Source of the DNA: Mobula hypostoma
Lineage: Eukaryota
Reading direction: 5' to 3'
Length of the DNA: 64,000 nucleotides
Assembly (NCBI RefSeq): GCF_963921235.1
Contig: NC_086097.1
Location: 89,158,001-89,222,000 of the forward strand
Shown here: piece by piece, positions 1-64,000 of the stretch
How the letters are laid out: each line of letters opens with the position of its first letter
Position numbering within the stretch: the first letter of the stretch is position 1
Made by a program: the position numbers and the translations under genes
The notes under the pieces: generated by a model
Told to the model about the DNA's origin: nothing
Database searches by the model: none
Seen by the model: only the letters and a program-made list of their open reading frames with translations

Positions 1-536
1 GACATTGTTCCCAAAGTCAATGGCCCCTAATTCAGATGAAAATATATAAGTCTGAATCCAAGTTCATGTCACTCCTGGTGGTCAGGAGCTCGATAGAGTG
101 AAGAGCCTATTTCCATGCTATATCTCTCTATGACTCTTTGACTCTATGAATTGGGTGACCTAAAGATTGTAAGGAAGCTCCCCATATCAGAACTTATAAA
201 ATCCTGGGAATTTTCAAAAAAATTGCAGGTCAAATCAGGAGAGCACTCATGTGAGCACTTTGTAAATGGACTGTTTCAAAGCTAAATGATCTCTGATCAA
301 GTACAGATCTTTTTTATTTCTCCATTGCCAAATTCCAAACCACAGCTTCAAGAGCAGGACAGAGGTTAACAATCCTGAAGTGAGTGCCTCAGCTCGGAAA
401 ACCTGGTCTTCCACTATGTAAAAGGTGCAAGTCAGGATACATACTTTGATGATAAATATACCTTGAAATTTGAGGGTCACAACAGAATACTCTCCATTTG
501 CCTGGATTAGTGTAGTTCCAATTATACTTAAGTGTT

Positions 537-688
537 GGCGCATGGCCAAGTGGTTAAGGCGTTCGTCTAGTGATCTGAAGGTCACTAGTTCGAGCCTTGG
601 CTGAGGCAGCGTGTGTGTCCTTGAGGAAGGCAATTAACCACACATTGCTCTGCGACGACACCAGTGCCAAGCTGTATGGGTCCTAATG
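537..688 (+). mobile_element. tRNA-derived SINE with CORE-like body, 3'-truncated
   Basis: A box TGGCCAAGTGG 543-553, B box AGTTCGAGCC 587-596. TGTGTCCTTGAGGAAGGCAATTAACC resembles the CORE/Meta SINE central motif. Ends abruptly in the G tract. Confidence 0.7.
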
Positions 689-870
689 GGGGGGAGGGGG
701 GGAGGGATGGGGGGGAGGGGGGAGGGAGGGGGGGGGGGGGGGGGGGGGAGGGGGGAGGGAGGGAGTGAGGGAGGGGGGAGGGGGGAGGGAGTGAGGGAGG
801 GGGGAGGGAGTGAGGGAGGGGGTGAGGGAGGGAGGGAGGGAGGGAGGGGGTGAGGGAGGGAGGGAGGGAG
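688..870. repeat. Poly-G / (GGGA)n low-complexity tract
   Basis: Almost only G and A, including a run of over 20 G. Confidence 0.95.
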
Positions 871-1972
871 GGCTGAGTGTTGGGCTGGTGGGTGAGGGAG
901 AGAGGGCTGAGTGTTGGCTGATGGGTGAGTGAGGGTTGAGTGTTGGGCTGATGGGTGAGGGAGGGCTGAGTGTTGGCTGATGGGTGAGTGAGGGCTGAGT
1001 GTTGGGCTGGTGGGTGAGGGAGGGCTGAGTGTTGGGCTGGTGGGTGAGGGAGGGCTGAGTGTTGGCTGGTGGGTGAGGGAGGGCTGAGTGTTGGGCTGGT
1101 GGGTGAAGGAGGGCTGAGTGTTGGGGCTGGTAGGTGAGGGAGGGCTGAGTGTTGGGGCTGGTAGGTGAGGGAGGGCTGAGTGTTGGGCTGGTGGGTGAGG
1201 GAGGGCTGAGTGTTGGGCTGGTGGGTGAGGGAGGGCTGAGTGTTGGGCTGGTGGGTGAGGGAGGGCTGAGTGTTGGGCTGGTGGGTGAGGGAGGGCTGAG
1301 TGTTGGGCTGGTGGGTGAGGGAGGGCTGAGTGTTGGGCTGATGGGTGAGGGAGGGCTGAGTGTTGGGGCTGGTGGGTGAGGGAGGGTTGAGTGTTGGGCT
1401 GGTGGGTGAGGGAGGGCTGAGTGTTGGGCGAGGGAGGGGTGAGGGAGGGCTGAGTGTTGGGCGAGGGAGGGCTGAGTGTTGGGCTGGTGGGTGAGGGAGG
1501 GCTGAGTGTTGGGCTGGTGGGTGAGGGAGGGCTGAGTGTTGGGCTGATGGGCGAGGGAGGGCTGAGTGTTGGGCTGGTGGGCGAGGGAGGGCTGAGTGTT
1601 GGGCGAGGGAGGGCTGAGTGTTGGGCTGGTGGGTGAGGGAGGGCTGAGTGTTGGGCTGGTGGGCGAGGGAGGGCTGAGTGTTGGGCTGGTGGGTGAGGGA
1701 GGGCTGAGTGTTGGGCTGGTGGGTGAGGGAGGGCTGAGTGTTGGGCGAGGGAGGGCTGAGTGTTGGGCTGGTGGGTGAGGGAGGGCTGAGTGTTGGGCTG
1801 GTGGGTGAGGGAGGGCTGAGTGTTGGGCGAGGGAGGGCTGAGTGTTGGGCTGGTGGGTGAGGGAGGGCTGAGTGTTGGGCTGGTGGGTGAGGGAGGGTTG
1901 AGTGGTGGGCTGGTGGGTGAGGGAGGGTTGAGTGGTGGGCTGGTGGGTGAGGGAGGGTTGAGTGGTGGGTGA
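865..1972. repeat. G-rich minisatellite, 30-bp unit GAGGGCTGAGTGTTGGGCTGGTGGGTGAGG with shorter 22-bp variants
   Basis: Exact 30-bp periodicity visible at 1201-1320. Interspersed GGGAGGGCTGAGTGTTGGGCGA variants and 29/31-bp units. Confidence 0.97.
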
Positions 1973-2264
1973 GAGCGCTGGGAGTATAGGATGTGCAAAC
2001 GCTGGAGTTGGATGTTGGTCGTGAGCTGGGCTTGGGTGATGGCAATGAGTCGAAGTTGGTTGATGGGATGAGCAGGGGGTGGGACGTGCTGGGTGTTGTG
2101 ACGAAACGCTGCTGAATTGTGTATTGTAATGGGGCTGGGTGTTGGGACGTACTAGGTGTTGTGTTACACTTCCTGTTGTACAGGCTAGGAGGCCACAGCG
2201 CCCGTTTTCGCATTCACCTGCGGACTCAGAGAACACCTCGCAACGGCCCAGGAGCGCCGCCAAT

Positions 2265-2697
2265 ATGACCAGCCCCAGCTTGCCGACCTTCACCCTGCTA
2301 GCCTGCCTGCTGTTGCTGCCGCTGCCCCGGGGCAGCAGGGTCGCCGTAGCTGAAGAATGCCAGCGCAACTTCGAGCTGGGTCGGGAAGACTTCGTCCTGG
2401 ATACAGACGATTCTGTGGCGGCGGGCGCCACCTTCCTGAGTTCGCCCAACGTGAACCGCGCCCGCGACTGTCTGCGGCTCTGCTGCCGCCTCCGAGACTG
2501 TAATGTGGTCCTGCTGGAGGACATGGCCGGCCAGTCCACGGTCGAGCCCATGTACCGGACCATCAAGGGCTGCTTCCTCTTCAACTGCCTCTACAACAAG
2601 GACTACGTCTGCCGGTTCTTCAGGAGGGCTGGTTTCAGCAACTTCATCCTCAGGGATGTCTACAAAGAGTACCTCAAGCCCAGGTCACCTGAAGAAG
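2265..2697 (+). CDS. SPINT1: SPINT1/HAI-1 first coding exon: signal peptide + MANEC domain
   Basis: ATG at 2265 (AATATGA). MTSPSLPTFTLLACLLLLPLP hydrophobic leader, then an 8-Cys MANEC domain (FVLDTDDSVAAGATFLSSP..DCLRLCC...CN..CFLFNCLY...VCRF). Donor AAG|GTAACC, phase 1. A probable upstream acceptor TTGTACAG at 2176-2183 means the exon likely starts at 2184. CpG-rich. Confidence 0.95.
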
Positions 2698-2709
2698 GTA
2701 ACCGAACTC

Positions 2710-3855
2710 GCTGCTCCCCCCCACCGCCCCGTCACTCCTCCCCCGCCCCCGGCCACATTGCTCCTTCCCCCTCCCCGTCACCCCAGTCTCTCCTCTCATG
2801 CATCTCCCCACCCCACGTCTCTCCTCCCCATCAGACTCTTTGTTCCCTCCACCCCCGGTCACTCCCTCCCACCCACCACCCTATCACCCCATTTTCTCCA
2901 TCCCCTATCTCTCCTTCCCTCTGACTCTCTGGCACCCCCACCCATGTCACTCATTCCCCACCACCCCGTCACCCCAGTCATTCCTCCCACTGTGTCCCCT
3001 CCTTTCCAACTCTCTGCCCCCACACCCCCCACCACTCCCTCCTACCTAACACCACATCAACCCGTCCCTCCTTCCACCCAGTCTCCTCCGTACGACTCTC
3101 TGTCCCCACCAGCCATGTCACTCCCCCGCCCCGCTGTCTCCATCCCAGACCCATCCCAATGTCCACCCACCCGCTGTTTCTTCGTTCCCCCCCACCTTCA
3201 TCACTCCTTCCTGTCTACCACCCTATCTCCCCAATCACTCCACCCCTCTTGCTCTCTGTCCCTCCACCCCCTCCCCTCACTCCTTTCCAATTCCCCCCAC
3301 ACCCCTCAGTCCTTCCCGTTCATCCTATCCCTCCCTTCCCCCGTCATTGCAGTCCCCTCACCCGTCTCGCTCTCCCCCTCCACCATCTCGCTGTACCACC
3401 CCTCTCCCTGTCTGTCTGTACCCCCACCCCTGTCTCTCTGTACCCCCTACCCCCTCACTCCTTCCTATTCTTCCCTACCCTCCTGTCACCCCAGTTACTC
3501 CTCCCTCCATCTCTCCATCTCTCATCTCTCCTCCCCATCGCCTCTCCTTCCCCCATCCCTGTTACTCCCTCTAGTCACTCTGTCCCCCTCATAGCCCATC
3601 TCTCCATTCCCACCCCCCAAACCTCAACTTTTCTTCTAAATCCCCATCTCTACGCACCCCTCTAACTCCTGTCCGTCTTCCTTCACCCTCCCAAACTCCC
3701 GCCTCCCCATCTCTCTGACCCCCATCCTAAATCTGCTGTCAGCCCTGTATCTCCTACCCTCACCCTCTCATTTCCTCATTTCCCTCCCCTTGTCTCTCAC
3801 TTCCTTGTTCCTCCTTCCACCTGGCTTTTCACTTCCTTGCCCCCCTCCCTCCATA
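2710..3855. repeat. C/T-rich low-complexity tract
   Basis: About 1.1 kb of very G-poor, C-rich non-periodic sequence directly after the exon donor. Confidence 0.9.
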
Positions 3856-5897
3856 AGTACTGCCTGACTTGCATTGGCTTCCTCCAGCATCGTATGTGTT
3901 TCGGTCAAGCTTTCTAACAGCTGCAGAATCTCTTTTGTGCAGTCAATCAAGTGTTTTTGAATTGTGCTCTCAATTGTGTGACTGGATATAACAGAACAAA
4001 TTTTCATGCAGGAAGATTCCACTTGTAGCATTGACAAATGATCTGACAACATTGTTTGAGGGGTAAACGGATGGAAGAACCTTGGAGCAAAAAAAACCTC
4101 CTCCAATGCAGGGTCTCAATGCGAAACGTCAACCAAGCCTCTGTCTTCTTCCAGTAATTTGGGTTTTTTTTTTGCTGAGACGTAAAATGTTGGGCAGCGC
4201 ACCAGAAGCTGTTGTCCTTGAAATGGTGCCTTTGGATCTTCTAAATGAAGATCAGAAGCTGCAGATGCTAGAAATCTGAAATATAAAAAGGAAATGTTGG
4301 AAACACACAACAGATCAATCAGCAAATGTGGAAAAAGAAGGAGAAAATGTTTGCAGAGCTCACATGGTAGTTGGGTTCCTTGGGTTTCTCCTCGTTCACC
4401 AGAGGGGGTAAATTATAGCCATGATGCTGCAAATTGTTTTTTTGTTTTGTTCCATATTCCTGTATCTGCTGTCTCGTGTGTCTCTCGTAAAATACACTTA
4501 CAGTATGTTCACTATGGATGTCACCTCAGAGCAGAGTCTCGGCACTGTGTTATGAACCAATCCTGATGTGAGCTTGTGACCTGAATCGTCGACAATTCCT
4601 TTTCTCCCACTGATGCTGCTTGACCTACTGAGTTCCTCTAGCAGATTGTTTGGTATGACTTGTTTTGTGGACGAATCAGTGAAGGATGGGCATTGAAGAA
4701 GCGCGGTGGTTGAGATGTGTGGAACTTTGCATAAGAGAATGAATAAGCTGCAGGGAAGTTAAGTGAGGTTGAAAGGCTCTCGAGGATTTGATACACTGGA
4801 AGCCAGAATGGACTTAATGTCTGAATGACCTCCTGGCTTATAATAAGTGGTCCTGGCCAGGTTTTTGATTTAAAGTAAATGTAAAGAATGAAATGAAAGA
4901 ACAGAAAATGTTGTAAATTCTCAGCAAGTCAGGCAGCACCTTTGGAAACAGAGACAGTTAACACTTCAGGTTTTAATTCAGATACCCAGAATCAGTAGCT
5001 TATTGTGACTTTTCAACAACTGTAAAGCATGGCCTTGTCCTGTGAGTCTTTAGTCTTTGGTTAATTCTTAACTCCCTCCTACACATGTGGATGAAAGGTG
5101 CAAAAGGTGAATAGTGTATTTTGAAAAATGCATTTTGCTTATGAGACACATTAAAGCTAACCTCTTGTGAGCTTGGTTGCCTCTCAGTTTCAGTCAAGCC
5201 AGGGTTGCCAGTAAAAACAGCTTAGTGTGGTAATTATTAATGTGCAAAAATCATTTACTTAATGTAGCACAGCTATACTCCTGCAGTGAAATGTCTCTGC
5301 CATCCCAATGACATGTACAAGCTATGTGAGTGGATAGTAATTGACAAGTGAAGGTTTAGGTTGCTGAAGATCTGTACATGCAGGCAGTAACAAGGAGTTC
5401 TGTGAAAAGCTTCAAGGACAAGCACAACTACTTCCTGTCTTTCAATTAGCTAATCAGTGAATGATATCTAAATGGTGTCAGCAAAGTCCATTAACTCTTC
5501 AATATGTCGACAGTGCTATCGCATCCTCTGGACGGTCCTAAAATGATGCAGAGCCAAGGAAGAACTGATAGTTTGTAATTTGGCAGCTAATTTGTGCATC
5601 GTAAAATCCCATACACAAAACAAATTCATGATCCAAGACACTTTTTGTGAGTTGATTTGATGTGGTAAATGCTGTACAGATTGCGTCTGTCTCTTTTCTG
5701 AAATTGTTTCGATCTCCAGTTGAAATGATCCATCAGTCAATCATTCAAAGGTGTGACCTGCAATGTTTCTCTATATGGGCTGGATTGAGTTGGACACAGC
5801 TCATGCCTTGCATGAAAATAATGAATTATTGTCCAAACAGAGCTTATGTGTGACAGTTGACAAACAGGTCGAGATAGAATAGGACAACAAACACGAG

Positions 5898-6088
5898 AAA
5901 ATGCTGGAAATCCAAAGCAACACATACAAGATGCTGGAGGAACTCAGCAGGCTGGGCAGCATCAATGAAAAAGAGCAAACAACAGACATTGTTGGGCCAA
6001 GACCCTTCTTCAGTCCTGATGAAGAGTCTCTGCGAGAATCATTACTCTTTTCTATAGATGCTGCTTGGCCTGCTGAGTTCCTGCAGCA
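5898..6088. mobile_element. Fold-back element made of two inverted Penelope-type termini
   Basis: TGCTGGAGGAACTCAGCAGGC..GCAGCATC on the left pairs with GATGCTGC..GCCTGCTGAGTTCCTGCAGCA on the right. Degenerate CTGATGA hammerhead cores at the centre. Confidence 0.75.
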
Positions 6089-6136
6089 GGATAGAACAGG
6101 AAACTGTTGATCACATTCAAATGAATTGGACTGCAT

Positions 6137-6620
6137 TAGATTAGATTAGATTATGAGGACACGCAGTCTTCTTTTATTGTCATTTAGTTATGCATGCATT
6201 AAGAAATGATGCAGGTTTTTCCAGAATGATATCACAGAAACACATGACAAACCGACTTAAAAACTGACAAAAACCACATAATTATAACATATAGTTACAA
6301 CAGTGCAAAGCAATACCATAATTTGATAAGAACAGACCATGGGCATGGTAAAAGTCTCAAAGTCTCTCAAAAGTCCCATCATCTCACGCAGACGGTGAAC
6401 CTCCAGCACTGCAAACTTGCTGATGCAGCATCCTGGAAGCATCCGACTCCGAGTCTGTCCGAAGACTCCGAGCCTCCGACCAGCTGTCCAACACCAAGCA
6501 CTGAGCACCATCTCTGCCGAGCGCTTCGACTCCGGCCATGGCAATAGGCAAAGCCGAGGATTTGGGGCCTTCCCCTCTGGTGATCCTCGATCACACAGTA
6601 GCAGTGGCAGCCCAGCCCCC
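6137..6620 (-). mobile_element. Short non-autonomous retroposon with (TCTAA)n tail, 5'-truncated copy
   Basis: Aligns by eye with 27289-27960. Starts TAGATTAGATTAGATTATGAGGACAC on the + strand. Confidence 0.8.
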
Positions 6621-7171
6621 CAGCTCAGGGTAATATACTGTATATTGTCCTTGAATTTATTCATGTGTCCGCATCTGATCTCCAGTGCCTTCTACATTTC
6701 TCCAATCCAGATGGATGTGGAATTATGTAATGTATTGATGTGAAAATGCTAGAAAAGCTTGCAGGTCAGGCAGCATCTGTGGAGAAAGAAACAAACAATT
6801 TATCAGATCTGTGACTTTTCGTTGGGAAACTCGCAAATTTCTACAGATGTACTGTGGAGAGCATTCTAACTGGCTGCACCACTGTCTAGCATGGAGGGCT
6901 ACTGCACAGGATCAAAATAAGCTGCACAGAGTTTTGTAAACTTAGTCATCTACATCAAGGTCACTAGCCTCCGTAGCACCCAGAACATCTTCAAGGAGGG
7001 ATGCCTCAGAAAGGCAGCATCCATCACCAAGGACCCACATACTCAACGATTCAGGAACTGCTTCTTCCCCTCTGCCATCTGATTTTTGAATGGACATTAA
7101 ACCCATGAACACTACCTCACTACTTTTCTTTTAATTTCCACTTTTGCACTACTTATTTAATTTAACATATA

Positions 7172-8788
7172 CAGTGGCATGCCAAAGTTTGGGCACCCCT
7201 GGTCAAAATTCCTGTTACTGTAAATAGTTAAGTGAGTAGAAGATGAACTGATCTCCAAAAGTCATTAAGTTAAAGCTGAAACATTCTTTTCAACGTTTTA
7301 AGCAACATTAGTGTATCATTTTTGTTTTGTACAATTTTAGAGTGGAAAAAAAGGAAAGAAGTGCCATGCAGAAGTCTGGGCATCCCAAAAGATCTGAGCT
7401 CTCAGATAACTTTTACTAAGGTCTCAGACCTTAATTAGCTTGTTAGGGCTATGGCTTGTTCACAGTCATTGTTAGGAAAGGCCAGGTGATGCAAATTTCA
7501 AAGCTTTATGAATACCCTGACTCCTCAAACCTTGTCCCATCAATCAGCAGCCATGGGCTCCTCTAAGCAGCTGCCTAGCACTCTGAAAATTAAAATAAAT
7601 GATGCCCACAAAGCAGGAGAAGGTTATAAGAAGATAGCAAAGCGTTTTCAGATAGTCGTTTCCTCAGTTTGTAATGTAATTAAGAAATGGCAGTTAACAG
7701 GAATGGTGGAGGTCAAGTTGAGGTCTGGAAGACCAAGAAAACCTTCTGAGAGAAATGCTCATAGGATTGCTAGAAAGGCAAATCAAAACCCCCGTTTGAC
7801 TGCAAAAGACCTGCAGGAAGATTTAACAGACTCCAGAGTGGTGGTGCACTGTTCTACAGTGCAGCAACACCTGCACAAATATGACTTTCATGGAAGAGTC
7901 ATCAGAAGAAAACCTTTCCTATATCCTCACCACAAAATGCAGCGTCTGAAGTTTGCAAAGGAACATCTAAATAAGTCTGATGCGTTTTGGAAACAAGTCC
8001 TGTGGACTGATGAAGTTAAAATAGAACTTTTTGGCCACAATGAGCAAAAGTATGTTTGGAGAAAAAAGGGTACAGAATTTCACGAAAAGAACACCTCTCC
8101 AACTGTTAAGCACGGGGGGTGGATCAATCATGCTTTGGGCTTGTGTTGCAGCCAGTGGCATGGGAAACATTTCACTGGTAGAGGGAAGAATGAATTCAAT
8201 TAAATACCAGCAAATTCTGGAAGCAAACATCACATCATCTTTAAAAAAAAGCTGAAGATGAAAAGAGGATGGCTTCTACAACAGGATAATGAACCTAAAC
8301 ACACCTCAAAATCCACAATGGACTACCTCAAGAGGCGCAAGCTGAAGGTTTTGCCATGGCCCTCACAGTCCCCTGACCTAAACATCATCGAAAATCTGTG
8401 GATAGACCTCAAAAGAGAAGTGCATGCAAAACAGCCCAAGAATCTCATAGAACTAGAAACCTTTTGCAAGGGAGAATAGGCGAAAATCCCCCAAACAAGA
8501 ATTGAAAGACTCTTAGCTGGCTGCAGAAATCATTTACAAGCTGTGATACTTGCCAAACGGGGTGTTACTAAGTACTGATCATGCAGAGTGCCCAAACTTT
8601 TGCTTCGGGCCCTTTTCCTTTTTTGTTATTTTGAAACTGTAAAAGATGGAAATAAAAAAGTAATCTTGCTTAAAATATTAGAGAAATGTGTCAACTTTAA
8701 CTTTATGCCTTTTGGAAATCAGGTCATCTTTTACTCGCTTAGCTATTCACAGTAATAGAAATTTTGACCAAACTTTTGCATGCCACTG
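7172..8788 (+). mobile_element. Full-length Tc1 (DD34E, IR/DR type) DNA transposon, inactive
   Basis: TA|CAGTGGCATGC...GCATGCCACTG|TA. Inverted repeats of about 210 bp with inner direct repeats near 7366-7386 and 8580-8603. Confidence 0.95.
7553..8578 (+). pseudogene. Tc1 transposase pseudogene
   Basis: MGSSKQL..GYKKIAK HTH, GRPRK linker, WTDE / QQDN / SPDLNIIEN triad with 34 aa between D and E. Frameshifts at G6 (8114-8119) and A8 (8243-8250), TAG at 8477-8479. Confidence 0.93.
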
Positions 8789-9593
8789 TATATCTTTTTT
8801 GTAATTCACAGTGTTTTTCCCTATTATTATGTATTGCATTGTACTGCTGCTGCAAAGACACCAAATTTCACGACATACGCTTACGATATTAAACCTGATT
8901 CTCATTCTGAATGTACAGAACTAACTAGGTGCTTTGTACAGAACAGCTATCTGGTCACCAGTGTGTTCCAGCACATTGTGTCTCAATGCACTCATTTTGT
9001 CTCTGCTTGGATTGTTATGTGGCAAAACTTGCTTCAGGGGATTTTCACTGTCTTGTTTATGGTTGAACTTCTGCCAGACTCTGTGAAGGTGCAAGCTTCT
9101 AATCAGGTGGCTTCTTTCATTGAGTTAGTATTCCAAGAAGTATCACTGCTTATCACAGAATGAATTAGTGTTGATATTAGTCACACAGAAATCACATATT
9201 TTTGCTACCTTCCCTGATTCTTTCCTGAATACACTAATGTGAGTTATTAAGAAATTATTTTGCCATAAAATAACCAAGTACCAGTTTAATCCTAACCTTC
9301 TCCCAGCATTCGTATATTTTGTTTTCTTGTAGGAGCAGATGGATGATTAATTCTGAGTATCTGTTGGTTAGTTATGATCACGGGCTAAAGAAAGACACAT
9401 AGAAGCTGTTTATGTTTACGTAAAGCTTTAACCAACCACTGATGAAGAGAGCCTACCTTCTCAGCAGAACCAGACGTGAAAAATGTAGACCTCACCAGTA
9501 ATACCTACATATTGAGATGCACGTAGAAATAATAAAGAATCTAAATAAATGAATGACGCATTGAAGTAGCTGAAAAAATAATTGAAAGGTTAA

Positions 9594-9730
9594 GCAACAC
9601 ACATACAATGCTGGAGGAACTCAGCAAGCCAGGCAGCATTTATGGAAAAGAGTACAGTTGATATTTCGGGCTGAGACTCCTCGGCAGGACTCTTTTCCAT
9701 AGATCCTCCAGCATTTTGTGTGTGTTGCTT
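9594..9730. mobile_element. Fold-back Penelope-terminus element
   Basis: GCAACACACA..ATGCTGGAGGA pairs with TCCTCCAGCATTTTGTGTGTGTTGC. Mutated hammerhead on the - strand at 9655-9691. Confidence 0.75.
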
Positions 9731-11559
9731 GTTCTGGGTCTGTGCTATAATATAGGTACAGAACTGAAGAAAGTTAGAAGGAATTGCCAGAGGAGATGGC
9801 AGAGCAGTGGCACAGCAGGTGATGTTTCTACTGTGGTCCAGTGACCTGGGTTCAATCTGTGTTCTCTCTGTGACTGCTGAGGTTCCCCCTCCTCTGCCAC
9901 CTCATCATCCCAAACCTTAAGAGGTTCTGGTTGATGTTAAATTACCACTAATATAAGTGGATGGTGGAGGAAGAAGGGTGGAGTTGATGTGCACACAAAG
10001 AGAATAGTTTGTGTGGGAAATAAGTTGGTCAGTGGGACTGCTCCGAGACCTGGTGTGAATGGTAAGAGCTGCCAGGCTTTGACTAAGTATTCATGAAAGA
10101 ATAATGATTTATTTCCACCGGCCGGGGTAAATTTGAAGGGGGTCTTGCAAATGTTGATGCATCCTGGTGTCTTGAACCCTTTGGGATGGTAGAGGGTGGA
10201 GATTTGGAAGGTGTTGTTGAAGGAACATTGGCAGGTTGTGGAGCGCATTTTGGAAGCGATGCACTCTAATAGGCTTCTCGGATGTTGGAGGGAGTTAACG
10301 TGTCATGTGGAGAATGGGTTGTGAATCCTGATGGTATTGAGCTTCTGGAAGGATAATGCAGCTCCTTTGAGCAAATGGGGTGGCTTCACACAGCCAGGAT
10401 ATTCAGCCTATGACACGCAGTTATGGCCATGGGTTTATTTATTTAAAGTTACAAAACAGTAACAGGCCCTTCTGGCCCAATGGGCCAGTGCCAGCTAATT
10501 ACACATATGTGATTATGACCCGATGTTGGTAGAAAGCTGAGCACCCATGTGGTCATGGAGAACATACAAACTCCTTACAGTCAGTGACTGAATTGAACCT
10601 GGCCTAACCCCAACCGTAATAGCATTACACTAACTGCTATACTACCATGCTGCCCGTGGCCACTCTAGTTAAACTTAGAGCTAACGATGAGGGAATTCAG
10701 CTATACTAATGCCATTGAATGCCAAAGTGGGTTAGACTTTATTGGTGATTGTCACGGCTGGTTGTTTATTGTTTTGGTCTTGTATAAGTGCTTTGTTACC
10801 CAAGGAATGGCACTGTTATCTCGGGACAGAGATGAAGGACTGCCAATAAGCTCATCCATTTCCCCTTTATGAAGGAATGAACCCAGTCAGTGAACTGCTT
10901 TCCACCTATTTCCTGTAAGTTGTTTTACCAAGGCTCATTGATGCCACATTTGATCAGCTGCTATCTTGGTGTCAAGTGGATTTCTCATTTCATCTTTTGG
11001 ATTCACCTCTTTGGATGAAAGCTGTAATGGAGCATTAACTTGCATTAGTACTCAGTTTCGTTGCATATGTGTTGTTTGATGGCAACCTTCATAGATTGTG
11101 GTGTCATTCCCTAGACTGGCATTTAACAAACTTTTTGTGATCACAACTTTCCATGTTGCTACGTAAATGCAGTATGTTGTAACTGCATTGGAACATTGTG
11201 GCTAAGATCTAGACTAGTTCAGTAACACACAGTTTTCATAGTTAAACTGCATTTTATCTGGCCTCTTTGCCTCTATGGCTGCTTCTTGGTATCATGGAGT
11301 GAGTCAAATTGACTAAAATGCTTTCAGAGGAAGATTGACATGTGTTTCTGCCAGTGATCTTTGAATATGAGGAGATAGCTCCAGCAGCCCAAGTTTGATT
11401 CTGATCTCTGGTGCTTTTCTCTCTGTGACTAATTTCTTTCCTCTGGTGTGCTCTGGTTTCTCCCACATCCCAAGGTCGTGCAGCTTGTTTGTTTACGGAT
11501 GTGAGTTGGGGCTGTGGGAAGGATGAGCAACCGAACTATGACCGCGTGGTTCAGGGAGC

Positions 11560-12700
11560 CATTCAAAGGTGAAGGGGAGAGAAGAGAAATGTAGTTGTCA
11601 TTGGGAATTGTATGGTTGGGGCAATAAATGCAATTCTGTACTGCAAGCATCAAGAGTCCCAAAGGCTGTGTTGTTTGCCTGGTGCCCAGGATCAGAATAT
11701 CTCTCCTGACCTGAGAAGGGATTTGCATTGGGAGGGGAAAGATTCGCTTTATGTGATCCATGAGGATAAATGTCACAGACAGAACAAGGAAAGAGGTTCT
11801 GCTGAGGCAATTTGAGCAGCTAGGGACTAAATTAAAATGCAGGAGCAGAAAGGTAATAATGTCTGGATTTGTTACCTGAGCCAGGTGTGTGATGGTACAG
11901 GGCTAATAAGATTGGAGAGTTGAATGCGTTTCTCAAAGATTGGTGTGGGAGAAGTGGGTTTGAATTTGTAGGACACTGGCAGCAGTGTTGGGGAAGGAGG
12001 AAACTTTTGATGAAGCAGGCTCCATGAGCCACGCTGGGACCAGGGTCCTGGCAAATCGCGTAACTAGGGCTGTCGATAGGGCTTTAAACTAAATAGTAGA
12101 GAGGTGGGTTCAACAACCTGGAAAGTATGGATACTCCACATGGAATATTGTGATCAGTTTTGGGCCCCATATCTAAGAATGGATGTGCTGGTGTTGGTGA
12201 GGGTCCAAAGGCTTCTTGCCAACGCCAGCACATTGGTCACAGGAACAAAGGGGTTAATGTATGAGGAGTGTTTGATGGCTCTGGGCCTGTATTCGCTGGA
12301 GTTTAGAATAACGAAAGGGGTGGGGGATCTAATTGAAATCTATAGATAATTGACAGTCCTATGTAGAGTGGACATGGAGAGGGTGTTTCTAATACTGGGA
12401 CGGTCTAAGACCAAAGGGCACAGACTCAGAATGCAAGAATGTCTGTTTAGAACAGACATGATGAGAAATTTCTTTAGCCAGAGGGTGGTGAGTCTGTAGA
12501 ATTCGTTACTACAGGCAGCTGTGGAAGGCAAGTTATTGGGTATATTTAAAGCAGAGATATAAGTTCTTGATTAGTAAGTGCGTCAAAGGGAAAAGGCAGG
12601 AGAATGGGGTTGAAAGGGGAAATAAATAAGCCATGATCAAATATGGAGTAGACTTGATGGAATGAATAGTCTAATTCTGCTCCTATATCTTATGGTTAAT
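11560..12700 (+). mobile_element. CR1 LINE relic: ORF1 SGNH-esterase fragment joined to ORF2 3' end
   Basis: VVVIGN..RLCCLPGA motif at 11590-11690, EYCDQFWAPYLR..LGLYSLEFR at 12140-12310, CR1-type tail ending GCTCCTATATCTTATGG. Confidence 0.8.
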
Positions 12701-12865
12701 TGGACACTGTAAATTGCTCCGTCCCAGTTTATAAGTACATGGTAGAATCGGTGGCTGGTTGAATGATGAAATACAGAATGCGATTACTGTAGGATTAGTT
12801 TAAATGGGTGGTTGAAGGAGAGTGCCAACAGAATCTGCTCTCACCTTCAACCACCCATTTAAACA

Positions 12866-14409
12866 CTTCTGCACTGCTTAAAATGGACGGAGGGGTGAAC
12901 CTACAGTTCATTGCAGATGACTAAGCCTCATTCACTGTCAAACACTATGCCAGAGCCACTGTAGTGTTTGGTGGTTATGGGGTTGGGCCAAGCATAATGA
13001 ACTGTACTCATCAGTGTGGAAGTAGAAATTTGAATGCGAACAAGGTGAACATTACAGTGGCGACAAAATTTGGTGGAAAAAAGGAGGACTTCTTGTCGAA
13101 TGAGGCAAACAAGCAGGTAACTATCCAGCTCATCATGGAATGTTTGCGACAGAGAGGCTGTGAAGTGATTCAAGCTGAAGGAGATGCCGACGTTGAGATC
13201 GCAAAAGCAGCCATCACAATGTCTGCTTTCAAATCTACCACCCTCGTTGGGGAAGACACAGATCTCCTCGTACTCTTGCTCTACCATGTAGTGGTAACAA
13301 ACTGCACTGAACTCTATTTCTGCTCAGACAAGGCAAAATCAAATGCCTATAATATCAAGGTCCTTAAGCAGATACTCAGAGAAGCAGCTTGTAATGATCT
13401 ATTGTTTCTCCATGCCTTTACTGGATGCGACTCAATGTCCAGAGTATTTGGGATCAGAAAGAAGTCGGGGTTCAAAGAATCATCAAGAAAGAAAAGGGAA
13501 TCAGAGATGGTTTGAAAACGTTCTTTTCACCAAAGCAAAGTCAGGACGTTGTGAAAACCAGTGGCTGTAGGACAATGGTGGTGTTGGTCAATGGAAATCA
13601 GAATGACTGCCTGGCATCTATCAGATACAATGTGCTCTGCAAGAAATTTGCAAGAGCTAAGACTTTTGTCATGCCTGAAAGACCGGCACCAACCACCTCG
13701 GCCTGTAAATTTCACTCCCTGCAGACTTACTACGAGGTTATGGAGTGGATGGGCTGTAGTGATGAAATGGAGCCGTCTGAGTGGGGATGGAGGGTAGAAG
13801 GGGAAAAACTCCTTCCAGTGATGACAGACAAAAGACCTGCTCCAGAAGTAGTTATTCAGATGATTCACTGCAGCTGTTCGGGAGGGTGCAATATGCTGTT
13901 TATCTGCAGAAAGCATGAGCTGGAATGCACCAGTGCATGAGGGCATTGCCAAGATGGCAACAGTGACAATATGATAAATGAGCCAATGATAGAAGAGGAT
14001 GATGAACAAGACTGCATCTGAGAAGCCATAAGGTAGCATATTATGTGTCATGACGTCAGTACTTAATACCAGAGTTGTCCCTTGATTATGTCATTGATGA
14101 TGTCATGACATCAGTACAAATGCAACTTTCATTCCAGAAACAACTGTTATTTGAAAAACATTGGTGAAAAGAGCATTCATGAAAACATCAGGTTTAAAAA
14201 AAGTTGCAATTTGATGGTTATCAGTCAGATTTTTGACACTTTTTCTGCTGGCAGCCATCTTGTTTTTTGATGTCATTTTTGAAGACTTTCCCAAGTGTCA
14301 AAATTGTCCAACTTTTGATATGTTGTTCTCCACATCGAATAGTACAATAAACCATCATAAAATTTTTTTTGCAATATTTTTGGGGTTAGGTGGTATATTG
14401 ACCCACCTG
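12866..14409 (+). mobile_element. 5'-truncated Academ-like (XPG nuclease + Cys-rich finger) DNA transposon relic
   Basis: ORF pieces 12964-13515 and 13425-14021: VVFGGY, AEGDADV, VGEDTDLLVLL, LHAFTGCD (FEN1/XPG-like motifs), then WGW and CSCSGGC....CRK..LECT..*GHC. Candidate right terminus ...TATTGACCCACCTG. Confidence 0.7.
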
Positions 14410-17029
14410 TGTTTCTATCGCTCTATGACACTACCCTTGATCTTCCTGAGTAATGTGTAACAGTTTTTGTTTATTGTGAACATGGGCAGGCAAGCTTAAG
14501 GTGTGCAAGTAACAGAAAAAAATATTTATTGTTCTTGGAAGCAGACTTGGCTCAGGTGGCTGATGTAAACCTATTTCTAGCTACTTAGTTTTGGTTTGGT
14601 TTAGCACATCCCTTGCTGGTCCCTGAATAGTCCAGCTCAGTAGATATTGGCTATATTTAAAATATCTGCAAGTTTGCTTGAATCAAACATTTCAATACTT
14701 TAATATTTTTGATAAAATCTACTTGTTTGAATGCCAGTGCAGGAACAATGTCACAGATTGCACAGCCACACTTCTACTTTGTGTGTGTGTGTCTGTCTCC
14801 CAGAGATAATAGTTAGGCTTCTGATCTTGCACCTGCTAAAATTCAATTAAAATTTTCCATTTCGTGCTGACTGGGTTATGTTTGAAGAAGCAAAGAAGTA
14901 AACTTTTTACTTTTTCTGAGGCTTCATGAAAATCTCATTCACTCCTTTTGTGCTTCCAATGACCACCCCACTTTCCCTTGCATCAAAACCTATGCTCGTC
15001 TTTCCCATAATTCTGCCTTTGAATCCCTGAATAGAGTATCCTGGCTTTTGCCTGGGGAATGAGTAGGATTTTCCCATTACTTGTTTCACCTCCCAACTTC
15101 AGTAACCTCTGCGCTTGCTAACCCTAGCCTCCTACAACTTGAGGATTCAGTTTTGGGATTTTGTATATCCCTGATGTAAATTGCTGTGTTTTCAATTGCC
15201 AAGATGCTTAGTTCTGAAATTTCCTCTTTAAACCTATGCACTTATTTTTCCCTTTTTGATGTGCTGCAGGCATTTTGCTGTTAAAGTACCATACTATATT
15301 GAAGATGATATGCAAATGAAATTATATTTCCTGAGGAATAGAACACTTGAATCTTGACATGACCAACCGTGGTTTGCATGAAATATCATGGAGGGTGCTT
15401 GGAATAGGTGTCAAGGCACGGTGTGGTGAAGATCTTGTGTCTAGTACAGGGTGATAATGTGGCATGGACAGGTGATTGGGTGGGTGGTGATGTTGGAGTG
15501 TCAAGGGCATCACTGTAAGGTCACTGGTTAAAGATACAAAGGGACTTGGGGGTCCTTGTACAGGATTCCCTAAAGATTAACTTGCAACTTGAGTTGAAGG
15601 TAAATGCAATGTTAGGATTCATTTTGAGTGGACTAGAATATGAAAGCACGGATGTAATGCTGAAGTTTTATAAGACATTGGTGAAACTGCACTTGGAATG
15701 TTTTGAGTGGAATGGGCCGCTTATCTAGAAAAAGATGTGCTGCCACTGGAGAGGGTCCAGAGGAGGTTCATGAGAATGATCCCGGGGATGAAATGGTTAA
15801 CATATGGGGAGCATTTGATGAACAAGAATTCAGTGCGAGCTTCTTAATATTATGCAAGAGAGGTCCTAACCTTTTGTGACCTTGGTGCTGCTTGAAGATC
15901 TTTACAGACAATTGTGCACTTCCTTAACAATGGTCAATGTTGTGATGCAAGAAATATGGCTGTAAACTTTGCAAAGCAAGTTCTGCAATCATCAATGTGC
16001 TGCTAATGAGTTTTGGTATGGTGATAAGTCACAGAATGAGTATGAACCATACAGATCTTCCAATTCTCCCTTACCATATGTGCCTTTGGTTAAAGTGGCC
16101 CCTGTTGCAAAGATGCCTCAAATTAAAAAAAACGTTGACAGCAAATGAGATGTTAGTTTAACCTTCTTCTATCTCTGTAACCTTCTGCAGTCCAGTAATC
16201 CATCAAGAGTATAATATTCCTCTAAATCTGGGATCTTACATGTTCTCAATTATGTATTCTCCACTGTTGACAGCCATTGGTTCATTAAACCATAGAACTG
16301 TATTCAGCATATTCACCAGCCTTCATTCACCTCAAAGAAAAAAAGTTACCACTTAAACCTCTATGCAGCTCCCTTTTTCTTTAAGATGCTGGTTAAAATT
16401 AAATCTTGTTCATTTTAATATTTCAAAACGTGATTTGCCGCTGTTTTACTGGACTCTGCAGATTTGTGCGATGCATTTTGTAGGCTTCAGGGTTCCTTAG
16501 AAGTAGTGTTGCTCATTTAATATGCTCTATAGATTTTTTTGCAATGAATGAATATTCAGTGACAATTAAATTGTACTATATTGTACTATAATTGTACTGT
16601 AAAATGGCATTTAGTTTTACTAACAATCATTTACTTTGTGTACTATGCGTAATACTGTGAAGCAAGTTCTACAATCAGTAATGTACTAATGCCCAGATTC
16701 TGTTTGATCAATGTTTATGGTGGTTGATCTAAGCAATTTTTAATACTCTCTCTCTTTTTCTATCCTGTGTGCTTTGGGCTAAAGTGGCTTCTGTCTTATT
16801 GTAGCCTTGTATGTAAAGTCATCCTTGTTGGCAGATAATTCAACAGCTTCCCTCTCTATCTTGGTAAACTCCTGAAGTCCTACAACCTGATTTTTTTTTT
16901 CTCATTCCAATTCTGGCTTTTTCCACATTTCCAATTACCTTATCTCCGTAGCAAAATGAAAGCATACCCATGTCAAGGCAACTGAAGTCACATGGTCAGC
17001 TGAGTCCATGGCGGCCTTCCTCTATGGTG

Positions 17030-17430
17030 AGCTTATGGAGGTTTATAATCTCACAAGAGGTGTAGTTAGGGTGAATGCACACAGTCTTTTCCCAGCGTTA
17101 GAGTATCAAGAATTAGAGGGTATAGGTTTAAGGTGAGAGGAGAAAGTTTTAATCAGAACATGAAGGGCATCTTTTTTTTAAACACAAAGGGTGGTGTGCA
17201 GATGATATTAAAGCCGATTCTGACTCTGCATGTTGAATGAGCTGCCATAGGATGTGGTTGAGGAAGGTGCAATAACAACTTTTAAAGCACAATAGGACAG
17301 GTACACGGAAAGGAAAGGTTTTAGAAGGTTATGGGCCAAATGTTGGGAAATGGGACTGTCTTGGATGGACCGTCGTGATCAGTATGGAGCAGTGGGACTG
17401 AAGAGCCTGTTTCTGTGCTAAAGGACTCTA
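17030..17430 (+). mobile_element. CR1 3' fragment
   Basis: GAGGTTTATAA...AGAGGGTATAGGTTTAAGGTGAGAGG...GCCTGTTTCTGTGCT tail typical of the CR1 copies in this window. Confidence 0.75.
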
Positions 17431-19049
17431 TCTGCCAGATTGGAGTTCCAAAATTTGCTTCCTAAACTTTGCTGCAGCTCCTCACAAAGGTCCCTATCAG
17501 CTTGCCTCATTACACAAACTGTTGGTCCTTTTCCCTATTATCAGCTCACTTTAAGATTTTACCCACAAAGGGAAGTAATTTCTATTGATCCTATTGACAT
17601 TAGCAGTTTAAAGTTAGACCAGTCTTCAATCTTCTGTATCCTTTGGTATTTGCATTTGAAAAGTTTTTGACCCAGCTTTGGACCTTTTCCATTGGCCCAT
17701 TGTTGAGCAATTATCAGAGCTGGCAGGTTCTAACTGTCGTTAATAGACTTGAGTTGGACCTAGCTTTATTCTCTAGTGGGAGAAGGGAGAAAGAGCCACA
17801 GAGGTTGAAACTATCAAAGAGAGCTGAAAAAAGACTTGCTGTAGGTTCTGTTATATTATGAGGAGTGGGGGGGGGGCAGGTAGATATAAAAGTATTTCTA
17901 ATGATATAGAAATTCAAAAACATTGAATCAAAAGTTAATCCAGTAAATTTCTTCTCCTGGAGGTAACAGGAAATATGAAGCTGGCTATAATGAGTAATTT
18001 GATGAGAAGCATTTAAGGGAAAGCAGGATAGTACAAGGGAGACCAAGCAGTTGCTTGTGTTAGATGTTGCACTTCCACCACCATCAGAGGACTATGTGGA
18101 GATAATATACTCTCACCAAGGTATCTTTTTCTTAGGTGCAAATCAGAGATCCCTAGCATCTCACCAATGTAGAGCAATAGGATTTGGCCAGTCTCAGCTA
18201 TTGGGAACTTGCATGGTACAATACTTGCTGGCAGTATTGCATCTCAGTATGTCCCATTTGTCAGTCTCCCCTTAAGGCCTGGCAGTGCTTCAAATTTGAA
18301 ACTCTTAGAGACCTGCAACCCTTGAAGATATTTGCTTGTGTCCACTTCTGGCTACAAACATTTCTAAATTCAATTGCTGCACGATTGGCAGTTACACCAG
18401 TGCTGCTGACATCCCAGGCCCTGGAGTTCTCTCCTTAGCCCTCTACACTGACTTCTTCCTTTGCTCTCTAACTCAACTATTAGCTGACTCTCCCTATATC
18501 ATCTTGAATTTTAGGTAATCACTGCTGCGAAGTTCCTCAGGACCTTTTCACTGCTTGAAAGGCACTAGTAAGATGTTTTGTCTGAGTAGTTTCTTTTCTC
18601 ACTGTTTATTGAAAATAGCCTTGGTTTTGTGCCAACTCAAGGGTGTGGCAGGAAGTAAGCATGGTTGTTATTCAGAACCTGTTATATTGACATGGGACTG
18701 TTTTAAAATGGGATACTCAACATGTACATAGCATGTAGTGTGAATCACCTGATGAGCATTACCTTTAGAGGCAGCTGAGTGATGTGCCCAAACGGAATTT
18801 GATTCTTACTGTGCTCCTCAATCTTTTGGCAGTGATTCCTATTCGTGATAACAGCACATCTGTGGACTTTGTTCAGGACTGATTGAGCCAGCAGCTACAA
18901 GGTGATATGTTATCCCAGTCATACAAGTTCCTGCCTGTGCTGTAATTACAGATTGGAGTTGGATTCCATCTTTTTCACTTCTTTATGTTTAGTGTTAGGA
19001 ATTGCAGAGTGTAAAGATGTAATTTGGCGTAGGGGGCAAGAAGGAAGGT

Positions 19050-19670
19050 CAATCAGTGGCAAACATAAGTCACTGTCTCTGATCCTATACTTGTTCCAGT
19101 TATTCCACTTTCCATTCCCATTCCGGTATGTCTGTACATGGCTTCCTCTACTGTCGTGATGAGGCCACACTCAGGTTGGAGTAATAACACCTTATATTCT
19201 GTCTGGGTAGCTTTCGATCTGATGGCATGAACATTGATTTTTTTTGAACTGGTAATGGGCCCCCAGCCACCTTCAACTTTCCCCATCCTCTTTTCCTTCT
19301 CTCACCTTATCTCCTTACCTGCCTATTGCCTCCCGCGGTGCTCCTCCCCCTTTTTTCCATGGTCTTTTTTTCTCTCCTATTAGATACACCATCTCCACAC
19401 TTATATTTCTCTGAACAATCAACTTCCCAACTCTTTACTTCACCACCCTCCTCCTGGTTTAACCTATCACCTGGGTTTCTCCCTCTCCTCCCCCACCTTC
19501 TAACTTCGACTCTTCATCTTTTTCCCCCCAGTCCTGCTGAAAGGTCTCAGCCTGAAACATTGACTGTTGACTCTTTTCCATAGATGCTGCCTGGCCTGCT
19601 GAGTTCCTCCAGCATTTTGTGTGTGTTGCTTGAATTTCCAGCACCTGCAGATTTTCTCTTATTTGTGACA
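19050..19670 (+). mobile_element. Penelope-like element 3' end (GIY-YIG C-terminus + terminal repeat)
   Basis: Homologous to 42866-43460 in the opposite orientation (GCCACACTCAGGTTGGAG..CCTTATATTC.GTCTGGGTAGC). Hammerhead-like motif at 19529-19566. Confidence 0.8.
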
Positions 19671-19849
19671 GGAAGGTTTGGTTTTATGGAGACATAAAAC
19701 ACTGGAGATACTGGAACAAAAGTCAAACTGCTGTAGGGTCCAGCTATCCTATAGAGCCATGGAGTAATACAGCACAGAAAAAGGCCTTCAGCCCAACAGG
19801 CCATGACAACCACTACATCCTCATACTAGTTCCAGTTACCCACATTCAG

Positions 19850-20710
19850 GACATAGCCATAAACTACACACAAAAGACAGACAAATACCAAATGTGCAAC
19901 AGATAACAAACTGCAAATATGAAAAGAAAAAAAATTAAAGAAAATAATAATTATAATTAAAATAAAACAATAAATATCCAGAACATGAGATGAAGAGACC
20001 TTGAAAGTGAGTCCATAGATTGTGGGACGTTCAGTGTTGCAGAGAGTGAAGTTACCCCTTTGGTTCAAGAACCTGATCGTTGAGGGTTAATAACTGCTCT
20101 TGAAGTTAGTGGTGTGGGTTCTGAGGCTCCTGTATCACCCCTGATGGCAGCAGTGAGAAGACAGCATGGCCTGGATAGTGCTGGTCCTTGATGATGGTTG
20201 CTGCTTTCCTGCAACATGTAGATGTGCTCAGTGATGGGGAGGGATTTAGTCAACAAGAGAAAATCTGCAGATGGTGGAAATTCAACCAGCATCTATACGG
20301 AAAAGTGTGCAGTCAACGTTTCAGGCTGAGACCCTTCATCAGGACTAGTGAGGGATCTCAACCTGAAATGTCAACTGTACTCTTTTCCAGAGATGCTGCC
20401 TGGCCTGCTGAGTTCCTCCAGCATTTTTTGTGTGTTCCTCGACTTTTGTAGGCTTTTCATTCAAAGGTATTGGTGTTTCCATACCAGACTTTGATGCAGC
20501 CAGTTAGTATACGCTCCACCGTGCATCTATAGAAGTTTGTCAAAGTTAGATGGCATACCAAGTCTTTGCAAGCTTCTAAGAAAGTAGTGGTACTACTGTG
20601 CTTTCTTTGTAATGGCACTTGCATGCTAGAACCAGGACAGATCTCCTGAAATGATAATACCAAGGACTTTAATGTTGCTGACCCTCTCCACTTCATCCCC
20701 TGATGAGACT
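19850..20710 (-). mobile_element. Rex1/Babar-type LINE 3' fragment, interrupted by a fold-back element at about 20250-20440
   Basis: ORF 20457-20696 contains LTNFYRCTVERILTGCIKVWYGN. Confidence 0.75.
20311..20346 (-). ncRNA. Minimal type I hammerhead ribozyme motif (Penelope-associated)
   Basis: - strand reads AGTC-CTGATGA-AGG(GTCTCAG)CCT-GAAA-CG-TT-GACT: stem I AGTC/GACT, intact CUGAUGA and GAAA cores, stem II AGG/CCU, palindromic ACGU in place of stem III, GUU cleavage triplet. Confidence 0.7.
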
Positions 20711-21925
20711 GGCTTTTATTTTTATTGTTATGAGTTTTAGACCTTTATCAGCATTTTAGTCCTTTGTTAAAGCTGCCTAAATGATCTCCCAACCCCCAGA
20801 TTTACCGCTCTTGCTATTTGTGGTATTTTTATAGATAGTATTTTCTCAAATATATTAAGGCACATATGTTCATCAGAATTTTATGTTTTATTTGCAAGGC
20901 AAACCACTTAAGCTACAAATATAATTTTTATGTCTTTAATGGTCTGCATTCCACTTAGTCTAATTTTTACACAGCAGCTCACCACACCTTCTCAAGCAAC
21001 TGGGACATGGAAAGTCCACATCCATAGATTCAGAATGCAACATACCCGTGCATGTAGATACACAGTGATACTTCCCTTTTTGAAGAAAATTATTTTTGTC
21101 AATGTATTTAAACTTTCAACAGTCAAGACACAAGTATCTAATCAAAATACACATTTCTCATGATCATAACTAGCTTTTTAGAATGAATTGACATCCAGCT
21201 GGAGTTTCTGTAGTTGAATGTATGGAAGGAATGCCAGTACTGCTGTTTGATGAGGTGCCCCTGTAGCAGGCAGTACTGTTTTGGGAATTTCCCATGGTAA
21301 AGGATCTGCTGGTTTGAAAATTGGTGGGTTTTCTTGATTCCAAGTACTCATTCTCAAATTGTCCGTGGTTCCGTTCCGACAGAGGATCACCAAGCTGAAA
21401 TATTAACCGTTCCCACTTTCACAGATGCTATTTCACCTCCTGCTGAGTGTTTCCAACGTTTTCAGTTTTCATTTCAGACTTTCAGCAGATTTTTTTAGTC
21501 TTCATGGTGAAGATATCAGAAACAGAAGCAAGCTCACTCTTTCTCCTTGTCCATAGTTGGCTAATTATTGTGCCTACTCCATAACTTGTATCACATCCAA
21601 ACTTTAACTCCCTTGTAGTATTCTAATACTTCAAGCGGATCTTCACTAGTGAAGCTTTTCTCACCTTCATCATTTGCTGTTGGTGCTCCTAGCTGCACAA
21701 CCATTTCAACAAGTGATACAGTTGTTAGAATGCTACCAGAAGTTCTAGAAGTAATCGGCACCCTCCCTAGGAAGAGCCATAGTTCTACAACATGTACAAT
21801 ACTTTTTTGCTTCAGCGGTGACTACTGTTACTGGATGTGGACTATTACCATTGACATGAAAACTTAAGATCCACTACTATCCATTTCAAATAACTATACC
21901 TGGTTTCCATTAGTGTCTTCTTTCG

Positions 21926-24750
21926 TAGAAACATAGAAAACTTACAGCACAATACAGGCCCTATCTCCTTACCTTAGAAATTACTTATGGTTACCCATAG
22001 CCCTCTATTTTTCTAAGCTCCATGTACCTATCCAGGAGTCTCTTAAAAGACCCTATCGCTTCTGCTTCCACCACCGTTGCCGGCAGCCCATTCCACACAC
22101 TCACCACTCTGAGTAAAAAAAACTTACCCCTGACATCTCCTCTGTACCTACTTCCAAGCATCTTAAAACTGTGCCCTCTCATGTTAGCCATTTCAGCCCT
22201 GGGAAAAAGCCTCTGACTATCCACACGATCAATGCCTCTTATTATCTTGTACACCTCTATCAGGTCACCTCTCATCCTCCGTCTCTTCAAAGAGAAAAAG
22301 CCGAGTTCACTCAACCTATTCTCAGAAGACATGCTCCCTAATCCAGGCAACATCCTTGTAAATCTCCTCTGCACCCTTTCTGTGGTTTCCACATCCTTCC
22401 TGTAGTGAGGCGACAAGAACTGAGCACACTGGTCAACACAGTGGGGTCTGAAGAGGGTCCTATATAGCTGCAACATTACCTCCTGGCTCCTAAAGTCAAT
22501 CCTACGATTGATGAAGACCAATACACCATATGCCTTCTTATCCACAGGGTCAACCTGCGCAGCTGCTTTGAGCGTCCTATGGACTCGGGCCCCAAGATCT
22601 CTCTGACCCTCCACACTGCCAGTAGTCTTATCATTAATACTATATTCTGCCATCATATTTCACCTACCAAAATGAACCACTTCACATTTATTTGGGTTTA
22701 ACTCCATCTGCCACTTCTCAGCCCGGTCTTGCATCCTATCAATGTTCCACTGTAACCTCTGACAGCCCTCCACACTATCCCCAACACCCTCAACCTCTGT
22801 GTCATCAGCAAACTTACTAACCCATCCCTCCACTTCCTTATCCAGATCATTTATAAATATCACAAAGAGTAGGGGTTCCAGCATAGGTCCCTGAGGCACA
22901 CCATTGGTCACCAGCCTCCATACAGAGTATGACCCGTCTACTACCGCTCTTTGCCTTCTGTGGCAAGCCAGTTCTGGATCCACGAAGCAAGGTCCCCATG
23001 GATCCCATGCCTCCTTACTTTCTCAATAAGCCTTGCATAGGGTACTTTATCAAATGCCTTGCTGAAATCCATATACACTACATCTATTGCTCTACTTTCA
23101 TCAATGTGTTCAGTCACATCCTCAAAAAAATTCAATCAGGCTCATAAGGCACGATCTGCCTTTGACAAAGCCATGCTGACTATTCCTAATCATATTATGC
23201 CTCTCCAAATGTTCATAAATCCTGCCTCTCAGGATCTTCTCCATCAACTTACCAACCACTGAAGTAAGGCTCACTGGTCTATAATTTCTTGGGCTATCTC
23301 TACTCCCTTTCTTGAGTAAGGGAACAACATCTGCAACCCTCCAATCCTCTGGAACCTCTCCCGTTCCCATTGATGATGCAAAGATCATTGCCAGAGGCTC
23401 AGCAATCTCCTCCCTCACCTCCCAGAGTAGCCTGGGGTACATCTTGTCCAGCCCTGGTGACTTATCCAACCTGATGCTTTCCAAAAGCTCCAGCACATCC
23501 TCTTCCTTAATATCTACATGCTCAAGCTTTTCAGTCTACTGTAAATCATCCCTACAATCACCAAGATCCTTTTCTGTAGTGAATACTGAAGCAAAGTATT
23601 CATTAAGTATCTTGGCTATTTCCTCCGGTTCCATACACACTTTCCCACAGTCTCAATTGATTGGTCCTATTCTCTCATGTCTTATCCTCTTGCTCTTCAC
23701 ATACTTGTAGCACGCCTTAGGGTTTTCCTTAATCCTGTCTGCCAAGGCCTTCTCATGACCCATTCTGGCTCTCCTAATTTCATTCTTAAGCTCCTTCCTG
23801 CTAGCCTTATAATCTTCTAGATCTCTATCATTACCTAGTTTTTTGAACCTATCGTAAGCTTCGCTTTTCTTCTTGACTAGATTTACAACAGCCTTTGTAC
23901 ACCACGGTTCCTGTACCTACCATCCTTTCCCAGTCTCATTGGAACATACCCATGCAGAATGTCACACAAATATCCCCTGAACATTTGCCACATTTCTGCT
24001 GTACATTTCCCTGAGAACAACTGTTCAGAATTTATGCTGCCAAGTTCCTGCCTGATAGCCTCATACAAACGTTTGTATTTCCCCTTACTCCAATTAAACG
24101 CTTTCCTAACTTGTCTGTTCCTATCCCTCTCTGATGCTGTTATAAAGGAGATAGAATTGTGATCACTATCTCCAAAATGCTCTCCCACTGAACGATCTGA
24201 CACCTGACCAGGTTCATTTCCCAATACCAGATCAAGTACAGCCTCTCCTCTTGTAGGCTTATGTACATGTTGTGTCAAGAAACCTTCCTGAACACACCTA
24301 ACAAACTCCACCCCATCTAAACCCCTTGCTCTAGAGAGGTGCCATTCGATATTTGGGAAATTAAAATCTCCCAGCACGACAGCCCTGTTATTATTACGCC
24401 TTTCCAGAATCTGTCTTCTTGTCTGCTCCTCGATGCCCCTATTGCTATTGGGTGGTCTATAAAAAGCACCCAGTAGAGTTACTGACCCCTTCCTGTTCAT
24501 AACTTCCACTCACAGAGACTCCGTAGACAATCCCTCCATAACTTCCTCCTTTTCTGCAGCCGTGACACTATCTCTGATCAACAATGCCAGACCCCACCTC
24601 TTTTGCCTCCCTTCCTGTCCTTTCTGAAACATATAATGCCTGGCACTCGAAGTAACCATTCCTGCCCCTGAGCCATCCAAGTCTCTGCAATGGCCACAAT
24701 ATCATAGCTCCAAGTACGGATCTATGCTCTAAGCTCATCTGCTTTGTAAT
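21926..24750 (-). mobile_element. CR1 LINE ORF2 (endonuclease + RT), 5'-truncated, frameshifted
   Basis: ORFs with FYRPPNS, LGDFNFP, DSDHN (APE endonuclease) and NYRPVSLTS, QHGF, YMDFSKAFD, GVPQG, KFADDT (RT). (TTCTATG)-like tail at 21926. Confidence 0.95.
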
Positions 24751-26039
24751 CTCCCGATCACCAACTTTGAAATCAGAAGATTTTCTTCTTCTGTGCTGAT
24801 AACAATCAACAGATTTTCTCAGTTGCACAAATGGTCTATTTGTGAGGTTCCATCCACTATTGCCTGGAAAACCTTGGACAAAGACTTGGGCTCCATAAAT
24901 AACTTTGCATATTGGTCGAGTCCCCTGTATGGGTCGATGTGAGGGGAAAATTGCAGGACGCTTAAGAACATTGATGTATGAAGAGGTCATGAAGTTCATA
25001 GCTTCCTGAAAGCAGCAGCATTGGTATGTTCAATGGCATGCTCACCTTCATTGGTCATGGCATTGAGTACAAGGTTCAGGAAGTCATGTTGTAGGTGTTT
25101 AAAACCTCAGTTCGGCCACATTCAGTTGTGGTCTTCCATCACAGGAAGGATGTCAAGACTTTGGAGGGGGTGCAGAAGAGGTTCACCAGGGTGTTGCCTG
25201 GATTTGAGGTCATTAGTGTTAAGGAGAAGTTGAAAACTCGGAGGACTGTTTTTTGGAATGTTGGTGACTGAGAAGAGACCTGATAGAAGTGTGATCTGTT
25301 AACCTGGTATTTGACTTATCACCTTTTGCACTGGGCTGGTTGTGCATGGGTGGTCCGTTGTTTCTGTGGAGCTAGGCTATACACTGCACACAAGGGGCAA
25401 CTGTCATAGGACACGTGTTAGCTGAAGTGAAATCAAACAAGGAAATTCCTGTGATTGTATGGTGCAATTATATTGTTATTAGCTCTATTTCAATATGTTC
25501 ATTCCAACTTGCTAGTTTTGATGCTCTGTACATGATGGCAAAGGGTGCACTGCATTTAGTGTTGGAGAATGCAGAAACAACAATGACTTCTGGAATAAAT
25601 GGAGTATCGGTCTGCTGCTGACCTCTTAGTGTTACAAGCGAAACTAGATTGTTATTGCTGGCCACACCCTTTGCACAATAAATGTTTTTGCAATCTGCAT
25701 TCTCTGTTCAGTGCCTCGAAAATTGTCAGGTTAAGACACTGCACTCCAAGCAGTGATTTTGTTAATCAGGATGCAAATAGTGAGGCATGTTGGTCTGACA
25801 TGGCCACAATAGGCGCTGCAAACTGCTGCCAAGAAAATATTTGTTCTGCGAGATCTAACAATATTTAAAGATGAGATAACCTTTTAAGTGGTAGTCATCT
25901 GTCAAATTAGTCACTTACAAATGATTTAGTCTTGCAGACACAGCTATTGAAGGCACATCTTTCCCTCCTCCAGGAACTTTGGTGATTTGTGCCATTAGTG
26001 TTCGAAAGGGTGCATCCTCTGAAATGGGGGGAAAAGAGG

Positions 26040-28390
26040 GATGTTATCTGGGAGCACGTGTGAATTAGCAGAGAGAAGTTTTTGGAAGCCAGGAAGTGCA
26101 TTAAGGTGGATAAATCCCCAGGGCCTAACCTGGTGCATTCAGACACCTTGTGGGAACCTAGAGAAGAAATTGTGGAGGCCCTTGCAGAAATATTTACTTA
26201 ATCTCTGGCCACAGGAGTTGCTCCGGAAGACTGGGAAGTGATAATGTAGCACAATTGTCTAAAATAGGTAATAAAACCAAAATTAGGAAACTGCAGACAT
26301 CGACATTGATGGTGGGTAAGTTACTGCAGGGGATTCTCCAAGACAGGATGTACCAACATTCAGAGACAGAGCCTCATTCAGGATAGTCAGCATGGCATTG
26401 TACGTAAGAAGTCATATCTAACAAGTCTCTTGGAATTCTTCAGGGAGGTAATGAAGACCTTAAATGAGGTTAGGGCAGTTGATGTTGCTTATATGAACTT
26501 TAATAAGGCCCCTCTTGGCAGAGAAGGCTGGAAGGTTACATCACATGGGTTCCAGGGGAGGTACCGAATTGAATTCATAAATGGGTACAGAATTGGATTC
26601 ATTAGAGGGTGATGGTCAAGGGTTGTTTCTCAGACTGGAGGCCTGAGAGTGGAGTGGTGTGGCATGAGGGTCTATGCTGAAATCTTTGGTGCTTGTAATT
26701 TATATAAATCATTTGGATGCGAATATAGAAGGCGTGGATAATACTAAAATTGTAGATAGTGTGGTTGAAGGTTAAGAAGAATTATAGTGGATGATGATCA
26801 GCTAGGTATGTGGGCTTTGGACTGGCAAAAGGCTTTTGATCCAGATAAATGTGAAATATTGCATCTGAGGAGATCAGACCAGTTTAGAACTTGTATAATG
26901 AGTAATAGGGTCCTGGGGAGCTCTATGGAACAGAGGCACCTAGGAAGACAAGTGTATAGTTCACTGAAAGTGGCTTCTCAGGTAAACAGTGTGGAGAAGA
27001 ATGCATTTGGCATGCTAACCTAATTTAATACACTCAGTAAGTGTATTGAGTATAGGAGCAACAAACAATCTTCTGGAAGAACTCAGCAGCTTAAGCAACA
27101 TCTGTTGGAGGAGCTTGTCAATCTGCTCCTGATTCCAGCATCTTCAGTCTCTTGTGACTCAACTGAGCATGGGAGTTGGGAAAGTTATGTTGCAATTGTA
27201 TAAGATGCTGATAAGTGCAACTAGAATACCTGGTCACCCTCTTATAGGAAATATGTTATTAAACTAGAAAGTGTGCAGAAAAGATTTAGATTAGATTATG
27301 AGGACACACAGTCCTCGCTTATTGTCATTTAGTAATGCATGCATTAAGAAATGAGACAATGTTCCTCTGGTGTGATATCACAGAAACACAGGACAGACCA
27401 AGACTGAAAAACTGACAAAAACCACATAATTATAACATATAGTTACAACAGTGCAAGCAATACCCTAATTTGATGAAGAGCAGACCATGGGCACGGTAAA
27501 AAAAAAGTCTCAAAGTCTCTCGAAAATCCCACCATCTCATGCAGACAGGAGAAGGAAGAAAACTCTCCCTGCCATGAGCTTCCAGCATTGCAAACTTGCC
27601 AATGCAGCATACTGGAAGCACCTGACCACAGTCTGACTCTGAGTCCGTCCGAAAACTTTGAGCCTCCGACCAGCCCTCCGACACTGAACACCATCTCTGC
27701 CAAGCGCTTCGACCCCAGTCCCGGCCGCCAGCCACAGGCAAAGCCGAGGATTTGGGGCCTTCCCCTCCGGAGATTCTCGACCGCACAGTGGCAGCGGCAG
27801 CGAACTGGGCATTTCAGAAGTTTCTCCAGATGTTCCTCCGTGCTTCTCACGTCTGTCTCCATCAAATCAGAATTGTGCATGGCATCCTACTTACAAATAC
27901 GATATCATTCACCGGAGAGGTCGCACGCACTGCGTTGCGCCACCATCTTCTCCTCCCTCCTCAAGAATGTCAAGATTTACAAGAATGTTGCCTAGAATTG
28001 GGGACTTGGGTTACAAACTAGGACTTCCTTCCCTGGAAGGAAGGAGATTGATTGAAGTATGTAAGTTCATGAGGGGCTTATATGGAGAAGAGACACATAG
28101 TCTTTTTTCCCAGGTTGAAGACACTAAAAACAGGAGACCTAGGTTTAAAATGGACAACAGGGGCAGCTTCTTCATGCAATAGGTGGTACACTTTTGGAAT
28201 AAGCAGCCATCAATCATGGTTGAGATGGGCATATCAGCAATGATTAAGAGCTCTCTAGATAATACATGGATTAAAGAAGTTCAGAGTGCTCTGGGCCCAA
28301 CACAGGCTGATGTAACTAGCCCGCTGCAACACGGTTGGTTGACGTGGGCAAGTTGGGAGGAAGAGCTTGCTTCCGTGCTGTATAACTGAA
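26040..28390 (+). mobile_element. Old CR1 ORF2 relic interrupted by two insertions
   Basis: DKSPGP, VDVAYMNFNK and RFTRMLP motifs. Insertions at about 27058-27160 and 27289-27971. Confidence 0.8.
27289..27960 (-). mobile_element. Short non-autonomous retroposon, apparently full length (about 670 bp)
   Basis: Inserted into a CR1 with AAGATTTA on both sides (27281-27288, 27972-27979). - strand starts GGAGGGAGGAGAAGATGGTGGCG and ends in (TCTAA)n. Confidence 0.8.
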
Positions 28391-28496
28391 TCTGCTCTGC
28401 TGCTGTAACCTACTCTCAATTCTCCACCTGTGAAGCTGGATTACAAATTTGTGTTTGTATATTGTTCTTGACCTACTACTACACGCAGAAGAATTA

Positions 28497-29398
28497 CAGT
28501 TAGCACTCCTTATCCGCGAGGGATTGGTTCTGGGACCCCTCGCGGATACCAAAAAACATGGATGCTTAAGTCCCTTATTCAACCTGGCTCAATGCGGTGG
28601 ACCTTAGGACCCAGCGAAACCCCGGACCTTAATTGCAGTGGACATTAGGACCTGGTGGCGGAGCTCTCAATCTGCAGTGTTTCTGTTCATGAAAATAATC
28701 ACGATCACGATTGAAAATAAAGTGGAAATAATAAAGAGATCGGAAGGAGGTAAAACGCCATCAGTCATTGGAAAAGCGTTAGGCTACAGTCAGTCAACGA
28801 TCGGAACAATTTTAAAGGATAAAGTGAGAAAGGTCTTGCCCTGATGAAAGCTACAATTATTACTAAGCAACACAGTGGTTTAATTATTGAGTTTTGGGGT
28901 TTTGGGTTTTTGATCCTCCACATCAAACTGGCACGGATGGAGAGCGCGCTCGGGAGCGGTCTGTCACTGGATTGAACTCGGGAACTTCTGTTCCTGAGCC
29001 CGGCGCTGAAACATACGTTTCTTAAGTGTTTTATATGCATAGAAAGGTATAATATATACTATATACTAAGACGAACGTTTGACTAACTGACGCTAAATAA
29101 TACTGGATGTACCTGTTCTGACTTAATAAGGGAACTTCCGGTTTTTTTCTATCCCGATCCACGATAACCTACGCACATCCTCCTGTATACTTTAAAACAT
29201 CTCTAGGTTACTTATAATACCTAATACAATGTAAATACTATGTAAAATAGTTGCTAAACTGCATTGTTTAGGGAATAATGAAAAGAAAAAAAATCTGCAC
29301 ATGCTCGAACAAGTGCTGGAAGAGCACTTCCGGGTTTTCTAGATTCGCGGTTGGTTGAATTTGCGCATGCGGAACTCGCGGATAAGGAGGGCCGACTG
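28497..29398 (+). mobile_element. Tigger/pogo non-autonomous DNA transposon, MER2-like
   Basis: TA flanks. TIR CAGTTAGCACTCCTTATCCGCGAG versus CTCGCGGATAAGGAGGGCCGACTG. Internal CENP-B/psq-type HTH remnant ITIENKVEIIKRSEGGKTPSVIGKALGYSQSTIGTILKDK at 28700-28825. Confidence 0.9.
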
Positions 29399-31194
29399 TA
29401 CGCTGGAGCATAATTAGAATTTAATGTTGTGCTGTGTAGGTATGAAGCTTATCAACCACTTTATCAAAGTGATGTTTTAAGGTGTGTCTTCAAGTGTGAG
29501 GGCAAAGGGAGGAAGAGAGAATACAGAGGAGTTTAGGAGGAGAACCAGAACCCAGACAGCTGACTTAAGTGCTAGTAGGGCAGATGAATTTGGGGAAATA
29601 GTCTAAAACATATCAGAAAAATGGACAATTCCCGTTGCCAGGAGCTTTTCGCTGTCGTAGGAAGCAGGGATCTGCTGAGGCAGAGTAATCCGAGCAGAGA
29701 TAGTGTGTTGTTTTCCTGCATTTGTTTCTCATAACTATGTTTGTACACTATTGATGTTCCCATTTCAATCAAAGCATTCTGGTGTTCGTTTCCTGGATAT
29801 AGGGCCAGAGGAGATGTTGGGAAGGATGTGACTTTCAGTACTGGAGATTGGGAGCCAATCTAAGTGCTGGCTCAATGGGATCTGGGCAACAGAGTGTTAG
29901 CGTCATTGGAGCATAAGTGATGGGATGCTGGCCGGGGGAGCTTTGAAATTGAGCTTAGATTTGATGCCAGGAGATACTGACGAGATTGAATCACAGTCTA
30001 GCTGTAGGAAATTAATGAAACTCCAGTGAAGCCCAGTTAACTTGATATTAACCCGGGAGTGAATTGGAGATTTGCATAATCAGTGTAACAGTGAGTAGAA
30101 GACTTCCGAAAAAGCTCTTAAAATCATAGCATTATACAGCATGAAACCAAGCACTTTAGCCTAGCTGGTCTATGCTGACCAAGACGCCCACCTAGGCTAG
30201 TCCCATTCACTGGCGTTTGGCCCATAATCTTCTAAACCTTCCCAATCCATGTACTTCAATTCTCTTTTAAAGTTGTTATTGTACCTGCATCAACCACTTC
30301 CTCTGACAGCACATTACATATAAATACCATGCTTTGTGTTAAAGGAGTTGCCTCTCAGATCCTTCTTTATTTATTTATTTATATACAGCACGAGCCTCTC
30401 GGTTAATGGTAAGGGTCCATAGCATAATATGGTTGGGGAACCCCCGAATTTTAGAGCTACTGCGTAGTAACAGGCCTTTCTAGCATAATTGCTCCCTTGT
30501 GACCAATTGCACCGCTAACCCATACGCCTTTGAAATGCGGGACAAAACTGGAGCACACTGAGGAAACGCACACGGTTACAGAGAGAACGTACAAACTCCT
30601 TACAGATAGCAGCAGGAATTGAACCCAGGTTTCCAGAGCTACAATGGTGGTTTGCTAACCATTGTGCTATTGTGCTGCTCCATTATTCTAAATCTTTCCC
30701 CTCTCATCTTAAACATATGCCCTCTAGATCTTGAATCCCCAATCCTGATAAAAAGACTGAGAGCGTTAACCCTCTCTATAGCTCTCACGATTTTATACAC
30801 CTCTATAAGATTGCTGCTCAATGGTCGGGTGACTATTGCCCAGTTGATTTTCAAATCAAGAGAAAAAACATCTGTGAGAGATTTGTATAGCAATTTCTCA
30901 AACTCAAGTTCATCTCAATGCACATTACAGCCAGTCCACACATTCTTCCATTTCCTAGGAAGATTACTGCGTTCCTTGAAAATGATACTGCAAAAGTTCA
31001 TGAGATTGATTTCTAGAATGAGCTGTATTGTGACAAAGTATTGAGTGGGATGGGTTCACTGGAGTTTAACTGAATGAGAGTGACTTCATGAGGACATTTA
31101 AGATCCTGAGAGAGATTGTCAATGTAGACGCAGGGAAGCTGCTTCCTCCGGCTGGCAAGTCTAGAGCAAAGGGGTACATTTTCATAGTTGGCGA

Positions 31195-33165
31195 GTAAGG
31201 CATGAGCAGAATAAGACCAGTCAGCCAATTGAATCTGTTCTGCTATTCAATCCTGGCTGATTTATTTTTCCTCTGAACCCCATTTTCCTGGCTTCTCCCA
31301 GTAAACTTTGACACCTGATTAATCAAGAACCTGTCAACATCCACTTTAAATACACAATGATTTGGGCTCCATAGCCATCCAGAGCAATGAATTCCACTGA
31401 TTCGACTTCTCAGGCTAAAGAAATTCCTCCACACCTCAGTTCTAAATGGACGTCCCTGTGTTCTGAGGCTGTGCTCTCTGGTCCTAGACTCACCTGCTAT
31501 AGAAAACAACCTCCCCACATGCACTCTATCAGGTCCTTCCGTTATTTGATAGGTTTCAATGAGATTCCACTCTCATTCTTGTAAATTCCAATGATTACAA
31601 GCCCAGAGTCATCAAATAGTCCTCATACATATTAACCCTTCCATTACCAAAATAATTCTTGTGAACTTCCTCTGGACCATTTCCAATGCCAGATACAGAA
31701 CCTAAAAATGCTCATAATAATCCAGGTGCAGTCTGATCAATGCCACATAAAACCTCAGCAACACACCCTTGTCCTTGTATTATAGTCCTCTCGAAATCAA
31801 AGTTGACGTTGCATTTACCTTCCTTACCACTGAATCACCTGCAAGTTAACCTTTAGGTAATCCTGCACAAGGACTCCCAAATTCCTTTTGCACTTCTGAT
31901 TTTTGAATTGTTCCTCATTTAGAAAATAATCTATGTCTTTATTCCTTATACGAAAGTACATGAGAATACAACTTCCCTACACTATATTCAATCTGTCATT
32001 TCTTTGCCCATTCTCCCAATCTGTCTAATTCTTTCCACGTACTCCCTGCTACCTCAACACCACCTGCTCCTTAACATATCTTCGTACCATCTGCAAACGT
32101 GGCCACAAAGCCATCAATTCCATCATCTGTCATTCCGTTAACATACTGTATAATGAGAAAAGAAGGAGTCCGATACTGAACCCTGTGGAACACTCTTTGT
32201 CACCAGCAACTAACCAGAAGAGAACCCTTTATTCACACTCTTTGCCTCCTACCAATTAGTCAATGCTGTATCCATGCTTGTATCTTTCCTGTAATAAACA
32301 TTGTCAAAGGACTACTGAAAATCCAAGTAAACAACATCCATTGAGTCTCCTTTGTTTATCCTGTCTGTTATTTCCTCAAAGAATTCCAACAGGTTTGTCA
32401 GGCAAGATTTCCCCTTCAGGAAACCATACTGACTTTGGCCTACTTTATCACACGCCTCCAAGAACCCCGAAACTTCATCCTTAGTAATGGACTCTAACAT
32501 CTTCCCAACCACTGAAGGCTGGCTATCTTGCCTATACTGGGAGTAATCCAGAGATTAATACCTTGGAGGTCCTGTTCTTCAGCATCTTTCCTAACTCCCT
32601 ACCCTACCCTTTCTACCCCTGTCATTGGTGCCAATGTGCACCACAACCTCTGGCTTCTCGCTGTCCCCCTTGAGAATCTTCTCTAGCTGCCCTGCTACAT
32701 CCTGGACCCCTGCACCAGGGAGGCAACGCTCCATCCTGGCTTCTCTTTTATGGCCACGGAATCTGCTATCCTTCCCTCTCAGTATCAACTATCACTTTCA
32801 CACTGCCTGACTTTGTACCCTTCCTTGCTGAGCCTCAGAACTGGCTGCAATGTCAGTGGTCTGGCTGCTGCTGCTGTGCCCTGATAGGTCATTCCCGACC
32901 CCCAGCTCCCCCCAGAACAGTACACAAAGGGATGTACCTGTTGCTGAGGGGAATGGCCTCAGGGGAATCCTATACTAGCTGCTTACTCCCCTTACTTTTT
33001 CAAGTGGTCATCTACCTACTATCTGAAGTCTGCACCCTTGGTGTGAACCCTTTGGTAAAAGTTTCATCTTTGAGGTTTTCAGCCTCCCAGATGGTCCTGA
33101 GTACATCGAGCTCCAGCTCCACTTCCCCAACTTTGTTGGTCAAGAGCTGAAGTTGGGCGCACTAA
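31195..33165 (-). mobile_element. Internally deleted CR1 LINE (ORF1 esterase + RT 3' part)
   Basis: CLPGAGVQDV..VVVHIGTND at 32591-32788 and CLTNLLEFFEE..VVYLDFQ at 32312-32512. CR1 tail at 31200. Confidence 0.85.
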
Positions 33166-33359
33166 GATGAGATGAGAAGTTATTTTCACTCAGGATTGTG
33201 AATCTTTACCACTCTTTTTCTCTGTGAGGTTGTGTAGGTTTATACACTTGGGGAAGTAGGAAGGGATGTAGAGCCGACAAGAAAGTGGGCTTGACCAATA
33301 ACTAACCTCAATCTTATTGCTGGAACATTATTAATGAGGTGCTTAGCCTCCAATTTCTA

Positions 33360-33710
33360 ATGAAATATGTTTGAAGTAAGGTCACTATTATGAGGCACTG
33401 TATGCCTGAAACAGCGCTGTGATTAATGAAAAGTCCTTCTGTTTGAGGGTTTATTAGTAAGAGAGTTATTCCTGGTCAGCGTACTGGGAGAGAACTCCTT
33501 CGATTATTTTCTATTTGGGTCTGAGGGTCACCTCAGAATATCATCTGTGTATGATTTACCCGTCTTACCCAAAAGGCAACGCCAGCAATCCTGTAGCACT
33601 CCCTCAGTACTATCATGTGAATATCAATTTGATTATGTCAACAAGTCTAATTTAAGACTTTGAACCAAGAAATTTTGACTCAAAAGTGAAAGTTCTACCA
33701 AATGAGGCAT
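33360..33710 (-). mobile_element. Ancient DeuSINE-like (SacSINE1/AmnSINE-related) element
   Basis: GTAGCACTCCCTCAGTACT...GACTTTGAACC..TTTTGACTCA..AGTTCTACCAAATGAG matches the recalled reverse-complement tRNA head plus Deu domain. Related copy at 62770-63085. Confidence 0.55.
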
Positions 33711-34710
33711 TTGGTATTAAAATTCAAATCAGACAACTGGGAGACTTATATTTGTTTCTGTTATGTTAACAAATAATTATTCCTTCACAATACAGGAAGA
33801 GGTCTTAGTTGTAATGGGTGGGGTATTGGGATTGGTCCAACCTTTGGGGAATTCCAATGTTCTACCACCCTCCCACGTATTCTTCCTTGTCTTTTGAAGA
33901 TGAAACCTGTTCAACGTTGATGGCTAGTATGAGGTAACTGGCAGTGAGAGTCTTGGACTGCACAGTTGCACCCTCGGAATTGTTGATTCTGTGGGAACAA
34001 GTTCGATGTCCTTTGTGTGTTTACCTTTGTGCCAACTGCTTTGACACTACAGAAGTTCAAGGTGGTGGGCCACACACAGGTGTCAGTGCTGGAGTTTTTA
34101 TTACTCAGCCTTTTATTTGGTCTTTTAAGGCTTTTTAGTGAAGTTCAATAGGACTGTACACACCAAGTAGAAAAGACCAGGTAATGTGGGAACATGGTAA
34201 TCAAAGTGTAACAAGATCGGCTTGTAGGTTCTGAGAAGAAATCCAGACTAGGATGTTCAAGGACCCAACAAATAATGCTTCATAGAAGGAGGCCGTGTAA
34301 GGTCTTATTTTCATGTTGTCTGAGTAGAGGCATCGAGACAAATGAGAAGTAAGCTTGCAAGAGCATACATCCTTGTAAGAGACAATAAACCTAGTCTAGA
34401 AAGATTGAGGGGTCATGTAGTGGACAACCAGCTCTTTTGAGGCTCATTTCTTTAGTGAAGAAAGACAGACTCTAACCAAAAGCCCAGGTGAATATTTGAA
34501 CCAATTCCCTCCTCAGACACAATGTAGTATACTCTGTCGCAGGGATTGAACTATTTACCTGTCAAGAAGCTGACATGATCGAGCATCCCCATTTCATTCC
34601 TGTCATATATTGTGTCTGTATGAATTTTTTAAACATTAATAAAAATGGCCCATTGTGTCTCTTTTATCCAGTCCTACCAATCTTGATATTTTTAATCTCT
34701 TCTTTTACAG

Positions 34711-34862
34711 GTGACAAACTGCCAGTGGCAAAAGCAGGAAGAGACCGAATTGTACAGCCAAATGAGGAAGTAACTCTGAGTGGGCTGGAGAGCAGAGATG
34801 ACTATAATATTAACAGTTTTGATTGGGATCTTGTCCAGGGAGATCCTTCAGTGAAGATAACG
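34711..34862 (+). CDS. SPINT1: SPINT1 exon, PKD-like internal domain N-half
   Basis: Acceptor TCTCTTCTTTTACAG|, donor ACG|GTAAGT. In frame with the previous exon: GDKLPVAKAGRDRIVQPNEEVTLSGLESRDDYNINSFDWDLVQGDPSVKIT. Phase 1 to 0. Confidence 0.93.
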
Positions 34863-35741
34863 GTAAGTGTCCAACAAGAAGAGAAATCTGCTCAATGAAT
34901 ATGCAACGGTGATTCAGTGCCTGCAAACAAGGGTTTCACTGGTTTCTGTTTGAAACTGTAATGTCCAAGTGATATTGACTTCTATGTTTACCCATTAATT
35001 TTTTCCTGCTGATATTTCCAAAACATTTTGTATCTTATTATGCATGCAAAATTGAAGTTATCAGTTGTTTTGATGAGATAAGCTCCTAGAGACAGGAGAG
35101 AAAATGGATTGCCCTGTACAATGAATTGAAATATTACTAGACAGCCTCCTCTTCAACTCTACCTCACCAAGCTCCTCATTTCAATATCTTCTGCAGTCCA
35201 TGCTCCTATCTTTCCCTTTGTCTCAGGTGAACCTCCAAGCATGTGACAGCACTGATCTATCCATGGAGTCCAATAGAATGTTCCTTGAAACACTTTCTGA
35301 ACCACATTGCCTCTAATATCATTAACCAACAGTGCCAACACTCTCCCCATTGACCTCAACCCCAACACCAAATCAACGCCACAGCTTCTCCCATACCTCT
35401 CAGCCTCTCTTGCCCACCCTAATGTCTTTCACCCTTGTAGCCCATCGCCACTGCTGCTGTATGTGGAGTCCAAGCCATTCTCAATTGTTGAGTCATCTTG
35501 GCAATATTTAACAATGCCATCCAAATTAGAGTAGGGTTCCAAATCCTACTCTGTCCTCTTGGCCTTGATACCCAGGATAATCATTGCTGGAGTTGTTCTG
35601 ACACCATCTGCTCCTAGTGCGTACCATAAACAAAATGGACTGGAATTACTTGATTCGACAACACTTGATCCCACACCCACAACCTTGACCACCAAAGAAG
35701 ACAAGGGCAACGGGTTTGTGGGAGCGTCACTGCCATCGGGT

Positions 35742-36045
35742 GGGTGACACAGTGACACAACCTGAAAGCTATTGCCTCATTGGTCCAGTGACTGGGGTTT
35801 GATCCTGACATGTGATGCTGTCTGTGTGGAGTTTACATGCGTCTCCCTGCAACTGTGTGTGTGTCCTCCCACATCAGGTTAGTGGGTAAATCAGTCATTG
35901 TACGTTGCCCGTGGTAAAGGGTAGAATCTGGGGCGGCTTGATGGGATTTGGAGAGAATTGGTCACAGGGAAAACTAGGGAGGTGTGATTGCTCTGTGTGT
36001 CAGTATAGACTTAATAGGCTGAATGGCCTCCTCTGGTATAAGGAA
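35742..36045 (+). mobile_element. tRNA-derived V-SINE-like element
   Basis: B-box-like GGTTTGATCC, then GTCTGTGTGGAGTTTACATG..CTCCC..TCCTCCCACATC and a CR1-like tail. Related decayed copies near 9800-10040, 10430-10660(-), 11375-11520, 30440-30680(-) and 51220-51470. Confidence 0.65.
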
Positions 36046-36434
36046 ATATAGAATTATGGTGCACATAGGATTGCTCTCAAAAAGATCGGGTCAGGTTCCT
36101 AAGACCTGGATGTGCACTAACCAAAGGAATAAAGGTTGACAAGTGAGCCTCTTGGATTTTGTTCTGCAACTGGTTAAGTTCACTCCTGATCTTCTATCCA
36201 ATATCCACTTCCCTGCCTGAACTCTGTGCTCAAAAGTCAGCCTTGTATGCTTAAAGGAACCTCCAGAACCTCCAGTATATAATTTCAAAGAATTACCATA
36301 CTCTGAGTCAAGAAATCTTTCCTCACTTCATTCATAAACAATGAGACTATGCTCTCTCCTTGGAACCACTCAGCCAAAGGACAGATTAAGCTTTGTGCCT
36401 TCCAGGATTCAGAGTGTGATGGGGTCATCGCTCA

Positions 36435-37396
36435 AGGCTGATTTATATTTGTGCGTACTAGCTTACGCCGTAGCCTACGCAAGTGGGCTACGCCATTGTG
36501 AGCATTTATACTTGTACGTTGGTGTGTCTGCATTGCTCTGCAATTCACCGCCAAAACGCTAGTTGGTGGTGGGGTTTCTGTGCCACTGTGTTGAGTTTCT
36601 TCATATCGAAACTCAACACGAAGAAACTCAAACTTCAAATAATGGCGACTGAAATTGAGAGAGGGTGAATTTTCTCTATGTACAGTGTAGTGTCACTTTA
36701 CAGAATCGGGAATTTTGAGCCAAAATCGATTTGTCGAAAAAAAAATCAGCACGTACAAGCATGCGCACACACCTGCCCTTGCAAGGCTTCGTGGTCATGG
36801 TAGTCTTTCTCGGGGAGAACAAGTTTAAAGCGAGTGTCTTTTTCTGTAAAAGCCAAAATCCTCTTTCGGTTAACGAAAACAGGTACTAATGATTAGTTGC
36901 ATGGTGGGTTTCCTTGGGGTTTTTTTTTTCCATTCTTGTTTCCTTATCGATATATATGGAAAATTAATATATAACTATATTACCTTGTTATTTTATAACT
37001 AACTTACATTGTTCGCATTGTTTTTTTGTATTAGTATTACTTGTATATTTGTATCGTAACAATGTATTGGTTGTTATACGTTTTACCTTTTGTATACTAA
37101 TTCAATAAAAAGATTTAAAAAGGAAGAAAAGGTACTAATGTAGGTCCTTCGTAAAAGCGAAATATGTCCTCCATAATTTTGGAGGTCTGTAAAGCTTTAT
37201 GGAAAGCATTGCAGCCAGAGTTGCTACCAAGTGGACCAATCACAGTTGTTTTGATCTGCGTCGCCACGACGTGCAGTTACGTTTTGGGAGAGGTGCACGT
37301 TAGGCTATGGTGTAGGGTTTGCATAGAGTACAGTGTAGGGTTCGCGGCTATGCTGTACCTACGGCATACATTTGACACACAAGTATAAATCAGCCT
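36435..37396. mobile_element. Non-autonomous PIF/Harbinger-type DNA transposon
   Basis: TIR AGGCTGATTTATATTTGTGCGT versus ACACACAAGTATAAATCAGCCT. 3-bp TSD TCA at 36432-36434 and 37397-37399. Confidence 0.8.
36892..37129 (+). mobile_element. 5'-truncated L1/Tx1-type 3' UTR insertion
   Basis: Flanked by an 11-bp TSD AGGTACTAATG (36881-36891, 37130-37140). T-rich body, AATAAA and an A-rich tail. Confidence 0.8.
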
Positions 37397-37587
37397 TCAC
37401 CGTTCTCAACTCCATTGAACATAGGCCCAGCTTACCTTACCTGTCCTCATGGACAATCCTCAGCCTGTGAATTAATTGAGCAAACTAATGTTTTAAGTTT
37501 TTCTTCATTGCGTATGGAGGCTAAAATTATACCAGGTACTCAGGATCATGCCTCACTAAAGCACTGGGTAGTGATAGAAATTCAAGG

Positions 37588-38590
37588 TTCAAAATTGTTT
37601 GAAGTCATATCCAGTACTCAACTGTAAAGGAGAATGAACATAGATTGATTGTACTTAATACTTTATTGTTGCCAAACAATTAGTACTAGAACGTACAATC
37701 ATCACAGCGATATTTGATATATCTGTAAAGTGATGCTAGGAGCAGGAGTGTCTGAACATAAGTTGACTCTAACAGGAAATGCTAAAGTAGTGGTGGGGGT
37801 GGGGGGTGTGGTAGACAGGTAGGTTAGTGGACGGAGATATTGATCAGATTTTCTGTTTGGGGAAAGTAACTGTTTTTGAGTCTGGTGGTTCTGGTGTAGA
37901 AGCTGCATAGCTGCCGACCTGATGGGAGTGGGGCACACAGTTCATGAACAGGGTGGGTGGAATCCTTCATGATGTTACAGGCTCTTTTCTGGCACCTTTC
38001 TGTATGTATGTCCTTGATGGTAGGTAGGCTGGTGCCGGTGATGCAATGGGCAGTTTAGACTACCCGTTGTGGAGCCTTCCTATCCGTCGTGGTGCATTTT
38101 CCGTAACGTGCAGTGATGTAGCATGTTAGGATGTTCCCCACTGCGCATCTGTGGAAAGACATGAGTATAGATGTGCACTGTCCAGCTTCTTCAGAGGTGT
38201 CGTTGACCTTTCCTGATTGTGCAGGATGTGTTCTGAGACCATGAGACATGGTGCAAGATATACACTCCCTCAGGTTTGGAACTGTTTATTTTTCCACTGC
38301 TGTGCCTCTGATGTAAAAGGGAGTGTGAGGTGCGAGTTCTCCTGAAGTTGATAACCATCCTGTTTGTCTTGTTGACAATGAGGAAGAGATTACTTGGCAC
38401 CAGGCCTCGAGCTCTTCCAGTTCTTCTCTGTAAGACGTCTCATTGTTGTTGATGGGCCCTACCACTGTCGTGTCATCGGTGAACTTAGCTGTGTGATCAC
38501 TCGGCTGTTAGTCCGTGCAGTCACGTATGAGCACAGCGTACGGCAATGGGCTCAGCACAGAGCCCTCGAGGGGCACTCGTATTGAGGATG
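37588..38590 (-). mobile_element. Rex1/Babar-type LINE fragment
   Basis: FHRCAVGNILTCYITARYG motif (ORF 38055-38249). (TTGAA)-type tail near 37590. Similar copy at 41476-42200. Confidence 0.7.
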
Positions 38591-38724
38591 ATGAGGAAAG
38601 AGGGATGGTTGTGCGTCCTGACGGCTAGCACCATTATTAGGTGCCAAAGATGCTGCAGTGTTTCTGCGTTTCACCTTTTAGTAAGACTTCCTTACTCTTG
38701 TACTCCCAACACTCTTAAAATAAA

Positions 38725-39303
38725 TGAAACACCCCAGTTTCCTTGGCTGCGCAAGTCTAGGGAAGACACTCTCAGGTCCCGCCAAACTCATGAGATTGAG
38801 ACGGCTCGTCCCAGCCCAAACCCCGATTTGTGTGGCTGCTGTGTAATTCGCTACCCTTTTACAAATTAGTGCCACAAAATAACAGACAGCACACTACATA
38901 CGAACAAAGGAATTATATTTATGAATCTTAACTAAAGGGTTAGTAAAGAATAACAAAAAAAAGGGCCCATTTTAATTAAACAGTCAAATATTCATAAGTC
39001 GGGGCTCATCTTGAACTTTTCTGTCACTCACGCGCTGGGCCCTGGGTCAGTGTGAATGCCCATACCACCTTCCGAACGTCGCTCGCAATCCATCCTGAAC
39101 AAACGGGTCTCCCACCGGATCGTATGCTACGACATTGTCCCTCACCAAGAAAAACCTCCCACTAATTTGATGGCACACATTCCACATTATCCCTTATCTT
39201 CAACACTAACCCAAACAGGCTGAAACCAGAACAAATGGCTCTTACAGAACTGATAAATGAAATACCTGCAACGTAACAGCGTAGATGTGAACCGGGCATT
39301 ACA
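38725..39303 (-). mobile_element. Probable solo LTR
   Basis: TG...CA ends with an imperfect terminal IR (TGAAACACCC / GGGCATTACA), 579 bp, relatively CpG-rich. Flanks TAAA/AAAA are an imperfect 4-bp TSD. Confidence 0.55.
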
Positions 39304-39374
39304 AAAAGACCAACAATTTGCCTGTATTCCTATTTGCTCACGGCCCACTGTGGTGCTGCTGGTAAACCTGAACC

Positions 39375-40100
39375 AAATTGCAGGAAGAATTCAGTGGGTC
39401 AGGCAGGATTGGCGGAGGCCGAAGGATAGTTGATGTTTCTGGTCGAGAAACTACATCAAGACAAAGTGTAGAAGAGAAATGACCCGTACAAAAGAGAAGT
39501 AAGGAAGGCTTACGGCAAAGGTTGGCAGGCAACAGATGCAGCCTGGTGAGGGGGGAGATGATGGGCAGATTGAGCCACAAGCAACACGCAAGATGCAGGA
39601 GGAGCGTAGTAGGCCGGGCAGCAACTGTGGGGGGAAGGAAATCATTTATATTTCGGATTGAGGCCCTTTATCTGGACTGTAGAAAATATGGATGGTAGGG
39701 GGTGGAGATAACCAGTATCTTTTTTTAAAAAGTGAATGGAAGGAGTGGATCAAGAGCTGACAGGTGATGGGTGGATCCAAGTGAGGGGCATGTGATAGGT
39801 GGGTGGGAATAGCACCAATAGCTGGAGGCAACAAAGGGCTGCAGATGTTGGAGTCTGCTGGAGAGGAGGGTGGAGCATGGGAACAGAAGAAGGGATGAAG
39901 AGAGCAGATGGGAGTAGTGGGGGTGGGAAAAAGTGTAAACTGTGTGTCGGTGCTGGGCAAATGGCTCAGTGAAGAGGTCACCCAGTCTCACTGAGGTAGA
40001 CCGGGCCACATAAGCGCACGGTTCAATAAATGAGGCGAGGAAGGGATATGCATGTGAGTGTCTGCCTCACAAGGGCTGTTTGGACCAACTGCAAGAGGTG
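39375..40100 (-). mobile_element. Decayed Penelope-like fragments (two termini + GIY-YIG piece)
   Basis: RLGDLFTEPFAQH near 39950-39985. Degenerate hammerhead motifs at 39426-39461 and 39643-39680. Confidence 0.65.
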
Positions 40101-41475
40101 TAACAACTGTCCCTACACTTCCTCCCTCAGCATCATCCTAAGATTTATGATCCTTTGAGAGAAAAAATCCTCTACATCTTTATCTTAAGTGAACAACTCC
40201 CTACCCTGAAACTACGCCTTCTAGCTCCAGGTTCCCTTATGAGGGAAACATCCATCAGTAGGGTCCCATCAGAAACTTAATTATTTCAGTAAGTTCATCA
40301 TTCAGTGAGTGTAGTTCAGTTCTTTGTCATGCCTTCATGTCTGGAAGCAAACTGTGAAACTTCTTTGAATTGCTGCTACAAGTGTAATTCTGAGGAAATA
40401 AGGAGATTGCATACATTTCTTCAGATTTAACTCACCTGCACTGTATAGGTGGTGTAAGAATTCCCTATATTTATTCCTCAATCCTTTTGGAAAAGGGCCA
40501 CCATTCCTTTGGCCTTCCTAAATATTGGTTGTACCCACATGCAAACCTTGGGCTTCATATAGGAAGATACAAAGATCCCCCTCTACTGCAGCCGTTTGTC
40601 ATCTCTCTCCATTTTGTGACTGAAACAGCGACTGTACATTTCCTTACATATGCTGCTCGACCCACTGAGCTCTTCCAGCAGGTTGTTTGTTGCTTCAAAT
40701 TCTAGCAACTGCTGTCTTTTGTGTCTCCTTAACCAGTATTATTTTGTTATGATTGTGCGAGTTGGAGCAGGAGTAGGCCATTCAGTCCCTCAAGCCCGTT
40801 CTGATATTTAATAAGATCACGTTTGATATGACTGCGTCTTCAACACTGCATACCTGTCTATCTGGCACTTACTTTCATCCCTTGCCTATCTAAGCCTTAA
40901 CAATATTCAAGGACTCAATCCTTTGCTCTTTAAGGAAGTGAGTTCCAAAAACCCACAACCCTCTGAGATCTTCCTTTCAAAGTGGATAAGCTCCAGTTTC
41001 CCGGGCTGTACAATATTTGCACAATTGCTTAACCAATGAGTGGTGAAATCTGTGCAGAGTTTGGGAGGAAGGTGGGGAGAATTAAACTGGATTTGTGAAG
41101 GATTTGGGTACCTAACAGCTTGATGATCATCGGTAGGCTAAAGATCCTGCTTCTGTGTTTTATGACTATGACAGTCCCTGGATGTAAATGTTCCTTGTGA
41201 CAAATTTAACTGTGCATGATGTGCTCTGGATATTTTTTCCCTATGTGAAGGGAACAATCTGAATATCAGTTGATTTTGTAAACAAATTAACAGATGCTTG
41301 TGAATAAGCTGCAGAGAAATTTGATTCCAGGGTTCAGATTTCTGTGTAACTGGATGGACTCTTGTCTTAATTCAGGAGGAAAACAAAAACAAACTTGGAA
41401 TTCCCAGAGGTTAACCACAAGAAATTGAATGCTGACATTAGGTTGTGGGGAAATCATTTGTGGAGAATTGCAGCT

Positions 41476-42200
41476 TCAATGTTCAAGATTGTTTAATGTA
41501 ATTTGCAGTACACAAATGTAAAAGAGAATGAAATAATTGTTACTCTGGATCCGATGCTGTATCTCTAAATAAATAGATAAGTAATCACAATACGTTAGAG
41601 AACACAATAATGAAAACACAATCAATATACATGCATAAGGTAGCTTATATTCATAAATTGATTGTACGTCCATAAACTGATGCTCGGCGCTTGAGTGTCT
41701 GTACATAAGGTGCCTCTGACAGGAAATTATAAAGTAGTGGTGTTGGGGGGGGGCACGGTGTGGATGGGCGGGTTTGTGGGTGGGGTTGTTGATCAGTTAT
41801 ACTGCTTGGGGAAAGTAACTGCTTTGAGTCTGGTGGTCCTGGCATTGATGCCACATAGCCTCCACTCTGATGAGTGTGAGACAAATGGTCTATGAGCAGT
41901 GCGGGTGGGATCTTCCATGATGTTACTGGCCCTTTTCCAGCACCTTTCTGTACTTATGTCCTTGATGGTGGTTAGGCTGGTGCTAGAAATGTGTTGGGCG
42001 GTTTTGAATACCCGTTGTCGAGCTGCCTTGTCTGGTCCAGTGCAGTTTCCATATCATGCATGTTATGATGCTTTTTACTGCACATCTGTAGAAGGATGTG
42101 AGTATTGATGTCACAGTTCAGCTCTCGTAAGCCTTCTCAGAAAGTAGAGATGTTGTGAGCTGTGCTAATGTGGGACCATGAGAGGTTTTGTAAGATCTGC
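41476..42200 (-). mobile_element. Rex1/Babar-type LINE 3' fragment
   Basis: Collinear similarity to 37588-38230. Confidence 0.7.
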
Positions 42201-42865
42201 ACTCCCAGATGCTTTAATCGGTATTTATGGTCAGAGTGCCTTCATCAAACTAAAGGGTTGTTTATTATTTCTGCTCTTTGATCTGCTTGCTCACTTTTGT
42301 TACTGGCCTCACCTTGGTTGCCAGGGCAATGTCACTGAGGTGCTTTGCATAATTGCAGTGGAAGCCTATCACATATCTAATAATAACCTTCCCCCACTCC
42401 TCTCTCCTTCTTGCTCCCAGGGACAGCCTGAAGAATGGAAACCTTTTAAAAAGTTACTAGTGAAAGATGAGTCACTGGGCTCCCACGGGAGTAGGCGGTT
42501 GGTCCTGATTTGTGATTAATGCTAGTCTTTGATTGGCACAAGAGAAACTAACCCATCCAGTTCAACTTGCACAGGTTGACTGAGTTACCTTGCAACCTGT
42601 CCTGACTTGAGGTGGATCCTGCCTGCTCTTCCAGAGAGTCTGGCTGAATCCTAATAACTTGTGCTGTACTTGTCATGTTTGTCGAAGGCAGGTTAGCTTC
42701 TGTATTAACCTCACCCCGGTCAGGAGAGACTCAGAGAAGGAAGTAGAGAGTCGAGCTGGAGAGGGCGGGGGAGCACGTTTTTTCTTTACAAAAAATACCT
42801 TTTAAACAGGGAGGTATTGACAACCGGCCACAAAAAAACTTGCCTGCCTTTTTATGATGGTGAAC

Positions 42866-43826
42866 GCAGCAGGCCAGGCAGCATCTCTAGGAAGAGGTAC
42901 AGGACTAACTGAAAGAAGAGCTAGTAAGAGATTTGAAAGTGGGAGGGGGAGGGGGAGATCCAAAATGATAGGAGAAGACAGGAGGGGGAGGGATGGAGCC
43001 AAGAACTGGACAGGTGATTGGCAAAAGGGATATGAGAGGATCATGGGACAGGAGGCCCAGGGAGAAAGAAAAGGGGGAGGGTGGAAAAACCCAGAGGATG
43101 GGCAAGGAGTATAGTGAGGGGGACAGAGGAAGAAAAAGGAAAGAGAGATAAAGAACGTGTATAAATAAATAACGAATGGGGTACGAGGGGGAGGTGGGGT
43201 ATTAGCAGAAGTTTGAGAAGTCAGTGTTCATGCCATCAGGTTGGAGGCTACCCAGACGGAATATAAAGTGCTGATCCTTCAACCTGAGTGTGGCTTCATC
43301 TTTACAGTAGAGGAGGCTGTGGATAGACATATCAGAATGCGACGTGGAATTAAAATGTGTGGCCACTGGGAGATCCTGCTTTCTCTGGCGGACAGAGCAT
43401 AGGTGTTCAGTGAAACGATCTCCCAGTCTGCGTTGGGTCTCGCCAATATATAGAAGGCCACATCGGGAGCACTAGACGCAGTATATCACCCCAGCCGACT
43501 CACAGGTGAAGTGTTGCCTCACCTGGAAGGACTGTTTGGGGCCCTGAATGGTGGTGAGGGAGGAAGTGTAAGGGTATGTGTAGCACTTGTTCCGCTTACA
43601 AGGATAAGTGCCAGGAGGGAGATCGGTGGGGAAGGATGGGGGGGACAAATGGACAAGGGAGTTGCGTAGGGAGCGATCTCTCTCCCAGTCTGCGTTGGGT
43701 CTCATCAATATATAGAAGGCCACATCGGGAGCACTGGACGCAGTATATCACCCCAGCCGACTCACAGGTGAAGTGTATGTGTGTTGCTTGAAATTCCAGC
43801 ATCTGCAGATTTCCTTGTGTTTGCCC
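42866..43826 (-). mobile_element. Penelope-like element fragment with GIY-YIG endonuclease
   Basis: PPGTYPCKRNKC..FTCESAGVIYCVQCSRCGLLYIGETQRRLG..HFN (GIY-YIG with Cys motifs). Partial tandem duplication and an inverted terminal piece at 43775-43826. Confidence 0.88.
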
Positions 43827-44716
43827 TTTTATGATGACAGGTTAAACCTCCACCTTGTATTACTGTGAATTTAGCTGCTGCCGACTGGGGTTCCGAGTGC
43901 TCCTGGAACCTGACAGGTCAAATGAAACAGGAGTGTTCAGACTCAGATGATTTACAGTCTGCCAGAAGTCAGCTTGGAACCCATATGCCGAATGGCCTTC
44001 TCCCTGATAAGAGTCCCCCCCGAGGAGGATATCAGACACCCATCTACCAGTATGGGCTTCCTGCTTCCCTCCACGCTGCAGACTTGGTGTCTGCTTGCAG
44101 ATTTTCCTAAACAGAACGGTAGAGGTGTTTTAATTTTGAGGGAAGCTGCAACACCTCCTTTATTTGTCAACCAATCACAGAATATTATGGTTATGGATCC
44201 TGCAAATCCGCCTGAGTAAAGATGAGCGCTGCATAAAGTGCAGTTTAAAAAAAAACTTCGTTGTTACATCATCATGTCAGACCAGCCTCTTAAAATGAAC
44301 CCCAACTCAATGTTGGTGGTTGTGAACGGTGCATGTGTTTCCACCCATTACGTTACCCTCTGGCTTTCTCAAGCCTTGGGCAGTCTAACACTGATTCGGG
44401 TGAGGTCTCCCAGTGATGGATTTGGCACTTACACTTGGCTAGTGGAAAATGTTATGAAGACCCAGTGCTAAATTAATCGTGCTGATTTATTGACTTGCCT
44501 CTTTGCTGCTGTATTCTCTGCACCTTTTCCAGCAAGAGTGAGAAGCCACTGAACTGTCATCTTGACTTTGCTTCAGATATAAAGGTTAAGGGAGCTTTTC
44601 ATTGGTGGTCAATTCTAAGTGTGCTATACTATTTCAAGGTCTCGGAATAAATTCAAGTTGTCTCTGGACTTGCTGGTGCTGCTCAAAGGCTTCAATTCTC
44701 TGTTCTCTCTCCTCAG

Positions 44717-44858
44717 CGGACTAAAAATCGAGATGAAGTGGTGGTTTCAAACCTGAAGGTGGGGGATTACACCTTTCAGCTGACTGTCACAGACACGGCT
44801 GGTCAGAAGACGACGGACAACATGATCATAACTGTCCTCTCGCCAGATCAAACAGTGG
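44717..44858 (+). CDS. SPINT1: SPINT1 exon, PKD-like internal domain C-half
   Basis: Not in the ORF track; translated by hand. Acceptor TTCTCTCTCCTCAG|, donor TGG|GTAAGC. RTKNRDEVVVSNLKVGDYTFQLTVTDTAGQKTTDNMIITVLSPDQTV. Phase 0 to 1. Confidence 0.93.
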
Positions 44859-45270
44859 GTAAGCAAGTTCTCGTGGATCCAACGAGGAGCTAGTTCGATT
44901 CTTCCTTTGGCCCTTTATTGTACAAACGTTTGTAGAAAAGTGGAGAGTGCTAAACTTGTATGGACACTGGTGAAACCCTAATGGAAGCACTTCGGTTCTA
45001 GTTCTGTTTAGAAAAGAGCCACAGAAACATGAGGAGAAAGCTACAAAATTGGGATGAATTTGTGAGTGGTTACTTCCCATTAAAAATGGGTGGCTTTTTC
45101 CATTTTGCTCCAAAAAAGGAGAACTGGAAATATGATGACTATTCGAAGGTTAAGTCTAGAACTTGTGAAAGGTGGAAGACGGTCTGGGGGGAATGAGCAG
45201 TAGGGCAGGACTGCAAGGTAGAGCCATAGGAGGAACCAGGTGGGGCAGGTCCGTGGGCAGAGCCAGGATA

Positions 45271-45430
45271 GGAAGTGGGAAGTGTGCAAGGCCATGGGAG
45301 GGAATCAGTGGGAGGCAGGGCTGGGGCTGGGGCCAGGGGAGGAAGTGGGAAGTGTGCAAGGCCATGGGAGGGAATCAGTGGGAGGCAGGGCTGGGGCTGG
45401 GGCCAAGAGAGGAAGTGGGAGCATGGGAGG
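45271..45430. repeat. 70-bp G-rich tandem repeat (2 copies + partial)
   Basis: GGAAGTGGGAAGTGTGCAAGGCCATGGGAGGGAATCAG... at 45271 and 45341, partial at 45411. Confidence 0.9.
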
Positions 45431-45976
45431 GATTGGGGAAAGTGACAGGATTATGGGGGGTGAGGCTATGGAAGTGTAGAGGGCAGGGCAATGGGAGGAT
45501 CTGGGAAGAATGACAGGGCTCTGAAAAAATGGGGATTGCAAGAAGGGGCACATGGAGTTGGAACAATGTAGAGTGGTGGGCCTCAAGGGTTGTGATAGTG
45601 GAAGTGGAGCATTTTACAGCTTGGTGGGGCACTGGGCAGTGGAGGAGACAAGATCAGTGAAGGAGGAGAAAATAATTATACGTTTAATAAATGCAACAGG
45701 ATATTCAGTAGCAGCTACTATACCCAGAGAAAGAAGAAGTGGGTGAATTCAATACCATTGCTACTTTTAACAGAAGATTAGATAAGCATAGGAGGTTTGA
45801 AGCATTAGAAATATATTTTCAGGATGTTGATAAATGAAGAAGCATGGGTAGAGTATTGACATCCAGCTTGCGTTTCCTGGGCAATATGCCCTGTACCATC
45901 GAAACATCTTCTAAGGACTGCCGCTGTTCTCTATTGGTCACTTTTGACCTGTGTGTCTTTCTCCACCCCACTCCAG

Positions 45977-46147
45977 AGTACTGCAATGCTCAGCGTAAAG
46001 TGGGGCCTTGCCGTGGAGCCTTTCCTCGCTGGTATTACGATGCCTACACCAAGTCCTGCAAGAAATTCACTTATGGTGGCTGCAAGGCCAACCAGAACAA
46101 CTTTGTGGACCAGAAGGAGTGCGAACAAGCCTGTGGCGGGGTCAGAG
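45977..46147 (+). CDS. SPINT1: SPINT1 exon, Kunitz domain 1
   Basis: 171-nt phase 1-1 exon. EYCNAQRKVGPCRGAFPRWYYDAYTKSCKKFTYGGCKANQNNFVDQKECEQACGGVR: six Kunitz cysteines, P1 Arg (CRG). Acceptor CTCCAG|, donor GAG|GTCAGT. Confidence 0.96.
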
Positions 46148-46316
46148 GTCAGTAATATTGGGAAAGGCTCATGATTCATGTCCAAGAGTGCAATTTTTTT
46201 TCAGGAACTTGAATAAGGGCTAAATTTGGAATACATTTCCAAAGAAAAGCATTCCCCTGCTAGCAGTCTACCCCCACACCCCGCCAACCTGTACTTGAGC
46301 CACAGGACAACATGTA

Positions 46317-46383
46317 CAGTACTATGCAAAAGTTTTAGACACATATACATAGCTAGGGTGCTTAAGACCTTTGCACAGTACTG
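46317..46383. mobile_element. 67-bp Tc1-type mini inverted-repeat element
   Basis: TA|CAGTACTATGCAAAAGTTTTAGACAC...GTGCTTAAGACCTTTGCACAGTACTG|TA. Another half copy near 46704-46730. Confidence 0.8.
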
Positions 46384-47409
46384 TAGTAATTTTATGTGTT
46401 GCACTGTACTGTTGCCACAAAAAAAACAAATTTTATGACTTGGAGTGGGAAGGGGTCAGGGAGAGGGGAATCATGATTAGGAAAAGGGGAATGGAGAGGG
46501 GAGGGAGCAGGAAGCACCAGAGACAAACCAATTGTTTGGGATCAAATTACCTTGCCTGGTGTCCACACCCATGCTATCCCCCTCCCCAGCACTCCTCGGC
46601 CACCTGTCCCACAACCCTTCCACGGCTCACCACCCTTGCCATTCCCAACATCCTTTGCTCCCCCCAGATTTACAATTTCGCTTTCCACTCCAGGTTTGCA
46701 AATACAGGACTGTGCAAAAGTCTAAGGCGCCCTTTTTTATATAGCCATCAAACACTCCCCATGTGACAGGCCTCCCAATCCCGGAATTATTTTCATGAAC
46801 CTTCTTTGAACCCTCTCCAATGTCAGCACATAGTTTCTCAGATAAGAGTCCCAAATCTGCTCTCAATACTCCAAGTGAGGCCTCATCAGTGTTTTATAAA
46901 GCCTCAATGTTATATCCTTGCATTTATATCCTAGTCCTCTCAAAGTGAATGCTAACATTACATTTGCCTTCTGGAAGAGTGTATATATGTTTGTGTGTAT
47001 GTATGTGTGTGTGTGTGTATATATTATAAAAAATTGGAAAATTGGGTGTTTGCTGACTTCCTGCAATCAGCCCCAAAGATTGGGGGCATCAGCCAGGCTT
47101 TTCTGCTCCAACCCTCTCTGAAAAGAGTGTTCTTGTTGCACTTCATATGAGGAAGATCTAGGCTCACAATATGTGGGATTAGTTGACTGATTTTTGGTGT
47201 GTGCCTGTGTGTGTGTTCAATACTATCTCCAGCAATCAATCGCAAAAAATTAAGGACCATTTGGAAAAAATATATTGACTGATTAATGGTTGAATCTTAT
47301 AACTGACCTTCAGTTTTCTTTTAATCACTTAAATTCTGATTTCAAGTGGATCAGCTCACACCAGTTACAGGTTAAGTACCAAGAGTGCTTCTGGTCTGTC
47401 ACCTGACAA

Positions 47410-50400
47410 TATGACCATAAGACCTTAAGATCTTATGGTGCAGAATTAGGCCATTTGGCCCATCGAGTCTGCTCCACCATTTCATCGTGGCTGATGCATT
47501 TCCCTCTCAGCCCAGTCTCCTGCATTCCCCCCATATCCCTTCATGCCCTGACTAATCAAGAATCTCTCAGCCTCTGCCTTAAATATACCCAATCACTTGG
47601 CCTCTATAGCCACCTGTGACAATGACTTCCACAGATTCACTACTCTCTAGCTAGAGAAATTCTTCCTCATCTCCATTCTAAATGGACACCCATCTATTCT
47701 GAGCCTGTGTCCTCTGGTCTTAGACTCCCCCATCATTGGAAATATCCTCTGCATATGCACTCTATCGAGGCCTTTCAACATTTGATAGGTTTCAATGAGA
47801 TCCTCCCCCTCATTCTTCTGAATTCCAGTAGTTACAGGCTCAGAGCCATCATACACTCCCCATATGATAAGCTTCTCAATCCCAGAATTATTTTCATGAA
47901 CCTTCTTTGAACCCTCTCCAGTGTCAGCACATAGTTTCTTAGATAAGGGCCCCAAATCTGCTCACAGTACTCCAAGTGAGGCCTCACCAATGCCTCATAA
48001 AGCCAACATTACATCCTTGCTTTTATATTCTAGTTCTCTTGAAATGAGCGCTAACATTACATTTGCCTGCCTCAACACTGACTCAACCTGCAAAATAACC
48101 TTTAGGGAATCCTGCACAAGGACTCCCACCCTTCTGCACCTCAGATTTATGAATTTTCTCTCCACTTAGAAAATAGTCTACACTTCTATTTCTTCTGCCA
48201 AGGTCTGTGACAATTAACTTTCTGACATTGTATTCCATCTGCCACTTCTTTGCTCATTCTCCTAATCTGTCTAAGTCCTCCTGTAGCCTCTCTGCTTCCT
48301 CAATACTATCTGCCCCACCATGTATCTTCATATCATTTGCAAAATTGGCCACAACACCATCAATTTCATCATCCAAATCATTGACATAAAACGTGAAAAA
48401 GCGTTCCTAACTCAGACCCATGTTGAATACCACTAACCACCGGTAGCCAACCAGAAAAGGCTGCCTTTATTCTCATTCTTTGCCTCCTGCCAATCAGCCA
48501 ATGCTCTATCCATGTTAGTATCTTTCCTATAATACAATGGGGTCTTACCTTGTTAATCAGCTTCATATGCAGCACTTTGTCAAAGACTGTTTGAAAATCC
48601 AAGTTAACAACATCCACTGATTCTCCTTTGTCTATCCTACCTGTTATTTCATCAAATAATTCCGATGGGTTTGTCAGGCAAGATTAACCATGCTGACTGT
48701 GGCCTATTTTATCACATGCCTCCAAGTACCTCAAAACCCCATCCTTAACAATCAACTCCAACATCTTCCCAACCACTAAGGTCAGGCTAACTGGCCTATA
48801 AGTTCCTTTCTTCTGCCTCTCTCCCTTCTTGAAGAGTGGTGTGACATTTGCAATTTTACAGTTCTCTGGAACCATGCCAGAGTATATTGATTCTTGAAAG
48901 ATCATTACTAATGCCCCCACAATCTCTTCAGGCAGCTCTTTCAGAACCCTGGAGTGTCGAGCATCTGTATTCGAAATTACTTCTAGAAACTCCAGCCATT
49001 GCTGCTCTACCATCATCCCTGCTAGTGTTCCCTTCCAATCAATTTTGGCCAGCTCTTTCATGCCTCTGTAATTCCCTTTACACCACTCTAATACTGATAC
49101 CTCTGATTTATCTTCTCCTTCCCAGATTGCAGGGAGAATTCTGTCATACTATGATCAATTTCTCCTAAGGGTTCCTTTACCATAAGCTCTCTAATCAATT
49201 GTGGTTAATTGTACCCAATCCAGAAAGGTTAATCCCCTAGCGGGCTCAACCACGAATTGCTCTAAAAAGCTGTCTAATAGGCATTCAACAAATTCCCCTG
49301 CTTGGGATCCAGCAGCAACCTGATTTTCCCAGTCTACCTACATATTGAAATTTCCCATGACCATCATAACATTGCCCTTTTGGCATGCATTTTCAACCTT
49401 CCATTGTAATTTGTAGACCATATCTTTGCTACTGTTCAGAGGTCTATATATAGCTCCCAACAAGGTCTTTTTACCCTTGCAGCTTCTTAGTTCTACCCAC
49501 ACCGATTCTATACCTGTCAATCAGATGTCACCTCTTTCTAATAATTTGATTTCATTTTTACCAACAGAGTCACGCCATCCCCTCTGACTACCTGCCTGTC
49601 CTTTCAATATAATGTGTATTCTTGGATGCTAATCTTCTTTCAGCCACAATTCAGTGATGCCCACAACTTCATACAGGCCAATCTGTAACTGTGCTACAAA
49701 TTCTACCTTATTCCGTATACTGCATGCATTCAAATATAACACCTTCAGTCCTGTATTGACCCTTTTTTGATTTTGTCCTCCATTTTCATTGCAGCTCATC
49801 CCACTGACTGCAATTTTGCCTTATCATCAGCCTGTCCTTTCTAGCTGTCTCACTACACACTGCTTCTGTTTGTAAACCAACTACTCCATCTTAGCCCTAT
49901 CACCCTGGTTCCCATCCCCCTGTCAAATTAGTTTAAACGCTCCCAAACAACCCAAGCAAACCTGTCCATAAGGATATTGGTCCCCTTTGGGCTCAGGTGT
50001 AGCCTGGCCCTTTTGTACAGGTCATACCTTCCCCAGAACAGATCCCAATGATGCAGAAATCTGAACCTTTTACCCCCAACACCAGTTGCTCAGCCACGCG
50101 GTCACCTGCCAAATCATCCCATTCTTACCCGCACTGGTACGTGGCACAGGCAGCAACCCAGAGATTACTGCCCTGGAGGTCCTGCTTTTCAGCTTTCTGT
50201 TTAGGTCCCTGAAATCTTTCTTCAGGACCTCCTCCCTTTTCCTGTCTCTGTCACTGGTGCCAATGTGTACAAAGAGTTCTAGCTGCTCACCTACCCCCTT
50301 TAGAATGCTGTGGACCTGATCCGAGACATCCCTGACCCTGGCACCTGGGAGGCAACACACCATCCAGGTATGTCTATTGCATCCACAGAATCTCATTTCT

Positions 50401-50800
50401 ATTCCTCTAACACTGGAGTCTCCTATCACTACTGCAGTCCTCTTCATCTCTCTTCTCTTCTGAGCCACAGTGCCAGACTCAGTGGTAGCTGAGCTCCCCC
50501 CTTGTAGGTCATCCTACTCAACAGTATCCAAAGGGGTATACTTCTAATTGGGGGTAATGGCCAAAAGCATAATCTCTACTCGTTGCACCTTTCCCTTCTT
50601 TCCCAGACAGTCACCCAGTTACCTGGCCCCTGCAATCTAGGGGTGACTTCCTCCCTATCTGTCATTTCCTCAGTCTCCTGTGTAAGCTGAAGGTTATCGA
50701 GCTGCAGCTCCAGTTCCTTACCACATTCTCTGAGAGACTGCAGGTCAGTGCACTTGGTCCAGATGTGGTTATCCAGGGGGCTGGAGGTCTATTATTCTGA
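47410..50800 (-). mobile_element. CR1 LINE spanning ORF1 (esterase) to tail, internally deleted
   Basis: VIGDSSVRG..CCLPGA..HIGTSD (ORF1). IYRPLNS, MGNFN (EN). YRPVSLT, LDFQTVFDK (RT). (CTTATGGT) tail. Confidence 0.93.
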
Positions 50801-51528
50801 TTTCACACATGGAACAAAACACAGCTCCTGGAGTCATTCAGACTGAATTAATAGTGTCCTAACAGATGAGAAATGAAGAATAAAGAAGATGATAAATTTT
50901 AACTTGTCCAAGCCTGATGAGCTAAAGCCACTTCAACACTGACCCGCTCACACAATTGCCACTCCAACAAAGGCTGCTCCGCTTGCTCCTGCAGTATTTT
51001 TATTCGCCCTTTCTCATGAATTCTTTTCACTGATAGGGCACAGCCCAACTCTGAAAGCTGCTGTGAAGTGCTGCCTTTTTAAATTTTCACCACTGGAATT
51101 GCCACTTCTTGTGTTCCTGTTCACTGATTGGGTGCAGTCCAACATGGGAGAGGTTATTGTGACTAGTAGAGAAGTTTCCAACTCTTTGGACGGCCATGGG
51201 TATTTTAGTGCCTCGATATTGCAGCAGGTGCTGACTCGCAGCTCCAGGGAGCCAAGTTCTTGTAAAATTTGCAGAAATTTTACATTCTCCCCATGCTCCA
51301 GTTACTCTCACATCCCAAAAAAGTGCAGGTTGGTAGGTTAGATGGTTGCTGTAAATTCATGTGTAGGTGAGTGGTAAAATCTGGCGAGAATTGATAGAGA
51401 ATAGGTTACAGTGAATATTGTGGCTGGGGCAGCAGAAAAGATGGGATTACTCTGAGAGTTGGCAGAGACCTGGCGGTATCCTTTGTCTAAATGAAATGTG
51501 GAACTAACCTCCATTCTCTGTCTTTCAG

Positions 51529-51564
51529 ATGATGCCAAGTCCTCACGCAGATCAGATCTTCCAC
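51529..51564 (+). CDS. SPINT1: SPINT1 36-nt linker mini-exon between Kunitz 1 and LDLa
   Basis: Branch-point-like ACTAAC at 51503-51508, pyrimidine tract CCATTCTCTGTCTTTCAG|, donor CAC|GTGAGT. Phase 1-1, DDAKSSRRSDLP(R). Mammalian SPINT1 has a short exon at this position (recalled). Confidence 0.8.
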
Positions 51565-52289
51565 GTGAGTATCACTGTTTTTTTGAATTTTCAAGTGCTT
51601 CTCAGACTGTAAGAGAACTCACACGTATATATACCGTCATCCTCAAGTGTACTTTAAAGAAAAGTACTTTCAAAATGAATGCACGATCAAAGGAACACAA
51701 TCTGTCAGATTTCCACTCCTGGTTTCTGAGATTTATGATTATGAAGACACGTAGTCCTCTTTTATTGTCATCTAGATTTGGGTGCGACTCAACAACTATA
51801 GGCAGCTCCAGAAAATAGTCCATGTGTTTTCTGATCTTTTTGGTCCTTTTATGGCAAACGAACTGGGAAATTTGGGCTCTGTGATTTAGAAAGAACATGC
51901 CCAAGGTGTGACATTGCATGTGACTCAGTAAACAGGATAGGAAGAGGTGATACTTAAAACTAAATTGGATCAGAATGGCTAGTGGAATACAAACTCATAC
52001 TGGCAAGAGGTAAATTTAGGATTATGTTATGAACTGTATCAATGCATGGAATACCCTTGCAAATGGTCCAGTGGATGCTTCATTTAAGAAATGGTTGGAC
52101 GCTGGTGGGTTTTGGAGTGTTTCCTCAGATCAGTAAGCTTAGACTTGAATTATCTTATGACGCCTCTCCAAGGTGAATCAGCCTACAACCAGTCTAAGCA
52201 CATGAAGACTAACCTTTTGGATGAGGACCTGGAAGGTGCTTGTCAAACCATACAGTATTTAAAGATTGTGAAATGAGAAGTAATACCGT

Positions 52290-54941
52290 CAGTCATTGGA
52301 GCAGAATTAGGCCATTTGTCCCATTGAGTCTGCTCTACCATTCCATCATGACTGATTTTTTTTTCATCCCTCTCAACTTCTTTCTCCTGCCTGCTCCTTA
52401 TAACCTTTGACACCCTTACTAATTAAGAACCTATATAAACTTTCACTTTAACTACATTGAATGATTTAGCCTCTACATTGTGGCAATGAATTTCACAGAT
52501 TCATCAGGTTAAAGAAATTCCTCCTCATCACTGTTTTAAGTCGACGTCCTTCTATTCTGAGGCTGTGCCCACTGGTCCTCGACTCCCCATTATAGGAAAC
52601 AACCACTCCACATCCATTCTATCTGGGCCCTTCAATATTCAATACCATTCAATGAGATCCCACTTCATCCTTCTCAGCTCCAGTGACGACAGAACAAGAG
52701 ACATCAAACACTCATTAGGTGTTAACCCTTTCATTCCTGGGATAATTCTTGTGAATCTCCTCTGAACCCTCTCCAATGCCAGCACATTAATTCTTAGAGC
52801 ATCCCAAACTGCTCACAACACTCCAGGTGCGGTCTGACTGTCTTATAAAGCCTCAGCATTACATCATTGCTTTTGTATTCTAGTCCTCTCAAAATGAATG
52901 CTAACATTGCATTTGCCTTTCTTAACTGCGATTCAAAGTCCAAAGTAAATCTATTATCATAGTGTATATATGTCACTATATGCTACCCTGACATTCATTT
53001 TCTTGTGGGCATTCACAGTAGATACAAAGAAATGTAATATAATCAATGAAAAACCACACAAGACAAAGACAGACAAGCAACCAATGTGCAAAATTTAACA
53101 AACTATGAAGTGCAAAAAAAGAAAATAATAATTAGTAAGCAATAAATATCAAGAACATGGGTTGTAGAGTCCTTAAAAGTGAGTCCACAGATTGTGAAAT
53201 CAGTTCAGGGTTGGGATGAGTGAAGTTATTTCCTCTGGTTCAAGACCCTGATGTTTGAGGGCTAATAACTGTTCCTGAACCTGGTGGTGTGGGACCTGAG
53301 GCTCCTGTACCTCCTTCCTGATGGCGGCAGTGAGAAGAGAGCATGTCCAGATGATGGGGGTCCTTGATGATGGAGGCTGCTTTCCTGCGACAGCTCTTCT
53401 TGTGAATGTACTCAATGGTGGGGGGAAGGCTTCACCGGAGATGGACTGGGCTGTATCCACTACTTTTTGTATGTTTTTCTGTTCAGGGGGAATTGGTGTT
53501 TTCGTACCACACCGTGATTTAGCCATTCTGTATATTCTCCGTTGTGGATCTATAAAAGTTTTAGATGACATGCCAAATTTGTGCAAACTTCCAAGAAAGT
53601 AGAGGTGATACTGTGCCTTCTTTGTAATGATAGTTATGTGCTGAGTTCAAGCAGATCCTCTGAAAAAACTAACACGGAGAACATTAAAGTTGCTGGCCCT
53701 CTCCACTCCTTATCCCCTGATGAGGACTGGCTCATAGACCTCCAGTTTCTTCCTCCTCCAACTCAATAATCAACTCTTTGGTCTTGCTGACATTGAGTAA
53801 GAGGTTGTTATTGTGAACTGTTCAGCCAGACTTTCAATATGCTGAATCTTCACCACCTTTGATTCAGTCCACAACTGTGGTGTCATCAGCAAACTTAAAT
53901 ATAACATTGCAACTGAACTTAACAGTACTAGACTCAACCTGCAAGTTAACCTATAGGGAATCCTGCATGAGGACGCCAAGTCCCTTTGCACCTCTTATTT
54001 TTGTATTTTCTCTCTGTTTAGAAAATATTTTATGCTTTTATTCCTTCTACCAAATTGCATGACTACACACTTTCCTACACTATATTCCATCTGCTACTTC
54101 TTTGCCAATTCCCCTCATCTTTCCACATCCTTTTGCAGACTCTCTGCTTTCTCAACACAGCCTGCCCCTCCACCTATCTTTGTATCTTCCGGAAACTTGG
54201 TCACAAAGTCATCAATTCTGTCATCCAAATCATTAACATATAACAAAAGAAGCAGTCCCATCACTGACCCCTGTGGAACATCAATAGACAATGGCAGCCA
54301 ACGAAAAAACTGCCCTTTATTCTCATTCTTTGCTTCCCGCCAGTGGGACAATCTTGTATGCATGCTTGTATCTTTCCTGTAATACCATGGGCTCTTATCT
54401 TGTTTAGCTGCCTCATATGTGGTACTTTGTCAAAGGCCTTCTGAAAATTCAAGTAAACAACATCCACTGACACTCCTTTATCCAGATTGGTCAGGCAAGA
54501 TTTCCCCTTAAGGAAACCATGCTGACTTTGGCCTATTTTATCATGTGCCTCCAAGTATCCCGAAACCTCCTCCTTATTAATGGACTCCAACTCTTCCCAA
54601 CCACTGAAGTCAGACTAATTGGCCTATCATTTCTTTTATTTTGCCTCTCTCCCTCCCTCCTTAAAGAGTGGAGTGACCTTTGCAATTTTCCAGTCCTCTG
54701 GAAACGTTCCAGAATCTAGTGATTCTTTAAGGACCACTACTAATGCCTCCATATTCTCTTTGGCTACCTCTCTCAGAATCCTGGGTTGGCATCAATCTGA
54801 TCCAGGTGACTTATCTACCTTCACACCTTCCAGCTTCCCAAGCACCTTCTCCTTAGTAATAACTCACTTCTCCTCCTGACAGTGTTGAATTGCTGACATA
54901 TTGCTGGTGTCTTCCACAGTGAAGGCTGATGCAAAATACCT
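52290..54941 (-). mobile_element. CR1 LINE 3' part with nested Rex/Babar fragment (about 52930-53930)
   Basis: RT motifs in ORFs 54115-54590. Host sequence GCATTTGCCTTTCTTAAC...GACTCAACCTGCAAG is split by the insert. The host probably continues at 58620-58975. Confidence 0.85.
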
Positions 54942-57900
54942 CACAAGATCACAAGACAAAGGAGCAGAAGTAGGCCATTCGGTCCATCGAGCCTGCTCCG
55001 CCACTCTACCATGAGCTAAACTATTCTCCCATCTAGTTCCAATTTCCGGCTTTTTCTCCATATCACTTGATACCCTGACTAATTAGATACCTATCAATCT
55101 CCTCCTTAAACGCCCTCAATGATCAGGCCTCCACAGCCATATGTGGCAACGAATTCCATAAATCCACGGCCCTATGGCTAAAAAAATTTCTCCTCATCTC
55201 TGTTTTAAATGGGTACCCTCTAATTCTGTGGCCTCTTGTCGTGGACTCACCCACCAAGGGAAACAGCCTTTCCACATCTACTCTGTCCAACCTTTTCAAC
55301 ATTCGAAATGTTTCTATGAGATCCCCTCTCATTCTTCTATACTCTAATGGATACAGTTCAAGAGCCGACAAACGCTCCTCATATGTTAGCCCCTGCATTC
55401 CAGGAATCATCCTCGTAAATCTTCTCTTAACTCTCTCCAACATCAGTACATCCCTTCTAAGATGGGGAGCCCAAAACTGCACACAGTATTCCAAATGCGG
55501 TCTCACCAGTGCCCCATAAAGCCTCATCAACACCTCCTTACACTATTCCTCTTGAATTGAATGCCAACATAGCATTCGCTTTCCTTACTGCCAATCCAAC
55601 CTAGCGGTTAACCTTTAGGGTAGCCTGCACGAGGACCCCCAAGTCCCTTTGCACTTCCGATTTTTGAATTGTCTCCCCATCTAAGTAATAATCTGCCTGA
55701 TTATTTCTTCCAAAAGGTACAACCGTACTTTTCTCAACATTGTATCTCATCTGCCATTTCTTTGCCCACTCTCCTAAACTGACCAAGTCTCTCTGCAACC
55801 TTTGCGTTTCTTCAACACTTCCTGCTCCTCCACATCTTGGTGTTATCCGCAGACTTAACCACAAAACCATTTAATCCATAATCTAAATCATCGATATACA
55901 TTGTAAAAAGAAGCCGCCCCAACACCGACCCCTGCGGAGCACCACTAGCAACCGGCAACCAATCAGAATAGGATCCCTTTATTCCTACCCTTTGCTTTCG
56001 GCCTATCAGCCAATGCTCCACCCATTCCAATATCTTTCCTGTAATTCCATGGCCTCTCATCTTATTAAGCAGCCTCTTATGCGGCACCTTATCGAAGGCC
56101 TTTTGAATATCCAAATACACAACATCCACAGCCTCTCCCTTGTCAATCTTATTTGAGATTACCTCAAAAAATTCCAATAGGTTGGTGAGGCAGGATCTTC
56201 CCATCATGAAACCATGCTGGCTTGGGCCTATCTTGTCATGCACCTCAAAGTATTTCATAACCTCGTACTTGAGGATCGATTCCAATAACTTTCCAACTAC
56301 TGATGTCAGACTAATAGGTCTGTAATTTTCTTTTTGCTGCCTCCCTCCTTTCTTAAACAGTGAAACTACATTTGCGACCTTTCAGTCCTCCGGAACCATG
56401 CCAGAGTCTATTGATTCCTGGAAGATCATTTCCAATGCCTCCACAAACTCCAAAGCCTTCAGAATCCGTGGGTGCACCTCATCTGGTCTGGGAGACTTAT
56501 ATATTCTCAGTCCATTTAGCTTCCCAAACACTAGTAAATCTTGACTGTACCTAATTCTATTCCCTGAGACCTCTGGCTATCAGGTGTGTTGCTAATGTCT
56601 TCCACTGTGAAGAGTGACGCAAAATACTCATTTAGTTCCACTGCCATCTCTTTGTCACCTATTATAATTTTCCAGCATCATTTTCAATCGGTCCTATATC
56701 TACCCGTGTCACGCTTTTATTCTTCATATATTTAAAAAAAACTCTTAGTATCCTTTTTTATGTTAATTGCCAACTTCCTTTCATAATTCATCTTTTCTTT
56801 CCTAATGACTTTCTTAGTTTCCTTCTGTAAGTTTTTAAAAGTCGTCCAGTCCTCAGTTTTCCCACTAATTTTTGCTTCCTTGTATGCCATCTCTTTTGCT
56901 TTTATTTTAGCCTTAACTTCTCTCGTTAGCCACATTTGTGCCATTTTTCCACTCACGATTTTCTTTTTTCTTGGAATATATTTTTCCTGCACTTTCCTTA
57001 TTTCTTGTAGGAATTTCATCCAATTCTGCTGTACCGTCCCTCCATCTAGCTTAGTTCTCCAATCGACTTGGGCCAGTTCCTCTCTCATACCACTGTAATT
57101 TCCTTTGTTCCACTGAAATATCGATACACCTGATACCAGCTTCTCCTTTTCAAATCTGAAACTGAACTCAATCATATTATGATCACTTCTTCCAAGGGGT
57201 TCCATTACCTCCAGCTCCCTAATCGCCTCAGGTTCATTACACAGCACCCAATCCAAAACAGCCGATCCCCTGGTGGGCTTATGGACAAGCTGCTCCAAAA
57301 AGCCATCCCATTGGCATTCTACAAACTCCCTCTCCTGAGATTCAGTACCTTCCTGACTTTCCCAATCCACTTTCAAATTAAAATCCCCCATAATTATCTT
57401 GACATTTTCCTTCTGACATGCTTTTTCTATTTCCAGCTGTAACTTGTAGTCCACATCCCGGCTGCTGTTTGGAGGCCTGTATATAACTGCTATTAGTGTC
57501 TTTTTACCTTGCCATTTCTTAACTAGACCCATAAGGATTCTACCCCTTCTGATCCTTTGATGATCCTATGATCCTTCTGAATTCCTTCTTTCTAGTGATT
57601 TGATATTGTTGCTTACCATCAGGGCCACACCACCCCCTTTACCTATCTTCCTATCTTTCCTATACACTATGTATCCTTGGGCATTCAGCTCCCAATCACA
57701 TCCATCATTTAGCCACTTGGTGATGGCCACAATGTCATATCTTTTAACCTGTAGCTGTACAACAAGGTCATCCACTTTATTTCTAATGCTGCACGTACAG
57801 TACATTTAGATCAGTATCTGTTACCGATTTTGCTATATTTCTATCGCACACCAAATCATTCTGTCTATTCACCTGCCTGTCCTTCTTGCCATCTTTGCTG

Positions 57901-58595
57901 CACAGTATCTTTGACTTATTTCTAGTCTCCTCTTCCTCGACCCTAACACCCTGGTTTCCTTCCCCTTGCCAACTTAGATTAAACCCTCCCTAATAGCTAT
58001 TTTAAACAATCCCGCCAGGATATTAGTACCCTTTCAGTTCAGGTGTAACCCATTGTTTTTCTATAAGTCATACTTCCCCCAAAATAGATCCCAATGATCC
58101 AAGAATTTGAAGCCCTGCCCCCTGTACCAGTTACTTAGCCACACATTCATCTGCTTAATTCTGCTATTCTTACCATCATTAGCGCGTGGCTCAGGCAGTA
58201 ATCCTGAGATTATTACTCTGGAGGTCCGGCTTTTCAATTTTCTTCCTAGCTCCCAGTAATCTTCCTTCAGGACCTCCTCTCTTTTTCTGTCTATGTCACT
58301 GGTACCAACATGTACCAAGACTTCTGACTGCTCTCCCTCTCTCCTCAGAATACTCTGGACCCGATCTGAGACATCCCGTACCCTGGCACCAGGGAGGCAA
58401 CACACCATCCGGGTATCCTTGTTTGGCTCACAGAATCTCTTGTCTGTTCCCCTCACTATGGAATCCCCTATAAGTACTGCATTTCTCCTTGCTCCCTTGA
58501 TCATGGCACTGGGCAGAATGCCAGAGTCCTGTTTGCTGTGGTCTTCCTCTGTCAGGTCAACCTCTCCAACAGTATCTGAAATGATATATCGATTT
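54942..58595 (-). mobile_element. Younger CR1 LINE (ORF1 esterase, EN, RT) nested in an older CR1
   Basis: Long ORF pieces 58061-58504 (LIGDSIVRG), 56732-57532 (IYRPPNS, GDFN, SDHN), 55812-56285 and 55123-55533. Tail CACAAGATCACAAGAC at 54942. Confidence 0.95.
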
Positions 58596-59124
58596 CTTCT
58601 ACTTTAGTTTGTTTGCTTTTTTTTTGTCCCCCATTCCTACCTCGCCAACATCATTTTCCAGTGGTCCAATATCTACTCTCACCTCTCTTTTTATTCTTTA
58701 TATACATAAAATAACTTTTTGTATCTACTTTTATATTATCGGCTAGCTTACCTTCATATTTCAGCTTGTTGCTTGTTTAGTTGCCTTTTGTTTTTTTTTA
58801 AAGTTTCCCAATTCTCTAACTTCCGCTAACTTTTGCTGTATTATATACCTTCTCTTTAGCTTTTATGCATTCCCTCGTCAGCCATGGTTGCGTCATCCTC
58901 CCTCTGGGATGTATTTATCCTGCACCTTCCAAATTGCTCCCAGAAACTTCAGCCATTGCTGTTCTGCTGTCAACCACAAGAGTAAAGATAAAAATAAGAG
59001 CAGAATAAAAACATCTTGCCTTTAAACGTACTTTGGCTTGGATTTTTCTGTTAATCCTAGCCACTCATGATTTAGCCTATTCTCCCTGTGGCCACCTGGG
59101 TTTCCTCTGGGTTCGTCGATCTTC

Positions 59125-60603
59125 ACAATGGAAGGCCCCAGTCATATGCCACAAATTCAAGAGGATCGAAGGGCAGAATTGAGTGTAGCTGCTGTTACTA
59201 AGGAGAAGTTGCTTGGAAAGCTGAAAGGTCTGAAGGTAAACAAGTCACCTGTTAGTCTGACTTTATTGGTTGCTGAGAGGTTGGAGTCTGTTATTAAGGA
59301 TGACGTTTTGGGGTTCTTGGAGGCACATATTAAAATAGGCCAAATTCAATACGGTTTCCTTATGGGGAATCTTGCCTGACAAATCTATTGGAAGTCTTTG
59401 GGGAAATAACAGGCAGGGTAGACGAAGGAGAATCGGGTGGATGTTGTTTACTTGAATTTTCAGAAGGCCTTGACAAGGTGCCACACGTGAGGCTGCTTGA
59501 CAAGATGAGAGTCCCTGGTGTACAGGAAATATACCAGTATCAGTAGAAGTTTGGCTGGCTGACAGGAGGCAAGGACTGGGAATAAAGGGCACTTTCTGGT
59601 TGGCTGCCAGTGTCTAGTGGAGTTCCACAGGTTTAAGTGTTGGGATCTCTTCTTTTCACTTAATATGCTAATTGATGGCTTTGTGGCCATGTCTGCAGAA
59701 TAAGCAGTGGTGCAGGTAGTGTTGAGGAACCAGGGAGGATGCAGAAGAACTGAGTAAGATTGGGAGAATGGGCAAAGAAGTGGCAGATGGAGTAACATCT
59801 AAGGAAGTGTATGGTGTTGCACTTTGGTAGAAGGATGTAAGGTGTGCGCAGTTTTCTAAGTGGGGAGAAAATTCAAAAATCAGAGGTGCAAAAGGACCTG
59901 AGTCCTTGTGTAGGATTTCTTGAAGGGCAACTTGCAGGTTGAGTTGGTGGTAAAGAGGGCAAATACAACATTAGTATTCATTTCGAGAGGACTAGAATAT
60001 AAGAGCAAGGATGTCACGCTGAGGCTTTATAGGGCATTAGTCAGACTGCACTTGGAGTATTGTGAGCAGTTTTAGGCTCCTTATCTAAGAAAAGATGTGC
60101 TGGCGTGGAGACGGTCCAGAAGAAGTTCATTAGAATGATTCTGGGAATGGAAGAGTTAACATCTGAGGACCATTTGATAGCCCTGGGCCTGTACTTACTA
60201 GAGTTTAGAAGATAGAGGGGGGGAGGGGTCTCATTGAAACCCATTGAATATTGAAATACCTAGATGGAGCGTATGTGAAGAATGAGTTTCCTCCAGTGGG
60301 GAGGCCTAGGATTCAGTATAACCTCTGAATAGAGGGAGGTCCATTTAGAACAGAGGTGAGGAGGAATTTCTTTAGCCAGAGGGCAGTGAATCTGAGGAAT
60401 TCATTGTCACAGATGTCTATGGAGGCCAAGTCATTGAGTACATTTAAAGCGGAGGTTGATGAGTTCCTGATTCGTCAGGGTGTCAAAGGTTATGGGCAGA
60501 GGGCAGGAGAATGGGGTTGAGGGAGAAAATAAATCAGCCATGATGGAATAGTGGAGGAGACTCAATGAGCCGAATGGCCTAATCCTGCTCCTATGATCTT
60601 ACA
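59125..60603 (+). mobile_element. CR1 LINE RT/3' part
   Basis: KLKGLKVNKSP, PVSLT and GGATGTTGTTTACTTG motifs, CR1 tail. Inverted relative to the 52-58 kb copies. Confidence 0.9.
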
Positions 60604-61132
60604 GTATTTCTCTTTGACTCCATAAACACTTGTCTATTAAATACCAGAGACTTGTGCAAATGTAGTCTCGCACAGTCGTGTCTGTCACTATATTCCTTCA
60701 TTGGAGACTTCATGCGTCTAATGGCAGAGTTCAATCTTGCAGAGATTGTCTGCCAATGAGTTCCAGAACCCCGTGCCCAGGATCTGAAGCCCCATTGGGA
60801 CTTCAGGGCTGTGAGGAAGAAGAGTGAGGATTATAAGTTCTGTCTTTTAAATTATTGAAGAATTTCTGTATTTTCAGCTGATTTTATTTGTTCACGTTAT
60901 TATTAATGCCTTTTATCACTGGTGTTGAGAGTGCTTTAGCTCCTTCACTGCGTAAGCTTGGGAATGAAGTGATGGTGCTGTAGGCCCTTCGCCAGCAAGA
61001 TCTACCGGGCACGGGTTTGATAAGTTTGTGACTGACAGTGATCAACGTGCTGGGGTTCCTCTGCACAATTCTGTCGTTCAAATACTTAACCATTTCCTCC
61101 TGACCTCTGTTCACTTGCCCCTCACCCCACAG

Positions 61133-61258
61133 GCTGCACCGGAGAATGCACTGAGCAGCAGTTTAAGTGCGCAGACAACTGTTGCATCGATCGTAACCTG
61201 GAGTGCGATGGAACTTCCCAATGCAGAGATAGCTCAGATGAATCTGGCTGTGAACACA
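61133..61258 (+). CDS. SPINT1: SPINT1 exon, LDL-receptor class A domain
   Basis: Translated by hand in a frame not listed in the track: CTGECTEQQFKCADNCCIDRNLECDGTSQCRDSSDESGCEH, with the D-x-S-D-E acidic motif. Acceptor CCCCACAG|, donor ACA|GTGAGT, phase 1-1. Confidence 0.95.
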
Positions 61259-63105
61259 GTGAGTACTGCTTACTCAAAGGTTCATTTATTATCGGAGTAT
61301 GTATGCAGGATACAACTCTGAGATTCTCCTTTTTCAACCTTTGTGCAAATAGCCGAGGGTGTGGAGGACTCTTCTATCTCCTGTTGTATACTCTGCTCTT
61401 TTGCAGTCACAGAATGAAGCCACTAACCTCCTTTCCACTCTGTTAATTTCCACCTGTCTTCCTAAAGCATCTCAAATTGCCAAGGAAGACCATTCATATG
61501 TGCAAAATTCTGACAGCTTTTTGAAAGAACTTTCCAGTCAGTCACATACTCTGTAATCTCCCGTAGACTTTCCTGTTGGATATTCATCCACTGCTATTTT
61601 CAATGCTGCTGCGGATGGATTGTGCTTCTACCTCTTGTTTTTGATGGGACATTCTGAGTCCTTGCCTCTCTCCCGTAACAAGAAAGGATGGGGCTCTCCT
61701 AGGGAAGAATTCTGGACTGAGTGTGTAACAGCGCATCCAATGGAGACTGAAGAGCTAGTAGGGAGGAGCACAGCAGAAGATGCAAAAAACTTTTCCCCTG
61801 AGAAAATATTACAGTGTCACAACAGAAGGGGCAGGACTGCAGTGAAATCCATAGAAGATATAATAAGATTTACCCCTAAGATGAGCATAATAATTGTTCT
61901 GATTCCCATGAGAAACTATTCAGTGTGCTAAGACAAGAATTCTCCCCTTTGCTGTAATGACTTTATGAATGATTAGAGTGGTTAAATGAGTTGAAAATTC
62001 CTGGAAATTGCTCTTAGTGGCACTGTTTGAGACTAAGAGGTTTAATTATATTTTCTCATTCCTGGGGAATAAGACAACACTGGGGAATGTTCAAACCAGT
62101 GACTTTGCAGTTATTGTCAAAGAGTTGAATCATTAGAGTTGCTTCAGCTCTATCCATGATATCAAAAGAGATCACTGGTGATCAGAAAACTGGAGAATAA
62201 TTAATGCAAAGTAGTGACTAATGCTCAGCAAGGGCTCAGATGGGGAAAGTGCTTCGCAATCAGTATTGACACCTCCATTTGCAGCTAAGTATACAAAACT
62301 TTACTTCATAGTGTACCATTGTAACGTTCCCAACAAAGTAATTCCAGTTCAATTCAAATCAGGGAGTGCTGAGAATCGAGGAGGAATTGAGGCCATGCAA
62401 GGTGGAAAATGCTGCGTGTTCCTCTATCTCCCACTGATTGGACCACTTTGTTCCAGGTGTGAATACATGATTTAAGTGTGGGATCTCAATGTGTTGGAAC
62501 TCGCAAGTGATGCATATTTTATAGGAGAAGCTCAGAAATTATACAGTGAGTTTGCTAAGCTGCAAGTGGGGGATACATTGCCCTCCATTTATTTGGCACC
62601 TTTCTTGACCATAAGACTGCGAAAGGAGCTGTACAGCTAATAAGGTGTACCATAGGGTGTCATTGTAAATTGTCCAGTGATTAGGCTTGGATTAAATTGG
62701 GGGATTGTCAGGTGTTGCAACTCAAAGGGCCTAATCCACACTGTTTGTCAATAAAAAATAAATAAAGTGTTTTAGATTTGCTTAGCTGCATGTGATGTAG
62801 TGTTGGTAAACTACAATAAACTAAATAATTTGTTCCCCTGATTCTGGTAGAAGGATAGATTTTGTCAACATACTAAAAGAACTTCTGTGCTCGTCCTTAA
62901 GGTAATTTTGTGTGTATTTTTTAAGTCAACAGGCAAATGGGACCCATGTTTAACATCTTACCTGAAAGTTGTCATCCAAAAATGTTGAGATCCTCCAGTG
63001 CTGCACTGGGAGTTCCACTTCTGATCTTATGGTCCTGGAATAAACTTGAACCTGCAGCCATTTGATTGAAGTGCTCTACTAAGTAGGACCTGACAGCAGC
63101 AGCTG

Positions 63106-64000
63106 ATTTTCTTTTTTTTCTTTTTTTTTAATTTTATTTTTATTTGGATAAGGAATTCACAATTATCATGTACTTTTTTCACACATATAACCTTTTCCAT
63201 TTTTTTTATATGTATAAAACTACAATTATTTATACATTCTTAAGTACACATTGAGATGATATAAAAGGAAAATAAACATTTAAATAGATAATTATGTACT
63301 GTGGTAAATCTAACCTATTAGGCTAAGTAATGAAATTAGTTGTTAAGAAAAATGGTAATAATAGTTCCCATACAACCCTTCTGGACCATTTCCACTGGTC
63401 CAAGATGTTGCATACAAGCCTATATACCAACCATTGTAGGTGTTTATATCCCAATTTGTTCGTGCTTGTTCCTGCCCGCAGACATAATTATCCAATCCCT
63501 ATGTACTTATTTACTTAATTTTTTCATTTTTTTTATCCCTTTCCCAAATCTTTCCCTTTACTTGTGTTAATTCTCTATTTTCCAAAAAAAAAACAAACAT
63601 TTAGACTAGGGGTGCTTACGTTAGCAATATTACTGTGTTGATGAGAAGAGCAATATAAATCATTAGGAGAGTCATCTAAAGTCTGCTCGCATTGGGGTTA
63701 TATATTCAATCCATTTATTCCAGATTTGATAAAATGTTTCTTTTTGAGTTCTCAGGGAGTAAGTCAACTTTTCCATTTTAAATATTTCCAAGATAATTTC
63801 GTACCAATCTTCTAATGTAGGTGGTATTGGATTTAGCCATTTTCTAGTGATTGATTTCTTACTTGCCGCTAAGAGGGCCTGCAGCAACTTTATATCTTCC
63901 TTCTGTTCAAGGAACAATACATGCCCCAAATAGAGCGTCTCAAAGTTCAGAGGTATCTGGGACCTAAGTACCTTAACTAATGTTCTATGAATACCTTCCC
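63106..64000 (-). mobile_element. L1/Tx1-clade LINE 3' end (continues past the window)
   Basis: ORF2 C-terminus LLAASKKSITRKW...W......MEKLTY....F...W..W (63672-63929), AT-rich 3' UTR, AATAAA and poly(A) seen as a T tract at 63106-63145. Confidence 0.88.

Follow-up and report, generated by a model that had tools for sequence, protein, structure and literature searches.

Minimal hammerhead ribozymes have been described in the pseudo-LTRs (pLTRs) of metazoan Penelope-like elements (PLEs) (Cervera & de la Pena 2014, PMC4209133). In that description, the motif has a type I layout, in which CUGANGA is followed by an extra nucleotide, a helix II started by G, GAAA, a palindrome at positions 15.2/16.2, and UH. 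In addition, the described copies are mostly solitary and truncated, close pairs on opposite strands occur, and a U-rich tract lies upstream of the motif. The published minimal hammerheads do not cleave as monomers, and their cleavage as multimers is low.

The insertions of endonuclease-bearing PLEs have features of their own. An inverted 5′-truncated partner and a one-sided tail of 30–40 bp are standard in Penelope insertions (Craig 2021, PMC8557442), and palindromes at head-to-head junctions are recurrent products of Penelope replication, with self-priming as a possible source (Arkhipova 2013, PMC3846280). Furthermore, Poseidon of Anolis carolinensis, from the Penelope/Poseidon clade, carries a pLTR hammerhead near the ORF start, and this hammerhead reportedly required the element protein for cutting (Frangieh 2024, PMC11167929). 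According to the same study, the anole protein is predicted to dimerise, nicks and extends both target strands, and makes insertions copied from uncleaved RNA, the tail being the stretch between two reverse transcriptase (RT) start sites. Meanwhile, non-LTR retrozymes (Li et al. 2026, bioRxiv 10.64898/2026.07.22.740005) are Penelope-derived, non-coding, direct tandem repeats, each with an intact type I hammerhead; they were reported in one Chondrichthyes genome and are often intronic in Xenopus.

Here, we analysed a 64-kb stretch of the Mobula hypostoma genome (hereafter, the window), in which a hammerhead motif is found on the minus strand at 20346–20311. By its sequence, the motif is a minimal hammerhead in the Penelope definition and shares all of the features listed above from Cervera and de la Pena, the upstream U-rich tract being found in the longer copies of the family; however, helix II of the ray copy is short (4 pairs) and closed by a G-U pair. 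The portion of their alignment (PMC4209133) that we examined contains no cartilaginous-fish row, and the terms shark and skate gave no match there. Like the units of Craig (PMC8557442) and Arkhipova (PMC3846280), some of whose junctions also lack a target-site duplication, the ray insertion has head-to-head arms, a palindromic junction, and a tail on one arm, but both arms are cut down to the last ~95 bp and the unit has no ORF. It also shares with Poseidon a pLTR hammerhead close to the ORF start, a tail that two RT start sites would delimit, and a presumably uncleaved RNA template, whereas the ray family has the cysteine linker of Neptune or Nematis. A retrozyme array is ruled out, since the window holds an inverted pair with only one intact motif. 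In our literature search, no publication combined Penelope-like, hammerhead, shark, and inverted, and none was found for Penelope with Mobula transposable elements. We propose that the motif is very probably the pLTR hammerhead of a high-copy Penelope-like retrotransposon, left within an arm of the stub that sits in a SPINT1 intron, and is likely an inert relic with a core kept by chance.

The hammerhead motif

The minimal type I motif (20311–20346, minus strand) starts with the 5′ strand of helix I (20346–20343). This is followed by the CUGAUGA box (20342–20336), an extra A as the single nucleotide that separates position 9 from 10.1 (20335), helix II (20334–20331 with 20326–20323; 4 pairs, two of them G-U, and a 4-nt loop), GAA (20322–20320), the palindrome ACGU in place of helix III (20319–20316), U17 (20315), and the 3′ strand of helix I (20314–20311; 4 pairs with the 5′ strand, or 5 counting a wobble). 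The core boxes CUGANGA, GAAA, and UH are all present. The initial annotation had reported an intact minimal hammerhead with CUGAUGA, GAAA, UH, stems I and II, and ACGU, and the layout is indeed complete, with the qualifier that U stands at positions 11.1 and 17. From the layout, the predicted cleavage site is 20315/20314 on the minus strand, 3′ of GUU, in agreement with the cut after GUU that had been proposed.

Both strands of the window were scanned with a strict descriptor (helix I of at least 4 pairs, helix II of at least 3 pairs, and a palindromic helix III), and 20346–20311 was the sole match on either strand. In shuffled windows, the strict descriptor found no match in 100 shuffles, and a looser descriptor found 0.11 per window. 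Meanwhile, the Rfam hammerhead families did not match the motif, neither at the gathering threshold nor at E ≤ 10. The centroid fold of the 36-mer consists of helices I and II, and its folding energy was no better than that of shuffled sequences (z 0.05). With an ordinary energy and no answer from Rfam, the case rests on the motif and its context.

The 10.1/11.1 pair is G-U in this copy, and position 17 is U. Of the 11 other aligned copies in the window, 5 carry U and 4 carry C at position 11.1, and 6 carry C and 4 carry U at position 17. In addition, the consensus letters at the loose ends of public contigs are C at both positions. The U at 11.1 and the U at 17 look like products of CpG decay, judging from these letters. 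Both U17 and a G-U pair at 10.1/11.1 are found among the published natural minimal hammerheads (PMC4209133), and given this, the copy would not be demonstrably dead. Our literature search gave nothing usable on the effects of GUU or of G10.1-C11.1.

The Penelope-like family

A longer paralogous 3′ fragment lies close by on the plus strand (19104–19663). It consists of a GIY-YIG C-terminus (35 of 46 residues, or 76%, identical to protein P0002, E 1e-22), a pyrimidine-rich 3′ UTR, a decayed hammerhead at 19530–19567, the pLTR end, and a tail. The hammerhead paralogue sits ~290 nt past the GIY-YIG C-terminus, so this copy ties the hammerhead motif to the ORF of the element.

Another 3′ fragment is found on the minus strand (42860–43720), with the cysteine linker, a GIY-YIG with CCHH, and the 3′ UTR, and with the hammerhead deleted. 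Its protein part (43.2–43.5 kb) is 87% identical to an RT plus GIY-YIG protein of Mobula hypostoma and 58–82% identical to five Hypanus sabinus proteins among 12 matches. With these ray relatives and the paralogue at 19530 downstream of the GIY-YIG end, the Penelope link drawn in the initial annotation is borne out. The homologues P0002–P0005 have a YIDD-type RT plus GIY-YIG; for the latter, the Pfam E values range from 5e-4 to 2e-3 and lie just under the cut-off. Of the ORF, the window fragments hold only the linker and GIY-YIG part. In P0002–P0005, the linker between RT and endonuclease has the form C-x4-C-x2-C (x3 in P0004), and the final Cys is lost from the window copy. A C-x2-5-C-x2-C linker is typical of the Neptune and Nematis clades (Craig 2021, PMC8557442), and by this linker the family would be a Neptune-type (or Nematis) Penelope-like element.

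At 42860–42910 (minus strand), a clean deletion, apparently with short direct repeats on either side, has removed almost the entire hammerhead. In the 42.9–43.8 kb fragment, the 5′ end (43681–43823) has a 96-bp internal duplication with 97% identity, and an inverted tail-bearing stub (43773–43815, plus strand) forms another typical Penelope junction there. We also noticed matches to the Penelope endonuclease in the Hypanus proteins P0004 and P0006, which bear the names of a kinase-domain isoform or a mucin-2 isoform. P0004 consists of RT and endonuclease over its whole length, and these proteins are likely annotation artefacts or exonised copies.

The abundance of the family is high. Using nhmmer, we found 20 family fragments in the 64 kb, with a profile built from 8 of these 20. 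In three public DNA runs, the summed contig depth over the motif was 0.4–1.2 million (~1e6) versus 11–35 in the flanking unique bins (one bin was 0 in one run). This indicates a family of tens of thousands of similar copies, with depth read as a rough sign of very high copy number and not as a copy count. Scans with the pLTR pattern gave no match in viral contigs and none in metagenome contigs, and the single match in genome contigs was a chance match in bacterial sequence. Among 29 metagenome loci with distant RT relatives, most of them short and covering the RT part only, a descriptor or pLTR match was found in 0 of 29.

The SPINT1 intron

In the host gene, on the plus strand, Pfam detects a MANEC domain followed by PKD, then Kunitz, then LDLa domains, which we take to be the SPINT1 architecture. 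The intron from the MANEC exon to the PKD exon would span ~32 kb (2698–34710), as inferred from GT/AG signals with matching phase. The domain order and the splice signals at 2698 and 34710 uphold the earlier placement of the motif antisense within a SPINT1 intron. The motif lies in the middle of this intron, 14–18 kb from either inferred splice site, and two other head-to-head Penelope stub pairs are found in the same intron (5885–6089 and 9584–9731). The sense strand of the stub has no CUGANGA box. Cis-cleavage of the SPINT1 pre-mRNA is ruled out, since arm 2, the arm on the sense strand, lacks this box; the statement that the motif would not cut the pre-mRNA thus holds in cis. Long low-complexity tandem repeats with a strong strand skew flank the MANEC exon (~590–2200 and ~2700–3660).

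Structure of the insertion

The motif belongs to one of the two arms of an insertion of ~185 bp, in which the arms are joined head to head and only one side bears a tail. Arm 1 (20252–20346, minus strand) contains the hammerhead, the 3′ part of the pLTR, and the tail, as delimited by the inverted repeats I1 and I2 and by BlastN against the 19530–19663 copy (20346–20287, 85%; 20291–20252, 88%), and it has an internal deletion of ~39 nt in the 3′ part of the pLTR. The tail of ~34 nt (20252–20285, minus strand) is found in arm 1 only, and its limits follow from the same BlastN comparison and from joints in public contigs, which connect 20285 to 20427–20436 on opposite strands. Arm 2 (20347–20436, plus strand) is the inverted partner, sense to SPINT1, and was recognised by the inverted repeat I3 and by alignment. 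It begins at the same base as arm 1 and ends at the tail boundary without a tail of its own; a 6-nt deletion takes part of its CUGAUGA box, and its palindrome is decayed. The centre of the palindromic insertion (20344–20349) coincides with the 5′ edge of helix I in the alignment of the arms, which differ at 9 of 52 aligned sites (17%), or ~9% per arm. Many public contigs continue into the tail beyond 20436 as loose ends, and among the pieces listed no public contig spans the insertion.

The insertion is surrounded by an older dispersed repeat. The left flank (19960–20248) matches 53137–53392 at 81% and has a high contig depth, and the right flank (20443–20700), the continuation of the repeat, matches 53465–53717 at 73%. 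By eye, in comparison with the paralogue at 53137–53717, we saw no target-site duplication at the stub, and ~30 nt of the older repeat are missing. At the stub we find the pLTR, the inverted 5′-truncated partner, and the one-sided tail of 30–40 bp of endonuclease-bearing PLEs. The segments 19960–20700 and 53137–53717 are two copies of an older LINE-like repeat, and a frame at 53.2–53.6 kb has a weak PF09004 match below the cut-off.

Decay of the core among the window copies

To the alignment belong the 12 of the 20 family fragments that cover the motif; the other 8, which lack most of it, were excluded. All 13 core and palindrome letters are kept in only 1 of the 12 aligned copies, the one at 20346–20311, and the other copies keep 8–11. 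The CpG of the palindrome is lost in 9 of the 11 other copies, in 8 of them by CpG-type transitions. In 3 of the 11, ACGU has changed to the palindrome AUAU, the only change on both sides of the palindrome. This is the product that CpG decay on both strands would yield, and it would mimic compensation without selection. Since CpG decay can fake compensation in this way, a test by stem covariation is unsafe. With only the 12 window copies, we found no stem covariation beyond that of shuffles (the observed values were reached by 60–457 of 500, and one score by 103 of 500).

At ~9% divergence per arm, the probability that 11 core letters are intact is 0.37. Multiplied by the 4 of 11 other copies that keep some palindrome, this gives ~0.13 intact per copy. 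Thus, with a dozen copies, one survivor is expected by chance, and no selection is needed. Speaking against an entirely neutral history, core columns vary less than other columns among the window copies (21/119 vs 51/180, Fisher p 0.04) in an alignment that is itself anchored on the core. This is best read as selection on the parent lineages plus alignment bias, and it shows that the motif mattered at some stage. By orientation, none of the 6 sense copies in the alignment and 1 of the 6 antisense copies is intact, numbers without power to show a bias against sense ribozymes.

Folding and cleavage prospects

The hairpin of both arms has a folding energy of ~-65 kcal/mol (z -7.9 on the minus strand and -9.6 on the plus strand). 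In minus-strand RNA, arm 2 lies upstream of the ribozyme and is transcribed first, and it is predicted to pair completely with the motif. Helix I (4–5 pairs) and helix II (4 pairs) are predicted to form only without the partner arm. The predicted pair probabilities of helices I and II are 0.0 for transcripts that start at 20380 or further upstream, and 0.3–0.6 for RNA that starts at the palindrome centre (20346–20351). An antisense read-through RNA includes arm 2 and is thus predicted to have its motif trapped.

For dimers, the energies were computed by nearest-neighbour rules without tertiary or Mg terms. The double hammerhead reached -8.9 kcal/mol, versus -6.0 for each monomer (helices I and II), and the most stable inactive dimer reached -17.8. 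If excised, a tandem dimer may still show weak cleavage in vitro. The initial annotation had suggested that this copy could still self-cleave. In the model this looks weak, since that reading missed the second arm, whose pairing with the motif is predicted to be complete, and the double hammerhead is disfavoured.

The junction at the edge of helix I

The window contains three head-to-head pairs, with centres near 6010, 9691, and 20346, and short deletions from a single junction at the 5′ edge of helix I would suffice to produce all three. Two longer copies retain the upstream UTR, and in both a pyrimidine tract plus CAG stops at this edge (19505–19532, plus strand; 39680–39710, minus strand). 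A second tract with TAG (19573–19586, plus strand) lies just before the ATG at 19584, which opens a short frame, possibly the ORF start of the element. The CAG and TAG tracts are two candidate splice acceptors that would bracket the ribozyme. In the Penelope of Drosophila virilis, an intron end has been mapped to helix I.

The junction could be caused by an RNA end, by splicing, by self-priming, or by an RNA dimer held by the ribozyme, and three cases are insufficient to choose. The last cause would imply that the main job of the hammerhead is structural rather than catalytic. Two uncleaved RNAs, joined by the palindrome and helix I, would be copied as a template pair by a dimeric RT/endonuclease with priming on both target strands, and the cDNAs would stop at the 5′ edge of helix I. 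This is consistent with the centring of all three pairs at the helix I edge, with arms that begin at the two tail boundaries, and with the anole protein (Frangieh 2024, PMC11167929). However, the pattern would also follow from self-priming at the same edge, or from a splice acceptor or the 5′ end of an RNA located there, and we regard a mainly structural role as quite unlikely. If it were true, head-to-head stubs would be the footprint of a ribozyme-dimer intermediate.

Origin of the stub and alternative explanations

We propose the following origin for the relic. The RT/endonuclease of the element would have inserted two short cDNAs head to head into the older repeat, one begun at the tail end and the other at the pLTR end, comparable with the two adjacent start sites of the anole element. 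Both cDNAs would have ended at the 5′ edge of helix I, with uncleaved RNA as templates. Uncleaved RNA was the dominant template in the anole system (Frangieh 2024), in agreement with the presence of an uncut ribozyme in the ray unit. The stub would later have undergone small deletions and CpG decay. At present, the SPINT1 pre-mRNA would hold only the complement of the ribozyme, and an antisense read-through RNA would fold with arm 2 into a long hairpin that abolishes helices I and II. As part of an active parent element, the motif would cleave in the form of a dimer linked through the palindrome, likely aided by the element protein.

In a different origin, the stub would descend from a palindromic, non-autonomous mini-element that multiplies as a whole, like a MITE or a retrozyme, instead of arising anew by truncation of a full element, and the hammerhead would still be a passive relic. 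The derivation of all three window pairs from one helix I-edge centre by short deletions speaks for it, but the outer ends and tails are unlike among the three pairs, the pairs do not form a tandem array like that of non-LTR retrozymes, the window also contains longer copies that retain ORF ends, and palindromic junctions already recur in Penelope replication (PMC3846280). We consider such a mini-element unlikely. A working ribozyme in vivo, which would cleave in trans by pairing its ACGU palindrome and helix I with another family RNA, could draw on the 13 of 13 retained core and palindrome letters, on the dimer cleavage described for this hammerhead class, and on the abundance of family sequence in a run presumed to be RNA (10,330 contigs; the RNA status is a guess). 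It would nevertheless require an antisense transcript, in which the motif is predicted to be tied up by pairing with the other arm; the palindrome is decayed in most potential partners, the energy of the double hammerhead is unfavourable against the alternatives, and the hammerheads tested in the literature we consulted are low in activity or protein-dependent. Trans-cleavage by this copy is therefore very unlikely.

Use by the host seems extremely improbable to us. A pre-mRNA hairpin or an antisense ribozyme RNA that regulates SPINT1 would suit the intronic location and the stable hairpin predicted for the sense strand (z -9.6), yet the stub is remote from both inferred splice sites, its arms have diverged by 17% and carry deletions, the same intron holds two further such pairs, and the family is extremely abundant. 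As for a chance match to a short motif, the 36-mer that folds no better than shuffles and the lack of an Rfam score would be expected from it. It is rejected on the homology to the pLTR, and its probability is close to nil, since the strict descriptor found nothing in 100 shuffles and the motif occupies the place where a Penelope-like family would carry it in the pLTR and agrees with the published consensus.

We return to the likely inert relic. The locus alone matters little, as relics of this known class of motif are very numerous. Nevertheless, it presents an intact-looking hammerhead that the other arm of its inverted Penelope stub is predicted to mask. In addition, its dimerisation palindrome is a CpG site, which decays fast and can fake covariation. 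Furthermore, the repeated occurrence of a junction at the helix I edge is relevant to the function of Penelope hammerheads, and the copy-rich ray genome offers the numbers for studying it.

Other transposon remnants in the window

Six-frame translation revealed other transposon remnants at 7490–8200 (plus strand), 12925–14090, 21994–24509 (minus strand), 48687–50513 (minus strand), and 54264–58603 (minus strand). Presumably, these are a Tc1/mariner-like transposase, one unnamed ORF remnant, and several CR1-like LINE pieces.
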